From an uncultured bacterium (GTDB taxonomy: Bacteria; Planctomycetota; UBA1135; GCA-002686595), in contig CALSNU010000006.1 of NCBI GenBank assembly GCA_943787795.1, positions 352,001-416,000 on the forward strand: a stretch of 64,000 bases of DNA, in the 5' to 3' direction. The notes beneath the pieces are model-generated. The model was not told the DNA's origin and did not search any database. It was given only the letters and a program-made list of their open reading frames with translations. Shown here in pieces: positions 1 through 64,000 of this stretch. The position numbers and the translations under genes are program-made. Position 1 is the stretch's first letter, and the number at the start of each line of letters is the position of its first letter.

Positions 1-1514
1 GCGAACGCCGCCATGGCGTCCAGGCGCCGCCCGAGGTTCAAGAGCGCCCCCAGGGCGGCGCGGCCACGGAGCGCCGCGACCTCGAGGTCCCGGGCGCCCT
101 CTGGATCCACCGGGGCGATGCTCCCGGCCCAGCCCACCGCCTCCGAGAACCAACCGGCCGCCAGCAGACGCTCCCCGACCTCGCGGCCTTCACGCTGACT
201 GGGGGCCCCGACGCCCAATGCTCGCACGGCCTCCATGAGCGCCAGGAGTTCGGGGTCGAGCGGCGCCCCCGCGTCGTCCTTGAGCTCCGAGGGGAGGTCC
301 GCGCACCAGGCATCGAGCACGCCCTCGAGCCCCGGGGGTGACTCGCCATCGGCGCCCCCGCCTCCCCCCTGAGGTCCTGCGTCCGACCGAGCGCCTCCTC
401 CCCCAGCGGACGCCAGCGGCCCCCGTGAGCCGAAGGCCTCGACCAGCAACGTCCGCCAGCCGGTGCCCTTGGTGACCGGCCGCGCGCCACGTCGAAAGGC
501 CTCCAGCAGCTCGGTGGCCGCGCGTCGGCTATCCCCCGAGAGGCGCGCCACGCCTTGCGCGAGGGCCAGCTCGATCTCCGCCCCCGAGATGAGCGGCTGG
601 CCCACCGCGAGGAGCGCCTCCACGAGGTCCAGTCGCTCTCGATCCGTGAGCCATGGGGACGCGATCCACTCCGTGGCCTGTGCCACCCCCTCCGTCTGCT
701 TCGCTCCCTCGGGACTCCCGAGCAGCAGCCGCGAGAGCAGCGATCCGACCATGGCCCGCTCCGGCTCTCGGAGGCTCAGTTCGCCAGTGACGGAGAGCGC
801 GACGCGCAACACCTCGATGGCCTCCACCTCCCGCTTGCTCGCGTCGAGATAGGTCCCCAGGGACCAGGCGAACAGCGCCACCTCCGAAGGGTCCCTCGAC
901 AAGGCCAGCGCCCGGCACCCGGCCGCGAGTGCCGCTTCCATCCGGAGGGCCCGTCGGGCGGCCCAGGCCTGGCCATGCCACGCCCAAGAGAAGCTGGGGT
1001 CTAGCGCTGCGGCTCGCTCGAACTGCGCCCTTGAACCCGATCCGCCGAGGCGCGCCGCCAGGTAGATCGCCCGGCTATCCTCCATCTCGGCGGCGGTCAG
1101 GTACGCGGCCAATCGATCCGGAAGTGTCAGGCTCGAGCGGTGATACCAGCGATCGAGGAAACGCTCGGGAGCCGCCCAGTCAGGGGCGAGGCGAGCTGCC
1201 AGCCGCGCCTGGTCCGCCGCGCGCTCGAATTCGACGCTGCCCATCGAGAAGCCGCTGGTCCGCGAGAGGGTCCACGCCTCAAGCATCGCGTCCGATGCGG
1301 CCTGGGGCACGGGCTCACGAGCCGTCACCGCCACTGGGGCGTGGCAGCCAGCAGCGACCAGTAGCGCCCCCGCCAGGAGCGCCGCCAGCCCCGGGCTGCG
1401 GGCCCAGCGGCTCCCGAAGACCCGCGGCTGCCCAGAGCGAAGGCCGACGCCGGACCCCGGCGCCGAGCGGGGGCTCCATTCCGCGGACCGCTCACGGACC
1501 TGTCGCGACGTCAC
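1..1514 (-). CDS. TPR-like repeat lipoprotein (partial, runs off the left edge)
   Basis: Not in the ORF track because no stop falls in the window. Manual translation from GTG 1514 gives ...LAALLAGALLVAAGC (lipobox-like), then helical TPR-like segments such as AQFERAAALDPSFSWAWHG; the same frame reads GALLNLGRRLDAMAAF at the window edge. Starts 4 nt after the ribD stop. Confidence 0.7.
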   Translation of the reverse strand, partial: MTSRQVRERSAEWSPRSAPGSGVGLRSGQPRVFGSRWARSPGLAALLAGALLVAAGCHAPVAVTAREPVPQAASDAMLEAWTLSRTSGFSMGSVEFERAADQARLAARLAPDWAAPERFLDRWYHRSSLTLPDRLAAYLTAAEMEDSRAIYLAARLGGSGSRAQFERAAALDPSFSWAWHGQAWAARRALRMEAALAAGCRALALSRDPSEVALFAWSLGTYLDASKREVEAIEVLRVALSVTGELSLREPERAMVGSLLSRLLLGSPEGAKQTEGVAQATEWIASPWLTDRERLDLVEALLAVGQPLISGAEIELALAQGVARLSGDSRRAATELLEAFRRGARPVTKGTGWRTLLVEAFGSRGPLASAGGGGARSDAGPQGGGGGADGESPPGLEGVLDAWCADLPSELKDDAGAPLDPELLALMEAVRALGVGAPSQREGREVGERLLAAGWFSEAVGWAGSIAPVDPEGARDLEVAALRGRAALGALLNLGRRLDAMAAF

Positions 1515-1518
1515 AGGC

Positions 1519-2745
1519 TCAGCCGTTGAAGGCCTCGAGGACGGCGTCCCCACCGGACTCCCGGTGGAGGCGCTCCGAGAGAGGGGCTTCCACCAGCCAA
1601 CCCGCGAGCGACTCGCCCTCTCCGCCGCGGACGTCTCCGGTGTAGACGCGCACCTGATCGACGAACCCTGCCTCCAGGGCGTTCCGAAGGAGCGTCGGGC
1701 CGCTCTCGAGCATGACCCGCTGGTAGCCCTGCTCCCAGAGCCACCCCCAGGCGGCGCGGAGATCGAGCGACTGCCGCTTCGCCCCGCGCGCGGTGTGAAT
1801 CTCAGCGCCCGCGGCTTCAAGGGCGCGCCTGCGGATGGGGTCCCCGCCGGGGAGCGTGAGGATCTGCACCTTGCCGCCACGCTCCGCGCCCTCCAGCTCG
1901 CTGAACAGACGGGCATCAGGCGGGGTCCGCAGCCAAGAGTCGAGAACCACCCGGGCAGGCGCCGGCGAGTCCAGGTCCGATGGGGCCACGCCAGCGCGAT
2001 CGATGCCCTCTCCAAGCGGGAGGGTCTGCAGAGGATCACCGGGCACCGGGATCGTTGCCCGGCGCAGGGTCAGGCGAGGGTCATCCGCGATCACGGTCCC
2101 GACGCCGGTGACGATGGCGTCGACCCGGCCGCGCAGGAACTGGACCTCCTCAAGAGAGGCGCCGCCGGAGATCCAGCGACCCTCTCCCACGCCCTTGGGC
2201 GGGGAGAGCTGCCCCGTCAGCGTCTGGGCCCACTTCGCGATCGTCCAGGGATGCGGGCGACGCAGCCTGTCACGGTCGGTCCAGCGAAGAAAGTGGGGAG
2301 CCACCAGGTCCAGGGGCGCCGGGATCGGGTCCACCGAGACCTCAACGCCCGCCTCCTGAAGCTGCTCCAGCCCCACGCCACGGTGTCGCAGGTCAGGGTC
2401 CGAGGCGCCGACGACCACCCGCTGGATTCCCGCCTCCAGGATCGCCTGTACGCAGGGCCCGGTCTTCCCCGCAGAGCTGCAGGGCTCGAGCGTGACCACC
2501 ATGGTGTCCCACTGATCCCGGGGCACGCCGCTCTCATCTGCCCGCGCGATGGCGTCCACCTCGGCGTGGGGACCGCCCCAGACCCGATGGAAGCCTCGGC
2601 TGATCACCTTCCCGTTCGCGAGGATCGCAGCGCCCACGCACGGGTTGGGGGCCACCTCGAATCGGAACCGGCGGGCTTCCTCACCGAGGCCAGCGAGGAG
2701 CTCGCGGGCCTGGGCGGGGTCGATGGAAGGGGTCACTCCGTTCAT
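1519..2745 (-). CDS. ribD: Bifunctional diaminohydroxyphosphoribosylaminopyrimidine deaminase / 5-amino-6-(5-phosphoribosylamino)uracil reductase
   Basis: PNPCVGA, HAE and TLEPCS...PC zinc deaminase motifs, then the reductase motifs [13 protein letters not shown] and LESGPTL. Start set at ATG 2745 (GTG 2736 is an alternative). Confidence 0.95.
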
Positions 2746-2992
2746 GGCTTCGAGCGCACGGCTCTGCCCTGATCGTAGACCACCCGACGCGACATCCGAG
2801 CGGATCTCCAGCGTTCCATCGGAGCCAGAGGGCCGCCACCGCGCGTGTTTCCGGGATCGCGCTGCCCATGGGGCCGGACGGTCGGCAGACTTCTTGCCCT
2901 TGAATCCTCTCCTGGGGCCACCGGACGGGCCGCAAGCCGCTCCCCCAGGGTGTCCCCAATTGACGCGCGCGAAGCCAGCCCCACATCGATCC

Positions 2993-3988
2993 ATGTCTAA
3001 GAAGCCCATCCACGTCGCCGTCACCGGAGCGGCCGGTCAGATTGGTTACGCCCTGCTCCCCCGCATCGCCAGCGGACAGATGTTCGGGCCCGACCAGCCG
3101 GTCGTGCTCCGGATGATCGAGATCCCGCACGAGAAGGCCATGTCGGCGCTCTCGGGGGTCGCCATGGAGCTCGAGGACTGCGCCTTCCCGCTGCTGCAGG
3201 ACATGGTGCTGACGAGCGACCTCGACGAGGGCTTCAAGGACGCCAACTGGGCGCTGCTCGTGGGCGCCAAGCCGCGCGGCGCTGGCATGGAGCGTGGCGA
3301 CCTCATCAAGGAGAACGGCCCGATCTTCGTCGGGCAGGGCAAGGCCATCAACGACCACTCCTCGGACGACGTCCGCGTGGCCGTTGTTGGGAACCCCTGC
3401 AACACGAACGCGCTGATCGCCATGCACGCCGCGGCCGACGTGCCGAACGAGCGCTTCACCGCCATGACGCGCCTTGACCAGAACCGCGCGCAGAACCAGC
3501 TGGCCCGCAAGGCCGGGGTCGCCATCGACCAGGTCGAGAACATGCTCATCTGGGGCAACCACTCGGCCACGCAGGTCCCTGACTTCCGTAACACGACCAT
3601 CGGCGGCAAGCCCGCCCACGAGGTCATCACCGACCACGAGTGGCTCAAGGGCGACTTCTTCACCACCGTCCAGAAGCGAGGCGCAGCGATCATCGCCGCC
3701 CGCGGCCTCTCCAGCGCCGCCTCAGCGGCGAACGGCCTCATCGACCACGTCCGGGACCTTGTCGAGGCCACGCCCGACGGGCACTGGAACTCGGTGTGTG
3801 TCCCCTCGGACGGCAGCTACGGCGTGGCCGAGGGACTGATCTCGTCCTTCCCCGTCCGCAGCGACGGCGCGGGCGGCTACGAGATCGTTCAGGGCCTTGA
3901 CCTCGACGCCTTCCTGACCGAGAAGATCGCGGCCAGCGTCGCCGAGCTGCAGGGTGAGCGCGAGACGGTCTCTGACCTTCTCGGCTGA
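2993..3988 (+). CDS. mdh: Malate dehydrogenase
   Basis: [43 protein letters not shown] and IWGNHS motifs; ATG at 2993. Confidence 0.97.
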
Positions 3989-4003
3989 TCCTCGCAGCTG
4001 CCC

Positions 4004-4105
4004 CTGACAGCTGGCACTGAAGGCTGGCACTGACAGCTGGCTCTCCCTGCTGGCTTTCCCTGCTGGCTCTCCCTGCTGGTGCTCCCTGCTGGCGCTCCCT
4101 GCTGG
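4004..4105. repeat. Degenerate 13-bp tandem repeat (CTGACAGCTGGCA-like x3, then CTCTCCCTGCTGG-like x5)
   Basis: Read directly in the sequence just downstream of the mdh stop. Confidence 0.85.
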
Positions 4106-4182
4106 GCAGATCGAACCGCCGGCTCCATGCACTGGCACGAGGCCCTCACAGGGGCCCGTGCGTCCTGACAAAGATCCACGCC

Positions 4183-4842
4183 ATGAATCAGCACGACCAG
4201 GCCACCGAGGGCCCCGCGAGCATCAACCCCCGGTCTGCGGGCTGCATCCTTACCGCGGTGGCCGTCGTCGCCGCGGTCGTGGCCGCTTGGCTCGGAATGC
4301 GACTGCTGAAGGCCTCATCCGGCGACATGGCCCTGGCCGCAGCGCGGAACGGCGTCGCGACCTCCGGCCTGCAGACGGAGACCTGCACGCTCCTCGAGGC
4401 GCAGCTGGCCAGGGTTGAAGCCGCCCACCGCGATGAGCAGCTCTCGCCAGCCGAGGTCATCTCCGCCGTGAATGGCCTGCTCCAGACCCCGGCCCTCCCG
4501 GCGCTCCGACTGCGCCAGATCCTCCGCGTGGATCTCCCGGCGTCGACCCTCCCCGAGGCCCAGCGGGCAGAGGTGGGCGAGGCACTCGCCAACCTCTGGA
4601 GCGGACTCCTCCTGGAGGATGTCACCGCCGGCCAGGTCAGCGGCGCCCTCGGCCTCTCACCCGTGCCCGAGGGCCAGGTGGCCCCTCCCCTGGGCGACGA
4701 GGAGCTGCTCGGCATCCGGGCGCGCGCGCTGGAGGTCCGCCCCGAGCCGTGGGTGGGGAGCCTTGAGGGCTTCCGCCCGCTGCCGGATCCGGTGGAGGAC
4801 TTCCGCGCGCACGTGGACGCCATCCTGGCGTCGGACGGCTGA
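4183..4842 (+). CDS. Hypothetical membrane-anchored protein
   Basis: N-terminal hydrophobic helix (GCILTAVAVVAAVVAAWLG); co-oriented with the downstream SGNH/MBOAT genes. Confidence 0.65.
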   Translation: MNQHDQATEGPASINPRSAGCILTAVAVVAAVVAAWLGMRLLKASSGDMALAAARNGVATSGLQTETCTLLEAQLARVEAAHRDEQLSPAEVISAVNGLLQTPALPALRLRQILRVDLPASTLPEAQRAEVGEALANLWSGLLLEDVTAGQVSGALGLSPVPEGQVAPPLGDEELLGIRARALEVRPEPWVGSLEGFRPLPDPVEDFRAHVDAILASDG

Positions 4843-4895
4843 GTCCAGCGGGCGGCGCTTCGGACTCGACCCGGGGGGAGCTATCCTGGGGACTC

Positions 4896-5996
4896 ATGCG
4901 CTCCCTGCTCCCCGTGCTGACCTTCGGCGTCGGCCTCGTCGCCGTGAATCAGGCGATGGTCGCCCTGGCGCCGCTCCCGTCCGCCGCGGGGCTGCGGTCC
5001 AAGGTGGAGTTCGCCGTCGAGCACGCCGACGACTACGACGTCCTGTTCGTCGGATCGAGCGCCACCATGTACGGGCTACGGCCCGAGATCTTCAGCGAGG
5101 AACTGGAGCGCCTCGGTCACCCTGGAGTGCGCGCCTTCAACCTCGGCGTCGGTGGCATGGGGAGCTTCGAAGCCGCGCATGTCCTCAGGCGCGTCCTCGA
5201 AGAGAACCCCGCTCGACTCGCCTGGGTGCTCTACGAGGAGCCACTCTTCGACCCGCTCCTCTGGTACCCGGACGTCCACAACCCCCGCTACGTGCACTGG
5301 CACGATGGGCGCTCCACCCTCGACGCCATCGACGCGCTGCCCCTGGTGGACGCGCCACCTGGATACAAGGAGGCCGAGTACGCAGGCGACTGGCTCGGGC
5401 GCTTCGACTGGCGACTGGCGGTGGCCAAGGAGCACCTCGACCTCTGGTTCTGGCGCGCCTCCGCCCTCGGCCGCGGCCCCGAGATGACCGACGAACTCCT
5501 GGGACAGGGCGCGGCTCTTCTGCCTAGCCAGGGCGACCTCGAGGGTCACGACGGGTGGGTGAACATCGGGCAGGATGCGCAGCCGGGCGTCCGCGAGGCT
5601 CACGAGCGCTTCCTGGAGAGACGCGGCGAGTGGGCCCAGCGCCTCGCCGACATCAAGGCGACCGAGGCGGCCTCAGGCGACCTCGACGGCGGCTATGACC
5701 TTCCCTCGCTGGAGGCTCTGCTCGCAGACATCCGCGGCGCAGGAGCGGAGCCGCTCCTCTATGTGGCCCCCAGAGGCCTCGCGAGCCCTCAGATGGCCGC
5801 CCTCGCCGCCCGCGGCACCGCCGGTGAGGTGCTCCGCTTCCACCTGCCCGACCGCTACCCCGAGCTCAATCCGATCGACCTGCGCTGGGACTTCAGCCAC
5901 CTCAACGCCGAGGGCGCCGAGGTCTGGTCCAGGCTCTTCGCGCGGGAGTTCGCGCGGATTCTTGAGGCGAAGGGGGCCGCTGCGCGCAAGCGCTGA
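4896..5996 (+). CDS. SGNH-like hydrolase/acyltransferase (AlgJ/PatB-type partner of MBOAT)
   Basis: N-terminal anchor; DVLFVGSS (block I), FNLGVGG (block II) and C-terminal DFSHLN (DxxH); sits 7 nt upstream of the MBOAT gene. Confidence 0.75.
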   Translation: MRSLLPVLTFGVGLVAVNQAMVALAPLPSAAGLRSKVEFAVEHADDYDVLFVGSSATMYGLRPEIFSEELERLGHPGVRAFNLGVGGMGSFEAAHVLRRVLEENPARLAWVLYEEPLFDPLLWYPDVHNPRYVHWHDGRSTLDAIDALPLVDAPPGYKEAEYAGDWLGRFDWRLAVAKEHLDLWFWRASALGRGPEMTDELLGQGAALLPSQGDLEGHDGWVNIGQDAQPGVREAHERFLERRGEWAQRLADIKATEAASGDLDGGYDLPSLEALLADIRGAGAEPLLYVAPRGLASPQMAALAARGTAGEVLRFHLPDRYPELNPIDLRWDFSHLNAEGAEVWSRLFAREFARILEAKGAAARKR

Positions 5997-6003
5997 CCCC
6001 ACC

Positions 6004-7407
6004 GTGCTCTTCGTGGAGTTCCGCTTCCTGGCCTTCTTCGGCCTCGTCCTCGCCATCAGCTGGGCCCTGCGCCGCAACGGCGCCAGGAAGGCCTTCCTCC
6101 TTCTCGCGAGCTACGCCTTCTACGCCGCGTGGGACTGGCGCTTCCTGGGGCTGATCCTCCTTTCCACCGCTGTGGACGGCGTGGCCGGTCGACGGATCCA
6201 CGAGGCAGGCGAGGACAAGGCGCGGCGGCGAGCCTGGCTCGGCCTGAGCCTGGTGGTGAACCTGGGCGTCCTGTTCACCTACAAGTACTTCGACTTCTTC
6301 GCGGGCTCCCTCAACGCCCTGCTGACCTGGCTGGGCGTCGGGTCGAGCCTGCCCGTGCTGGAACTCGTGCTCCCCGTGGGCATCAGCTTCTACACGTTTC
6401 AGACCCTCTCGTACTCCATCGACATCTACAGGCGGCAGCTCACTCCGGCGGAGCATCCCCTGGACCTCGCCCTGTTCGTCGCGTTCTTCCCCCAGCTCGT
6501 GGCGGGCCCCATCGTCCTCGCCAAGGAGTTCCTGCCTCAACTCACCCAGCAGGCGCGCTGGAGCTCCGTCAACGCACGCGCCGCCCTCGTCCTGTTCTTC
6601 GTGGGCTTCGTGAAGAAGTCCTGCTTCTCCGACGCACTGAGCCCCTACGTGGACGCCGTCCAGCTCGCCCCGGACGCCGTCAGCACGGCCGGCGCCTGGA
6701 TCAGCGCCGCCGCCTTTGCGGCGCAGATCTACTGCGACTTCTCCGGGTATACGGACATGGCCATCGCCTGCGCCGCACTCCTCGGCTACACGCTCCCGAC
6801 CAACTTCCGGGCGCCCTATCTCACGCGCAGTGTCGGGAGCTTCTGGACCCACTGGCATATCACCCTGGGCCGGTGGTTCCGCGAGTACCTGTACTTCCCC
6901 CTCGGAGGGAACCGGCGTGGTCCGGCGCGCAGCGCCCTGAACATCTTCATCGTCTTCCTCGTCTCCGGCCTCTGGCACGGCGCCGCATGGACCTTCGTCC
7001 TGTGGGGCTCGATCCACGGCACCTTCGTGGCCCTCGAGCGCACGCGCCTCGGCCGTCCGCTCGCACGACTCCCGATGATCCCGGCCCTGCTCTACGTCAA
7101 CCTCGTCTGGATGGTCAGCATGGTCATCTTCCGCGCGCCGGACCTCGACGGGGCCGCCGCGCTGCTCCGATCCATGTTCACCGGCGCGCCCGCGCTCGCG
7201 GACGACCTGGTGCCGATCCCCACCTGGATCGGACCGAGCCTCGCGGGCGCCTTCGCCATCCACGTGCTGTGGCAGCGCCTTGAGCTCTCTCGGCGCTGGG
7301 CGGCCCTGCCCGCGCCCCTCTTCGGGCTGACCCTCGGCGCGGCCGTGGCCCTGGCCCTGCCCTGGGTCACCGCGAACCCGGCTCCCTACATCTACTTCGC
7401 CTTCTGA
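6004..7407 (+). CDS. MBOAT family O-acyltransferase (AlgI/PatA/DltB-like)
   Basis: LPVGISFYTFQTLSY, FFPQLVAGPI, IYCDFSGYTDMA and SGLWHGAAWTF motifs; GTG start at 6004. Confidence 0.93.
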   Translation: MLFVEFRFLAFFGLVLAISWALRRNGARKAFLLLASYAFYAAWDWRFLGLILLSTAVDGVAGRRIHEAGEDKARRRAWLGLSLVVNLGVLFTYKYFDFFAGSLNALLTWLGVGSSLPVLELVLPVGISFYTFQTLSYSIDIYRRQLTPAEHPLDLALFVAFFPQLVAGPIVLAKEFLPQLTQQARWSSVNARAALVLFFVGFVKKSCFSDALSPYVDAVQLAPDAVSTAGAWISAAAFAAQIYCDFSGYTDMAIACAALLGYTLPTNFRAPYLTRSVGSFWTHWHITLGRWFREYLYFPLGGNRRGPARSALNIFIVFLVSGLWHGAAWTFVLWGSIHGTFVALERTRLGRPLARLPMIPALLYVNLVWMVSMVIFRAPDLDGAAALLRSMFTGAPALADDLVPIPTWIGPSLAGAFAIHVLWQRLELSRRWAALPAPLFGLTLGAAVALALPWVTANPAPYIYFAF

Positions 7408-7416
7408 GCCGCGGGG

Positions 7417-7620
7417 CGCCCTATCGCCCTATCGCCCTATCGCCCTGTCGCCCTGTCGCCCTGTCGCCCTGTTGCCCGGTGACCCGGTGGCCCGGTGGCC
7501 CGGTCTCCCTGTCGCCCGGTCTCCCTGCCTTCCGGAAGCTTGCTGTCCCGGTCGCCAGGTCGCTCGTTCCCCGGTGACTCCGTGGCTCCGAAGCTTCGTG
7601 GCTCCGTGGCTCCGTGGCTC
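7417..7620. repeat. 8-bp-period tandem repeats (CGCCCTAT x3, CGCCCTGT x4, degenerate GGCCCGGT units, then CTCCGTGG units)
   Basis: Read directly in the gap between the convergent MBOAT and miaB genes. Confidence 0.85.
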
Positions 7621-7692
7621 AGGCTCTTCCCGAAGACGGGCTGCGGGACCGCGGGGTCCGCCCGCGCCGCGGGCCGCCTCGACGCATCAGAA

Positions 7693-9156
7693 TCAGTCGA
7701 CGGGGAGCTCGTCGAGGCGGGCCGACATCCCGTAAGAGGTCGTCTCGTCCACGGTGGCGTGAACGTGCGTCCCGACCAGGGCGCTGGCCCCCTTGAAGGA
7801 GACCGGCATCCCCCAGGGGGTCTTACCCAGGAGCATGCGCTCGTCTCGCTCGGAGGTGGACTCAACGAACACGGGCACCGACTGGCCAACGTAGCGCTGC
7901 AGGCGGAGCCGCTGCGTCCGCTCTGAGATGCGCAGCAAGCGCTGGTTCCGCTCCTTCTTCACGGCCTCGGCGATGTCGTCGACGAGTCGCTCATCCGCGC
8001 GCGTCGAGGGGCGCGGGTCGTACTTGAAGACGTAGTTGACGAGGAAGCCCTGCTCCTCGAGGAAGCGCTCGGAGCCCTCGAAGTCCTCGTCCGTCTCACC
8101 GCAGAAGCCGACGATCCAGTCGCTCCCGAGCTCGATGTCCGGGACGATCTCCCGCAGGAGATCGGCGCGGCGCCGGTACAGGTCCAGCGTATACCCGCGC
8201 TTCATGCGCTTGAGGACCTCGTCCGACCCCGCCTGCGCGGGGAGGGGCAGGAAGCGCTCGACCTTGTCGTAGTCGCGGATGGCCTCGGCGAAGGGTCGGG
8301 TCACGTAGCTCGGGTGGAGGGTGATGAGCCGGATGCGCTCCAGCCCCTCGACGCCCTGTAGCCGCTCGAGCAGGTCCGCGAGGCTCGGCCGGCCCTGGCG
8401 GCCACGCATCGCAGGGGCTCCGGGGTCCGGCCGCCCCATGTCCTCGCCGTAGCTGTTGATCGTCTGCCCCAGAAGGGTCAGCACCTGGACCCCCTGACTC
8501 GCGTACCACTCGGCCTCGCGGACCAGCTCGTCGATGGGCCTGGAGCGCACGCGCCCTCGCGTCGTCGGCACGATGCAGTAGGTGCAGTTGAGGTCGCAGC
8601 CCCGCATGACCGCGAGGTAGGCGTGACGCCCGCCGGCATACTCCTCACCGGCGCGGTCCACGACCACGTCCTCGGACATGTCGGTGGCGAGCAGCTGGCG
8701 CTCCCGGCGGGCGAACCGGTCCGGCGCCTGGCGGCGCTCCTGGAGCTCCTGGACCATCTTCGGCAGCAGGTGAAACTGGCGCGTCCCCGCCACGAGATCC
8801 ACGTGGCCCGCCCGCTTGAAGACCTCCTCCTCGACGCGCTGGGCCATGCAGCCCATGACGCCCACGACGAGGTCAGGGCGCTGCTCCTTGGCGCGCTTGA
8901 GCTCGCCCACCCAGGACCACGTCCGCTCCTCGGCGTGATCGCGGACCGAGCAGGTGTTGAAGAGCACAACGTCCGCCTCCTCCATCTCCCCGGTGGTCTG
9001 GTAGCCCTCCTTGAGGAAGCGGCCCTCCACCAGCTCCGAGTCGTACTTGTTCATCTGGCACCCGAAGGTGACGACGTGGAGCTTGGGGGCCTCCGGATCA
9101 GCCCCGTCGGGGCCATCCTCGGCGCTGGGTCGTGACTGGTGGCGGGTGATGGACAT
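7693..9156 (-). CDS. miaB: tRNA-2-methylthio-N6-dimethylallyladenosine synthase
   Basis: TFGCQMNKYDS, NTCSVR and GCMAQ in the MTTase N-terminal domain; radical SAM CDLNCTYC; C-terminal TRAM-like domain; ATG at 9156. Confidence 0.95.
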   Translation of the reverse strand: MSITRHQSRPSAEDGPDGADPEAPKLHVVTFGCQMNKYDSELVEGRFLKEGYQTTGEMEEADVVLFNTCSVRDHAEERTWSWVGELKRAKEQRPDLVVGVMGCMAQRVEEEVFKRAGHVDLVAGTRQFHLLPKMVQELQERRQAPDRFARRERQLLATDMSEDVVVDRAGEEYAGGRHAYLAVMRGCDLNCTYCIVPTTRGRVRSRPIDELVREAEWYASQGVQVLTLLGQTINSYGEDMGRPDPGAPAMRGRQGRPSLADLLERLQGVEGLERIRLITLHPSYVTRPFAEAIRDYDKVERFLPLPAQAGSDEVLKRMKRGYTLDLYRRRADLLREIVPDIELGSDWIVGFCGETDEDFEGSERFLEEQGFLVNYVFKYDPRPSTRADERLVDDIAEAVKKERNQRLLRISERTQRLRLQRYVGQSVPVFVESTSERDERMLLGKTPWGMPVSFKGASALVGTHVHATVDETTSYGMSARLDELPVD

Positions 9157-9436
9157 GGTCGGCGGGAATGATGCCAGCAACGGCGCCCGAGCGCATGCTC
9201 CCAGGCCCCATCGCCGCCAAGGAGAGGTCGCCTCGGGGGTGACCTGATCCGGAGACAGCTGTCCCATCAAGGGGACCGCTGTCTGGCTGACCCCGTCTGA
9301 CCGCACGCCGTGTGCCCCAGTGGGTGCCCCCGTGGGAGTCCTAGAGGGAGCCCCCCGGGGCCCTGGCACGGCCCTTGCCTCGGGAGGTGAGTCCGGCGCC
9401 ACGGCGCCAAGGCCCCACCCTCCTGGAGGTGACCCC

Positions 9437-10045
9437 ATGCAACAACCCCTGCCCCTGCTCCGCCTGATGCCGATCGGGCTCGCTCTCGCTCTGGCCCCCG
9501 CCTGCGACAACGTCCACGTCGGGCACACGCTCCCCGGCCCCGACTCTTTCGTGGAGCTGGAGCCGAACGACACGCCGGGCCTCGCGGATTTCGTCGCGAT
9601 CACGGATTCGGCCACCTTCCTCACCGTCGAAGGTCACGTCCAGGCCATCGGCTTCGACGTCGTGGACCACATCGAGTTCGAGGCCTGTGAACCCATGGAG
9701 CTTCGCTTCTACCTGGAGGCTCACGCGCCGTTCGGAGACGTCGACGTCTCGATCTACGACCCCATCGATCAGGTCATCCTCGGCACTTATGCCTCAGGAG
9801 GGCCCACCGAGGTTGGGACGCTCCTGATCCACGAGCCCGGCCGTCCCTTCCAGTTTGTGATCGATGCGTTCATCGAGGACACCTCCTGGTGCCTGCAGCT
9901 GGAGGGGTTCCCTGCCCTCCTCGGCGCCAGCGCTCCGTCCACGCTGAAGCGGGCTCCGAGGGTCCTGAGCAGTACCGCCCCCGAAGCGGAGCCCAGGCGG
10001 CCCCCGATCGAGACGGATGCGCCGCCCCTGGAGCTCGAGATGTGA
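9437..10045 (+). CDS. Putative lipoprotein with a PPC-like beta domain
   Basis: GGAGG RBS upstream; lipobox-like LAPAC; ELEPNDT and DVDVSIYD motifs typical of pre-peptidase C-terminal-like domains. Confidence 0.65.
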   Translation: MQQPLPLLRLMPIGLALALAPACDNVHVGHTLPGPDSFVELEPNDTPGLADFVAITDSATFLTVEGHVQAIGFDVVDHIEFEACEPMELRFYLEAHAPFGDVDVSIYDPIDQVILGTYASGGPTEVGTLLIHEPGRPFQFVIDAFIEDTSWCLQLEGFPALLGASAPSTLKRAPRVLSSTAPEAEPRRPPIETDAPPLELEM

Positions 10046-10286
10046 CCCCCAGATCATCGCCGCGGCGACCTCCAGGCTCCCCCAAGCGGCAGGCTCGCCG
10101 GTCGACCCGGCGGTAGGCACGGGCTCAACATGAGGCCCCAACGCTGCCCCACTTCGATAACGAGACCGCACCACGGCGCCCCGCCCTTGCTGCCAGCGCA
10201 GCAAGGGCGGGGCGCGCCCGTCCTGTTACGGAGCACGCGCCGAATTGGCTACGACCGCCCCCCAGAGGAGCGGGGTACTTTTTGGG

Positions 10287-11436
10287 GTGAAGACCGCACC
10301 CCTCACCAAACACCTCGCCTTCCCGGCCGCCGGCGTCGCCGGCGTCCTCCTCCTCTCCTGCATGGCAGCGCCGCCCTCGTCGGTGCTCGCGTTCGACGGC
10401 GGCCGCGTCCTCGCGGCTGACCCCACCGAGGCAGAACAGGTGGAGCTTCTCCTCGCGAAACTCCAACCCGAGCTCCTCGGGTTGCTCCCCGATACCGCCT
10501 TCGAGGACCTCGACGTCTGGATCCAGGACACCCCGAGCCTCTACAGCAACCCGACCGAGGCCAGCACCGACGCCGAAGGCCTGTGGTCCCCCACGCACCA
10601 GCGCATCATGCTCTCGCGTCACGCGGACCACATCGAGCGAACCCTCGCTCACGAGCTCACCCACGCCGCCCTCGGCGAGAGCTGGGGCCTCCTGCCCGGC
10701 TCGATGGAGGAGGGCCTCGCAGATCACGTCTCCGGCTCCCTCTGCGAGAGCGGCGCCTCTCGGCTCCGCGCGGGCCGCCTGTCCAGCGCCTGCCTCGCCA
10801 CCGGCGGCGTCTCGATCCAGGTGGATGTGATGCCCCGCACCCACGTGGCCAGCACCGGCGAAGGCCTCCACCGGCGAAGCCCGCACCGGGTGGTCCGCCT
10901 CCATCCGCCTCAAGGGCGAGGCCGAGGGCACCGACCCCATGGACGTCTTCCGCCTCGCCGCGGGGCTGTCCTCGACCCGTCTCGAGAGTGGCGCGAAGCG
11001 CGGCTTCTACGGCCTCGCCTACCTCGCCGTCTCTCGCATCGTCGACCGTGACGGCTACAGCGGGCTGCAGGCGCTCTGCCTCGAGGCCACCGAGCAAGGC
11101 CTCTCCAGGGTGCCCTCCTCCTGGATCCTTGACGCCGCCGACCTGGACGCTGAGGCCGCGAGCTGGCGCCGCGCCGCCGCCGACGCCATGGGCGAGGCGG
11201 AGCTCCTTGAGCTCGTGCGCATGTACCCGAGCTTCATCTCGGACTCGATCGAGGGCTACCTCTCCTCCACAGGCGCCTCCCTCGACGTGATCCCCGAGCT
11301 GGAGGTCGAGATCTCCCTCCGTGAGGGCACCGCCCAGGTGCGCCTCAGCCAGCTCCCTGTGCTCCGGGAGCAGCTCGTGGCCGACATCACCCGGCGGCAC
11401 GTGGACACGCTCCGACTTGCCTCAGCCCATCGCTGA
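10287..11436 (+). pseudogene. Gluzincin-like metallopeptidase lipoprotein, split by one frameshift (probably a sequencing error)
   Basis: LLLSC lipobox-like; LAHELTHAAL...EEGLAD. Removing one G at 10863-10864 joins ORF 10245..11051 to ORF 10939..11436 through ASTGEASTGEARTGW. Confidence 0.7.
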
Positions 11437-12312
11437 TTCGTAGCGCCGCAGGCCCCGCCGGAACACGCGGGTCACGAGCACAGCGAAGGCGATGAGGACC
11501 AGCGGGTAGCCGAGGGCGAAGCCCGGATCCAGCCGCCCAAGGACCAGTGAAGCGGGGTACCACGCCATCCCCGCCACCGGCAAGACGAACATCAGGACGC
11601 GCCCCACTGCGCCGGGATACACCTCCAGCGGCCGCTCGCCGAAGCTCGTGACCAGCATGGACACCAGGTGCCCCACGTCCGAGTTCAGCAGCCAGAACTC
11701 CACGACGTTGTAGGAGAGCATCAGGAACACCTGGGACCATGCGATGACGACCGCGGCGCACGGCAGCGCCCAGAGCAGCGTGAGCGGCTCGACGAGCTCC
11801 GGCGCCACGCCGGCGAGCGCGAAGGCCAGCCAGCCGCACCCGAAGAGGAGGTTCGTCAGCCCCTCCGGGCTGAAGCGCTGGAAGAAGTACAGGAACGCGG
11901 TGGGGCCCGGTCGGACCCGGATCGAGTCCAGGTTGCCGTTCTTCAGGTCCTGACCGAAGTGCCACTGCTGGCCCAGGAAGGTCATGAAGAGCCCGTCCGC
12001 CACGAACACCATGCCCATGTAGACGCGCATCTCCTCGTGGGTCCAGCCGCCCAGCGTCAGCGCCTCCGTGCCCCCGAGCCCGTAGAGGATCTCGAACGTC
12101 AGGATGAAGGCCGCGTAGAAGCACAGGTCCATCAGCACCTGGTTGATGAACTCCACCCGGAACTGACTCTTGCGAACGAAGCCGATTCGCACGTACTGGC
12201 GCTCCACGGCGAGTCCCCAGCGGAGCGCCGACGCGATCCCCCGCGGGGACTGCCCTCGCTGGACGCCGGGCTCCTGGGGCCCGCTCGGCCCTCCTGAATC
12301 GAGCGTGCTCAC
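11422..12312 (-). CDS. ABC-2 type transporter permease (ABC2_membrane_6/DUF990-like)
   Basis: Multiple TM helices; QFRVEF, GNLDSIRVRP and C-terminal FRRGLRRYESAMG; its GTG overlaps the upstream stop (GTGA). Confidence 0.85.
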   Translation of the reverse strand: MSTLDSGGPSGPQEPGVQRGQSPRGIASALRWGLAVERQYVRIGFVRKSQFRVEFINQVLMDLCFYAAFILTFEILYGLGGTEALTLGGWTHEEMRVYMGMVFVADGLFMTFLGQQWHFGQDLKNGNLDSIRVRPGPTAFLYFFQRFSPEGLTNLLFGCGWLAFALAGVAPELVEPLTLLWALPCAAVVIAWSQVFLMLSYNVVEFWLLNSDVGHLVSMLVTSFGERPLEVYPGAVGRVLMFVLPVAGMAWYPASLVLGRLDPGFALGYPLVLIAFAVLVTRVFRRGLRRYESAMG

Positions 12313-13251
12313 ATCCCCGCTCCCACGTACCGGGCGAGCCCACGACGCCACACCCACCGTCTGAGGACCTCAAGGGCCACCAGCTGCACCGCCACCAGCG
12401 CCGCTCCGAAGAGAAAGTCCTCCGTCCCCAACCGCCCCATGAGGAGCTCGATGGGCGCGGTGATCATCCAGTAAGGGAACCCGAAGGACAGGACCCCGTA
12501 GAAGGCCGGCGGGCATCTGCGAGACGGGCACGAGCGCGCCCCCCGTGAAGCCGATCACGAACCAGGCCATCACGAGCAGGCTCCAGACCACGTCGAGCCA
12601 GAAGGCCATCGCGTTCAGGGTGAAGAAGATGAGGAAGCAGCAGTAGCTCCCCATCAGCACGAGCGTTCCCGCCTGGAGGGTCGCCGCGGCGCTCACCGGG
12701 ACCAGCCAGTGGTTGGGAGCCGCCGCGTAGCCGATGAGCCAGACAAGCCCTGCGACCACCACCTGCATGAGCGTGAACTGCAGAAAGCGCCCCTGGTGCA
12801 GCACAAAGAACCGAAAGGGCAATGACCAGGTACTTCGTCACGCGCCCCTCGAAGATCTCGGTGGCCAGGTCGAGCGCCCGGCTGTGGAAGATGAGCTTGC
12901 GCACCACCACGAGGCCCGCCACGTACTGGATGATCTCGGGGTAGGTCCATCCGCCCAGCGCCACGGCAGCCGCCCCCGGGTCCGACCCTGGGTCCGACCC
13001 CACCTCCGAGCCGGCCCCCGGGCCTGCCCCGGGCCTGCCCCCGGGCCTGCCCCCGGGCCTGCCCCCGGGCCCGCGATGGCCGCCGCGCTCCCGTAGAGCG
13101 CGGTGTAGACGAAGAGCATCACGAGCGGCTCGACGGTGCCGTTGAGCACCTCGCGCACGAAGAAGCCCGCGCGGAACTGGATGCGCTTGCGGAACTCGTA
13201 GGCCACCGCACGCAGCAGGAGTGCGGGGGCACGCAGCGCCGCGGAGGTCAC
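12309..13251 (-). pseudogene. ABC-2 type transporter permease with three single-base frameshifts
   Basis: Pieces in successive frames: VTSAALRAP..QFRAGFF; GGWTYPEIIQY..GRVTKYLV; MPFRFF..FTGGALVP; FYGVLSFGFPYW..WRRGLARYVGAGM*. Indels at about 13027-13030, 12821-12822 and 12506-12507. Confidence 0.8.
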
Positions 13252-14311
13252 CGCTCGCCGCCCTCGGCGGCCTTGATGCCGCGCCGATAGATCTCCCGAA
13301 TCAGGCGCTCCAGCGGCTGCCGTTCCACCGAGAGGTCCTTCACCTCGAGCAGCGAGAAGAGCCTCGGCACGAGCTCGGCGAGGCGCTCTGCAGAGACGAT
13401 GACCGTCAGCGCCCCGGCGCTGCGCCCGGCGAGCTCGGCTCCGTGCAGGGAGAGCTCTGCGACGAGGGACTCCTCGTCGATCCGGGCGTTCGGGTGGACG
13501 TGGACCTCCACCGCCCGCTTCCCCGTCACCCGCTGGGAGAGATCGGTCAGGCCCCCGTCGAACGCCACTGCCCCCTGGTCGAGGACCACGATCCGGCGGC
13601 ATGTCTCCTCGATGTCTCGAGGTCGTGGCTGGTGAGCACGAAGGTCACAGAACGCTGCCGGGAGAGGCCCACGAGGAACCGGCGGATCGTCTCCCGAGAG
13701 ATCAGGTCCAGGCCGATGGTGGGCTCATCCAGGAAGACGACCTCCGGCGAGTGCAGGAAGGCGCCGATGATCTCCATCTTCATGCGCTGCCCCAGGGACA
13801 GCTGGCGGAGCTGGATCTTGAGCCGGTCCTCCACGTCGAGCATCGAGGCGAAGCGCGCCAGGCGTTCGGCGAAGTCGGCGTCGGAGACCCCGTAGATCTC
13901 CTTGAGCAGGCGGAAGGAGTCGATCGGAGGGAGGTCCCACCACAGCTGGCTCTTCTGCCCCATCACGAGGGCCAGGCGCCGCTTCTCGGCGTCCCTCAGG
14001 TCAAAGGAGTCTCGCCCCAGCAGCCTCGCTTCCCCGGAGGACGCGGGCACGATCCCGGCGAGGATCTTGACCAGCGTCGTCTTCCCCGCGCCGTTCGCCC
14101 CGATCAAGCCAACGCTCTCGCCCCGCTCGACGCGCAGATCAACGCCGTCGAGGGCCGCGATGTCCACGTGCTCACGGGCGACAAAGTTCTTGAGGATCCC
14201 GCGCAGCCCGGGCACTCGTTCGAAGGTCCGGAACACCTTCCGGACTCCGCGCGCTTCCAGCACCGGGCCGTCGGCGGCGCGATGAGGCGTTGAACCCGAC
14301 AGACCGCTCAC
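13248..14311 (-). pseudogene. ABC transporter ATP-binding protein with one frameshift (near 13616)
   Basis: Walker A GANGAGKTT, signature LSLGQRMK and Walker B VVFLDEPT. Adding one G at about 13616 restores SHDLEDIEETCRRIVVLDQG and joins ORF 13248..13589. Confidence 0.85.
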
Positions 14312-14761
14312 ACGGGACAGGGTCCAATCCGCGTGGCAGTTCGGCGTCTCGAAGACGCGCAGGCCCACCAGCCGCACCCCGCGCCCTGCGGCGTCGGGGA
14401 GCTGGTCGAACTCCTCCTGGAACCGGGACGCCAGCCAGCCGCAGAGGTTCTCGACGGTCGTCGGGAAGTTCACCTCGCAGCGCTTGTCCCCCTGCGAATC
14501 GAGGAAGTCGCGGAGCGCCGCGTCCCCCTTGTCCACGATGCATGCGTGGTCCAGGTGACCATCCACGAAGCCCTTCATGGCCTTGAAGGCATCCCCGAAG
14601 TCCAGGACCATGCCCAGCTCGTCCGTCGTCTCTGCGCTCAGCGTGGCGATGGCGACGTAGCGGTGGCCGTGCAGGTTCTTGCACTTGGTGGTACAGCGCG
14701 GGCCGAGCCGGTGCGCCATGTCCCACTCAATCCGCCTGGAGATGGTGACCGTGCCGTTCAT
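14308..14761 (-). CDS. queD: 6-carboxy-5,6,7,8-tetrahydropterin synthase (PTPS/QueD); reads in frame into the ABC ATPase as sequenced
   Basis: MAHRL, CKNLHGHRY (CxxxHGH), GMVLDF, LDH, PTTVENL and VFETPN motifs; ATG at 14761. The end coordinate assumes a stop at 14308-14310 after correcting one indel. Confidence 0.85.
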
Positions 14762-14824
14762 GGGGAGGAGCTTATAGCCTCGCGCCGCGCAGGTAGGGCT
14801 CCCTCCCGGTATCATCCGCGAGTC

Positions 14825-15856
14825 ATGCTCCACGCCTCTCCCCTGGACACCGAGCGCCCCGCTGCCGGGCGCTCCTCCGGCGCCGCGCCGGACCTCGTCA
14901 AGATCCGCAACCTCCGGGCATGGTCCCTCATCGGGGTCCACCCCCACGAGCGCCTTCAGCCGCAGGAGATCAGGATCGACGTCTGGCTTGAGACAGACCA
15001 CCGGGCAGCCGCGGCCTCCGACAATATCGTGGACGCGCTGGACTACTCAGCGGTGGCCCAGGCCTTCAGGGACCACGCGGGCGAATCGACGCACCAGCTC
15101 ATCGAGACCCTCGGCGAGGACCTCGCCCGTATCGCCCTGGACCGGTTCGGAGCGCGAGCGGTCCGCGTCTCGGTCGAGAAGTCGGGCGCGATCCCCGGCG
15201 CGGACGCCGTGGGCATCGAGATCGAGCGCCGTCGGTCCAGCACATCCGAGCACGGCACCGACCGGATCTGGCGCCACCCCCAATCGCGGCAGATGAGCGG
15301 CTCCGGCGCCACACGCTCCCCGCAAGGCCGGCGCTTTCCGAGGGGCCGGGACACGAGCCCCGAAGCGCGTCTCGTGGTCGTCGGCCTGGGCTCGAACGTC
15401 GACGGCCCCGCCAAGATCGACGAGGCGATCACCGAGATCTCCTTCCTGTACGACTTGCTCGCCCGGTCCACGCGCTACGTCAGCCCTGCCGTCACGGCCG
15501 ACGACGAGCGCGACGAGGCTGGGATCGGGGAGGGTGCGTCCAGGGAGGTCGAGAATTACTCCAACGCAGCCGTCCTGATTCGCACCGCCGAGGATCACGA
15601 CGCCATCAAGGCCGCCCTCGGTGAGATCGAAGCACAGCTCGGTCGGGACCGCTCCACGCCCGCCTCGGTGGCCATCGACCTGGACATCCTCCTGATCCAG
15701 GACGAGGTCATCCGCGTCGGCTCACGCGTCCTCGTGCCCCACCCCGACCTTGAGACTCGACGCTACGCCGCGATCCCGAGCGCGGAGGTCGCGCCCTTCC
15801 TCCGACACTCGGTCACGGAAGTGCCCCTCTCCGACCTCGCCGCGGCGCTGGCCTGA
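14825..15856 (+). CDS. folB/folK: Dihydroneopterin aldolase (FolB) plus 2-amino-4-hydroxy-6-hydroxymethyldihydropteridine diphosphokinase (FolK); one ORF as sequenced, possibly two genes
   Basis: FolB motifs IGVHPHER..Q, ALDY, LIETL and VSVEK; FolK motifs VVGLGSN, YSNAAV, IDLDIL and VPHP. An ATGA at 15293-15296 could be a folB stop / folK start overlap. Confidence 0.88.
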   Translation: MLHASPLDTERPAAGRSSGAAPDLVKIRNLRAWSLIGVHPHERLQPQEIRIDVWLETDHRAAAASDNIVDALDYSAVAQAFRDHAGESTHQLIETLGEDLARIALDRFGARAVRVSVEKSGAIPGADAVGIEIERRRSSTSEHGTDRIWRHPQSRQMSGSGATRSPQGRRFPRGRDTSPEARLVVVGLGSNVDGPAKIDEAITEISFLYDLLARSTRYVSPAVTADDERDEAGIGEGASREVENYSNAAVLIRTAEDHDAIKAALGEIEAQLGRDRSTPASVAIDLDILLIQDEVIRVGSRVLVPHPDLETRRYAAIPSAEVAPFLRHSVTEVPLSDLAAALA

Positions 15857-15894
15857 GGTTCAAAGGGCCGGCGAGGGCGGAGCGAGCCGCCGAG

Positions 15895-16635
15895 TCAGAG
15901 CATCCAGCCGCCCGAGACCTCGAGGTTCTGGCCGATCATGTGACCGGCTTCCTCGGAGATCAGCCAGCGGGCGGTGGCGGCGACCTCTGACATCTTCGCT
16001 GGACGCCCCTGGGGGATCTTCGCCTGGAGCTCGGGGGAGAGAGTGTCGGGCGCGGCGCCGTCGTGCGGCACGAAGCCGGGCGAGATCATGTTCGCTCGAA
16101 CGCCGTGGGGCGCCTCCTGCAGGGCCAACCCCCGCATGAACACGAGGAGCGCCGCCTTGGCGCTGATGTAGGCCGTGGTCACCGTGCGTGCCCGCCACCG
16201 CTCGAGCCCCGAGCAGCCGAAGAACACGTAGGCCCCGGCGCTCGCGCGCAGCGCATCACGAGCCGCGTCCACGACGTGCACGGCGGTCATGAGGTTGCCC
16301 TGGAACATGGCCTCGAACATGGCCGGCGTGGTCTCATCCAGCGAGGCCGTGAGGTAGGGGCCCACCGAGTGCACCACCGCATCGAGCCGGCCCTCTGCCT
16401 CGACCACCTCGCCGACGATCCGCGCGGCGTCTTCGGGCACCGCGACGTCCCCGATCCGCACGCCCCCCGGACCGAGCAAGCCCTCGAGCTCGGCCCGCTT
16501 GCCCTCCTGCCGCGAGGTCACGTGCACGCGCCAGCCCTCCGAGTGCAGCAGGCGAGCCACGCCAAGGCCGATGCCCTGGTTCCCGCCGGTGATGAGGGCG
16601 ACCTTTTGCCGCGGCGCTGTCTCCGATTCGCTCAT
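15895..16635 (-). CDS. Short-chain dehydrogenase/reductase (SDR)
   Basis: ITGGNQGIG, YISAK (YxxxK), GVRANMISPG and GQNLEVSGG motifs. Confidence 0.9.
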   Translation of the reverse strand: MSESETAPRQKVALITGGNQGIGLGVARLLHSEGWRVHVTSRQEGKRAELEGLLGPGGVRIGDVAVPEDAARIVGEVVEAEGRLDAVVHSVGPYLTASLDETTPAMFEAMFQGNLMTAVHVVDAARDALRASAGAYVFFGCSGLERWRARTVTTAYISAKAALLVFMRGLALQEAPHGVRANMISPGFVPHDGAAPDTLSPELQAKIPQGRPAKMSEVAATARWLISEEAGHMIGQNLEVSGGWML

Positions 16636-16743
16636 GATCCGTGGGTTCATCCCGGGCGCGCCGACGATCCGGAGCGCGTTTGCTGAAGGGGGCGGTCCTT
16701 GACCTAGGATGTGCACAGGGCCGCAAGACGCGGCGACATCCTA

Positions 16744-17682
16744 ATGACCGACCATCCGATCACAGACTTCCACGCGCACTTCTTCGCGCGCCCCTTCTTC
16801 GACGCGCTTGCCCAGCAGAGCCCCCTCCCCGGGACTCCGGAGGAGAAGCTCGCCGCGGCCGCCGCCAAGGCCGGCCTTGAGCTGCCGGAGGGCCCCGTGG
16901 CGGCGCACCGGGACCGGTGGCTGGCAGAGATGGACCGGAACGGCGTCCGGCGCCTGGCCGCCTTCGCCAGCGCTCCCGAGGAGATCCCCGCGGTCGCCGA
17001 GGCTGCCGCGGGTTCGGACGGCCGCCTCGTCCCGATCGCGGTCTGCAATCCGGTCGCCCCCGGAGCCGCAGACCGCCTGCGCCCGCTGCTGGAGCAGAAG
17101 GGGTTCCGCGGCGTGCTCCTCTTTCCCGCGATGCACCACTACCACGTCGCCGACGAGGCGGCGCGGCCCGTGCTCGACCTCCTCGAGGAGCACCGGGCCG
17201 TGGCCTACGTGCACTGCGGGATCCTGGTCGTGAAGCTCCGCGACCTGCTCGGCCTGCCGCGCCCCTACGACCTCAACTACGCGAACCCCCTCGACGTCAT
17301 CCCCGCCGCCAACCGGCACCCGGGCCTGACATTCTGTGTCCCGCACTTCGGGGCCGGCTTCCTGCGGGAGACCCTGATCGCGGGGGCCCAGTGCCCCAAC
17401 GTCATCACCGACACCTCGTCCACCAACAGCTGGACCAAGACCCAGCCGGACTTCCCGTCCCTGACAGACGTGCTGGCACGAGCCCTGGACGTCTTCGGTC
17501 CCGAGCGAGTCGTCTTCGGCACCGACTCGAACGTCTTCCCGGCCGGCTGGCGGCACGAGCGCTACGAGCGCTGGCGCGCCATCGCCCAGGAGCTCGGCCT
17601 GTCCGCCGAGGACCAGCGGTCGCTCTTCTCTGCGAACGCCGAGCGGCTGCTCGCGCCGGCCGCTGCCCACGCGGCCACCTGA
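16744..17682 (+). CDS. Amidohydrolase family protein (Amidohydro_2-like)
   Basis: DFHAH, VHCG, PHFG and FGTDS metal-binding pattern. Confidence 0.85.
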   Translation: MTDHPITDFHAHFFARPFFDALAQQSPLPGTPEEKLAAAAAKAGLELPEGPVAAHRDRWLAEMDRNGVRRLAAFASAPEEIPAVAEAAAGSDGRLVPIAVCNPVAPGAADRLRPLLEQKGFRGVLLFPAMHHYHVADEAARPVLDLLEEHRAVAYVHCGILVVKLRDLLGLPRPYDLNYANPLDVIPAANRHPGLTFCVPHFGAGFLRETLIAGAQCPNVITDTSSTNSWTKTQPDFPSLTDVLARALDVFGPERVVFGTDSNVFPAGWRHERYERWRAIAQELGLSAEDQRSLFSANAERLLAPAAAHAAT

Positions 17683-17708
17683 CCCACGGCGCCCGCCGCT
17701 GCGCGCGG

Positions 17709-19508
17709 TCAGCGGCCCCCCGTGACGCTCCCGACCCCGGCGACCGGATCCACCAGCTCCTCGATGGGCACCGATTGGAAGACCACGCTCCCCGAGCTGG
17801 CCCGATACATCACGCCCACGGAGTCGACGTCCGCCATGGCGAGCCCAGGGCCGCCGACGGCCCTCCCATCGTCCAAGACCACCTCCCGGTGGGCCGGCCA
17901 ACGCTGGCCGCCATCATTGGAACCCCGAACCGACATGCGCAGGGGGGGCTTGCGGGGTACGGCGGCGTTGGCCGAGATGAGGCGACCGTCCATGGCGCTG
18001 GTGAGCTCACGGCCCACGTGCATCAGGGCCGCCGCGCCGCCCGCGCAGGGCAGCAAGGGCTCCGGCGGTCGAACGGGCGCCCTCCACGCCCCGTCGATCT
18101 CTCGCCAGAGGCGCAGCTCGCGCGACGCTTGACGCAGACTGGCCGCGGACACCAGGACCGCCCCGTCCCCCAGCTCCGCGTACGACGCCGCCGAGCGACC
18201 CCGGGGCCCGAGCGTGATGAACGAGGTCCCGCCGCGACGGGACTCTCGCAGGAGCACAGGGCGCCTCGAGGTGCCGGGGCCTCTGATCTCCAGGGGCCAA
18301 AGCCACTCGCCGCCGCTGGCAGCGATCCCGCGGCCGCCCGAAGAGACAATGGTCCGCTGCGAGAGGTCCACCTCTCTCCCCGCCGCGTCGACGCCGATCC
18401 GAGGGATCTGAAGCGGCTCTGGCGTCGACCAGGTGCGGCCGCCGTCGGCGCTGCTGAGCACCACGAGCGCGGGCGCCGCGCCCTCCGCGCCAGCTCCTCT
18501 CAAGGGCGCGGGAATCTGGCAGAGCAATCGAAACGCGCCAGTGCGCCCGTCAAAGAGGAGCGCAGGCGCGTCGATCGGAACCTGCCACGTCCCTGCGCGA
18601 CCGGCGATTCGCAACGCACCCACATCCCAGGTTCGACCCCCGTCCACGCTCCGGGCCACCGTCGCGGGGCCAGGGGCGCTCACCTCGCCGGTGAAGGGGG
18701 CGAAGGCCCCGCCGTCGAGGATGTCATCCGCCGCCTCATCGTTGTCGGCACCGTTGATCGCAAGGACCGCAAGCACCACGAAGTCTCCCCCAAGTCGCCC
18801 CCCGGCCATCGCCGCGGCGGGGAGCTTCCCACCGCCCCGCGGCGACGGGGCCGGCGGACCTGACAAAGGGGTCGCTTTGGAATCCAGCTGCCCGGAGGCC
18901 GTTGCGGCGAACGCTGCCGGCGCGTGAAGCGAGACCGCCAGGCGGGAGACCACGTCGCTGAGCATGTCCAGCCGCCCCGTCTCCTCCGAGCCCAGCTCGA
19001 GCCGCCACTGGATCGGCCCCTCCAGGTCGAGCTCCGCCGCGTCTGGCGCGGCCTCGAGCCGGGCGTGGAGGACCATGTTGATCCGCGACGGGACCGGATC
19101 CACGGCGCCGGCCGGGAGCACGAGCGTCGAAGCCCCTAGCGAACTACTGCCGCCCAGGCCTCCGCCCGGGTAGGACAAGGTCGCGCTGAGGGCGGCCACC
19201 TTGACACCCTCGGGGAGCGCCACCGCGCTCAACCGCAGGCCCTGGAGGACCCTGGACTGGAGCTCGCCCCCGTCCGCGGTGTTCACGGTGGCAATGGGCA
19301 CCGAGCGGCCAAGCTCCAGCGGTCGCACCAGCCACTCCACGCCCTCGGCGGGGACCTGACTGTACCCGAATCCCGTGAACACGTAGAAGGACTCGGGCCC
19401 TTCCGCCTCGGCCACTGCCTGCCGGCAGAAGCCGACCGTGGAGAGCGCGAGCCAGAGCGCAGGGACGAGCGCCCATCCGGCGGCGTGCGGCCCGCGGCCG
19501 AGGGGCAT
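17709..19508 (-). CDS. Secreted sialidase-like (BNR/Asp-box) beta-propeller protein
   Basis: Signal-like N-terminus; Asp-boxes SVDGGRTW, SADGGRTW and SNDGGQRW; ATG 19508 overlaps the eboB stop (TGATG). Confidence 0.75.
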   Translation of the reverse strand: MPLGRGPHAAGWALVPALWLALSTVGFCRQAVAEAEGPESFYVFTGFGYSQVPAEGVEWLVRPLELGRSVPIATVNTADGGELQSRVLQGLRLSAVALPEGVKVAALSATLSYPGGGLGGSSSLGASTLVLPAGAVDPVPSRINMVLHARLEAAPDAAELDLEGPIQWRLELGSEETGRLDMLSDVVSRLAVSLHAPAAFAATASGQLDSKATPLSGPPAPSPRGGGKLPAAAMAGGRLGGDFVVLAVLAINGADNDEAADDILDGGAFAPFTGEVSAPGPATVARSVDGGRTWDVGALRIAGRAGTWQVPIDAPALLFDGRTGAFRLLCQIPAPLRGAGAEGAAPALVVLSSADGGRTWSTPEPLQIPRIGVDAAGREVDLSQRTIVSSGGRGIAASGGEWLWPLEIRGPGTSRRPVLLRESRRGGTSFITLGPRGRSAASYAELGDGAVLVSAASLRQASRELRLWREIDGAWRAPVRPPEPLLPCAGGAAALMHVGRELTSAMDGRLISANAAVPRKPPLRMSVRGSNDGGQRWPAHREVVLDDGRAVGGPGLAMADVDSVGVMYRASSGSVVFQSVPIEELVDPVAGVGSVTGGR

Positions 19509-20413
19509 CAGTTGGGCACCTCGCCGTCGACGCGGGCCGGCTGGCCGCGGAGGACCGAGTTGTCGCTGAAGAGCTCGCGCTGGTCCACGACGACGGCCTC
19601 CCCGAGGGCGTCCATGTCGATCTGCCCGGAGTAGCCGTAGGCCTTCGCGGCGTTGCCCCAGGTGGCCTGCTCCACGGCCTCGGGGGAGACCCCCTGGTCG
19701 AGCATCATCTTGGCGGTCTTGGGCACCGAGAGCGGATCGCTGACGCCCCAGTCGCAGGAGCTGTCCACGATGAAGCGCTCGGCGCCGTACTTCTTGGTGA
19801 GGTCCACCATCCGCTGGGAACCCATCTTGGTGTGCGGATAGATCGTGAACGCCGCCCACGCCCCCGCGTCGAGGACGTCCTCGACGGTCTCCTCGTTGTT
19901 GTGGTCGATGACCAGCTTCTCCATGTCGATGCCGATCTCCTTCGCCACGTCGAGGGACCGGATGATCCCGCGCTTCTTGTCCCGGTGCGGGGAGTGGACC
20001 ATCACGACCATGTCGTGGTCCTTGGCGAACTGGAGCTGCCACTGGTAGGCCTTCTCCTCGGCCTCGGTGATCTCGTCGTAGCCGATCTCGCCGATGGCGA
20101 CCACGCCCTCCTTCAGGGCGAAGCGCGGGAGGATCTCCAGCACCTCGCGAGCGAGGCCCTCGTCGTTGGCCTCCTTGGAGTTCAGGCCGATGGCGCAGTA
20201 GTGGGTGATGCCGAACTGCGACGCGCGGAAGCGCTCCCAGCCCACCAGGCTCGAGTAGTAGTCGATGAAGGAGCCGACGTTGGTGCGCGGCTGGCCCAGC
20301 CAGAAGGCCGGCTCGATGAGCGCGCGGACTCCGGCGGCGGCCATGCGCTCGTAGTCGTCGGTGGTCCGCGACGTCATGTGCGCGTGCGGATCGAAGAAGC
20401 GTGCCTTGTCCAT
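19508..20413 (-). CDS. eboB: TatD family hydrolase, EboB type
   Basis: FDPHAHMTSRTTDDY..IEPAFWLGQPRT..WERFRASQFGI..IGLNSKEAN, GEIGYD, HSPHRDK, DHNNE and YPHTKM motifs; directly downstream of an EboA-like gene. Confidence 0.88.
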   Translation of the reverse strand: MDKARFFDPHAHMTSRTTDDYERMAAAGVRALIEPAFWLGQPRTNVGSFIDYYSSLVGWERFRASQFGITHYCAIGLNSKEANDEGLAREVLEILPRFALKEGVVAIGEIGYDEITEAEEKAYQWQLQFAKDHDMVVMVHSPHRDKKRGIIRSLDVAKEIGIDMEKLVIDHNNEETVEDVLDAGAWAAFTIYPHTKMGSQRMVDLTKKYGAERFIVDSSCDWGVSDPLSVPKTAKMMLDQGVSPEAVEQATWGNAAKAYGYSGQIDMDALGEAVVVDQRELFSDNSVLRGQPARVDGEVPN

Positions 20414-20442
20414 GGGTCGAGGTGCGCGCGGGAAGCGGCGGG

Positions 20443-21396
20443 TCAGTCGGCGGAGGCCTGTTCGGGAGTGGGCGTCGCGCCCTCGGGAATGGAGACCGCG
20501 CCAAAGGCGGCCTGTGCGTGGTGGCCCGCGAGGGCCGAGCGAGTCGTCTCGAGGAGTCGCCCGCTGGACGACGCCTCCAGGACGCGGAGCCGATCCTGAC
20601 AACCCAGGCGGCCGAGGGCCAGCGCCGCTCCGCAGCTGGAGAGCTCATCGTCCCCCCCCAGCTCAGCATCAAGCGCCACCAGTGCCCGAGGGGTGGGCTC
20701 GCCCCTCAGGCACATCCAGAGCTCGGGGGTGATCGAGCGGCCGGCGGCCCGGCGTTCCTCCACGAGATCCAGGGCCATCCGACCGAGCTCCGCGTCGACC
20801 CGCTGATCAAACCCGGAGACTCGCCAGAGCGGGGCCCCGCTGAAGAGCGCCTTGACGCAGAGCTGCCGCCAACCGACGTCATCCAGGTGAGCCACCGGGA
20901 AGGCGGTGTCACAGCCGTTGGCCTCGAACACGCTCATCATATTGGTCCGGCACCCCTCACCGGCTCGCCACGCGAAGCGCTCCGGGCCTGGCAAGAACTG
21001 CAGGCTGCGATAGAGGGCGCACAGCTCACCCTCATCGGCGAACCGAAACGCCTCCTCGATGGCGCCGGGGAGCGAGTCTGCATCGGCCGCGGCGCGGGCG
21101 AGGACCCAGCGGACCCGCACCGCCTCGAGCCCGGTCCAACGCTCTGGATTCCAGCCCTCGAGCAGCCCGGCAGCGGCCTCGCTGGCCTCCGCGGAGGGCT
21201 CCAGCCGCCCGCGCGGCGCGAAGCGGCTCGCGAGCGAGAGCGTCTGCGCAAAGCTCGCGTCGCTGAGCTCACCGCCGGAGGCCCTGCGGATCTCGGCGTC
21301 CGACCACTCCACAGCCTTGCTGTGCCCGCCTACCACGAGGGCATCGCGGATCCACTGGTCCACGCCCTGGAGGTGCTCAGTCATCGGAGGAGTCAT
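20443..21396 (-). CDS. eboA: EboA domain-containing protein
   Basis: EGCRTNM..VFEA..FP...WRQLCVKALF.G.PL..V.G...R...ELGRM..D...ERRAAGR..PELW pattern. The start could be 21384. Confidence 0.85.
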   Translation of the reverse strand: MTPPMTEHLQGVDQWIRDALVVGGHSKAVEWSDAEIRRASGGELSDASFAQTLSLASRFAPRGRLEPSAEASEAAAGLLEGWNPERWTGLEAVRVRWVLARAAADADSLPGAIEEAFRFADEGELCALYRSLQFLPGPERFAWRAGEGCRTNMMSVFEANGCDTAFPVAHLDDVGWRQLCVKALFSGAPLWRVSGFDQRVDAELGRMALDLVEERRAAGRSITPELWMCLRGEPTPRALVALDAELGGDDELSSCGAALALGRLGCQDRLRVLEASSSGRLLETTRSALAGHHAQAAFGAVSIPEGATPTPEQASAD

Positions 21397-22642
21397 GCTT
21401 GGATGTCGCAGGTCCAGGGACGCCCTCGAGCAGGGAGAGCGCCATGAAGGCCGTGGACGCGTTGATGAGGTACTGGGTGTCGAGGAAGTCGCTGGTGGAG
21501 CCGTTCGCGCGCTGGGTCTTGGTGAGCTGCGGCCGAAGGAGCCCGTGCAGGGGCTCTTGTTCGTCCTCCGGGAGCAGCGAGATCACCTTCGCAGCGTAGT
21601 AGTGCGCGAAGAAGTAGAAGTAGCCCGCGTTGGCGTGGAAGCCCTCATGGGGGATGGGTCGAAGCCGCGCGTGATCCAGGTAGCGATGCTCGCGGAAGAA
21701 CGCGCCGAGGCCCTCGCGGAGAACCTCATCCGTCACTCGCCGATCCCCCATCAGCCGGCGGCACCAGTTGCCGACCTGGGTGCGGCCGAGGCTCCCTTCG
21801 ATCCGGTTGATGTGCTCGACCCCCCCCATCCGAGTCACGGGGTCCAGGTCGTAGCTGTACGCCCCACCGGGGATGACACACATGTCCAGGTACCGCTGCG
21901 CCCGCCGGATCACGTCCTTGGGCACCTCGACGCCGACCGCGCCGGCGCGTGCGAGGGTCGGGAGCACCAGAGCCGTGCAGAAGCTGGTGGCCCATGTGGG
22001 CTGCCTGGTGAACGGCGGGTCGTCGTAGTACGCCCACCCGCCAGAGGTCGCCTGGTGGGACAGGAGCACCCCCACGAAGAAGCGCGCCCGCTCAAGGAGC
22101 CTGGCGTCATCCGAGAAGCGCGGGTCTTCGAGGAGCTCGATGGTGGCCACGGTCCCGTAGAGCGCGGTCCACACGTAGTCGATGTCCCAATCGCTGTCGC
22201 GGGCCGGGAAGGGCGTGGTCACGAGCCACGCCAGCGCGGCGTCCAGCGCTTGTCGCCGCTCCGGGGTCTCCTCCGCCGCGCGCAGCGCCATGCAGGCCAG
22301 GGCCTGGCTCGCCATGCGCCAGGCCTTGAAGGAGTTCAGCGCGTAGCCCTCCTCGAAGAGCTGCGGGGCGTTGTCTCCCCAGGAGCCGTCCGGGTTCTGC
22401 TCCGTCACCAGGTAGCCAATGGCGCGATTGGCGGACACGATCGCCTCCTCACGGGAGAGCGAGCGAGGGACCGCCCGCGGCTCCTGCGCCGCAGTGGCTG
22501 TGCGCTCCTGGGGCGGCGCCGCCGCCGGTTCCTGGACGGCGACCCCGGCAAATCTTGAGGCAACTCCTCCGGCGATGGCGCGCGCCGGCCCAGGCGGGAG
22601 CATCGCCGCCGCGACAGCCAGCATCGAGAGCATCGGAGCCAT
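21377..22642 (-). CDS. Secreted prenyltransferase/squalene-cyclase (QW) repeat alpha/alpha-barrel protein
   Basis: Signal-like N-terminus; QW-like repeats EQNPDGSWG, HQATSGGWAY and TQRANGS; ATG overlaps the upstream stop (TGATG). Confidence 0.75.
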   Translation of the reverse strand: MAPMLSMLAVAAAMLPPGPARAIAGGVASRFAGVAVQEPAAAPPQERTATAAQEPRAVPRSLSREEAIVSANRAIGYLVTEQNPDGSWGDNAPQLFEEGYALNSFKAWRMASQALACMALRAAEETPERRQALDAALAWLVTTPFPARDSDWDIDYVWTALYGTVATIELLEDPRFSDDARLLERARFFVGVLLSHQATSGGWAYYDDPPFTRQPTWATSFCTALVLPTLARAGAVGVEVPKDVIRRAQRYLDMCVIPGGAYSYDLDPVTRMGGVEHINRIEGSLGRTQVGNWCRRLMGDRRVTDEVLREGLGAFFREHRYLDHARLRPIPHEGFHANAGYFYFFAHYYAAKVISLLPEDEQEPLHGLLRPQLTKTQRANGSTSDFLDTQYLINASTAFMALSLLEGVPGPATSKHDSSDD

Positions 22643-23529
22643 CACTGATCGCCTGAGGCCGCAGCGCCCGGAGAGGCTTCGCCATCGGCAGCGCTGCCGG
22701 ATTCCACGGACGGCCCCTCGGCAGCCGCCGCCTCGGCCTTCGCCTTGGCGGCCTTGAGCCGCTTGCGGAGCTGGGCGCGCTCCTTCTCGGCCTTGGACGA
22801 GGCCTTGCGGGCGTCCGCCTCCTCACTCTTCGCCACGCCCACATCCAGGGTGGCGCGGCGCTTGGACTGCTCGGCCTTCGCCTCTGCCGCCGCGAGCTTG
22901 GCCTCAGCCGCTCGGACCGCCTCCGAGAGCTTAGCCATGCGCGCGGGGAGCTCCCCCTCCACGACCATGGCTTGCTTCAGCTGGGCGTGCTCGACCCGCT
23001 GCTTGGCGGTCTGAACCGCGATCTGGTTACGGCGGATGATCTCGTCCTTGGCCCGTGCCTCCGACTCCTCCTCGAAGATCTCGAGGATGCCGAGCAGGTC
23101 CGTCTCGGCGACCCGCAGGCGCTCCTGCGCCTGGCCCACGCTCAGCTCGGCCTCACCCACCTTGACCGGTCGCTCCATGGCGTCGAAGCGGGCCCTGTCC
23201 GCCCGCGCCACCTCCAGACCCACCCGGGCGGCGCGAACCGCCTCATCTGCGCCACGCGCCGTGGCCGCCGCAGCGAGCTCGGCCAGCTCCCGCTCAGCGG
23301 TCTTGAGACGCACCGCCCGCCGCGCCTCGGTGAAGCCCTTGTCCGCAGCCGACGCTCGCTTCTCCAGCTTGGCGAGGCCCGCCTCCGCCGCATTGCGACT
23401 GCCCTGATCGCCGGAGGCACCGGGCTCGGCGGACCCGTCCACCGCCACTTGGGCCGGGGCCGATTCCTGGGGAGGGGCGCTCTGGCAGGCAACGGCGAGC
23501 AGGACGAGAAGTGGCGTCGTACGGATCAT
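22642..23529 (-). CDS. Coiled-coil lipoprotein (HlyD-hairpin-like)
   Basis: MIRTTPLLVLLAVAC lipobox; long Ala/Glu/Lys-rich helical region. Confidence 0.7.
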   Translation of the reverse strand: MIRTTPLLVLLAVACQSAPPQESAPAQVAVDGSAEPGASGDQGSRNAAEAGLAKLEKRASAADKGFTEARRAVRLKTAERELAELAAAATARGADEAVRAARVGLEVARADRARFDAMERPVKVGEAELSVGQAQERLRVAETDLLGILEIFEEESEARAKDEIIRRNQIAVQTAKQRVEHAQLKQAMVVEGELPARMAKLSEAVRAAEAKLAAAEAKAEQSKRRATLDVGVAKSEEADARKASSKAEKERAQLRKRLKAAKAKAEAAAAEGPSVESGSAADGEASPGAAASGDQ

Positions 23530-23731
23530 GGCGTGGAGTCGGTGACGGGGGTGCTGGCCCAAAGGCGCCTCGGAGCGGCGCGCTTGGGAAATCATGATGG
23601 ACCAGCGCATCGACACTGCAACGCGCATTTGGGAGACTCCTGTGCGCTTTTGCCCCCCCCGCGCTGGCGAGCCCTTCCAGCCAAGCCCTCCGACCCCGCC
23701 CCTCTGACCCGGCCCAGCCGGGGAGCCCACG

Positions 23732-25363
23732 ATGACCCACGGCGTCTTCCGAGTCCCCACCCCCGAGAACGAACCGGTCCGCGCCTACGCGCCGGGGTCC
23801 CCCGAGCGGGCCAGCCTCGCCGCCACGGTGGCCTCCATGTCCGCCGAGACCATCGAGATCCCGCTGATCATCGGCGGCAAGGAGGTGCGCACCGGGAACA
23901 CCGTCGATGTGGTCATGCCCCACAAGCACGGGCACGTGATCGCAAAGGCCCACATGGGCGGCGCCGCGGAAGCCCAGCTGGCCATTGACGCCGCGGAGGC
24001 CGCCCGCGGTGCCTGGGCAGGGCTGCCATGGGAAGAGCGCGCCGCGGTGCTGCTCCGCGCCGCCGACCTGCTGGTCGGACCGTGGCGGGACCGGATCAAC
24101 GCCTCGACGATGATCGGACAGTCCAAGACGTGTCACCAGGCGGAAATCGACGCGGCCTGCGAGATGGCGGACTTCTTCCGCTTCAATGCCCAGTACGCCA
24201 CCCAGCTCTACGAGGAGCAGCCGGGCTCGGCCCCCGGCCTCTGGAACCGCCTCGAGCACCGCCCGCTGGACGGATTTGTGCTCGCGATCACCCCGTTCAA
24301 CTTCACCTCGATCGCCGGCAACCTTTGCACCGCGCCGGCGCTCATGGGGAACACCATCCTCTGGAAGCCCTCCACCACGGCGCTCCTGAGCAACTGGTAC
24401 ACCATGAAGCTGCTGGAGGCCGCGGGCATGCCCCCTGGCGTCATCAACTTTGTGCCGGGCAGCGGCCCCGCCATTGGCGGCGTGGCGATCCCCGATCGGC
24501 GCCTCGGCGGGGTCCACTTCACGGGCTCCACCGCCACCTTCCAGCACATCTGGAAGACGGTCGGCGAGAACATCCAGGGCTACGGGCAGTACCCCCGCCT
24601 GGTCGGAGAGACGGGCGGCAAGGACTTCGTCTTCGTGCACCCCACGGCCTGCGGCGCCCGCGAGGTCGCGGTCGCCCTCGCGCGCGGCTCCTTTGAATTC
24701 CAGGGACAGAAGTGCTCGGCTGCGAGCCGTGCCTACGTGCCCAAGAGCATGTGGCCTGCCGTGTCGAAGGAGCTGACCGAGATCGTCGGCGAGATGACGA
24801 TGGGAGACGTCGCGGACTTCACGAACTTCCTCGGCGCCGTCATCGACGCCCGCTCGTTCAACAAGCTCAAGGAGGTCATCGACCGCGCCAACGCGGAGGC
24901 CAACGTGGACGTGATCACCGGCGGCACCTGCGACGATTCCGAGGGCTACTTCGTAAGCCCCACCGTGGCCGTCGTTCAGGACCCCAAGCACGACCTGATG
25001 CGCACCGAGTTCTTCGGGCCGCTGCTCACGATCTACGTCTACGACGACGACCGCGTGGAGGAGACGCTGGAGCTCTGCGCCACGACCTCTCCGTATGCCC
25101 TCACAGGGGCCATCTTCGCCGATGACCGCTACGCGGTGCGGCAGGCCGTGGACGCTCTGCGTTATGCGGCGGGCAACTTCTACATCAACGACAAGCCCAC
25201 GGGCGCCGTCGTCGGCCAGCAGCCCTTCGGCGGCTCGCGTGCGTCGGGCACCAATGACAAGGCCGGCTCCATCCTGAACCTGCTGCGCTGGGTCAGCCCC
25301 CGCACGATCAAGGAGACCTTCGCGCCGCCCACGGACTGGACCTACCCGTTCCTCGGGAACTGA
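23732..25363 (+). CDS. pruA: L-glutamate gamma-semialdehyde (P5C) dehydrogenase
   Basis: NEPVRAYAPGSPER, PFNFT, FTGST, GETGGK, FQGQKCSA and NFYINDKPTGAVVGQQPFGGSRASGTNDKAGS motifs. Confidence 0.95.
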   Translation: MTHGVFRVPTPENEPVRAYAPGSPERASLAATVASMSAETIEIPLIIGGKEVRTGNTVDVVMPHKHGHVIAKAHMGGAAEAQLAIDAAEAARGAWAGLPWEERAAVLLRAADLLVGPWRDRINASTMIGQSKTCHQAEIDAACEMADFFRFNAQYATQLYEEQPGSAPGLWNRLEHRPLDGFVLAITPFNFTSIAGNLCTAPALMGNTILWKPSTTALLSNWYTMKLLEAAGMPPGVINFVPGSGPAIGGVAIPDRRLGGVHFTGSTATFQHIWKTVGENIQGYGQYPRLVGETGGKDFVFVHPTACGAREVAVALARGSFEFQGQKCSAASRAYVPKSMWPAVSKELTEIVGEMTMGDVADFTNFLGAVIDARSFNKLKEVIDRANAEANVDVITGGTCDDSEGYFVSPTVAVVQDPKHDLMRTEFFGPLLTIYVYDDDRVEETLELCATTSPYALTGAIFADDRYAVRQAVDALRYAAGNFYINDKPTGAVVGQQPFGGSRASGTNDKAGSILNLLRWVSPRTIKETFAPPTDWTYPFLGN

Positions 25364-25554
25364 CGCCAGGGCACTCCGCGGCCTTCGCAGCCCGGTCCAC
25401 ACGGGCCAATCCCATGAGCGCGCCCGCCCCTTTCGAGGAGCGGGCGCGCGCTCCATTGGGGCCCCTGGCCAGCTCGGCCGGAGGGAGGGCCTGGATTCGC
25501 GGGGCTCCGACTCCACGCGAGGAGTCCCGGCCAACGACCTCGGCAGGACTCCCA

Positions 25555-25619
25555 GCTGGCCGGGCCCGCTGGCAGGACTCGCTGGCTGGGCTCGCTGGCT
25601 GGGCTTGCTGGCTGGGCTT
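25555..25619. repeat. 13-bp tandem repeat GCTGGCTGGGCT(C/T)-like x5
   Basis: Read directly downstream of pruA. Confidence 0.8.
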
Positions 25620-25781
25620 GATGTTCGGAGCCTCTGGCCAAGCGAACAGGCCGGGCTCGTCAGCCTCCAATCCTGGCCCGCCGGAGCAGCGCCACTGACA
25701 GGACTGGTTGGGATGACTCTCTCGAGCCCCTTTGACAGCGCTCCCTGTTCGCCGAGGTCACCGTTCACTGACTTCACCGTT

Positions 25782-25841
25782 CACTGGGTTCACCGCCACT
25801 GGGTTCACCGCCACTGGGTCCACCGCCACGGGGTCCACCGC
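25782..25841. repeat. 15-bp tandem repeat CACTGGGTTCACCGC-like x4
   Basis: Read directly; this repeat produces the spurious HWVHR repeat in the ORF track. Confidence 0.8.
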
Positions 25842-25888
25842 TTACCGGACCCACCGTCCATTGGCTCCCCGTCCCGGGGGTGGCGCCC

Positions 25889-26695
25889 TCACCCAGGCCG
25901 CCGCGCGATGACGTCGACGATCATCGGCGAGAACAGCAGCGCGTCTGGATTCCGGGCCAGCGCCGCCCACTCCTCGTCAAAGCTCTCGACCTCCTCCTCG
26001 CTCATGAGCCCCGCCTCGGCGTAGGTCCGCACGAAGGTCGGGAAGAAGGCGTCCAGCCAGCGGAACACGGGAGATTCCCCGTTGCCGGCCCGGACGTGGG
26101 GTCGGATCTCCTCGAGCTCGAACCCCGAGCGGCGAAGGGGTCCTGGGAGCCGGGCCGCCACCCAGGGATCCCCGCCTGCGCCGCGATAGAAGGCCCGCGT
26201 GGCCCGGATGGCCGCCTCGAACCCCGCGCTCTCGGGGAAGACCGAGACGCCCTCGTGGTTGTAGTCCTGAATCACGAGCACGCCCCCTGGCTTCAGGGCG
26301 CGCCGCAGCTTGGCGAGCACCGGATCCAGGTCCCCGAGGAAGCTGAACACCCAGCGGCTGAAGATGCAGTCGAAGCGCGCCTCCCCGAGGTCCGCCTCCT
26401 CGATCGTGGACTCGATGAACGTCACGGGCGCCGCGTAGTCGCGGGCCTCGAAGGCGGCCCGCCAGACCGGCGATTCGTCCAGACCGGTGACGTGCCCGGT
26501 GGCCCCGACCCGCGCGGCGAGGTCCCGGGTCACAAAGCCCGGACCAGCCCCCAGGTCGAGCACCATGTCCCCGGGCCCCACCCCGGCGCGATCAAGGGCG
26601 TCGGAGGCCAGGTCGCTCCAGACCCCGTGCTGGGCCTCGAGACGTTGGAGCTCACGGTCATTGGTGCCCAGGAGATACTCGGGGGTTTCGGACAT
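25889..26695 (-). CDS. Class I SAM-dependent methyltransferase
   Basis: YLLG...ELQRLEAQ, VLDLGAGPG (motif I), FDCIFSRWV and LKPGG motifs. Confidence 0.9.
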   Translation of the reverse strand: MSETPEYLLGTNDRELQRLEAQHGVWSDLASDALDRAGVGPGDMVLDLGAGPGFVTRDLAARVGATGHVTGLDESPVWRAAFEARDYAAPVTFIESTIEEADLGEARFDCIFSRWVFSFLGDLDPVLAKLRRALKPGGVLVIQDYNHEGVSVFPESAGFEAAIRATRAFYRGAGGDPWVAARLPGPLRRSGFELEEIRPHVRAGNGESPVFRWLDAFFPTFVRTYAEAGLMSEEEVESFDEEWAALARNPDALLFSPMIVDVIARRPG

Positions 26696-26720
26696 GGCCG
26701 AAGGGTACTATCGCTTCAAC

Positions 26721-27611
26721 GTGGAAGGGCCCCCTCGACCCCAGCAGCCGACGAATCCTCGGCCGACCCCGAGGCTCACCGTGGAGGATCACTCGCGGGA
26801 TGCCGCGGGTCTGACGTACGTCTACCCGGTCATCTCCCGTCGCTCCGGCGGTGTCTCGGTGGGGATCAACCTGAACCCGAACAACGCGTGCAACTGGGCC
26901 TGCGCCTATTGCCAGGTGGAGGGGTTGGTGCGAGGGGCCGCACCGGCCATCGACCTCGAACAGCTGAGCACCGAGCTCGCCGGCTTCCTCGACCTCGCCA
27001 GCACCGACGCCTGGATGGAGGTGCACGCGCCCGACGGGGCCCGCAAGATCACGGACATCGCCATCTCAGGAAACGGAGAGCCCACCACCTGCGACCAGTT
27101 CGCAGAGGTCCTCGAGCGCGTGATCGAGGTCCGCGGCGAGCGAGGGCTCGAGGTCCCGACGGTCCTGATCACCAACGGCTCCCGGGTCCATACGGACGGG
27201 GTCCAGGCCGGTCTGCGCGCCATGGCGAGAGCCCAGGGCCAGGTCTGGTTCAAGCTGGACCGCGTCACCGCAGCAGGGCGCCTGGAGGTCAACCGAATCC
27301 AGGGTGGAGCGGACCGCGCTGCAGATCAGCTCGCGCTCGCGGCATCATGCTGCCCGACCCGCGTCCAGACCTGCATGTTCACCGTCGACGGTCAGCCCCC
27401 GGACGAGGACGAACTGGAAGCCTACCTGGAGTTCCTTCGAGGCCAGGTCCGAGCCGGGACCTCCCTCGAGGGCGTCACGCTCTACGGGCTCGCCCGGCCC
27501 TCGATGCAGCCTGGCGCCGAGCGTCTCGGCCGGGTCGACGCCGCGTGGCTCGAGACCTTCGCTGAGCGTGTCCGTGTGGCGACCGGCCTGCCCGTGGCGG
27601 CCCACCCGTGA
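26721..27611 (+). CDS. Radical SAM protein (COG0731-like), copy 1
   Basis: YVYPVISRRSGGVSVGINLNP, CNWACAYC, SGNGEPT, ITNGS, WFKLD and YGLARPS motifs. Start uncertain (GTG 26721 or ATG 26694). Confidence 0.88.
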   Translation: MEGPPRPQQPTNPRPTPRLTVEDHSRDAAGLTYVYPVISRRSGGVSVGINLNPNNACNWACAYCQVEGLVRGAAPAIDLEQLSTELAGFLDLASTDAWMEVHAPDGARKITDIAISGNGEPTTCDQFAEVLERVIEVRGERGLEVPTVLITNGSRVHTDGVQAGLRAMARAQGQVWFKLDRVTAAGRLEVNRIQGGADRAADQLALAASCCPTRVQTCMFTVDGQPPDEDELEAYLEFLRGQVRAGTSLEGVTLYGLARPSMQPGAERLGRVDAAWLETFAERVRVATGLPVAAHP

Positions 27612-28489
27612 GCGCGCCCCTGGACCCAGGCTCGGAGCGGCGACGGCTCACGGCAGGGGACCACCGCCGGGATGGCGCGCAGCGGAGCATGGTCTACCCG
27701 GTCATGTCGCGGCGCGCCGGAGGGCTCAGCGTCGGGGTGAACCTGAACCTCGGCCAGGAGTGCAACTGGGCCTGCGCCTACTGCGAGGTCGAGGGGCTCG
27801 TCCGCGGCACCCCGTCCGCCATTGACCTGCAGCAACTCGAACGCGAACTGGACGAGGTCCTGAGCGAGGCCGCCTCCGGCCGCTGGACCGTCGAGGCCGA
27901 TGGCGAGCGCGGCGGCGCTGCCATCAAGGACATCTCCATCGCCGGCGACGGAGAACCAACGCTCGCTCCACAGTTCGCAGAAGCGGTGGAGATCTGCGCG
28001 CGGCTGCGGGAGCGCCACGGGCTCGGAGATTCCGCAAAGCTGGTGACCATCACCAACGGGAGCCGCCTCCACGTCCCCGCGGTCGAGGCAGGTGTCCGCG
28101 GCCTCGGCGGCGCCGGAGGCGAGCTCTGGTTCAAGCTCGACGGCGGAGATCCGGCGGCCCGGGAGAGGGTCAACGCCGTCGCCAGCCCCGACAACCGGGT
28201 GGAGGCCAACCTTGTCCTCGCCGCGTCCGCCTGCACCACTTGGGTCCAGTGCATGGCGCTGTCGATGGACGGAGAGGAGCCGAGCGATGACGAGATTGAC
28301 GGCCGCGTTGAGCTCATCGAGAGGGCCTGCGCCGCCGGAGCCCGGCCCGCGGGGGTGGTCATCTACGGGCTCGCCCGGCCATCTCAACAGCCCCAGGCCC
28401 ACCGACTCGAGCCCCTCTCCGGGCCCCGGCTGAGGTCCATCGCCGCCCGCTTCGAGCGCCTGCACCTGCCGCTTCGCGTCTTCGAGTGA
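27608..28489 (+). CDS. Radical SAM protein (COG0731-like), copy 2
   Basis: VYPVMSRRAGGLSVGVNLN, CNWACAYC, AGDGEPT, ITNGS, WFKLD and YGLARPS motifs; GTGA overlap with copy 1. Confidence 0.88.
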   Translation: MSAPLDPGSERRRLTAGDHRRDGAQRSMVYPVMSRRAGGLSVGVNLNLGQECNWACAYCEVEGLVRGTPSAIDLQQLERELDEVLSEAASGRWTVEADGERGGAAIKDISIAGDGEPTLAPQFAEAVEICARLRERHGLGDSAKLVTITNGSRLHVPAVEAGVRGLGGAGGELWFKLDGGDPAARERVNAVASPDNRVEANLVLAASACTTWVQCMALSMDGEEPSDDEIDGRVELIERACAAGARPAGVVIYGLARPSQQPQAHRLEPLSGPRLRSIAARFERLHLPLRVFE

Positions 28490-28503
28490 TTAGGATGGAC
28501 GGC

Positions 28504-29163
28504 ATGACCTCCTCCTCAGAATCCCAGGCGGCGGCGACCCGGCCAGCCACCCCGCCGGCGACCATCGATGAGCTCCGCCGCGCCGTGCGGCGCGGGGACC
28601 TTGAGGTGGCGAGGACGTTGCTGGAGGTCGACCCCTCCCTGGGCCGGGCCGACTCGGCGGGCGGTGGCTCTCTGCTGCTCGAGGCCATCGAACGCGAGCA
28701 CGATGAGGTCGCCGACCTCTTCCTCGGGACTCGCGCGCGCACGGGGGGCGAGGACCTTGACCTCCACGAGGCCTGTGCGCTGGGCCGGCCGGGCGCCGTC
28801 CGCCGCGCCATCACGGATGACGCGCTCGCGGGTGAGACCGCCGGCCCCGCCGGCTTCCTCCCGCTTCACCGAGCCGCCTTCCGTGGCGACGCAGACAGCG
28901 TCATGCTCCTCCTCGAGACCGGCGCCGACGCGAGCGCGAGGTCGGAGAACGCCGCGCGGCTGACCCCGCTCCACAGCGCCGTGGCCGGCCACGGCCGCGC
29001 GCGACCCCAGAGTGAACACGCCGCGGTCATCCGCGCGCTCCTCGCCGGGGGCGCCGACCCGCTGGCGGAGATGGACGGCGGGTGGACCCCGCTCGCCGCG
29101 GCCACGCAAGCCGGCGCCGCGGAGTTGATCGAAGCGCTCGGCGGCGCGCCCGCGGGCGCGTGA
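28504..29163 (+). CDS. Ankyrin repeat protein
   Basis: GFLPLHRAA, LTPLHSAV and GWTPLAAA repeats with LL.TGAD/LLAGGAD. ATG 28495 is an alternative start. Confidence 0.88.
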   Translation: MTSSSESQAAATRPATPPATIDELRRAVRRGDLEVARTLLEVDPSLGRADSAGGGSLLLEAIEREHDEVADLFLGTRARTGGEDLDLHEACALGRPGAVRRAITDDALAGETAGPAGFLPLHRAAFRGDADSVMLLLETGADASARSENAARLTPLHSAVAGHGRARPQSEHAAVIRALLAGGADPLAEMDGGWTPLAAATQAGAAELIEALGGAPAGA

Positions 29164-29167
29164 TGCC

Positions 29168-30112
29168 TTGACCGACGAGCCCCAAGGGCACCCGCTCGAC
29201 GGCGTGTGGGTCACGCTCGCGCCAGGCCATGACCTCTGCCGTGCCCAGGTCGCCGAGGCCGAGCGCGTCGGTGTCAGGGGACTCATCGCCGCCCACGCCG
29301 ACCTTCGTGGAGACGCGCTCACCGGGCGTGGCGCTGAAGATTCAGGCGCGACCTCGGGGACCGAGCGCGAGGCGGAGCACGCCGCACCCCCGGGCCTGGA
29401 ATCGCTCACGCTCCCCCTGCGCGTGGACCTCGACCCGGTGCAGCTGCGGACCCGCGGACCGGCGCTCCTCACGGACCTCCACGCACTTGGCCCGGACCTG
29501 GTGGGACTCCCCCTGGGCTCCACTGGGCCCACCGAGCTCCACAGCTGCCTGCGCCTCGCCGAGGCCATGGGGATCGAGCTGGTGCTCCTGCTCCATGACC
29601 CCCTCCAGGCTCCGCTGGCCATCGCCCTCGCGCATCAGTCCGAGCAGGTCGTGGGCTTCAGCGTCTCCCGCCACGACGAGGACGCCTTCGAGCTCCTCGC
29701 CGGGCGAGAGGATCTCGGGATCCTCACGGCAGCCCCTGAGTTCGCGAGCGCCTTTCGGGGTGGCGCGGGGGGCCTCGAGGGCTTCCCCGCGTCTCTCTCT
29801 CCCGGCGCGGCCGTCTGGCTCATGGGGCTCTGCCATGAGGACGTGGAAGCTGCCCTCGTGCTGGAGCGCCGGCTGCTGCGGTTCATGGAGGGGCATCTGC
29901 GCCCCGCCCTCCGGCGGCTGGAGGCCAGCGACGCCGCGGGGCCACCGGGGGTACTGGAACGAACGCTGCACGCCGCGGTCGGCGGGTGGGCTCCGTCCGG
30001 TCTCGGCGGAGGGACCCATCATCCGGCCCAATTGGGAGGCGGCGTGGATCCGCTGCCACTGCGGAGCCGGCTCCTCCACGAGATCCCGGAGCTGGAGCGG
30101 TTCATCAACTGA
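29168..30112 (+). CDS. Highly diverged dihydrodipicolinate synthase (DapA/NanA)-family-like protein
   Basis: N-terminal LDGVWVTL, plus GGAGG...ASLSP, AALVLERRL..FM..H and AAVGGW, resemble a DHDPS-like subfamily by eye; no Schiff-base Lys visible. Confidence 0.5.
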   Translation: MTDEPQGHPLDGVWVTLAPGHDLCRAQVAEAERVGVRGLIAAHADLRGDALTGRGAEDSGATSGTEREAEHAAPPGLESLTLPLRVDLDPVQLRTRGPALLTDLHALGPDLVGLPLGSTGPTELHSCLRLAEAMGIELVLLLHDPLQAPLAIALAHQSEQVVGFSVSRHDEDAFELLAGREDLGILTAAPEFASAFRGGAGGLEGFPASLSPGAAVWLMGLCHEDVEAALVLERRLLRFMEGHLRPALRRLEASDAAGPPGVLERTLHAAVGGWAPSGLGGGTHHPAQLGGGVDPLPLRSRLLHEIPELERFIN

Positions 30113-30230
30113 TGGGCTGAATCTCGCACCAGGCCCCGTCCTATGAAGGGCTGATGCGGCCCAGGACCCGGGCGGGAGGCTCGACCCACGCCCCCGGCCC
30201 CGTCAGACTCTTGCGGCCTCCCACGATCCC

Positions 30231-31016
30231 ATGCTCGCTCCGCTGCGCCTCACCCTGCTGGTCCTCGCTACGATCCCGCTGATCGTGTGCTGGCTCATGG
30301 CGGTGCCGCTGATGCTCCTGGTGCCCGCGACCGAGAGCGTCCTTCAGCCCATGCTCGTGGGGACCTGGGCACGGGTGACCCTCTGGATCATGGGCGTGCG
30401 CGTCACCGTTGTCGGCGAGCCGCCGTCCGGGGGCTTCTTCCTCGTGGCGAATCACCTCTCCTACATCGACATCCCGGTCCTGCTGGGCCGGCTCAACGGC
30501 CGCTTTCTCGCGAAGTCCGAGATCGCGTCGTGGCCCGTCATGGGCTTTCTCGCCCGGGCCACCGGAACGCTCTTCATCGACCGGAGCCGCAAGCGCGACC
30601 TGACCCGCGCCATCGAGGAGATCACCTCCCTGCTGGAGCGCGGCCCTGGGGTGATCGTCTTCCCCGAGGCCACGAGCACCGACGGTGCTGAGCTGCGCGA
30701 ATTCAAGCCGTCGCTCTTCGAGGTCCCCTCCCGCCTCGGCATCGACGTGCGCTGCGCCGCGCTCCACTACGCCAACCCACCCGGGGAACCGCCGGCCTGG
30801 GAGACGGTGTGCTGGTGGGGTGACGCCGACTTCGCGCCTCACTTCTGGGACTTCTTGAAGCTGCGCCGGACGGACGCCACGGTGACGTTCTCACCAGACG
30901 CCGTGAGCCACCAGGGCGCCGAAGGACCCCTCGGCCGCAAGGCCCTCGCCGAGAGCTCTCGAGCCGCCATCACGTCCATCTTCACGCCCTCCCGCCCCGC
31001 CGCCGAGCGCGCCTGA
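30231..31016 (+). CDS. Lysophospholipid acyltransferase (PlsC/OlsA-like)
   Basis: NHLSYID (HxxxxD), FLAKSEIASWP, FIDR and FPEATS motifs; C-terminal CWWGDADFAPH. Confidence 0.92.
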   Translation: MLAPLRLTLLVLATIPLIVCWLMAVPLMLLVPATESVLQPMLVGTWARVTLWIMGVRVTVVGEPPSGGFFLVANHLSYIDIPVLLGRLNGRFLAKSEIASWPVMGFLARATGTLFIDRSRKRDLTRAIEEITSLLERGPGVIVFPEATSTDGAELREFKPSLFEVPSRLGIDVRCAALHYANPPGEPPAWETVCWWGDADFAPHFWDFLKLRRTDATVTFSPDAVSHQGAEGPLGRKALAESSRAAITSIFTPSRPAAERA

Positions 31017-31076
31017 CCCCCGGCCAATGCCCACGACCTGCCCCCTGCTCGACGGAGATCCCTTGGCGCCAGAGCT

Positions 31077-32084
31077 GTGTGCACGCTGACCTGGATGCAC
31101 CGCGCGGACGGGGACCTCGGCGGCATGGCGGACGAGGATCCGCGTCCCCCGTTCCGCGGGGATCCGGTGGCCGGCTACCGGCTCTGGTTCAATCGAGATG
31201 AGCTGCGCTCGCGCGGCCCCGAAGTCCCGCCGCGCGTCGAGCAAACACCTGAGGGAATGCGCTACATCGCGCCTTCCGACTCCGACGCTGGAGGGACCTG
31301 GATCGCCGTCAACGAGCTCGGGATCACGGTCTGCCTGCTCAACGGCTATCGCGCCCCACAGTCCCCAGAGACTGAATCCACAAAGTCTGAATCCACGAGG
31401 TCTGACTCCACAGAGTCTGAGCCGCTGGACACTGCGGCGAAGGACTCTGCGGCGGAGGACTCTGCGGCGGAGGACTCTGCGGCGGAGGACTCTGCGCTAG
31501 AGGACTCTGCGCTAGAGGATTCTGCGGCGGAGAATTCCGAGGCGCAGGGCCGCGCGCGGTGGACGAGCCGCGGGCACCTCGTGCGCGAGCTCGCTGGCGT
31601 ACGCAGCCACGCCGAGGTCTGGCGGCAAATGGCCCCCGGTCAACTCGCTCGCTATCGCCCCCTCGTCCTCGCCGTCCTGGTCCCTGACCGACCTGCGCTG
31701 ATCGTGCGGTGGGACGGTAGGGACGCCGTCCTGGACCCCAGGGGCGAGCTGCAGCTGCCGGTCATCTCCTCCAGCCACGAGCAGTCCGAGGTGGACCGGC
31801 GTCGGCGGCAGCGCTTCCATGACATGGTGCGCACGGACCCCAGTAGCGGTCAGCCGATCCACGCCGCAGAGCTAGAGGCCTTTCAGTCCTGGGCGCCGGA
31901 GGCCGGCGCCGACGCCTACAGCCCCTCCATGTCGCGCCCCGACGCCGGGACCCGCAGCCAGTGCATGGTCGTGGTGAGCCCTGAGGAGGTCCGGCTCCGC
32001 TACACCGCTGGCCCCCCCCACTCAACCCAGCCGGGCCCGAGCGTCCGGCTCCCCCGCCGGATGAAACCGCGGAGCCGCCGATGA
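31077..32084 (+). CDS. NRDE (TANGO2) family protein
   Basis: N-terminal MCT, then FNRDE, GGTWIAVN, CLLN and SRGHLV motifs. Confidence 0.9.
   Translation: MCTLTWMHRADGDLGGMADEDPRPPFRGDPVAGYRLWFNRDELRSRGPEVPPRVEQTPEGMRYIAPSDSDAGGTWIAVNELGITVCLLNGYRAPQSPETESTKSESTRSDSTESEPLDTAAKDSAAEDSAAEDSAAEDSALEDSALEDSAAENSEAQGRARWTSRGHLVRELAGVRSHAEVWRQMAPGQLARYRPLVLAVLVPDRPALIVRWDGRDAVLDPRGELQLPVISSSHEQSEVDRRRRQRFHDMVRTDPSSGQPIHAAELEAFQSWAPEAGADAYSPSMSRPDAGTRSQCMVVVSPEEVRLRYTAGPPHSTQPGPSVRLPRRMKPRSRR
31370..31537 (+). repeat. In-frame 15-bp tandem repeat encoding (ESTxS)n and (DSAAE/DSALE)n
   Basis: GACTCTGCGGCGGAG units read directly inside the NRDE gene. Confidence 0.9.
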
Positions 32085-34843
32085 CCACGGCTCCCCACGG
32101 CTCCGACCAGCCCGGCACCTCCAGCCGCGCGCGGCCCATGCTCCGACGCCCCCTCTGGCGACTGGGTCTGGCCTACGGTGCCCTGCTGGTCGCCTCATGG
32201 GTCGTCATGCTCCAGCCGGCACCCCCCGCGTCCCCCGGGAGCATGGGGCGAGCCGCCCGCGAGCTCCCCACCTTCAGCGACGACGGCGTGCCGCTCGCCT
32301 CAGCGGCCGGAGCCAGCCCCGCCCCGGCCGCCCCCGCCGCCCCGGCCGCCCCGACCGCCCCGACCGCCCCGGCCGCCACCGTCGCCTACCTCGACACCGC
32401 CGCGAGTCCCGACCTCGGCACCGACAGCCAAACCGAGGGTGGCGACGGCCCCCCTCTTGTGCTGTTCCACGGGAGCCCGGGGAGCGCTGGCGACTTCGTG
32501 CGCCTGCTCCCGGACCTCTCTGCCGCTCGGCGCCTGATCGTGCCTGACCTCCCGGGCTTTGGAGCGTCCGAGCGTGACGTCCCGAGCTACTCCGCGAGGG
32601 CTCACGCGGCGTACGCAGCCGCCCTGCTGGATGATCTCGGCGTGGACCGCGCCCACGTGCTTGGGTTCAGCATGGGCGGCGCCGTGGCCCTCGAGCTCGC
32701 GGCCGTGGCGCCCGAGCGCGTCCTCTCCGTGACGATGCTGGCGTCCATCGGCGTCGAGGAACTCGAGCTCCTCGGGGACCACACCCTGAACCATGGACTG
32801 CACGGACTCCAGCTCGCCGCGCTCCAGGCCGCGCGCTGGCTGCTCCCCCACTTCGGCGCCCTGGACCAGGGCATGCTGACGCGGCAGTACGCCCGCAACT
32901 TCTTCGACACCGACCAGCGCCGCCTGCGTCCGATCCTCGAGGAGCTCGCGCTACCCACCCTGATCATCCACGGCGAGGACGACTTCCTGGTCCCCGTGGC
33001 GGCGGCCCAGGAGCACGCCAGGATCGTCCCCCAGGCTGAGCTCTCCGTGGCGGCCTCGCCCCGCGGGCACTTCATTCCCTGGACCGAGCCCCGCTGGATC
33101 GCCGGCCTTGTGGCGGACTTCCTGGCAAGGGTGGATCGCGGAGAGGGGCGCACTCGGGCGCGCGCGACACCCGAGCGGGTCGAGCGCTCCGCGGCGGCGT
33201 TCGACCCCTCCGGAGTGCCGCCCTTCGAGGGCCCCGCGTGGCTGGCGGTGCTCCTTCTCCTGGCCCTGGGCACCCTCGTGTCCGAGGACCTCTCCTGCAT
33301 CGCCGCTGGCCTCCTGGTCGCCGACGGGAGGCTCGGTTTCGTCGCCGCCGCAGGGGCCTGCTTCGTGGGCATCTTCGTCGGGGACCTCGCCCTGTTCGCC
33401 CTGGGCCGACTGCTAGGACGCCCCGCCCTCGCCGCCCGGCCCATGCGCTGGATCGTCACCGAGTCCGCGGTGGAGCGCGCCAGCCGATGGTTCGAGCGGA
33501 AGGGCATCGCGGTCATCTTCCTCTCTCGCTTCACCCCTGGCCTCAGGCTCCCGACCTATGTGGCGGCGGGCCTGCTGCGCACCCCGCTCGGCACGTTCGC
33601 GGGCTTCTTCGCCCTGGCTGGCCTCATCTGGACGCCGCTCCTGGTCGGAGTCGCAGCCTCCGCTGGAGAGGCTCTCGCCGAGCGGCTGGGCTCCCTTGGC
33701 GCCGCTGAGTTGCCCTGGGTGCTGGGGCTCGTCGTGCTGCTCATGCAGCTCTATCGGCTCCTGCCGCTCACCCTGACCCACACGGGTCGGCGCCGGCTCC
33801 GGGGACGTTGGGTCCGGCTCACGCGATGGGAATTCTGGCCCCCTCTCCTCACCTATCCCCCCGTCCTGCTGTGGATCCTCTGGCTCGCCCTCCGGCACCG
33901 GTCGCTGTCCGTGGTCACCGCCGCGAACCCGGGCATACCGGCCAGCGGCGTGGTCGGGGAGTCAAAGTCGCTCATCCTCGACGCCCTTGACCCCGACTCG
34001 CCGGAGATCGCGGGGCACACCCTGCTGTCGGCGGCAGCCTCCCCGGCAGCCCGCGAGCAGGCCGCGACCCGTTTCATGGAGCGCTTCGGCGCGGACTTCC
34101 CGGTGATCGTGAAGCCCGACGCCGGCCAACGCGGCTCGGGAGTTCGCATGGCGCCGGACGCCGAGACCCTGCTGAGGTGGGCCCGGGAGGTCCGGCATGA
34201 CGCCATCATCCAGGAGCGGATTGACGGGCCCGAGTTCGGGATCTTCTACGCGCACGAACCGGGCGCTGCGGAGGGCGACGTGCTCGGCGTCACGATCAAG
34301 CTCTTGCCGACGGTGGAGGGCGACGGTCAGCGCACCGTCGAGGCGCTGCTCCTGGAGGACGACCGGGCCTGCGCGATGCACGGCGCCTACATGGACGAGC
34401 TGGGCGCACGCGCGGAAGACGTCCCCGGCGCGGGCGTGCAGGTGCCCCTGGTCAAGGTCGGCACCCACTCCCGAGGCGCCATCTTCCTGGACGGCGAACA
34501 CCTGATCACTCCGGCGCTTCGCGAGGCCATGAATCGAATCGCAGCGCGCTTCGATGGCTTCCACCTTGGCCGCTTTGACGTGCGCGCCCCGTCCGCTGAA
34601 GCCCTCGCGCGCGGCGAGGGGCTCGGCGTGATCGAGCTGAACGGGCTGACCTCCGAGCCGACCGAGATCTATGACCCGGCCATGCCCCTTCGAAGCGCGT
34701 ACCGCAAGCTCTTCGACCAGTGGCGCCTGGCCTTCGAGATCGGCGCGGCCAACGTCGCGCGAGGCGCGACCACGACCTCGCTCCCGAGCATTCTGCGCGA
34801 ATGGGTCCGCTACCAGCGAGCCCAGCGGACCCACACCACGTGA
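32081..34843 (+). CDS. Three-domain protein: alpha/beta hydrolase + DedA/VTT membrane domain + ATP-grasp ligase
   Basis: Hydrolase: HGSPG, DLPGFG, GFSMGG, IHGEDD, GH. DedA: SEDL, GIFVGDLALF, FLSRFTPGLR. ATP-grasp: TAANPGI, VIVKPDAGQRGSGV, IIQE, GRFDVR, IELNG. One uninterrupted 920-aa ORF. Confidence 0.88.
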   Translation: MTTAPHGSDQPGTSSRARPMLRRPLWRLGLAYGALLVASWVVMLQPAPPASPGSMGRAARELPTFSDDGVPLASAAGASPAPAAPAAPAAPTAPTAPAATVAYLDTAASPDLGTDSQTEGGDGPPLVLFHGSPGSAGDFVRLLPDLSAARRLIVPDLPGFGASERDVPSYSARAHAAYAAALLDDLGVDRAHVLGFSMGGAVALELAAVAPERVLSVTMLASIGVEELELLGDHTLNHGLHGLQLAALQAARWLLPHFGALDQGMLTRQYARNFFDTDQRRLRPILEELALPTLIIHGEDDFLVPVAAAQEHARIVPQAELSVAASPRGHFIPWTEPRWIAGLVADFLARVDRGEGRTRARATPERVERSAAAFDPSGVPPFEGPAWLAVLLLLALGTLVSEDLSCIAAGLLVADGRLGFVAAAGACFVGIFVGDLALFALGRLLGRPALAARPMRWIVTESAVERASRWFERKGIAVIFLSRFTPGLRLPTYVAAGLLRTPLGTFAGFFALAGLIWTPLLVGVAASAGEALAERLGSLGAAELPWVLGLVVLLMQLYRLLPLTLTHTGRRRLRGRWVRLTRWEFWPPLLTYPPVLLWILWLALRHRSLSVVTAANPGIPASGVVGESKSLILDALDPDSPEIAGHTLLSAAASPAAREQAATRFMERFGADFPVIVKPDAGQRGSGVRMAPDAETLLRWAREVRHDAIIQERIDGPEFGIFYAHEPGAAEGDVLGVTIKLLPTVEGDGQRTVEALLLEDDRACAMHGAYMDELGARAEDVPGAGVQVPLVKVGTHSRGAIFLDGEHLITPALREAMNRIAARFDGFHLGRFDVRAPSAEALARGEGLGVIELNGLTSEPTEIYDPAMPLRSAYRKLFDQWRLAFEIGAANVARGATTTSLPSILREWVRYQRAQRTHTT

Positions 34844-34992
34844 CCCATCTTCAACGATGGTGTATTTTCGCCCCCGCGAATCCTCACGATCGCTTGATGC
34901 CTGACGCCAGGCACCTTCGAGTATCAAAGATCGCTCCCTGGCCAACGGGGGCTCCTCCCTTCCCGGAAATTCGACCCGCGGGGTCGCTGCAC

Positions 34993-35820
34993 GTGCCCGA
35001 CCAAGACCACCGCCAGCTCAGGCTACCGGCGACGCGAGCTCGCTCAGCGCTGCTCGACGACCAGCACCTGATCCCCGATACCGACGTCAGCCTGGGCCCC
35101 TATCGCCTGCGCTTTGCGCGGACCCTCGATGACCTTGCGATGGTCCGGCGTCTCCGTTACGCGGTCTTCAACGTCGAGCTTGGCAAGGGCCTCGCGGGCT
35201 CCCACGAGACCGGGGTGGACGCCGACGCGTTCGACCGCCAATGCCAGCACCTGATGGTCCTCGAGCGGGAGACGGGCGCGGCGGTAGGGACCTACCGCAT
35301 GCAGACCGCAGCCACCGCGCGCGCGGGGCACGGCTGGTACACCTCGGGCGAGTTCGAGCTGGGAGAGATGCCCGCGGACATCATCGGGAACGCGGCGGAG
35401 CTGGGCCGCGCCTGCGTCGCCGGCGCCCACCGGGACAAGACCGTGCTCTTCCTGCTCTGGCACGGCCTCATCCAGTACGCGCAGCACACCGGAGTGACAG
35501 CGTTCTTCGGCTGCAGCTCGCTCGCGGGTACTGACCCCAAGCCCGCCGTCGCGCTCTACGCCCAGCTGCTCCGGGATCGCAAGGTCCACCCTGAGCTCAA
35601 GGCTCCCCCTCGCCTCACCATGGCTTGCCCCCTTGTCTCGTGGCCCGATGGCGACGAGGCGGAGCGCGTGGAGGTCCCCAAGCTCTTCGCCACCTATCTG
35701 CGCCACGGAGGCCTCATCCTTGGCCCACCCGCCGTGGACCACGAGTTTGGCACCATCGACTTCCTCACCTGGGTCGAGGTCCGGCCCCGCCACATCAGGC
35801 TCTTCGGAAGGGTCCGCTGA
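34993..35820 (+). CDS. GNAT-fold N-acyl amino acid synthase (OlsB-like, Acetyltransf_5)
   Basis: RLRYAVF, D.D.FD..CQHL.V, VGTYR, YTSGEF, ELGRACV, FGCSS, P.L...YLR.G and P.VD.EFGT.DF motifs. Start uncertain (GTG 34993 or ATG 34897). Confidence 0.88.
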   Translation: MPDQDHRQLRLPATRARSALLDDQHLIPDTDVSLGPYRLRFARTLDDLAMVRRLRYAVFNVELGKGLAGSHETGVDADAFDRQCQHLMVLERETGAAVGTYRMQTAATARAGHGWYTSGEFELGEMPADIIGNAAELGRACVAGAHRDKTVLFLLWHGLIQYAQHTGVTAFFGCSSLAGTDPKPAVALYAQLLRDRKVHPELKAPPRLTMACPLVSWPDGDEAERVEVPKLFATYLRHGGLILGPPAVDHEFGTIDFLTWVEVRPRHIRLFGRVR

Positions 35821-35995
35821 GCCATCGCGTCGCGGAGGAGTGCCCCAGACGCTGGCAAGCCCGCGCCGAGGGCTCCGCGATGAGGACCTCCGGATGGGAG
35901 CCGAGCGGCCTCTCCAGGGCCCTGGCTCGAAAGGGCAGCCGGGCCAGCGTCACGGTCGGGCGCTGACCCCGCGCGGCACGCCTCCGCGAGGAGCC

Positions 35996-38900
35996 CTAGT
36001 CGCCGTCCTCGTCGAGCTCGTCCTCGTCCTCTTCTGGTTCGCGCACGACCTCAGGTAGGGGCCGATCCGGGCGGCCGTGATCCCGGAAGACCGTGAGCCA
36101 GTGGTCGATGATCGGGTTGTCGAGAGCCACGGCACCGATCCACGGCTGAGCCTCGCGGACGATGTCCGAGGCGTCGAGGAACATGATCCAGCGGCGCCCC
36201 TGATCAATCCCCGCGGCCGCGTCGACGGGATCCTCCACGGCCACCCGGTGGAAGAGGATCGTCGGGGCCGGTAGCTCACCCGCAGCCTCCGCGAGCTCTT
36301 CGGCGAGCCCAGCCTTCACGGCCTCCTCCGACAGCCGCTCGGGGAGCAGCAGCACCATGGGCTGCACGATGTCCCGTCGCACCATTCGCTCGATGAGCGA
36401 GACGGCCGTCTTCCGGGTGCGGGAGACGATCGCTCCGTCCCCGGTGGACCCTGTCCGGCGCTGACGGATGCCCTCGGACTTGGAGTGCGCGGGGATCCAG
36501 AGCAAGAGCGTCCCGTTGCTCGAGGGCGCGCGGCCCCCCTGGAACAGGACCCGCTGGTTGTTCACCTTCTCGAAGGACGGCCCCGTTCCACGGGAGAGGT
36601 CCAGGGCGGCCAGATCCGAGGTGACGCCCGCGGCTCGCGCGGGCTCCCCGTCCGTGCGCCGGGCGATCGGCGGGGAAAGGGCCACCGCTCCGGACGCGGT
36701 GCCGAAGCCCACGTAGCCCTCGATGGGCGCACCGTCGATGGTGTGATACGTCCCTGCGTACTCGCCGGCGATCCACGCCGACACCGCCGAGCCCTCCACG
36801 AGCAGCTCGAGCTGCACCGAGGTCTGAGACTTGGTCACGGTGACCGCGCCAGCGCGGGCGCTCCCGGGCAGCCCGCTGTCTCGCGGCCGCAGCCCGTCGA
36901 AGGCCCAGTTGACGCTCTTGAACTCAGCGCTCGAGTCCTTCTCACCCCTGGCGTAGTCCCAATCCGTGGCCGTGAGCCGCAGCCTCACGTTGCGCTCACG
37001 GCTGGTCCAGCCCAGCACCGCCAGGAAGGAGTTGGAGCCTGTCGTGAAGGACACGCGCGTGGAGATCGAATAGGAGCCCGGCAGCATCCACCGGTCCGCG
37101 CGGAGGAAGGACTTCCCTCCGCCTCGTCGATCCATGTCTCCGGTCCCTGCCTGACGTTCACGGCGCCCCAGCAGGAGGCTCCCGTCCGGCTCGATGCGAT
37201 AGAGCCGCTTGGGCCGATTCTTGTCGAGGCTGGTCAGCTCCTCGTCACGCCAACCGGTGAGCCCCACCGACAGGCCCGGGAGCGGGGTCGCCGGGAGCGC
37301 CGCCTCGACGGCCTCCCGCTTGTCCTGGATCCCCGCCCACGCCGCCACCCTCAGGCCCTCCAGGCGGAGCCGGGCGCTGCTCCCCTGCAGCCCCGCTCCA
37401 CGGAGCACCTCGGCAGCCGCCAGCACCTGCTTGTGATAGTCCGACACCGCCAGTAGCCGGGACGGAAAGGGGCTCCCTGGGGCCTCCATCAAGACGCCGC
37501 TGAAGGGCTCCCCTCGGCTCTCGTGTGCGGTGACCCAGAGCGCCTCGAGCTCGTACGTCGTGGGCCTGGAGGGGACGCCGAGCGCCTGCTTCAGGCCCTG
37601 GCTGATCCGGCGGTCGTAGCCGTCCACCGCGCGCGCCCAAACGAGCGCCCGGATGGCGGCGTCTCGGTCCCCGTGGTCGGCGAGGAGAAGGCCCGCTTCG
37701 CGCGCCTGGTTCTGCCCGAACAGCGGCTCGGCGCGATTCCAGTCCCAGGTCCACGTGGGCTCGTCGTAGACCCAGGTACCCTTCTCCGTCTTCGGGAAGC
37801 CGGAGCGGTAGCGCGCGGTCCAATCCGCGGGCTCTTCCACGTCAAACCCGGCCAGGAACTCGAAGAACATCTCCTGGAACCCGTCGACGGAGGATGGCCG
37901 CCCGTCCTCGCCGTCGCAGAACTGCTCCTCGAAGTCGTCCAACCGCCCCTTGGGGCTGGACGAGTGATCCCCCGAGTCCTCGAAGGCCGCGAGGCGCTCC
38001 GCGAAGATGGGCGTGCCCCCGGAGAGCTTGCGCGCGTCCCCCTCGAACCAGGTCCTCAGGAACACGTAGAGCGCGTTCCCCACCGAGTAGTTCTCTCTGT
38101 AGTCCTCCGGCTCGCCTCGCAGCAGCGCCTCGAGCCTCCCAAGGCCTGCCGCGCCCCGCCCGAGGACGCCGCGCAGGGTCCCGGGGCTGCAGTGGTCGAA
38201 GGCGAACTCGGGGTCATCGGTGAACGCGTAGGCCGCGCCGGTCCACGTGGCCCGGCCCTCGGCGAGCCAGGCCGGGATGCCCGGGTGCAGCGCGCCATCG
38301 AACCGGTGGGTCAACTCATGGGTCAGCCCTCGGCCGAGCCCCGGGATCGTGCCGACGCTGAACTGCAGCACCGTGGTGTCGCCCCCCTGAAAGCCCCCAG
38401 CCCAGAAGAACGGAGCCCCCTCTGCCTCCAGACCGCTCGGGTCCGGGACGATGCGCACGATCCCCTGCCGCGGCGTCCGTCCGTTGAAGGGGTCCGACCC
38501 GAAGTAGGCGACGAGGCGCTCGTGGTGCTTCTCCACGGTGCTGGCCACGCCCAGCAGCGTCTCGTAGCCGCAGTCAGACTCCACCCGGTACCAGCCCCGC
38601 GGGCTCACAGCGACGCCCGGCTCCGAGAAGTCGCTGTGCTTCCTCGTGAAGGCCTCGCCCTCGTCCGAGGCGAGCCACTCCAGCTCCTCCACGGTCCAGG
38701 GCTTGTCGCTGTCATTGACCATGCGCTGTCGAGCGCGAGCGGCGAGCTCCGCGCCCTTGGAGCGCCAGCGAGGCATGCCTCCTGGACGCGGTCCGCGCAG
38801 GTCCTTGAAGTCCGCCTGGGCGCCCAGCCCCCGCATGATCCGCGCGGCACGCAGCGCCAGGCCGGGCTGCGACCGGGAGAGGGCATCCTCCGCCAGGCGC

Positions 38901-39565
38901 TGGAGCGCCTTGAGCACGGGGACGTGAGCCCCTCGCGGCGCGTGCACCTCCGGAGCGAGCTGGCCCCTGGCCTCGCGGTAGATCGATGGCGACTGAAGGG
39001 CGAGATCGAGGGCGAAGCGGCGAGCCCAGGCCGCCGTGAGCAGTTGCTCGGGGCTCCGTGCGCCCTTTGATTCGCGCTCCCCGGCGAGGCGCACCAGCTC
39101 CGTTACCGCACGGGCCCGAGCGCGAGCGAGATCGGTGCCGACCTGCACGAGGTTCACCTCGTCGGCTTGGCCGTCGAAGGCGCCTCGAGGGGCCCGCGCG
39201 CCCGGCTTCCCCTTGGCGTCGACCACGAGGTCCGCCCAGGCGAGCGCCGCGCGGGCGAGGGCGTCGTCATCTCCCGCTCCGCGGGCCACCTCGGCCAACC
39301 CCAGGAGGGCCTCCCTGCGGACCTCCGGGTCCCCCGCCACCGCCCGCTCAAAGTGCCCCGTCGCGCTCTCCTGCTCGCCCCTCTCCAGGGCCTGCTGTCC
39401 GGCCTTGAGGGCCTTCTCCGCCTCCGACTTCCGATCCGGGCTGGACCCCTCCAGGGCGAGGGGCGTCACGCCGGCGACGGGGGCCATGGCGCCCCCTGGA
39501 AGGAGCGTCGCCGCGGGAGCACCCGCCGCGAGCGGGGCGAGGACGGTGATGAGGAGTGCGAACAT
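35996..39565 (-). CDS. Large secreted protein (about 1190 aa) with a TPR-like N-terminus and a gluzincin HExxH motif
   Basis: Signal-like MFALLITVLAP; LTHELTHRF..PAWLAEG..NYSVG..LY; beta-rich C-terminal part. Confidence 0.75.
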   Translation of the reverse strand: MFALLITVLAPLAAGAPAATLLPGGAMAPVAGVTPLALEGSSPDRKSEAEKALKAGQQALERGEQESATGHFERAVAGDPEVRREALLGLAEVARGAGDDDALARAALAWADLVVDAKGKPGARAPRGAFDGQADEVNLVQVGTDLARARARAVTELVRLAGERESKGARSPEQLLTAAWARRFALDLALQSPSIYREARGQLAPEVHAPRGAHVPVLKALQRLAEDALSRSQPGLALRAARIMRGLGAQADFKDLRGPRPGGMPRWRSKGAELAARARQRMVNDSDKPWTVEELEWLASDEGEAFTRKHSDFSEPGVAVSPRGWYRVESDCGYETLLGVASTVEKHHERLVAYFGSDPFNGRTPRQGIVRIVPDPSGLEAEGAPFFWAGGFQGGDTTVLQFSVGTIPGLGRGLTHELTHRFDGALHPGIPAWLAEGRATWTGAAYAFTDDPEFAFDHCSPGTLRGVLGRGAAGLGRLEALLRGEPEDYRENYSVGNALYVFLRTWFEGDARKLSGGTPIFAERLAAFEDSGDHSSSPKGRLDDFEEQFCDGEDGRPSSVDGFQEMFFEFLAGFDVEEPADWTARYRSGFPKTEKGTWVYDEPTWTWDWNRAEPLFGQNQAREAGLLLADHGDRDAAIRALVWARAVDGYDRRISQGLKQALGVPSRPTTYELEALWVTAHESRGEPFSGVLMEAPGSPFPSRLLAVSDYHKQVLAAAEVLRGAGLQGSSARLRLEGLRVAAWAGIQDKREAVEAALPATPLPGLSVGLTGWRDEELTSLDKNRPKRLYRIEPDGSLLLGRRERQAGTGDMDRRGGGKSFLRADRWMLPGSYSISTRVSFTTGSNSFLAVLGWTSRERNVRLRLTATDWDYARGEKDSSAEFKSVNWAFDGLRPRDSGLPGSARAGAVTVTKSQTSVQLELLVEGSAVSAWIAGEYAGTYHTIDGAPIEGYVGFGTASGAVALSPPIARRTDGEPARAAGVTSDLAALDLSRGTGPSFEKVNNQRVLFQGGRAPSSNGTLLLWIPAHSKSEGIRQRRTGSTGDGAIVSRTRKTAVSLIERMVRRDIVQPMVLLLPERLSEEAVKAGLAEELAEAAGELPAPTILFHRVAVEDPVDAAAGIDQGRRWIMFLDASDIVREAQPWIGAVALDNPIIDHWLTVFRDHGRPDRPLPEVVREPEEDEDELDEDGD

Positions 39566-39647
39566 GGAGCCTGGCGCTGGGCGGAATGACGAACGGACTG
39601 GGAAGCCAACCTGGAGCGATACCGCTGGGTTGTGCCAGGATAACCCC

Positions 39648-40607
39648 ATGCTTCTCTCCCACCATTGGCTCCCCGCCTCCTCTGGCCTCGCAGCCCTCTG
39701 CCTCGCGTCCTGCGCATCCCACTCCTCAGGGACGGGCCCGCTGGAGGTTGACGAGGCGAGCTGGGCCGCCACCGGAGCGGAGCTCCCCGTCGCGCTCCTG
39801 CGAACGCCCGGCCAGGAGCGCATCTCCATCGAGGAGGCCGCCGACGAGCTCGCCGACGCGGACGTCATCTTCCTCGGCGAGCAGCATGACTCCGCAGAGG
39901 GACACGCTGTCCAGCTGGCCCTGACCAAGGCCATCGCCGAACGCAGGGGCCGCATCGTCCTCTCCATGGAGATGCTCGAACGCGACAGCCAACGGCTCCT
40001 GGACATGTACCTGAGGGGAGAGATCGACCAGGAGGCGTTCCGGTCCGCCGCGCGCCTGTGGCCCAATTACCAGGCGCACTACGAGCCCGCTGTGGAGTTC
40101 GCGCGAGAGGGCGGGCACGACGTCCTCGCGGCGAACGTGTACCGGCCCGTGGCCTCCAGGGTCGCCCGACAGGGACTCGACTCCGCCATGGGCGAAGTCT
40201 GGGCAGCGTCGAGCGTGGATACGTCACCCGGCGAGTACCGGGACCGCTTCGACGCGGTCATGTCGGGCCATGGAGGGATGGACGAGGCCGTGATGGACCG
40301 CTTCTTCGCTGCCCAGTGCATCAAGGACGACACCATGGCGGAGAGCATCGCCCGGCGCCTCGCCTGCGACCCTGGGGACCCGCCCGTGGTCATTCACTGG
40401 AACGGCCGCTTCCACAGCGACTACGGGCTCGGCACCGTCGAGCGCCTCCGCGCGCGCCAGCCCGACCTGAACATCGCCGTGGTCTCCATGCTCACGGACG
40501 TGCAGCTCTCGCGGCCCCTGGCCGAGGAGGCCCTGAACCAGGGGCACTACATCATCCTGGTCCAGGCCCCCAGAGAGGGCGAGTCAGAGAGCCGGACAGC
40601 GGACTAG
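39648..40607 (+). CDS. ChaN family (cofactor/heme-binding) lipoprotein
   Basis: LCLASC lipobox; ADVIFLGEQHD, LSMEM, Q..LD.YL.GEI, LWPNY..HY.P, AQCIKDDTMAESI and GRFH motifs. Confidence 0.88.
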   Translation: MLLSHHWLPASSGLAALCLASCASHSSGTGPLEVDEASWAATGAELPVALLRTPGQERISIEEAADELADADVIFLGEQHDSAEGHAVQLALTKAIAERRGRIVLSMEMLERDSQRLLDMYLRGEIDQEAFRSAARLWPNYQAHYEPAVEFAREGGHDVLAANVYRPVASRVARQGLDSAMGEVWAASSVDTSPGEYRDRFDAVMSGHGGMDEAVMDRFFAAQCIKDDTMAESIARRLACDPGDPPVVIHWNGRFHSDYGLGTVERLRARQPDLNIAVVSMLTDVQLSRPLAEEALNQGHYIILVQAPREGESESRTAD

Positions 40608-41365
40608 GCGGACTCGGAGCCCTCGAGCCAGCGCTCGAGTTCCCCGGCGAGCGCGGCGGGTTGGAGCTCACTCGTGGGGAGGTGTCGGTCGGCCATCGCA
40701 TACCGCCCCTCGCGCCGATCAAGGATCTCCCGCAGCTCGTCCAGCGCCCGCGGGTGCCCCTCCATCGGCCGATGATCCCCCTGGTCGAGAACCCGCTGGA
40801 GATGCTCCTCGGGACGGGCGGAGAGCCAAACGGTCCGGCAGGTGGAGCGGAGCCGCGCGTAGGTCTCCGCGCTCGCCACGATGGAGCCGCCGGTGGCGAT
40901 GACCACCCGCTGCCCCTCCGCCAGCACCTCCTCAAGGGCCTCTCGTTCGAAGGCCCGATAGCCCTCGGTGCCCTGTAGGTCGAAGATGGCCGCGAGGGAG
41001 AGCCCCGCCAGGCGCTCGATCCGCTCGTCGAGTTCCACGAAGGGGACCTCCAAGGAGCGCGCGAGCGCCGCCCCGACGGAGGACTTCCCGGCGCCTCGAA
41101 GCCCGATGAGCGCCACCCGCTCCGTGCGGCCGCCAGCCGTCGGGAGATCGCACAGGTCCCGCAGCGGCAGTCCGAGGGCCGCGGCCAGCTGGGCGAGCTT
41201 GAGCACCGTGAGGTTGGCGCGGCCCGCCTCGGCCTCGGTCACGTAGCGCCGCGACAAATCAGCGCACTCCGCGAGCTCGGTCACCGTGAAACCCCGCTGC
41301 TCCCGCTCCATGCGCAGGCGCTGGCCCAGGGCCCGAAGGAGCAAATTATCGTCTTGTCGAACCAT
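40604..41365 (-). CDS. boxR: BzdR/BoxR-type regulator (XRE HTH + shikimate-kinase-like domain)
   Basis: N-terminal HTH (LSRRYV...E.GRAN), then ALIGLRGAGKSSVG, IATGGSIV and EEHLQRV..QGD.RPM; divergent from boxC. Confidence 0.88.
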   Translation of the reverse strand: MVRQDDNLLLRALGQRLRMEREQRGFTVTELAECADLSRRYVTEAEAGRANLTVLKLAQLAAALGLPLRDLCDLPTAGGRTERVALIGLRGAGKSSVGAALARSLEVPFVELDERIERLAGLSLAAIFDLQGTEGYRAFEREALEEVLAEGQRVVIATGGSIVASAETYARLRSTCRTVWLSARPEEHLQRVLDQGDHRPMEGHPRALDELREILDRREGRYAMADRHLPTSELQPAALAGELERWLEGSESA

Positions 41366-41370
41366 GACAA

Positions 41371-41429
41371 GGAAACTATAGTTCACAGCAGAGGTGGCTG
41401 TGGGATTTATATTTCCCACGCCAGCCACC
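41371..41429. promoter_or_regulatory. Candidate BoxR operator palindromes in the boxR-boxC divergent promoter
   Basis: AACTATAGTT palindrome (41374-41383) and inverted repeat GGTGGCTG-TGGGA-tttatatt-TCCCA-cgc-CAGCCACC (41393-41429); AT-rich relative to the rest of the window. Confidence 0.5.
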
Positions 41430-41473
41430 CCACCGTTCACCGCCCATCCCTGCACACCGACCCGATCGTGACG

Positions 41474-43147
41474 ATGACCGAAGCCACCACTGCCGCCCCC
41501 GACGTCCTCGAGGGCGCGGCCATCGACTTCGAAGTCCAGCCCTCAGAGTACCGCCACTGGACGCTGGCGGTCGACGGGGACGTCGCAACGCTGAGCATGG
41601 CCGTGGAGCCCTTTGGCGGCCTCGGGGGGAAGGACTACGAGCTCAAGCTGAACAGCTATGACCTGCGGGTCGACATCGAGCTCGCCGACGCGATTCAGCG
41701 GCTGCGCTTCGAGCATCCCCAGGTGCGGGCCGTGGTGGTCACGGGCGCCCTCGACCGCGTCTTCTGCGCCGGAGCCAACATCGTGATGCTCCGCAGCAGC
41801 GCCCACGCCTTCAAGGTCAACTTCTGCAAGTTCACCAACGAGACCCGCCTCGGGATCGAGGACGCCTCGGAGAACTCCAACCTGAAGTTCCTCGCCGCGC
41901 TCAACGGGACGGCCTCCGGCGGCGGCTATGAGCTCGCGCTCGCCTGCGACCGGATCCTCCTTGTGGACGACCGCAACAGCGCCGTCTCCTTCCCCGAGGT
42001 GCCCCTGCTGGGCGTCCTGCCCGGCACCGGCGGCCTCACGCGGATCACGGACAAGCGCAAGATCCGTCGCGATCGCTGCGACGTCTTCTCCAGCGTGGCC
42101 GAGGGCATCAAGGGCAAGCGCGCCGTGGAGTGGGACCTCGTCGATCGCGTGGCGCCCCTCTCCAAGTGGGAAGAGACCGTCGCCGAGGAGGCCCGAGCCC
42201 TCGCCGACCAGTGTGAGGATCGCTCCGAGACGACCGGGGTCGTGCTGCCGAAGCTGGGCGCCGAGGTCGAGGGGCAGGACCGCAAGTACGAGTATGTGAG
42301 CCTGGAGATCCAGGAGGCCGACCGGACGGCGACCCTGACCATCCATGCGCCCGATGGCTGCCCCGCCACCGAGGCTGAGGCCTTCGCAGCCGGCGCGGAC
42401 TGGTGGCTCCTGCAGGCCTTCCGCGAGCTCGACGACGCCCTGCTCCACCTGCGCATGAACCTGCGCGACGTGGCCCTGGTCCTCATCCGAGCCACCGGGA
42501 GCGCGGAGACGGTGCGCGCGACCGACGAGCTCATCGCCGGCGCGGACCACTGGTTCGTGCGCGAGACCCGCCAGTTCGTGAAGCGCGTCCTCAAGCGCCT
42601 CGACGTCTCCGCCAAGAGCTTCTACGCCGTCGCCGACGGCGGCACGAACTTCACCGGGACCTTCCTCGAGATGGCGCTCGCCAGCGACCGGATCTACCTG
42701 CTGGACGACCCCGACACGGAGGTCCAGGTGGGCGTCACCGTGGCGAACGCCGGCATGTTCCCCATGTCCAACGGGATCTCGCGTCTCGAGACGCGCTTCC
42801 TGGGCGACCCGGAGCGTGTCCCCGCCGTGCTCGCCGAGATGCGGCAGCTCCAGGCGGAGGAGGCCAACGAGCTCGGCCTCGCCACGTTCGCCCCCGACGA
42901 AATCGACTGGGAAGACGAGCTGCGCCTCGCCATCGAGGAGCGCGCCAGCTTCTCCCCCGACGCCCTCACCGGCATGGAGGCGAACCTGCGCTTCGCCGGA
43001 CCGGAGACCATGGAGACCAAGATCTTCGGTCGCCTCACCGCCTGGCAGAACTGGATCTTCCAGCGCCCCAACGCGGTCGGCGAGCGCGGCGCCCTGAGCT
43101 GCTATGGGACGCCCATGAGGCCCGAGTTCAACGTCGAGCGCACCTGA
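41474..43147 (+). CDS. boxC: 2,3-epoxybenzoyl-CoA dihydrolase (benzoyl-CoA-dihydrodiol lyase)
   Basis: YELKLNSYDL.VDIEL.DAIQRLRFEHP, KVNFCKFTNETR, PEVPLLGVLPGTGG and METKIFGRLTAWQNWIFQRPNAVG motifs. Confidence 0.96.
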   Translation: MTEATTAAPDVLEGAAIDFEVQPSEYRHWTLAVDGDVATLSMAVEPFGGLGGKDYELKLNSYDLRVDIELADAIQRLRFEHPQVRAVVVTGALDRVFCAGANIVMLRSSAHAFKVNFCKFTNETRLGIEDASENSNLKFLAALNGTASGGGYELALACDRILLVDDRNSAVSFPEVPLLGVLPGTGGLTRITDKRKIRRDRCDVFSSVAEGIKGKRAVEWDLVDRVAPLSKWEETVAEEARALADQCEDRSETTGVVLPKLGAEVEGQDRKYEYVSLEIQEADRTATLTIHAPDGCPATEAEAFAAGADWWLLQAFRELDDALLHLRMNLRDVALVLIRATGSAETVRATDELIAGADHWFVRETRQFVKRVLKRLDVSAKSFYAVADGGTNFTGTFLEMALASDRIYLLDDPDTEVQVGVTVANAGMFPMSNGISRLETRFLGDPERVPAVLAEMRQLQAEEANELGLATFAPDEIDWEDELRLAIEERASFSPDALTGMEANLRFAGPETMETKIFGRLTAWQNWIFQRPNAVGERGALSCYGTPMRPEFNVERT

Positions 43148-43268
43148 TCCACCCAGCACACCTAACCAGTACACCCACCCCGCGCAGCACCAGCGCGACG
43201 CGCCCGAGGGGGCGCGTGAATCGCAGCGGTGCCGCGCGCAGACACCTCAAACCAACACGGAGACCAAC

Positions 43269-44687
43269 ATGGCCGGAATTGACTACTCACAGAAGATCCC
43301 GAACAACGTGGATCTGAAGTCGGACAAGCGCCTTCAGCGGGCGCTCGAGCGCTGGCAGCCTGACTACCTCGACTGGTGGCGGGACATGGGCCCGACCGAC
43401 TTCAACGAGAACGACGTCTACCTGCGCACCGCCGTCAGCGTGGACCGCGACGGCTGGGCGAACTTCGACTACGTCAAGATGCCCGACTATCGCTGGGGCA
43501 TCTTCCTCACCCCGACGGAGGCCGGCGGCAAGATCGGCTTCGGCGACCACCAGGGCGAGGATGTCTGGGAGCAGGTCCCCGGCGAGTACCGCAACTGGCT
43601 GCGACGCCTCATCGTCACCCAGGCCGACACGGAGCCGGCGTCGGTCGAGCAGCAGCGCCTGCTGGGCCTCACCGCGCCCTCCATGTACGACCTCCGGAAC
43701 CTCTTCCAGGTCAACGTCGAGGAAGGCCGCCACCTGTGGGCGATGGTCTACCTCCTCCACAGCTACTTCGGGAAGGACGGACGCGAGGAGGCCTCGGAGC
43801 TCCTCGAGCGCCGCTCCGGCAACGCGGACCACCCGCGGATCCTCTCGACGTTCAACGAGCCCTGCCATGACTGGCTGAGCTTCTTCTGCTTCACGATGTT
43901 CACGGACCGTGACGGCAAGTTCCAGCTGCTCTCGCTCGCTGAGTCGGGCTTCGAGCCCCTGGCGCGCACGACCCAGTTCATGCTCACCGAGGAGGCCCAC
44001 CATATGTTCGTGGGCCAGACAGGCATCGCGCGGATCATCCGCCGGACCTGTGAGGTCCTCAAGGAGAACCCCGACGCGGACCTGCACGCCGAGGGCGTGA
44101 TTCCGCTCGAGACGATCCAGCGCTACATCAACTACTGGGCGGCTTCGTCCCTCGACCTGTTCGGCGCGGAGATCTCCAGCAACTCGGCGAACTTCTTCGG
44201 GGCCGGCATCAAGGGCCGCGCCTACGAGAAGAAGAACTACGACGAGCACAGCGCCCTCGACCAGGGCTACGCCCTGGATCGCCTCGTGGAAGGCGAGGTG
44301 AAGCCTGACGAGGTCCCCCTGCGTAACGCGATGAACGAGGTCCTGCGCGACGCGTACGTGAAGGACAACCTCAAGGGCATCGCGTACTGGAACAAGGAGA
44401 CCGCCAAGGCGGGCATCGACTTCCAGTTCACCTATCCGCACCGCCGGTTCAACCGGGCCGTCGGCGAGTGGTCCGGCGGGTGCTTCCACCTGCACACCGG
44501 CGACAAGATGTCGAAGGACGCGTACGAGGCGGCCTGCCAGGACTGGCTCCCGAGCCAGGGAGAGGCCGACTACGTGCGCAGCCTCATGAAGCCCTGCACC
44601 GAGCCCGGCAAGTTCGCCAACTGGATCGCCCCGCCCCTGCGCGGCATCAACAGCCAGGCCGTGGACTTCGAGTACGTGAAGCTCTGA
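43269..44687 (+). CDS. boxB: Benzoyl-CoA 2,3-epoxidase subunit B (diiron)
   Basis: IPNNVDL, VYLRTAVSV, YVKMPDYRWGIF, DTEPASVEQQ, VEEGRHLWAMVYLL and LTEEAHHMFVG motifs. Confidence 0.97.
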   Translation: MAGIDYSQKIPNNVDLKSDKRLQRALERWQPDYLDWWRDMGPTDFNENDVYLRTAVSVDRDGWANFDYVKMPDYRWGIFLTPTEAGGKIGFGDHQGEDVWEQVPGEYRNWLRRLIVTQADTEPASVEQQRLLGLTAPSMYDLRNLFQVNVEEGRHLWAMVYLLHSYFGKDGREEASELLERRSGNADHPRILSTFNEPCHDWLSFFCFTMFTDRDGKFQLLSLAESGFEPLARTTQFMLTEEAHHMFVGQTGIARIIRRTCEVLKENPDADLHAEGVIPLETIQRYINYWAASSLDLFGAEISSNSANFFGAGIKGRAYEKKNYDEHSALDQGYALDRLVEGEVKPDEVPLRNAMNEVLRDAYVKDNLKGIAYWNKETAKAGIDFQFTYPHRRFNRAVGEWSGGCFHLHTGDKMSKDAYEAACQDWLPSQGEADYVRSLMKPCTEPGKFANWIAPPLRGINSQAVDFEYVKL

Positions 44688-44704
44688 TTCGATACTCCTG
44701 AGCC

Positions 44705-44741
44705 CGCGCCCCGGTGGTCCCCTTGGGATCGCCGGGGCGCG
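44705..44741 (+). terminator. Strong hairpin after boxB (probable terminator, no U-tract)
   Basis: CGCGCCCCGGTGGTCCC-ctt-GGGATCGCCGGGGCGCG: 17-bp stem with two G-U pairs, 17 nt after the stop. Confidence 0.65.
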
Positions 44742-45463
44742 TCCGTTCGTCACGGAGGGACTCCGCTTCGATGGCCTCCTGACGGCTCAAGATGGCGCCC
44801 CTGACCGCCGCAGAGCTCACCGCCGCCATCCGCCTTTGTGACGTTGGCACCGTCCGGTGACGCCCCCCTCCGAACACTGGCAGCCCTGCACCCTGGTTGC
44901 CCCCGGGGCCGAGCTGGCCGATGCGGAACGCGAGGCCCACCGCCACCTTCTCCAGAAGGGCCGTGATCCACCGAGGCGTGAAGAGATCTTGATTCGCTGA
45001 GGCTAGAGGCTCGCCACATGGCCTCCGCCACTTCCTCGGCCCGAGCGGCGTGGGTTCTGGACAGGGGAGGCTCGATTCCGAGCGGCTCCAGGGTCTCCAC
45101 CGGCGACAAGCCGCTGACTGGCCCGGCCACCCAGCGAGCGCCTGCTCCTCGGGCGCTCCTGCTCGGGACCCTGCACGAGCAGGGGATGCGCCGGCCCGTA
45201 CGCGAGCGCGTCTTCGCCGGCGGCCAGGCACAGAAACAGCTCTCCGCCTCGAGTCCGCTCGTCTCGTTCGTGGAAACCTGCAGGGCGCCCATCGCCGAGA
45301 CGCCCTCAGGCGCCCTCGCGTGCGGGATGTCGGTGGGCAGACTCCACCTGAACGACGCAGGCTATAAAGAGGGCGCTTCCTGGACCCCGGAAGCCGATGA
45401 GGGGGCTGGGGACCTGCTCCGACCTTGACGCGTGTCTCCCTCTCCCGTCCCGTTGCTCCCCCA

Positions 45464-45538
45464 ACCGATGGAATCTTCACCGACGGGACCTTCACCGACC
45501 GACTCTTCGCCGACTGTTTGCCCCCCGACTGGTTCCCC
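45464..45538. repeat. Degenerate 15-bp tandem repeat (ACCGACnnnnnCTTC-like x5)
   Basis: Read directly upstream of the flippase gene. Confidence 0.6.
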
Positions 45539-45579
45539 GCCCACCGGCTCATCGCCCCCGCCTCACTAAGAACCGCGCC

Positions 45580-47115
45580 GTGCTTCGCAGCGTCTCCTCG
45601 AACTGGATCCTGAACGCCATTCAAATCGGTGTCTTCATGGTCTTGACGCCGTTCACCTTCGGCGCCCTGGGCACCGAGGCGTTCGGCATCTGGGAGGTCA
45701 TCGTCTCGACGGCCGCCCCCATACAGCTCCTGGCGCTCGGCCTCCCCATGGCCACGGTCCGCGCCGTCAGCAGCTCGATCAACAGAGATGACCCGGACGC
45801 AGCGGGGAGGGCCGCTGGGACAGCGTTCAGCATGACGCTGATCCTTGGGCTCGTGGCCGCTGCCATCAGCGCGGCGCTCTACGGCGGATTTTCGGCGCTC
45901 CTGCTCACCCGCGACGGTTGGAGCGGACTCTCCGAGGCCACCATCAGGGACGCCCGCCTCGCCATTCTCATCATCCTCGGCAATGCGTCGGCGGGGTTCG
46001 CCCTCTCCCTGCCGTACGCGCTGTTCGACGCGCACCAGGACTTTGTTGCCCGCAACCTGATCAAGGCCGCCGGGCTCTTTGTGAAGCTCGGCGTGACCGT
46101 GCTCGCGCTCACCTGGCGCGCTGATCTCGCGATCCTCGCCGCCGTCCAGATTGGCGTTGCGCTCCTCGAATTCATCATCGCCATGGTGGTTTCGAACCGC
46201 CGCCACCCAAAGGTGCCTGTGAGGCCGCGGGCGATCCGCTGGCGAGAGGCCAAGGGCCTGCTGTCGTTCAGCGTGTTCGCGTTCCTGATGAATATGGGGG
46301 CCACGCTCGCCTTCCAGGTCGACGCCCTCGTGATCGGCCTGAACGCGGAGCCCGCGGCGGCCGCGGTCTACGGGATCGGCAACAAGATCTTTGATCCGTT
46401 CATCAACATCCTGCTCGCCATCGGGATGGTCCTCATGCCCTTGGCGGCCACCGCGAAGAGCCAGGGCGACACCGCGGGTGTACGGCAGGCCTTCCTCAAG
46501 TGGTCAAAGATCGCGGCTACGCTCGTGCTCATGATCGGCGGCTTTCTGATGGTCCTGGGGCCGGCCTTCCTGTCTGCCTGGATCGGCGAGGGCTACGACG
46601 AGGAATCGGGGCGGCTGATGCAGATCCTGATGCTGTCCTTCTTCTTCTTCCTGCCCATTCGAGGCGTGGCGCTGCCCGCGCTCATGGGCCTTGGAAAGGC
46701 GCGCGCTCCGGGATTCGGCCTGCTCGCCATGGGCCTCGGAAACCTCGTGCTGAGTGTCATTCTGGTCGGGCCCTACGGACTGACCGGTGTAGCTCTCGGG
46801 ACCGCGATCCCCAATGTTCTCTTCGCGGCCGTCCTCGCCAAGATCGCCTGCCGGTCGATGGGCATCTCGACTCGTCACTGGCTCGGCTATACCTTCGGCA
46901 AGCCCGTGGTCGCCTCAATGGTTGCCATCGGAGCCCTCTACGTCGCCGCGTCCGTCATCTCGATCAGCACTTTCCCCGAGCTGATCATGACGGGCGCCCT
47001 CTACACCGGACTCTTCATCACCCTCGCGCTGACTTATGCTTTCGCAGGTGACCCGCACCTGGACACCTCACCCGTCATGAGCCGCATCCCCTTTCTGTCG
47101 AAGCGACTCCGATGA
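45580..47115 (+). CDS. Oligosaccharide flippase (Wzx/MOP superfamily)
   Basis: Many TM helices; LTPF....LG.EAFGIW, D.LVIG, AAVYG and GPYGLTGVALGT motifs; GTG at 45580. Confidence 0.88.
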   Translation: MLRSVSSNWILNAIQIGVFMVLTPFTFGALGTEAFGIWEVIVSTAAPIQLLALGLPMATVRAVSSSINRDDPDAAGRAAGTAFSMTLILGLVAAAISAALYGGFSALLLTRDGWSGLSEATIRDARLAILIILGNASAGFALSLPYALFDAHQDFVARNLIKAAGLFVKLGVTVLALTWRADLAILAAVQIGVALLEFIIAMVVSNRRHPKVPVRPRAIRWREAKGLLSFSVFAFLMNMGATLAFQVDALVIGLNAEPAAAAVYGIGNKIFDPFINILLAIGMVLMPLAATAKSQGDTAGVRQAFLKWSKIAATLVLMIGGFLMVLGPAFLSAWIGEGYDEESGRLMQILMLSFFFFLPIRGVALPALMGLGKARAPGFGLLAMGLGNLVLSVILVGPYGLTGVALGTAIPNVLFAAVLAKIACRSMGISTRHWLGYTFGKPVVASMVAIGALYVAASVISISTFPELIMTGALYTGLFITLALTYAFAGDPHLDTSPVMSRIPFLSKRLR

Positions 47116-48284
47116 TCCTTCTCATCTCCCTGCTCGCCGGGGCCTTGATCGCCGGGCTCGCCGCCGCCGAACTCTTCGCTCGCGGGCAGTTGAGACGACG
47201 GGATCATTGGTACGTTCATGCCCCGGGTTCGAGGACGGAAAACGGCGTCCACGCCGGCGCCTTCCCGCGGCTCCCCCCAAAGGTCAGGATCCACGCGAAC
47301 CTCGAAGGTGAGCGGGGCGGCGAACTCCCCGCCCCGCCCGACCAGCTCTTTCGCGTCCTCGTGGCCGGAGGGAGCGCAGCAGAGTGCTACATGCTCGACC
47401 AGGCCCACAGCTGGCCGATGGTGACCGAACACATCCTCAACGGGACGGGGGGCCGGCAGCGCCTGGCGCATGTGGGGAACATGGCCGCGTCGCTGATGCC
47501 ATGCCGGAGCATCACGCGCCTGATGGAGAGGGTGCTCCCTCGGCTCCGCTCCGTCGATGTCGTCGTGCTCATGGTCGGAGCCAGCGACCTGGTCGACTGG
47601 CTCGAGAGGAAGACGCCCCCTGTAATCAAAGAGCGCGCCACGGACCTGGAGCTCTTCTGCGCGGAACACCCCGCAGGCGGATTCACGTGGAGGCCATCAG
47701 GCACGGCCCTCTACCGGGTCTGCCGCCGCCTGAAGAACCGTGTCGTTCGACCCGTAGACCGCAACACAGACGTCGGCGCGTCACGGCTGAGGCATCGGGA
47801 GATGAGGGCGCGGTGCGAGCACATCATCACCGAGGTTCCCGACCCCGCCCCCCTGCTGGAGAGCTTCCGCGCTCACCTGACCGCCTTGATCCACACCTGC
47901 GAGGCGCACGCCGGGACAGTCTTGCTCGCTCGCCAGCCCTGGCTGGACAAGGATCTTTCGCCCGAGGAGGAGCTGCAGCTCTGGAACTTTGGGCAGGGGA
48001 GTCCGTTCAGGGTCAAGCCCGAGGCGTATTACGCCATTGAGGTGGTGAGAAAGCTCATGGACGATCTCGACCGCGTCGCGCTTGAGGTGGCCAACGCCGA
48101 GGGCGTGGTCCAGCTCGACCTGCGGGCAGAAGTTCCCTCCGATCTCGACCACTACTACGACTACCTGCACCACACCCCCCTCGGGGCACAATGCGTCGGC
48201 GCAGCGGTGGCCGCCAAGCTCACCGAGCTGGAAACAGCTCAGCCGAACTTGATGCCCTGCGCGAGCGGCAGATCGTCGGAGTAG
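47112..48284 (+). CDS. SGNH/GDSL hydrolase family protein
   Basis: N-terminal anchor; VLVAGGS, MVGASD and YDYLHHTPLGA (DxxH) motifs; ATGA overlap with the flippase stop. Confidence 0.8.
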   Translation: MILLISLLAGALIAGLAAAELFARGQLRRRDHWYVHAPGSRTENGVHAGAFPRLPPKVRIHANLEGERGGELPAPPDQLFRVLVAGGSAAECYMLDQAHSWPMVTEHILNGTGGRQRLAHVGNMAASLMPCRSITRLMERVLPRLRSVDVVVLMVGASDLVDWLERKTPPVIKERATDLELFCAEHPAGGFTWRPSGTALYRVCRRLKNRVVRPVDRNTDVGASRLRHREMRARCEHIITEVPDPAPLLESFRAHLTALIHTCEAHAGTVLLARQPWLDKDLSPEEELQLWNFGQGSPFRVKPEAYYAIEVVRKLMDDLDRVALEVANAEGVVQLDLRAEVPSDLDHYYDYLHHTPLGAQCVGAAVAAKLTELETAQPNLMPCASGRSSE

Positions 48285-49780
48285 TTGACGGTGTTGGTCT
48301 GGCGCCGCATGTAGGCCTTCCAGGCATCGCTGCCAGACTCGCGCCCGCCGCCGGTGTCCTTCTCGCCTCCGAAGGCCCCGCCGATCTCAGCCCCCGAAGT
48401 GCCGATGTTCACGTTGGCGATCCCGCAGTCGGACCCGGCAGCGGAGAGGAAGCGCTCGGCCGCCTTCACGTCCGCGGTGAAGATCGCGCTGGAGAGCCCC
48501 TGGGGCACGCCGTTGTGGAGCGCGATAGCATCGTCCAGATCCTTGATCGGGATCAGGTAGAGGATCGGCGCGAAGGTCTCGTCCTGGACGGTCTGGTAGT
48601 CGTTCCGGGCCGTCATGAGCGCTGGCACCACGTAGTGGCCGCCGGCGAGCGCGCCCTCCATCGGGGCGCGGCCGCCGCCGCGCAGCAGGGTGCCGCCCTC
48701 CGCCTGGCAGGACGCCACGGCGGCCTCCATGTTCTGAACGGCCTGCTCGTCAATGAGCGGGCCGCAGAGGGTGCCCTCGTCCATCGGATCTCCGATGACG
48801 ACGTCGTCGTAGGCGCGGACCAGGCGCTCGGTGACCTCCTCCATGAGGCTCTCGTGGACCAGGAGGCGACGGGTCGACGTGCAGCGCTGTCCCGCGGTGC
48901 CGACTGCGCCGAAGAGCGTCGCGGGCAGCACCATCTCCAGGTCGGCGTCGTCCATGACCACGAGGCCGTTGTTGCCCCCGCACTCGAGGATCAGCCGGCC
49001 CATGCGTCCCGCGACTCGCCCGGCGACCAGCTTGCCGATGGCGGTCGATCCCGTGAAGGAGACCATCGGAAGGCGGGCGTCGTCCATCATCGCCTGCGCC
49101 ACATCCTCGTTCCCGCCGATCGCGAGACCGCAGAGCGCGCCGAAGCCCTCCTCCTCGAGGATGGGGCGGATCACGTTCGTGAGCCCGATCGCGGTGAGCG
49201 GCGTCTTGGGGCTCGGCTTCCACACACACGCATCCCCGCACGTGAACGCCAACATGGAGTTCCAGGCCCACACCGCCATGGGGAAGTTGAAGGCGGTCAG
49301 GACGCCGACCGTTCCCAGCGGGTGCCACTGCTCGCGCATGGTGTGACCAGGGCGCTCGGACGGCATGGTGAGCCCGTACAGCTGGCGCGAGAGGCCCACG
49401 GCGAAGTCCGCGATGTCGATGCACTCCTGCACCTCGCCCCAGCCCTCCTGGACGATCTTGCCCATCTCGAGGGTGATCAGGCGACCGAGGGCGTCCTTGT
49501 GCTCGCGCATGGCGTTCCCCATGCGACGGACGATCTCGCCGCGACGCGGACCAGGAACGGTCCGCCAGCGCTTGAAGGCCTCCTCTGCCGCGGTGACCAC
49601 GCGCTCGTACTCCGCGCCCGTGGCCATCTGGACCCGCCCGATCACCTCCCCGGTGCCCGGCGAGCGCGACTCGAGGATCTCCCCGGTGCACTCCAGCCAC
49701 TCGCCCGCGTAGGCGCCCTGGTTCATCTCTTGGATGCCCAGGGAGGTCAGGAAGCTGGTGTCAGTGCTGGCGTTGGACAT
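48239..49780 (-). CDS. Aldehyde dehydrogenase, ALDH7 type (alpha-aminoadipate semialdehyde / piperideine-6-carboxylate dehydrogenase-like)
   Basis: GEVQECIDI.DFAVGLSRQL.G, AFNFP.AVW.WN, ECGGNN, GTAGQRCT and GAEIGGAFGGEKDTGGGRESGSDAWK.YMRR motifs. Confidence 0.93.
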   Translation of the reverse strand: MSNASTDTSFLTSLGIQEMNQGAYAGEWLECTGEILESRSPGTGEVIGRVQMATGAEYERVVTAAEEAFKRWRTVPGPRRGEIVRRMGNAMREHKDALGRLITLEMGKIVQEGWGEVQECIDIADFAVGLSRQLYGLTMPSERPGHTMREQWHPLGTVGVLTAFNFPMAVWAWNSMLAFTCGDACVWKPSPKTPLTAIGLTNVIRPILEEEGFGALCGLAIGGNEDVAQAMMDDARLPMVSFTGSTAIGKLVAGRVAGRMGRLILECGGNNGLVVMDDADLEMVLPATLFGAVGTAGQRCTSTRRLLVHESLMEEVTERLVRAYDDVVIGDPMDEGTLCGPLIDEQAVQNMEAAVASCQAEGGTLLRGGGRAPMEGALAGGHYVVPALMTARNDYQTVQDETFAPILYLIPIKDLDDAIALHNGVPQGLSSAIFTADVKAAERFLSAAGSDCGIANVNIGTSGAEIGGAFGGEKDTGGGRESGSDAWKAYMRRQTNTVNYSDDLPLAQGIKFG

Positions 49781-49992
49781 GGCGGATCGAGGGCGGCTCG
49801 AGGGCAAAGGGAGGTCGGATCGGCGGCGAGCGGGCATGGGGACCGACGTGGGTCCAGCGGCGCCGCGCGGAGTTGAGGCGGGAGAGGATAACGCCCGCGT
49901 CCGGAAAGGACCCCTCAACGCCTCACGATCCGCGCGCCTCGCCGCTATTCTATTCGGCCTCAGAGCCCCCCAGGAGGGGCCAGGAGACAGCC

Positions 49993-51681
49993 ATGAGCGA
50001 AGCCAAGATCATCTACCAACTCCAGGATCTCAAGAAGTTCTACGACCAGAGGGAGGTGCTCTCGGGCATCACCATCTCGTTCCTGGAGGGCGCCAACATC
50101 GGCCTCATCGGCCCCAACGGCGCCGGCAAGAGCACCCTGCTCCGGATCCTCGCGGGTGAGGACACGGACATCGAGGGCATGGCCCGGCCGATCCAGGGGC
50201 TGACCATCGGCTACCTCCAGCAGGAGCCGCCCCTAAACGAGGAGAAGACCGTCGGTGAGAACATCGACGAGGCGGTCTCGGGGCTACGCGCGATCGAGGC
50301 TCGCTACTACGAGGTCATGACGATCATGGGCGACGCCGAGGGCGAGGAGGCCGAGAAGCTCTCCCTCGAGTACGACCGCCTGCAGACGGACATGGACACC
50401 AAGGGCATCTGGGATCTAGATAGCCGCCTCGAGCAGGCCGCTCATGCCCTCCAGGTCCCCCCCATGGAGTCCGGCGTCACCCAGCTCTCGGGCGGAGAGC
50501 GCCGGCGCGTCGCCCTCTGCAAGCTGCTCCTCGAGCACCCCGACCTGCTGCTCCTCGACGAGCCCACCAACCACCTGGACTCGGAGTCCATCGGCTGGCT
50601 GGAGACGCACCTGCAGGAGTACGAGGGCACGGTCATCCTCATCACCCACGACCGGTACTTCCTGGACAACGTCGTGGGTTGGATGCTGGAGGTCGAGCGC
50701 GGCCTGGCGCGTCCGTACAAGGGCAACTACAGCGCCTACCTCGAGCAGAAGTCCAAGCTCCTCGACGTCAAGCGCAAGAACGATGCCTCACGGGCCAAGG
50801 TCCTCGAGCGCGAGAAGGAGTGGCTCTCCCGCACGCCGGCTGCGCGGACCAAGCAGTCCAAGTCCCGCCTCAAGCGCTATCAAGACCTGGCCACCGAGGC
50901 TCGCGCCGACGAGATGGCACAGAACGTGGAGCTGCGGATCCCGCCCGGCCCCCGGCTCGGAGACAAGGTCCTCGACGTCAAGAGCCTGGAGAAGGGCTAC
51001 GGCGGCCGGACCCTGTTCCGCGACCTGACGTTCTCCATCCCGCCCCAGGCCAAGCTCGGCGTGATCGGCGCGAACGGCATGGGTAAGTCGACCCTGATGA
51101 GGATCATCATCGGCGACGAGACCGCGGACGACGGGGTCATGGAGCTCGGCTCCACGGTCCAGCTGCGGTTCCTCGACCAGAGCCGCACGGTGCTCGATGA
51201 CGACGTCTCGGTCTTCGACAACATCACCGACGGCAACGAGCAGCTGCCCTTCGGCTCCACCGTGATCGACAGCCGAGCCTACGTGGCGCGCTTCAACTTC
51301 CGCGGCGAGGACCAGCAGCGCAAGGTCGGGGAGTGCTCCGGCGGGATGAGGAACCGGGTCATGCTCGCGAAGATGCTCCGCGAGCCGGCCAACCTCATCA
51401 TCATGGACGAGCCGACCAACGACCTCGACCTGGACACCCTCCGGGTCCTGGAGGAGGCCATCGAGCACTACCCCGGCTGCATGATCATCGTGACCCACGA
51501 CCGGTACTTCCTGAACCGCGTGGCCACCCACATCCTCGCCTTCGAGGGCCTCGACGACGAGGGAGTGGCCATCGTTCGCTTCCACCACGGGGACTACGAG
51601 TCCTACAAGGACTGGAAGAAGAACCGCGGCGAGGACATCGAGGAGCGCAAGGGCGCCCACCGGCGCTTCAACCGCACGTGA
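49993..51681 (+). CDS. ettA: ABC-F translation factor (energy-dependent translational throttle)
   Basis: Two ABC domains (GPNGAGKST/LSGGE/LLDEPT and GANGMGKST/SGG/MDEPT), no TM helices; THDRYFLDNVVGWMLE and IPPGPRLG motifs; AGGAG RBS. Confidence 0.88.
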   Translation: MSEAKIIYQLQDLKKFYDQREVLSGITISFLEGANIGLIGPNGAGKSTLLRILAGEDTDIEGMARPIQGLTIGYLQQEPPLNEEKTVGENIDEAVSGLRAIEARYYEVMTIMGDAEGEEAEKLSLEYDRLQTDMDTKGIWDLDSRLEQAAHALQVPPMESGVTQLSGGERRRVALCKLLLEHPDLLLLDEPTNHLDSESIGWLETHLQEYEGTVILITHDRYFLDNVVGWMLEVERGLARPYKGNYSAYLEQKSKLLDVKRKNDASRAKVLEREKEWLSRTPAARTKQSKSRLKRYQDLATEARADEMAQNVELRIPPGPRLGDKVLDVKSLEKGYGGRTLFRDLTFSIPPQAKLGVIGANGMGKSTLMRIIIGDETADDGVMELGSTVQLRFLDQSRTVLDDDVSVFDNITDGNEQLPFGSTVIDSRAYVARFNFRGEDQQRKVGECSGGMRNRVMLAKMLREPANLIIMDEPTNDLDLDTLRVLEEAIEHYPGCMIIVTHDRYFLNRVATHILAFEGLDDEGVAIVRFHHGDYESYKDWKKNRGEDIEERKGAHRRFNRT

Positions 51682-52283
51682 TGGGCTCGGGGGCAGGGGA
51701 GCACACCTCCACTGGGGACGCCAGGGCAGAAGCCGCGGTGGAGCTCGACCGCGCGCGCGCTTGCCTGCGCGGCGCCGCGGACGAAGCTCTCACCGAGCTC
51801 CAACGCGGCTTCCGCGATCAGATCGACGGATTCCTCGCCGAGCACGGGCCCCTGGCCCTGACCCGGCGCTGCCTCCCGGGTCACCTGACGGCCTCGTGTC
51901 TGCTCTGGAGCCACGATGGCGCGCGGGTCCTGCTCCACCACCACCGCAAGCTCGGGCTCTGGCTCCAGTTCGGCGGCCACTGTGACGGCGAGGGCGACAC
52001 CCGGGAGGTCGCGCTGCGAGAGACCGTGGAGGAGAGCGGCATCACGCCAAGCTCGCTCAGCGAGGCGCCCGTGGACTTCGACGTCCACACCATCCCCGCT
52101 CGCCCGGGAGAACCGGAGCACCTGCACCTGGACGTACGCTACCTGGCGGTCGCCCCCGACGGAGCCCGTGCGGCCATCTCCGAGGAGTCCCTGGCTCTGG
52201 CCTGGCTGACGCCTGCCGAAGCCCTGGAGCGCGGCCTGGACGTCTCGCTGCGGCGGATGATCCTGCTCGGCCCACCCCGCTGA
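51681..52283 (+). CDS. NUDIX hydrolase
   Basis: GHLTAS, HRKLG.WLQFGGH, ALRETVEESG (Nudix box) and HLHLDVRY motifs; TGATG overlap with ettA. Confidence 0.9.
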   Translation: MGSGAGEHTSTGDARAEAAVELDRARACLRGAADEALTELQRGFRDQIDGFLAEHGPLALTRRCLPGHLTASCLLWSHDGARVLLHHHRKLGLWLQFGGHCDGEGDTREVALRETVEESGITPSSLSEAPVDFDVHTIPARPGEPEHLHLDVRYLAVAPDGARAAISEESLALAWLTPAEALERGLDVSLRRMILLGPPR

Positions 52284-52551
52284 TCCATCCGGCGCCCCTC
52301 GATGGGTCACGCTGATCGGGCCCCTTGGCGCAGCGAGCGCAGGCCGGAAAAGGTTTCAGCCGCCAAAACCGCCTCTCCATTTGCCCGGCGGGCATTCGTG
52401 CATAGCCTGTGCCCAAGGCTGTCGTACCCGCGCGGGGTGGCTTCCGCCGGGAGCGCAGCTCCGCACGAGGACGGACTGCCCGGGGCAGCCCGGCAAGAGA
52501 CCAGGCCGATGAGCCGCGCCCGTCGCCGACCACCGAACTCAACGAGAAGGC

Positions 52552-53001
52552 ATGTTCAGCTCGCAAGGAACCGCAAGGCTCTCACCGCTCGTCCTCTTCG
52601 CCACCGCACTCGCCGTGGTGGCCTTCATCGTCATTCAAGGCGCTGGAGGCCCGGCAGAGGCCGCTGCCAGCTACGAGGCTCGCGCCTCGAACTCGATCTC
52701 GGGCCTCACGGACGTGAGTCAGCTCTCCAACCCCATGGCCGTGCGCTATGACGCGGTGATGGACGCGACCGAGGAGCGCGTCCGCATCCGCAAGGAGAAG
52801 ATCGACCCCACGTCGCCCCTGGGCGAGATCCTCGAGAGCGCCGCCCACCGCCGGGTCAGCGCCGCGAGCCGCGTCATCATGCGGCGAGACGGCCACTGCA
52901 GCGCCTGGAAGAAGATCAAGCGCAAGGACGGCCGCGCCGTCCCCGACCTGACCGCCGACGTCGTCGCCCAGCTCGGCGCCGTCACGCCTGACCCGGAGTG
53001 A
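52552..53001 (+). CDS. Hypothetical membrane-anchored protein
   Basis: N-terminal TM helix; high GC3 coding-like pattern. Confidence 0.65.
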   Translation: MFSSQGTARLSPLVLFATALAVVAFIVIQGAGGPAEAAASYEARASNSISGLTDVSQLSNPMAVRYDAVMDATEERVRIRKEKIDPTSPLGEILESAAHRRVSAASRVIMRRDGHCSAWKKIKRKDGRAVPDLTADVVAQLGAVTPDPE

Positions 53002-53312
53002 CCTCCGCGCCCCATGGGGGCCCGAGGTGGGGAGGTGAGCCCAGCGCGCCAGCGCCGCCCTCCGGAGCCGACCGACGGCACGGAGCCGTGCGCGCTCCCG
53101 GAGGGGCGCTGATCAGGGCGCCGGCCAAGATGGGCTCCCACGGCGTACCCCGAAGCTGCTCATGACCGCGGACGCTCATGCTACGCGCTCCCGCAGCTGA
53201 TTCCGTCCGCGCCAAGTCGACGCCACGCGTACGCCACGGCACCCTCTCCTTGTCCCTCTCTCCATCTCCCTGCCTCCCCTAACTTCCTCGACCACCTCGC
53301 GGTGGCCTCCCT

Positions 53313-54443
53313 ATGAAGAAGATCGTCTTCAGCTCCTGCGCCCTCACCCTCACCCTTGGAACCGCGGTCGCCAACAACAGCGACTGGGACCAGCTCGACC
53401 GTGACGTCCAGGCTCTCTCCGCCAACCTCCAGGACATGGAGGAGGGCGGTATGACCACCGGCGGCCGAGTCCGTGCGTTCTATGCGTCCTCCAGCGACCT
53501 CGCCGTCAATACCGCCACCGGCGTCAATGACCTCGGCGGCTTCCAGCTCTACAACGCTCGCCTGTTCGCCACTGGGACCACCGCCGCGGGGGTCGGCTAC
53601 CGCCTCGACAACGACTTCGCGACGGGCAACCTCCTGGACGCCTACATCGACGTTGGACTCGCCGGCCCCATCGACATCCGTATGGGGCAGTTCCGTGGCT
53701 TCGTCCTCTCGGAGAGCCAGATCGACTCCGGCGACCTCTTCTTTGCCGACCGCTCTGTCAACGCAGCATCCTTCGCTGGCCGCCAACAGGGACTCGCCCT
53801 CACCGGCGACATGGACGCCTTCAACTGGGCGATCACGATCCAGGACGGTAGCGACGGCGCGTCCACGCTGGGCGCCACGGACGGGGACGGTGACGACCTC
53901 TTCTTCGCGCTCCACGCTGGAATGGACCTCATGGGCGAAGGCTCGAGCATGATCGAGGGCGCCTATGGCGCGGGCGACGAGATGAGCGCCTCCGCGGGGA
54001 TCTCCTTCTACGACGACGGCGGCGCCGCTGACGGCGGCGGCTTCGCGATCGAAGCCAGCGCCAAGTCCAGCCAGTTCAGCCTTACGGCCAACCTGGTTTC
54101 CCGTGACGCGAGCGGCGTCGGCTCGAACTTCGACACCAACGAGTCCCACATCATGCTCACCAGGGGCGAGTACTCCGCCGCTGCAGTCGAAGGTGACAAC
54201 AGCCCCTGGTCGATCATGGCCACCTTCGCGCTCAACGAGCAGGTCGAGGTCGGCCTTCGCTATCAGGACCTCGACGACACGGAGAGCACCGACGTCATTG
54301 ACCTGGGCGTCAACTACTACGTCGACGGCCATGCCATGAAGTACATCTTCAACTGGACCTCCGTGGGCCAAGACTTCGGCGGCGGCTCCTTTGGTGCAGG
54401 TGACACCGACCTCATTCGAATCGGCGTCAACGCGGCGTTCTGA
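53313..54443 (+). CDS. Outer-membrane beta-barrel porin (phosphate-selective porin O/P-like)
   Basis: Signal peptide; LLDAYID, IRMGQF and LGVNYY.DGH..K motifs; amphipathic strands and a C-terminal Phe. Confidence 0.82.
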   Translation: MKKIVFSSCALTLTLGTAVANNSDWDQLDRDVQALSANLQDMEEGGMTTGGRVRAFYASSSDLAVNTATGVNDLGGFQLYNARLFATGTTAAGVGYRLDNDFATGNLLDAYIDVGLAGPIDIRMGQFRGFVLSESQIDSGDLFFADRSVNAASFAGRQQGLALTGDMDAFNWAITIQDGSDGASTLGATDGDGDDLFFALHAGMDLMGEGSSMIEGAYGAGDEMSASAGISFYDDGGAADGGGFAIEASAKSSQFSLTANLVSRDASGVGSNFDTNESHIMLTRGEYSAAAVEGDNSPWSIMATFALNEQVEVGLRYQDLDDTESTDVIDLGVNYYVDGHAMKYIFNWTSVGQDFGGGSFGAGDTDLIRIGVNAAF

Positions 54444-54484
54444 TCGACCGGCGCATCATCCGGCGGCGTCACTCACGGAGCCAT

Positions 54485-54530
54485 GAAGGGAGCCCCGCGC
54501 ACCATGCGCGGGGCTCCCTTCGTTTCCTTC
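54485..54530 (+). terminator. Rho-independent terminator after the porin
   Basis: Perfect 17-bp stem GAAGGGAGCCCCGCGCA-cca-TGCGCGGGGCTCCCTTC followed by GTTTCCTTC. Confidence 0.8.
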
Positions 54531-55111
54531 GCCACGCTGGGGGGCCCCACAACCGCATCGCCGCAGCACAGATGGTGGGCGGCACCCACGACCGGGCTTC
54601 CACTCCGCTTCGGAGTGGATCCGCTCCTCCGCCCTCCGGCCCACCTCTGAACCGAGGCCCGCACAGGGCTCGTTCATCAGCAAAGGTGAGACTCGAGAGG
54701 GCGGCCAGCCAATGCCCTGGGTCAGTTTCAAAACGAGCAAGCTTTCCACGAATGACGCGCAGGCGCTGGAGCCCATGCGAGGAGTCTTGCGACGGGAAAA
54801 TGCCGCCCCCGGCAATCGCAAGCCGGACGGCGCCAAGGCCCGATAGCCGGCCCATGGAGCCGCCGACCACTTCCTTGATTCCTAGCGCAGGTGAGGATTT
54901 CCCGAGCATCCAAGAGGAAAGGGACTTCCTTGGCGCTGCGCAGAACACGCATAGGGTCGTTACTGGCCGCCCGCCACACGCGCGCCGAGAACAGGCAAGC
55001 ACGGACGCAGTCCGTCTTGATGCCCTCTCCCGAGCACGCGATCACTCGAGATGCTCGGAGTGTTGGGGCCCGGCCATTTCTCCATCGCGTTCCATCACTC
55101 GAATTTGCCAT

Positions 55112-57610
55112 ATGCGCCGACCCTGCCACACCGATCTATGGGCGCCCCTTCTGACGGCACTGACCCTCACCAGCACTGCTGCTGCCCACGAACCGGCCAA
55201 GTTCCATCGACTCCCCGACGCCTCTCGAGCGCCCATTCACGCCGGGACCTTCCATGTCGCGAGCGGGCAATTCCAACGTGCCACCGCGGCTGGTGCGGCC
55301 ACCGACGGCCCAGCCGGCGCCGAGACGATTTACCGCAACAACTTCTACGGAGCGGTCTTCCTCGACATCAACGGAAGCCACCTGATCGTCGACGAGGGGC
55401 GCCTCCCCAGCACCAGCTCCCCCAGCCACTCCCTGCCCTACCCGAGCGTCCAGGGCAGCAGTGACAGCTACCAGATCAACAACATCCAGCTCGGGTACGC
55501 AACGGACTCCGCCGGAGATGGGACGGCCCAACTGACCCTCTACGAGCAGTACCGTCCCTGCGCCAATCCGGTCGGGAACCTGACGCCAATTCTCGACCTG
55601 ACGATCGTCGGGCTGCCTGGCGCCGCCACCCCCGGAGAGCTCACGCCCTACACCTTCGATATCGACTTCGCTGGCTTCGAGTTTTGCGTTCGGGCCGATG
55701 GGGACGGCACCTTCGATGGCGACGCCCTTGACTTCTTCGGCTGGGGTCTCGAGATGAGCGCCGACAGCGGTTCGATGATCGGTCCACTCGTCGGCGCCCG
55801 GCCTGGGCCCCTCGCGCCCACCGGTGAGGGCACTAGCTTCAGCAACCCCTCCAACGCCACCGCCTCAGGCCTCTACTCCATCGACCAGGCCTACGAGGTC
55901 AACCTTGCGAACGGCACTAGCCAGTGCTTCAACGAGGGCGGATACGACGAGACGGACAACAATCCGTCCTTCGTCTCCTTTTGGCTGGTCCTCGGGGCCA
56001 ACCTCGGCTTCTCCTGCGTCAGCTGCGTGGAGGGAATCGACGACGAGTACGAGGACAATGACACCTGCGCCACGGCCGTTCCGGTGCCCTCCAACCTCAC
56101 CACCGGCAACCTGGTTGTGCGCAAGCCCGGGGTCGACGAGGACTACTACCGGGTCACCATCGCCCCGAACTCGACGCTCACGGCCACCATCGTCTTCAAC
56201 CAGTTCCAGGCTGACATTGACCTGTGGCTCATCGACGGCACCTGCACCTTCCTGCTCGATGCTTCGGAGTCGACGGCCGGCGTGGAGACCGTGCAGTTCA
56301 ACAACACGTCCGCCAATCCGCTGGACGTCATCGTCAACCCGTTCGTATACGGACAGAGCGTCGGGGAGTGCGGTGACTACACCATGATCCTGGACAACAC
56401 GCCGCCCAGCACGATCATCGAGGTGGCGCAGGCGGAATCGCTCGTGGTGGGCGCCCTGACCGGGAACTACCTCCAGACCCACGCCGACGACAACCTCTAC
56501 GAGGTGCTCACGGAGGTCGAGAGCGGCGGCAAGCCGGTCAACCGGCGCAGCCGGGCCGAGCACCTCTGGCTCTTCCAGCTCCCGTCCGGCAACAGCCTCA
56601 ACTTCACCGGTCGGGCCTACCAGGGCCCCTCCGTCGACGGAGACAACTGGCGACTGGAGTACTCCCTCGACCAGCAGAGCTGGACCACCCTCTTCGTGGT
56701 CACTAGCACGCTCTCGGACGCGTCTCCGGTGACTGTCCCCCTCCCCGCCTCCATCGCTGGCCCCGTCTATGTGCGAATCCGCGACACGGACCGCGCCCAG
56801 GGGAACCGCGCGCTGGACTCGGTCTTCATCGACTACCTCGCCTTCGAGATCATGGGGACGGGCGGCGGCACGCCGCCTGGCGCCCCGACGAACCTCGCGG
56901 CCGTGGCCAGCTCCAGCAGCGAGACCGACCTCTCCTGGACCGACGGATCCAGCGATGAGGACCAGTTCGAGCTCGAGCGGAGCCTCGACGGGATCGGGTG
57001 GTCCAGCGTGAGCAACACCATCCCCGCCAACTCCACGGCCTTCGCCGACGCGGGGCTCAACCCCGACACGGAGTACTTCTACCGGGTCCGGGCCTCCAAC
57101 GCCTTCGGCGACTCCGACTGGTCCAACGTGGCCAGCGCGACCACCCTTGGACTTGGCGGGAACGACGTCGTGCCCTTCGGGGAGATCATCGGCCAGGGCA
57201 ACCTGGTGGGGACCTTCGTCAACGTGACCGCCGCGAATGGCGTCGTGCAGTCCCTGACCGAACGCCAGAGCGGGGGCAAGCCGGCCAACAGGTACAGCTT
57301 CGCCTCCCACACCTGGCGCATCAACGCCCCCGCCGGCTCGGTCGAGCTCCACCTGAAGGCGTCCATGATCGACGTGGGCGACGGTGAGTCCTTCGAGTTC
57401 GACGTGAGCCTCGACGGCGGAGCCAGCTGGCTTCCGCCCGCGGTGACCGTCACCCCGAGCACCAGCGGCGCCAGCTACCAGATCGCGCCGGTCACCACCG
57501 GCTTCGGCGGCGGAGAGGTACGGGTGCGCGTGCGCGATACGGACCAGACCCCCGGCAACCGGGCCCTTGAGGAGGTCCTGGTGGACCACCTCTTCCTCCG
57601 GGTGATGTGA
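55112..57610 (+). CDS. Secreted multidomain surface protein (PPC-like + FN3 + duplicated beta domain)
   Basis: Signal peptide ending TAAA; DDEYEDND..DEDYY..DIDL (PPC-like); APTNL..LSWTD..YFYRVRASN (FN3); internal repeat SGGKP.NR...VR.RDTD...GNRAL. Confidence 0.82.
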   Translation: MRRPCHTDLWAPLLTALTLTSTAAAHEPAKFHRLPDASRAPIHAGTFHVASGQFQRATAAGAATDGPAGAETIYRNNFYGAVFLDINGSHLIVDEGRLPSTSSPSHSLPYPSVQGSSDSYQINNIQLGYATDSAGDGTAQLTLYEQYRPCANPVGNLTPILDLTIVGLPGAATPGELTPYTFDIDFAGFEFCVRADGDGTFDGDALDFFGWGLEMSADSGSMIGPLVGARPGPLAPTGEGTSFSNPSNATASGLYSIDQAYEVNLANGTSQCFNEGGYDETDNNPSFVSFWLVLGANLGFSCVSCVEGIDDEYEDNDTCATAVPVPSNLTTGNLVVRKPGVDEDYYRVTIAPNSTLTATIVFNQFQADIDLWLIDGTCTFLLDASESTAGVETVQFNNTSANPLDVIVNPFVYGQSVGECGDYTMILDNTPPSTIIEVAQAESLVVGALTGNYLQTHADDNLYEVLTEVESGGKPVNRRSRAEHLWLFQLPSGNSLNFTGRAYQGPSVDGDNWRLEYSLDQQSWTTLFVVTSTLSDASPVTVPLPASIAGPVYVRIRDTDRAQGNRALDSVFIDYLAFEIMGTGGGTPPGAPTNLAAVASSSSETDLSWTDGSSDEDQFELERSLDGIGWSSVSNTIPANSTAFADAGLNPDTEYFYRVRASNAFGDSDWSNVASATTLGLGGNDVVPFGEIIGQGNLVGTFVNVTAANGVVQSLTERQSGGKPANRYSFASHTWRINAPAGSVELHLKASMIDVGDGESFEFDVSLDGGASWLPPAVTVTPSTSGASYQIAPVTTGFGGGEVRVRVRDTDQTPGNRALEEVLVDHLFLRVM

Positions 57611-57904
57611 CCGGGCGCTGGCCGAGTGCGGCCGCCAGAGGGTGACGCCTCATCGCCCCGGCCCCGGGGTGGCGAGGCGTCATCCCGTTCCATGCCCTCC
57701 CTCCAGCCCCCCCAGGCTGGCCGGTCGGCCTTCGGTCAAGATCCACGAGCTCGGCGGGCCGAACAGCCATGTCCATCGGATCAGCCAGCCCGAGGGCCTC
57801 TTCGGGTCGGCGCTCGGGGAGGCGCAGGGCCCCCGCGCCATTGCGGCGCTCCCGCAGAGCGCGCGCGGCCCCTGGCCGGGCGCCAGGTGGCGCCACCGTC
57901 TCGG

Positions 57905-57997
57905 TCAACGGCTCGGCACGAGGTCCAGCTGGACCGGTCGGTGGTCGGAGATCAGCGGTTCGTCGAGCACCCGCACGCGGGCATCGGCTCCCTGAGG
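57905..57997 (-). pseudogene. Orphan 3'-terminal fragment of an EEP-family gene
   Basis: 57970..57917 translates to VLDEPLISDHRPVQLDLV, identical to the EEP C-terminus at 60544..60491; TGA at 57907-57905. Confidence 0.8.
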
Positions 57998-58009
57998 CGC
58001 GACCGAGCC

Positions 58010-58504
58010 TCAGCCCCCGTGGTCCTGCACCGTCAAGAGAAGGCGCAGGTCCAACTCCAACCGGTGGTACTCCGGCTCCATGTGCGTGCACAGTCGATAG
58101 AAGTCCCGCGAGTGATCCGCGTGCTTCGTGTGCGCGAGCTCATGCACCACGATCATGCGCAGGAACTCGGGCGCCACCTCCCTGAACAGCCCCGCGACGC
58201 GGAGCTCCCTGCGCTTGTGGACCCGGCGCCCGTGGGTACGCGTGACCGTCGTGTGCAGCCCGAGCGCGTTCTCGACCACCTGGAGTCGGTCGTCATAGAG
58301 GACCTTGCCCAGGGGCGGTGCGGTCCGCAGGTGGCGAGCCTTCAGCTCCTGCACGTAGTCGTGCAGGTCCCTGTTGGAGCGAATGTCATGCCTCCCGGGA
58401 TACCGCGACGCCAGGAGGGGTCCCAGCTCCCCCGCCTCGAGGAGCGCCCCGGCCTGCCCCTGAAGCTCGGGCGGGTATCCGGAGAGGTAGGGCAGAGGTT
58501 TCAT
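58010..58504 (-). CDS. ygjP: YgjP-like metal-dependent hydrolase (DUF45/M48-like)
   Basis: LPYLSGYP, NALGLHT..TRTHG, PEFLRMIVVHELAH.K..DH...FY.LC.HMEP.YH.LE.DLRL motifs; 164 aa. Confidence 0.88.
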   Translation of the reverse strand: MKPLPYLSGYPPELQGQAGALLEAGELGPLLASRYPGRHDIRSNRDLHDYVQELKARHLRTAPPLGKVLYDDRLQVVENALGLHTTVTRTHGRRVHKRRELRVAGLFREVAPEFLRMIVVHELAHTKHADHSRDFYRLCTHMEPEYHRLELDLRLLLTVQDHGG

Positions 58505-58576
58505 ATGGGTACCCGCGCAGGCGGAGCCTACATACCGTGCCGTGCCGACCCCCTTCCGAGTAGCCTTGCGATCCCT

Positions 58577-58834
58577 ATGGAGATCAAGAACACCACCACC
58601 GCCCCCGTCCGCGTCCCGCTCCCTGCCGGCAAGCGCCTCTTTCTCAGCCCAGGCGGGAAGGCCAAGATCGCCAACAAGGCCACCGAGCACCCCCCGGTCA
58701 AGGCCCTGATCGAAGCTGGGACCCTCGAGCTCCTCGATGGCGGCAAGTCGAAGAAGGGGGCCAGCGCCAAGGGTGGCGTGGGCCCGAGCCAGGACCACTC
58801 CGGCGGCGGCGTGCGCCACACCGGCGACCGGTAG
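58577..58834 (+). CDS. Small basic hypothetical protein (85 aa)
   Basis: MEIKNTTTAPVRVPLPAGKRLFLSPGGK...; strong GC3 bias. Confidence 0.7.
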   Translation: MEIKNTTTAPVRVPLPAGKRLFLSPGGKAKIANKATEHPPVKALIEAGTLELLDGGKSKKGASAKGGVGPSQDHSGGGVRHTGDR

Positions 58835-58861
58835 ACGAAGAGCTGCCCTGCTGGGAGCCTG

Positions 58862-58925
58862 CCTGTCCGTCGAGGCCCCTGTCCGTCGAGGACCCTGTCC
58901 GCCAAGGCCCCTGTCCGCCGAGGCC
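58862..58925. repeat. 16-bp tandem repeat CCTGTCCGTCGAGGCC-like x4
   Basis: Read directly after the small ORF stop. Confidence 0.85.
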
Positions 58926-59166
58926 GCGCCCCTGCCCCCGACCGAGCGGTCTCGGCGCCGTCCCCACGGGCGTGATCGAGGTCTCGGACGAGCAGGCGCT
59001 CAGCGTCGCCGCTGCGATCTGGCCATCGATCGATCCACCCTGTTACGTTGCGACTCTGATGCCCGCAGGAGCGCGCCCCGTCCTCCCTCAAGTTCCCACC
59101 TCGAGCCAACCGCTCATCCTCCGCCGCCCGCAGCACAGGGCGTCTGGCCCCCTTCCCGCCCACGCC

Positions 59167-60393
59167 ATGGTCCTCCTCGCGAGCCTCCTCCTCCCGATCC
59201 TCACGCCCGCGCTTCCTATCTCCGAGGGCGACGGCGAGACCTGGCCCCAGTGGGACGGCCCGACCCGCAGCGGCATCTCCACCGAGACCGCATGGACCTC
59301 GGAGGGCAAGGCTGAAGACCTCTGGCGGGTCGAGCTTGGCCTCGGATACTCGACGGTCAGCGTCGCCGAGGGGCGGCTCTTCACCATGGGGTACGACAAG
59401 GAGAGCGGCCTCGATTCGGTCTGGTGCCTTGACCCCTTGACCGGTGAGACCCTCTGGCAACACAGCTACCCGAGCAAGATCTGGGACCGCGCGCACGAGG
59501 GCGGGACGGTCAACACGCCATCTGTCGACGGGCCGGTGGTCTTCTCGCTCAACCGGGAGGGCAACCTCTTCTGCCTGAAGGCCGAGAGCGGCGAGGTGGT
59601 CTGGCACAACTTCCTGATGGCAGAGGGCAACGAGCACGACCTCGAGTATCCGACCTGGGGCTTCAGCGGGTCGCCGCTCCTCGTGGGCGACGCCATGTTC
59701 CTCAACTGCGGCCGCATCATGTCGATCGACAGGAAGACCGGCGACGTCCTCTGGATCTCGAAGGACTACGGCCACGGCTACGGCACCCCGATCGCGTACG
59801 AGCTCGATGGGAAGGGCGTCATCGCAGCCCTCAACGGCACCCGCCTGTGCATCGTCAGCCAGGAGGACGGCGCCGAGATCGCGTCGTACGAGTTCAACGG
59901 CAAGCAGCGCGGCATCAACGCCGCGACGCCGGTGAAGATCGACGACACGCTGTTCGTCTCCTCCGGAACGCTCCCCGCCGGCGCACGCTTCGCCCTCGAG
60001 GAGGGCGAGCTGGTGCCCGTCTGGCAGAACCGCGAGATGGTCAACTCGTTCTCGGGCTGCGTGAGGGTCGGGGAGCACCTGTTTGGATTCGACAAGCAGA
60101 TTCTCAAGTGCATCGACTTCAAAGGCGAGCCCGCCTGGGCCGAGCGGGGCATCGGCAATGGAGCGGTGCTCGCTGCCGGGGAGCGACTGCTCGTCATGGG
60201 CGGCACCGGGGAGCTGATCATCGCCAAGGCAACGCCCGATAAGTACGAGGAGCTCTCCCGCGCCCCGCTGTTTGACGCGGGCCGCTACTGGACCAAGCCG
60301 ATCCTCGTGAACGGCATCGTCTACTGCCGGAGCAGCAAGGGAGAACTGGTCGCACGAGACCACCGAGAGTCGGCTCCCAGCCCCCCCCGCTAA
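59167..60393 (+). CDS. PQQ-binding-like beta-propeller repeat protein (BamB-like)
   Basis: Signal-like N-terminus; WPQWDGP.RSG, CLDPLTGETLW, CLKAESGEVVW and TGDVLW repeats. Confidence 0.88.
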   Translation: MVLLASLLLPILTPALPISEGDGETWPQWDGPTRSGISTETAWTSEGKAEDLWRVELGLGYSTVSVAEGRLFTMGYDKESGLDSVWCLDPLTGETLWQHSYPSKIWDRAHEGGTVNTPSVDGPVVFSLNREGNLFCLKAESGEVVWHNFLMAEGNEHDLEYPTWGFSGSPLLVGDAMFLNCGRIMSIDRKTGDVLWISKDYGHGYGTPIAYELDGKGVIAALNGTRLCIVSQEDGAEIASYEFNGKQRGINAATPVKIDDTLFVSSGTLPAGARFALEEGELVPVWQNREMVNSFSGCVRVGEHLFGFDKQILKCIDFKGEPAWAERGIGNGAVLAAGERLLVMGGTGELIIAKATPDKYEELSRAPLFDAGRYWTKPILVNGIVYCRSSKGELVARDHRESAPSPPR

Positions 60394-60478
60394 CGGAAGG
60401 CTCCCAGGAGAGCTAGCCTCCTCGAGGCCGGCCGCCCCCCCCGCCTCCGACGGACCCACCCGGCCGGTCTCGCCGGTC

Positions 60479-61297
60479 CTATTCGTCCAGCACCAGGTCC
60501 AGCTGCACGGGCCGGTGATCGGAGATCAGGGGCTCGTCCAGGACCGACACCTGGGCGCCGGGGAAGGCGCCCACCGGGGCGATGAGGAAGTGGTCGATGG
60601 TCCGGTCCGGGGCGTCGGCGGGGAAGGTCGGTGCGGCGGGGCCCACGCGGCCGAAGGCGCTCCAGCCCTGGAGGAGCGCGAGGGTGCGGCTCTCCGGGAC
60701 GTCGTTCAGGTCGCCGCCCAGGATCACCGGACCAGGCGCCTCCGGGCCCTCCTCGCCCTCGACGATCAGCGCCTCCAGCAACGCCCGCGCCTGGGCCACG
60801 CGGCGCTCGTCGTCCGCCAGCCAGTCCAGGTGAGCGTTGGCCACGCGCAAGGGCGCGCCGTCGACCTCGAGCGTCACGACCAGGGCCGAGCGCGGCTCAC
60901 GCGTGCCGGCAGGGAGCTTGATCACCTCGGCCTCCATCACCCGCGGCGCTGCGAGGATCGCGAGCCCATAGCGTCCCCCCTGGAAGTCCATGAAGGGCGC
61001 GAAGTGAGCGGTCATCCCCAGGCGTTCTCCGAGCACCGTCGCCTGATCCACCCCACCCGACCGTGATGCGTGTTCATCCACCTCCTGGAGCAGCACAACG
61101 TCCGCGCCGGTGGCCTCCAGATAGTCCCCCACCCGCTCGAGGTCCAGGGCGCCGTCCATGCCGAGGCCGTGCTTGATGTTGTAGGACACCAGGCGAAGGG
61201 AGGCCGGAGGCGCCGGCGCAGGAGCCGGCCTAGAATCCGGCGCAGAACCCGGCGCCAAGCAGCTCGCCAGGAGGAGCATGGGGAGGAGGATTCTCAT
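60479..61297 (-). CDS. Endonuclease/exonuclease/phosphatase (EEP) family lipoprotein
   Basis: LLASC lipobox; SYNI, DVVLLQEVD, NAHL, GGDLN, IDH and SDHRPV motifs. Confidence 0.92.
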   Translation of the reverse strand: MRILLPMLLLASCLAPGSAPDSRPAPAPAPPASLRLVSYNIKHGLGMDGALDLERVGDYLEATGADVVLLQEVDEHASRSGGVDQATVLGERLGMTAHFAPFMDFQGGRYGLAILAAPRVMEAEVIKLPAGTREPRSALVVTLEVDGAPLRVANAHLDWLADDERRVAQARALLEALIVEGEEGPEAPGPVILGGDLNDVPESRTLALLQGWSAFGRVGPAAPTFPADAPDRTIDHFLIAPVGAFPGAQVSVLDEPLISDHRPVQLDLVLDE

Positions 61298-61351
61298 GGC
61301 CCCATCGTGCCCCGGCGATCGGGCCAGAGTCCAGCGCCGCGCCCTCCTTCG

Positions 61352-61402
61352 GCGCCGGGCCACTTGCCGCGCCGGGCCACTTGCCGCGCCGGGCCACTCG
61401 AC
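61352..61402. repeat. 17-bp tandem repeat GCGCCGGGCCACTTGCC-like x3
   Basis: Read directly upstream of the EEP gene. Confidence 0.75.
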
Positions 61403-61628
61403 GCGCCTTGCAGCCAGGCGCCGTGCCACATCTCCAGCCGCGCGTGACCTCCGGGTCACAGGAGCGGCCAGGGCGCAGCCGGCCATCACCATGCGGTCCG
61501 TTGCGCCCAGCTCCACGGACGCATCAGGTGTCCTACCCCAGCGACCGGGAGCGCGAGCCGCCAGCGCCCGACAGACTTCGTCGCTTCATCTCCCTTGGGG
61601 GCGTGGGAGCCAAAACGTGGCGCCCCCC

Positions 61629-62297
61629 CTACTCGATCGGGATCTGCACCTCGTTGCGCCGAAGGAACGGGATCGTCCACGGCGGGTCGTAGGCGGCTGA
61701 GCGCGGGGCGTCGGTCGCCACGAGGCCCCTCTCCGACATCCACGCCCGCAGGCGTTCGGTCTGCTCCTCGATCTTCCGGGTCGAGCGGAGACCCGAGTAG
61801 CGCACCACCGCGACCTTGAGGCCCCTCGCACGGGCCAGCTCGACGGTCGGGTCGGTCGGCACGGGTAAGGTCTCCATGGTGTACTCGCGCGGCAGCACGA
61901 AGGTCTGAACCCAGGTGCCCTCGGCGGACTCCTCCTGGAAGACCGGGGTGGTCATCGCGATCGACTCGCTCTCCGATGCCCCCGACGACTTGAGCTCTTC
62001 CTGGAGCACCGGCGTGGTCATCGCGACGCTGTCGCGGGTGACGTTCTTGCCGAAGATGTAGCCCCCCAGGCGCCGGAAGGCGGCGCTGCCCGCCTCGCTC
62101 ATGTCGCCCCTTGTGACCGTCCGCGCGACGAGCGCGTCCTCGTACTGGCGCACCTCAAACTTGCCGTCGTCGAGGAGAAGCTCGTACGCCGCCTCCTCGT
62201 AGCCAGAGCGGATACCGAAGATGGAGCCGCCCCCGAGCAGGCCCCCCACAAGCGCCGCACCGAGCGCCCCGAGGCCGAATTTGGTTCGTTTCTTCAT
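61629..62297 (-). CDS. SOUL heme-binding protein
   Basis: FEVRQY, AFRRLGGYIFGKN, IAMTTPV (twice), LPVPTD and YDPPWTIPFLRRNEV motifs. Confidence 0.93.
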   Translation of the reverse strand: MKKRTKFGLGALGAALVGGLLGGGSIFGIRSGYEEAAYELLLDDGKFEVRQYEDALVARTVTRGDMSEAGSAAFRRLGGYIFGKNVTRDSVAMTTPVLQEELKSSGASESESIAMTTPVFQEESAEGTWVQTFVLPREYTMETLPVPTDPTVELARARGLKVAVVRYSGLRSTRKIEEQTERLRAWMSERGLVATDAPRSAAYDPPWTIPFLRRNEVQIPIE

Positions 62298-62571
62298 GGA
62301 GAATTCCCCCAGGGGGGGGTCGCCGGATCAGCAGACTAAGGGAGGGGGTGGACCGGGCGATGACCAGACCTGAGGTCCCGGAGCACCGCGCTGTAAGAGC
62401 TGAGATCTGGAGGGCCAGGGACCCGCGACCTGCGTGGGGCGGACGCGGTCGAAGGGGAGGCCGAGGCGACGGCCGAGGGAGTCTTCCGCCTCCCTCGGCC
62501 TGGACCCGCTGGAGAATCTGGACACCGAGAGCCGGCCACGCGCCGGGCGCCCTCCGCCCACCAGAGCGCCT

Positions 62572-63156
62572 CTACCGAAGCCTTGACCGCGCCCTGTTCT
62601 TCAGCGCCCTCAGGGGCTGTCCAACGCTCCTGATCCCGTTGATCGTCGTGAGGAGGATCTTCTCGGCGCGGGAGAGGCCCTGCGGATGAAACTCGCCGAT
62701 CAAACGGTAGACGTGATAGCGCGTGACGATCTTCGCAATCTGCCAGACCGGGGAAGCCTCAAGGCTCCGGAGGGAGACCCTCTCGAAGTCCGTCATCCCG
62801 AGCCGGCCGGAACTCGAGACGAGAAGGTCTCGAAGGGGCATGGCGTGCCGAGCGACGCCTCTGGCCAGCAGCTGATCGACGAGTCCGCGGAGCTGTACCA
62901 ACTCGTCCTCACCGAGCGACGTCGGCGTACCGCCCGGGAGCCGCGTCATCTCCACCGTGAGGCTCTGCTCATCGAACGAGAGCAGCTGCGGAAATCCCTC
63001 CGAGCCAAGGAGCCGCTCCAGAGCGCGCCGCTCACAGGAGAAGCGGGCCTCGGCCTTGCGGCTCTGCTTGAAGGTCTTCCTGACCGTGGCCTCGTCGATC
63101 CGCACGTGCATCTTCCCCGTCTCGTAGACGCCGTCGCGGACCTGCTTGTGCTTCAC
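62572..63156 (-). CDS. Small protein-kinase-like protein (atypical catalytic loop)
   Basis: VRK, E.RALERL, FPQLL, MTRLPG, RGVA and DFE kinase-fold pattern. Confidence 0.65.
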   Translation of the reverse strand: MKHKQVRDGVYETGKMHVRIDEATVRKTFKQSRKAEARFSCERRALERLLGSEGFPQLLSFDEQSLTVEMTRLPGGTPTSLGEDELVQLRGLVDQLLARGVARHAMPLRDLLVSSSGRLGMTDFERVSLRSLEASPVWQIAKIVTRYHVYRLIGEFHPQGLSRAEKILLTTINGIRSVGQPLRALKNRARSRLR

Positions 63157-63851
63157 CCGCAGAGCCTAACGGCTTCGACTTCCGCCCGACCATCAGGCCA
63201 GGACGTATGCGAAGCAGGCCGCCACTCAGACCCTGCAACAGGCGGAAGCGTGGCGGCTTAGGTGGATCACGGGACCTCGCCGCATCGCTGGCAGCGGACG
63301 CCTGGTCGCCCAAGCGGTGGAATGGAGGACCATGCGACCGCTCGGCGCCTCCTTGCCTGCACCGGCCCTCACTGCCCCTCCCGGCCCCTCCCGGCCCTCC
63401 TCGCCCCTCCCCGGCTCTCCTCGGCCCCCTGACTTCCCCCTGGCTCCGACCCGTAGCGGCCCTCGCGTGCCACCGGGACCCGCACCGACACGAGGGTGCC
63501 GATCTCAGCTCCGCGGGTCTCCACTCGAGGTCGCGCACCGCCCGAATCACGGACGAAGCCCGACCCATTGGCCATCCTTCGACGGCGAGGTCGAGGGCCT
63601 CGGTGACGCCCGTCGAGGCTCCCGACAGATCTTGAGCGCTTGAGGCCCACCGAACCTCCCCACCCAACGGGTAGCTTGGTACTCTCTGCCGCCGCTTCAA
63701 CCTCAGGGAGCTTGCTCGGGGCCTTCTGGCCACCGAGCCATGTCCGGCTCTACCGGTCCCAGGCCGCCGGGCTGCTACCTTCACGGGCCGGGCTCTCCTT
63801 GCCCCCCTCTTGCCACTCCTCCGTCGCCTACTGGCCCATGGGCCCATATCG

Positions 63852-64000
63852 ATGTCACGGATCACTCGAGTCACCGTCCTGCTGGTCACCCTGGCAGGTG
63901 TAGTGCTCGCGACCTCCTGCGCGAGGCCGAGCCAGGAAGGGGGTAACCCCTCCGACGCCGCGACCGGCCCACTCCCCCCTTCTCTGACCGTGCTGCAAGC
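63852..64000 (+). CDS. Putative lipoprotein (partial, runs off the right edge)
   Basis: Manual translation MSRITRVTVLLVTLAGVVLATSCARPSQ...; open to the window end. Confidence 0.6.
   Translation, partial: MSRITRVTVLLVTLAGVVLATSCARPSQEGGNPSDAATGPLPPSLTVLQ

Follow-up and report, generated by a model that had tools for sequence, protein, structure and literature searches.

The window, that is, the whole 64-kb stretch of marine bacterial DNA that was analysed, carries four open reading frames on the + strand (30231-31016, 31077-32084, 32081-34843 and a GNAT frame ending at 35820), in agreement with a preliminary description of four co-oriented genes separated by 60, -4 and about 150 nt. With the last gene starting at GTG 34993, adopted here because it agrees with close relatives, the third gap measures 149 nt; the ORF finder's start, 34720, would make this gene overlap the fusion gene. 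Pfam/NCBIfam, profile and fold searches bear out the domain calls originally made (OlsA-like, NRDE, hydrolase-DedA-ATP-grasp and OlsB-like), and the GFSMGG and IELNG motifs lie where they had been placed, at 32663-32680 and 34631-34645. The features are as follows.

30231..31016, + strand: PlsC-family O-acyltransferase, OlsA-like, 261 aa (PF01553, 75 bits; HX4D motif H75/D80)
31017..31076, no strand: 60-nt gap between the OlsA-like and NRDE genes, the site of a DinB-fold gene in most relatives, lost in this lineage
31077..32084, + strand: NRDE/TANGO2-family Cys-Ntn hydrolase, 335 aa, GTG start (PF05742, 25.5 bits; cut-off 22.6)
31359..31541, + strand: acidic low-complexity loop insertion of the NRDE protein, with DSAAE repeats; none of the 19 aligned homologs has it
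32081..34843, + strand: 920-aa fusion of signal anchor, alpha/beta-hydrolase, DedA (VTT) and ATP-grasp (Abhydrolase_1, 108 bits; VTT/DedA, 64 bits)
32162..32212, + strand: N-terminal hydrophobic segment after arginines, predicted from sequence as an N-in, C-out anchor
32447..33136, + strand: serine alpha/beta-hydrolase domain, predicted periplasmic (triad S197-D301-H330)
33236..33775, + strand: DedA/VTT domain (PF09335, 64 bits; E402, D403, D435, R483 and R489 100% conserved)
33800..34840, + strand: ATP-grasp ligase, cyanophycin-synthetase/GshAB type by profile and fold, predicted to be cytoplasmic and to begin with a hydrophobic helix
34845..34860, + strand: weak terminator-like hairpin between the fusion and OlsB-like genes (1 found, 1.4 expected in shuffles)
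34993..35820, + strand: GNAT5 N-acyltransferase, OlsB-like, about 275 aa (PF13444, 94 bits; start set from relatives)

In public marine DNA run X3, four contigs that overlap one another cover the four genes and differ little from the window, which makes an assembly artefact an unlikely source of the arrangement. Two marine RNA runs, from a study that may also be the source of the window DNA, also cover all four genes in short contigs, and two of these bridge gene junctions (30934-31303 and 34779-35117); being contigs from RNA libraries, they prove neither transcription nor a single transcript. The hairpin is no more than chance. No Rfam match was found within the 64-kb window, and a search for sigma-70 promoters returned no match.

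The outer two genes encode the acyltransferase pair. In the OlsA-like protein, H75, D80 and E146 are 100% conserved (80 alignment rows), and the OlsB-like gene is the sole PF13444 gene found in the genome. OlsA and OlsB are the best NCBIfam matches of the two proteins, at scores below the cut-offs (130 and 127 bits against 300 for the OlsA models, 126 against 350 for OlsB); these equivalog models are genus-narrow, and a proven V. cholerae OlsF homolog also falls under its own cut-off (432 vs 620). The pair shares the GNAT5 (PF13444) and PlsC (PF01553) families and the HX4D motif with the OlsB/OlsA ornithine-lipid pathway of the Sinorhizobium/Rhodobacter type but scores under the equivalog cut-offs, so the family match does not settle the amino acid, a point against a role in tailoring ornithine lipid. 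Other routes to ornithine lipid, a phosphorus-free membrane lipid built on an amino acid, employ OlsF or OlsH/OlsI.

The NRDE protein contains Cys2, N39-R40-D41-E42 and N89 (C2, R40, D41, E42 and N89 are 100% conserved in 64 rows), and no signal peptide was seen in it. Its profile matches the human TANGO2 structure 8sv7 (E 1.2e-5) over about 110 residues, ending near TANGO2 residue 127 and thus before Asn157/Lys166, for which the invariant S231/S232 and R243 are candidate equivalents. Judged from the alignment, the acidic insert is lineage-specific. Human TANGO2 and Shewanella HtpA have PF05742 membership, Cys2 and the NRDE motif in common with the window protein, which forms a distant subfamily. 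TANGO2 is similar to Cys-Ntn amidases that act on fatty-acyl amides (PMC13044924), which counts for the tailoring function proposed below; the substrate of human TANGO2 is unknown, and acyl-CoA binding and heme trafficking have been put forward for TANGO2/HtpA. The accessible part of the HtpA paper gives no operon context for the Shewanella gene. A heme role suggested by a nearby ChaN-like gene was dropped, as that gene clusters with the module only in close relatives (11 loci).

A DinB-like ORF fills the OlsA-NRDE gap in 12 of 12 relatives having a long gap, and a DinB gene at this position is the usual form of the module (76 of the 114 loci compared). None was found in this genome (85% complete) by HMM or alignment search, or in its four closest relatives (G004, G006, G015 and G017) by alignment search. 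The DinB model folds as DinB/YfiT, with no specific function indicated; metal-dependent bile salt hydrolases were set aside as not relevant, having an amidohydrolase fold and not that of DinB in the available portion of their description (PMC13081902). Decay of the NRDE protein after DinB loss was rejected: the catalytic residues are intact, and its divergence in DinB-less pairs, about 1.5-1.9 times that of the ligase, lies inside the 0.9-2.4 range of DinB-bearing pairs.

The three-domain fusion occurs in 172 of 269 proteins examined. In the cultured Saltatorellus ferox the fusion is 61% identical to the one here, and Paracoccus denitrificans PD1222 is another native host (PDEN_RS24485 and neighbours). 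The N-terminal hydrophobic segment is present in 118 of 143 full-length fusions, with positive charge higher before than after it in 107 of the 118, and only 1 of 172 has a TM-like segment in the hydrolase-DedA linker. On charge and hydropathy, including the DedA loop charges, the hydrolase is predicted to face outward and the ligase to lie in the cytoplasm, across the DedA domain. The membrane tether earlier proposed for the ATP-grasp domain is retained, with the correction that the hydrolase is predicted on the face opposite the ligase. The hydrolase triad is conserved at 94/98/97% (172 rows), as are, strongly, the polar cap residues E227, E229, N237, H241, R272, D278 and R283, and PDB matches of the domain are generic esterases. 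No signal peptide was found on a separate Paracoccus hydrolase, which counts against the tailoring function. A role for the hydrolase as an OlsI-type O-acyltransferase replacing OlsA was rejected, a PlsC gene being present in 51 of the 65 hydrolase loci as well; cross-scores between the fusion hydrolase and GH3-adjacent hydrolases are 27-152 bits vs 174-636 within families, in a comparison to which OlsI itself is external. The DedA acidic residues (re-entrant helix 1) and two arginines (re-entrant helix 2) fit, when mapped by spacing, the pattern given in the available text of PMC10127716, and the domain scores 57-61 bits against the UptA-type undecaprenyl-phosphate flippase model, below the cut-off of 250. 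It appears to carry transport-type residues; lipid transport itself is a prediction. Fusions of DedA to lipid synthases or lipases have been interpreted as synthesis-plus-flipping units in the portion consulted of PMC10193950, a point for the tailoring function.

The ligase profile finds CphA (E 1.7e-8) and GshAB (1.3e-7) in the PDB, and its AlphaFold model (pLDDT 91) has CphA2, GshAB and CphA1 as top Foldseek matches at TM 0.4-0.5; a single-sequence PDB search gave nothing significant, and no Pfam match was obtained for the ATP-grasp domain. Residues K678, Q711, E718, R831, D833, E852 and N854 are 99-100% conserved across 172 family-wide rows. K678, Q711, E718 and D833 align with CphA, and the roles of R831 and E852/N854 we take to be those in D-Ala-D-Ala ligase. 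As judged from sequence and model, the fusion ends in an intact ATP-grasp ligase domain whose activity is well supported. The cyanophycin synthetase G domain and the GshAB glutathione-synthetase domain are the closest solved ligases and share an insertion after the GDG motif; the window ligase differs in its low identity to them (about 18%), in lacking the polymer- or glutamylcysteine-forming domains, and in its N-terminal membrane helix. The mean Kyte-Doolittle value of that helix exceeds 1.0 in 80% of the 171 family members, among them stand-alone ligases, as would suit a substrate in the membrane. Matches with E up to 1e-30 place at least 1,026 clusters (50% identity) in the family. Its Vibrionaceae members are often labelled D-alanine--D-alanine ligase, a label rejected here: Ddl chains rank below CphA and GshAB, and no Ddl model is present among all Pfam matches or the best 25 of 45 NCBIfam matches.

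Co-occurrence elsewhere, on which the preliminary description had staked its four-gene set, is found across phyla: an aminolipid synthase lies within about 9 kb of the ligase in 78 of the 114 loci, which are neither a random nor an independent sample (76 of 96 loci with DedA, 2 of 18 without). A single gene copy per 5 Mb is expected inside an 18-kb span 0.4% of the time, and the ligase-synthase linkage far exceeds chance. In a 301-genome sample of the phylum, all 34 ligase-bearing genomes carry a gene of PF13444 (OlsB/OlsF-type) or PF03321 (GH3, OlsH-like) vs 106 of 267 others; ten of the 34 count via GH3 only and come from just 3 families, in one of which GH3 is common (13/17), and a hydrolase adjoins this OlsH-like candidate in only 5 of the ten, all of which counts against the tailoring function. 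Three non-homologous synthase types adjoin the module: OlsB plus OlsA, fused OlsF (8 of 114 loci), and a hydrolase-GH3 pair like OlsI/OlsH (loci L163 and L111). A direct ligase-GNAT fusion (locus L114) favours the tailoring function, while 36 of the 114 loci, including 11 of 11 from the stand-alone clade, have no synthase nearby and count against it. NRDE is present in 57 loci, the hydrolase in 65, and all of the window's parts in only 24. NRDE and the hydrolase are accessory parts, and it is the ligase that defines the set; DinB, YHS and DoxX are optional partners, none of which is present here. The link to aminolipid synthesis is stronger than first described, with three unrelated synthase types. 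Mutual replacement of hydrolase and NRDE was rejected (p 0.26 over all 114 loci); an anti-correlation outside this genome's own group (nominal p 0.017) is not significant in 7 independent tree pairs (median p 0.5), and none of the other part-pair tests listed on the tree reached 0.05.

The V. cholerae run VCA0651-VCA0646 is the same module; it encodes DedA, a 'D-Ala-D-Ala ligase', DinB, NRDE, YHS and OlsF (identified through two published primer sites on locus L195 and the annotation in two tables). A ligase of the same family sits there in a single run of genes with DedA, NRDE and an ornithine-lipid synthase, but DedA and ligase are separate genes, no hydrolase is fused, OlsF replaces OlsB plus OlsA, and DinB and YHS are present. 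Without the other genes, the linked synthase VCA0646 yields plain ornithine lipid, and a modified lipid is not reported (PMC12186959). Of the observation named in the preliminary description as evidence against its pathway, plain ornithine lipid left unchanged by the other genes, the first half is thus seen, for VCA0646 as the one linked synthase tested. Three further observations speak against tailoring: under low-salt conditions, label from 14C-ornithine appeared on 1D TLC in ornithine lipid and at the origin and nowhere else; the fragment tested as a promoter upstream of VCA0649 is weak and not salt-induced, and VCA0646 has its own promoter; and the overexpression phenotype needs only OlsF and YHS, the NRDE and DinB genes being dispensable. 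The six genes change together in two RNA-seq tables, which counts in favour. Authors writing in 2024 described 0646-0649 as genes whose functions they did not know, and only VCA0646 has demonstrated activity; as to a T6SS phenotype of vca0647, the assays in its source disagree, and it was left aside.

We give an even chance to the reading that the four genes tailor and export an acyloxyacyl amino lipid, ornithine lipid being the likeliest: the ligase would extend the head group, DedA flip the product and the two hydrolases trim or recycle it. The fold and conserved site of the ligase, its membrane helix, the nearby synthase in over two thirds of loci, the three unrelated synthase types, the complete genome co-occurrence and the ornithine-lipid product of the linked V. 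cholerae synthase all point this way. From family knowledge, the OlsB-like and OlsA-like enzymes would make a diacyl lipid whose alpha-carboxylate is free, as is the delta-amine in the case of ornithine. The membrane-bound cytoplasmic ATP-grasp enzyme would then form an acyl-phosphate and couple the head group to an amine or an amino acid; the lipid carboxylate is a more likely target than the delta-amine. The DedA domain may carry the anionic product across the inner membrane, where the fused serine hydrolase, predicted to lie outside, could trim or deacylate the lipid and so set its level, as AcvB does with lysyl-PG. The cytoplasmic NRDE protein may act as an Ntn amidase, cutting an N-acyl amide (the added link or the lyso-lipid) for recycling. 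Of the pathway first proposed, the domain calls, the intact ligase site and the aminolipid link stand, while the product, the amine and the hydrolase roles remain proposals.

The same parts could serve turnover of plain ornithine lipid: the outer hydrolase would remove the ester chain, DedA import the lyso-lipid, NRDE cut the amide, and the ATP-grasp enzyme re-activate the fatty acid or lyso-lipid as an acyl-phosphate. Two hydrolases of suitable chemistry, the outside-to-inside layout, the plain ornithine lipid of the V. cholerae reports and a review that treats fatty-acid activation to acyl-phosphates in N-acyl amide formation (PMC11631085) agree with such salvage. It is nonetheless unlikely, given that the nearest ligase relatives join amino acids, that the ligase co-occurs with GH3 enzymes, already activators of free fatty acids, and that both hydrolases are optional (neither is present in 21 of 114 loci). 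A lipid carrier, loaded by the ligase with an amino acid or amine and flipped by DedA so that the outer serine enzyme passes the group or an acyl chain to LPS, peptidoglycan or protein, would keep the modified lipid scarce and explain the absence of an accumulated product on TLC. The conserved polar cap and the alpha/beta-hydrolase that serves as an acyltransferase in the OlsHI route suit this idea, but 49 of 114 loci have no hydrolase and surface-polymer genes are not recurrent among the clustered neighbour families, which leaves it quite improbable.

The order of events could also be reversed, with the ligase making a soluble dipeptide or modified amine that the OlsB-like enzyme acylates instead of ornithine. 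GshAB and Ddl-type relatives do use small soluble substrates, and the sub-threshold acyltransferase scores leave room for this; yet the linked OlsF needs no ligase to use plain ornithine, a specificity change would be required in each of three unrelated N-acylating enzymes, and the ligase is membrane-anchored or fused to DedA, so that we hold this order to be somewhat more improbable still. Finally, the ligase module may have some other substrate, such as a small thiol, and stand beside aminolipid genes only through an envelope-stress regulon. ECF sigma/anti-sigma pairs, DoxX, a YHS (seleno)protein and MsrQ/Rieske genes do recur as neighbours, the V. cholerae module genes fall together with cpxP, msrB and thioredoxin 2, and the stand-alone clade has no nearby synthase. 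Shared regulation alone, however, would hardly produce the 34/34 co-occurrence, the in-operon synthase replacement and the ligase-GNAT fusion, and this explanation is very improbable.

Several known systems bear on the preferred tailoring and export function. MprF works by aminoacyl-tRNA ester transfer. The window would differ from MprF and AcvB in its ATP-grasp amide chemistry and non-glycerol lipid, and no MprF or AcvB/VirJ family match was found for the window proteins (Pfam; best 25 of 45 NCBIfam matches), so the resemblance is one of layout: as far as the consulted parts of PMC13197417 and PMC10193950 go, MprF/LpiA with the periplasmic hydrolase AcvB, and DedA-MprF fusions, likewise combine an inner synthase, a flipper and an outer level-setting hydrolase. 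An ATP-dependent amide extension of ornithine lipid, its gene unknown, is described for cerilipin (taurine-ornithine lipid) in the available part of PMC12971839 and favours tailoring; the cerilipin synthase activity is the same chemistry as predicted for the window ligase. The ligase family reaches Komagataeibacter and Gluconacetobacter (Acetobacteraceae), and no Gluconobacter name appears among the best 120 matches to an Acetobacteraceae member, most of them unnamed, so the cerilipin link is unsupported. Sulfur aminolipids of Desulfatibacillum, glycerol-based in the accessible text of PMC11181052, were set aside as not relevant. No published description of the module was found in the literature searched, whose coverage of subscription papers is thin.

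Ornithine lipids have been predicted for about half of bacteria and have links with stress and polymyxin tolerance, according to the available parts of the literature. A 2026 review, in the sections available, lists hydroxylations, N-methylation and taurine transfer as modifications, mentions no DedA, ATP-grasp or NRDE partner, and names no enzyme for ornithine-lipid di-/tripeptide head groups. The module is a concrete candidate for such amide extension and for inner-membrane crossing of these lipids. On a more tentative reading, less likely than not to hold, the ligase family would be the missing ATP-dependent class that extends the ornithine-lipid head group; ligase, DedA and outer hydrolase together would run an MprF/AcvB-like cycle, reversible and independent of tRNA, on a lipid that lacks glycerol, with the TANGO2-like protein as an acyl-amide amidase. 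The boldest form, to which only a small share of the total probability is given, has the added group carrying sulfur, so that the DinB, YHS selenoprotein, DoxX and MsrQ-like partners would point to a membrane-bound thiol buffer. Should the amidase reading of NRDE be correct, a first class of natural substrates would be known for the TANGO2 family; already the homolog gains a defined lipid context and with it a short list of acyl-amide substrates to test. Domains are now also assigned to a V. cholerae operon earlier studied as 'unknown function', and the window offers a useful test case, since four genes without DinB, YHS and DoxX seem to suffice.

The four genes lie as the preliminary description had claimed:

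30231-31016, OlsA-like PlsC acyltransferase gene (ORF call, Pfam; best NCBIfam match OlsA)
31077-32084, NRDE/TANGO2 gene (ORF call; Pfam TANGO2 just above cut-off)
32081-34843, hydrolase-DedA-ligase fusion gene (ORF call; Pfam alpha/beta-hydrolase and VTT)
34993 (probable GTG start) to 35820, OlsB-like GNAT gene (Pfam Acetyltransf_5; best NCBIfam match OlsB)

A single DNA run spans all four as four overlapping contigs, and the public runs holding the window's DNA are marine. OlsA and OlsB are the top NCBIfam matches of the acyltransferase pair, both with scores below the cut-offs; the pair probably works like OlsB/OlsA, though it falls short of being filed as such. The nearest named homologs of the fusion belong to Planctomycetota, including Saltatorellus ferox (61%). 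One public run has 9 additional nt in the Ala/Pro repeat of the fusion gene (near 32320-32380), and the NRDE protein carries a lineage-specific DSAAE repeat insert (31359-31541).

The C-terminal domain of the fusion has no Pfam match, and a single-sequence search against the PDB returned nothing significant. A 16-sequence profile placed cyanophycin synthetase first (E 1.7e-8) and GshAB next (1.3e-7), and the same two are the fold matches of an AlphaFold model (pLDDT 91); the nearest Atlas clusters are ATP-grasp-like. Residues K678, Q711, E718, R831, D833, E852 and N854 (fusion numbering) are 99-100% conserved over 172 family-wide rows, R831, E852 and N854 presumably playing the roles of their counterparts in D-Ala-D-Ala ligase. 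Profile, fold matches and conserved residues bear out the ATP-grasp assignment made earlier for this terminus. The family comprises 2,658 clusters at E ≤0.001 (1,026 at 1e-30) and occurs as stand-alone ligases, DedA fusions and hydrolase plus DedA fusions; the domain begins with a hydrophobic helix in 80% of 171 members. The family-membership tests listed place the fusion outside Ddl, MprF/AcvB, UptA and OlsI.

A hydrophobic N-terminal segment is present in 118 of 143 full-length fusions; among these 118, the flank preceding the segment is the more positively charged one in 107. A TM-like stretch in the hydrolase-DedA linker occurs in only 1 of 172. Median K/R counts (172 rows) are 8 in the loop following the first DedA TM helix and 7 in the stretch preceding the ligase, and 1 each in the TM2-TM3 loop and the stretch preceding the first re-entrant helix. 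Taken with a DedA core of two re-entrant and three TM helices (PMC10127716), charge and hydropathy predict the hydrolase on the outer face and the ligase on the inner. A free Paracoccus hydrolase in which no signal peptide was seen counts against the generality of the outer-face placement. The hydrolase triad S197-D301-H330 and DedA residues E402, D435, R483 and R489 are conserved. On Paracoccus denitrificans plasmid 1 (locus L124, 8911-11602), ligase, alpha/beta-hydrolase and VTT are three separate adjacent genes, so that the parts of the fusion remain together while unfused. The hydrolase domain of some fusions (proteins P0148 and P0266) falls below the profile threshold and is seemingly degenerate.

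The neighbourhood survey took in 146 loci, of which 20 came from relatives, 80 were genome matches (the best out of 595), 6 were plasmid matches (out of 29) and the rest came from two phylum samples (20 loci each, chosen out of 67 and 34 matches). Removal of 5 duplicates and 27 short-flank loci left 114, a sample skewed to best-scoring matches in which kin are not independent. DedA was found at 96, GNAT5 and DinB at 76 each, PlsC at 66, hydrolase at 65 (two decided by hand, L124 in and L111 out), NRDE at 57, DoxX at 26, YHS at 25 and an OlsF-type O-acyltransferase at 8. GNAT5 accompanied by an O-acyltransferase occurred at 72/114, the complete set of parts present in the window at 24/114, and the window's exact gene order at 4 loci, all of close kin. 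Record titles indicate Planctomycetota, Acidobacteriota, Desulfobacterota, Verrucomicrobiota, Rhodothermota, Bacteroidota, Chloroflexota and Pseudomonadota, a few titles looking like mislabelled bins. Among the tests listed, no part-pair association on the tree reached 0.05. At L193 the operon is split by ~10 kb, DinB and NRDE keeping with the acyltransferases and away from DedA-ligase (one case). Several Acidobacteriota and Verrucomicrobiota loci (L096, L120, L108 and others) hold a bigger recurring set with an MsrQ-like/Rieske fusion, DoxX, YHS, aquaporin, GMC oxidoreductase, VOC protein, SDR and ECF sigma.

In relatives a DinB-fold gene sits between OlsA and NRDE, and NRDE occurs without it at only 5 of 57 loci. 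Among 61 related genomes searched, DinB was found in 22, all ligase-bearing, and was not found in the window's own genome (85% complete) or its four closest relatives. Judged by gene content, the DinB gene is lost in this lineage; in the NRDE protein the catalytic residues are retained, without added divergence.

At genome level, 301 Planctomycetota genomes were sampled, with the ligase in 34, PF13444 (GNAT5) in 52 and PF03321 (GH3) in 98. One or the other of the latter two families is present in 34/34 ligase-bearing genomes versus 106/267 others. PF13444 accounts for 24 of the 34; the remaining ten have no match to the window's GNAT either and all carry GH3, though they represent just 3 families and the hydrolase adjoins GH3 in only 5. 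At L163 (1778-10325) one run comprises ECF sigma, anti-sigma-like, alpha/beta-hydrolase, GH3, DinB, NRDE and hydrolase-DedA-ligase genes, the hydrolase-GH3 pair lying directly 5' of DinB-NRDE-fusion in place of OlsB/OlsA; at L111 such a pair and DedA-ligase are divergently oriented. In make-up the pair matches OlsI/OlsH, the third ornithine-lipid route (PMC12493201). In the window's genome GNAT5 is represented by a single gene, and GH3 is missing. In the stand-alone ligase clade a synthase is nearby in 0/11 loci; of five such genomes, PF13444 elsewhere is strong in three, weak in one and missing in one, the last two having GH3.

Vibrio cholerae also carries the ligase. Locus L195 (99% identical) has the order DedA, ligase, DinB, NRDE, YHS, OlsF, and published primer sites on it identify the OlsF start as VCA0646 and the 5' end of DinB as VCA0649. 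The quorum-regulated vca0646-0649 operon (L195, 7420-12710) is thus OlsF, YHS, NRDE and DinB, with ligase and DedA directly upstream. In published work, VCA0650 is labelled a D-alanine-D-alanine ligase (Table 1 of PMC7600106); all six genes drop together in an iurV mutant (log2 -2.0 to -2.9; PMC7600106); and in HapR data five genes change by +1.5, +1.6, +1.5, +1.4 and +1.3 (FDR 0.016) and DedA by +0.8 in the same direction (FDR 0.096), two rows labelled 'hypothetical' being identified by gene order (PMC11573629). The promoter fragment upstream of VCA0649 is weak. In E. coli, VCA0646 by itself suffices for ornithine lipid synthesis, and at low salt it is responsible for that lipid in V. cholerae (PMC12186959). 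The overexpression effect, a cell-death phenotype, required only OlsF and YHS, that is, lipid synthase and YHS protein (bioRxiv 2024.09.23.614608). Because YHS is needed with the synthase and its homologs have an N terminus resembling a signal peptide, there is a hint that it handles lipid beyond the inner membrane. Together the V. cholerae data support one functional unit centred on ornithine lipid.

ATP-grasp enzymes activate a carboxylate, and a free carboxylate is available on ornithine lipid. That the module extends the head group of an aminolipid, then flips and trims the lipid, stands about an even chance; ornithine lipid is the likeliest substrate because it is the common product of three characterised synthase routes. 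The ligase would activate its carboxylate and extend the head group by an amide (substrate and product putative), DedA would flip the product, and the outer hydrolase would trim or control the modified lipid. Several papers offer parallels: taurine is a known ATP-dependent amide extension of ornithine lipid with no gene assigned (PMC12971839), DedA-synthase fusions are interpreted as make-and-flip units (PMC10193950), and the fusion resembles in layout LpiA/AcvB, where an outer hydrolase is reported to control a modified lipid (PMC13197417). TANGO2 resembles Cys-Ntn amidases acting on acyl amides (PMC13044924) and is reported to bind acyl-CoA (PMC11867700).

On TLC of V. cholerae at low salt, label appeared only in ornithine lipid and at the origin (PMC12186959), which counts against an abundant modified lipid under that condition. 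Turnover of the aminolipid with no new lipid formed is an unlikely but serious reading. A role of the lipid as carrier for a surface acceptor seems distinctly less probable, and a soluble precursor as ligase product slightly less probable again. Least credible is a ligase module joined to the aminolipid genes by shared regulation only.

Searches of openly accessible papers and preprint texts, by combined family names and by the V. cholerae locus tags, turned up no description of the module. It is real and conserved, and apparently no publication has described it: a novel version of aminolipid metabolism whose product is putative. The window contributes a DinB-less form with four genes, the predicted placing of ligase and hydrolase on opposite sides of the membrane, and the 34/34 genome count.

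The forward-strand stretch upstream (26487-30112) encodes a tandem pair of radical-SAM paralogs (PF04055), an ankyrin protein and a 314-aa ORF without annotation; it ends 118 nt before the cluster, and its genes cluster only with close relatives. A 1356-aa reverse-strand ORF (35996-40066), without Pfam or NCBIfam match, converges on the cluster and is kept in 13 related loci. A forward-strand ChaN/Tiki-family gene (PF04187; 39036-40607), ~3 kb from the cluster, has local synteny only, and 40604-44687 holds ordinary benzoyl-CoA (box) genes, with regulator, BoxC and BoxB above their cut-offs.
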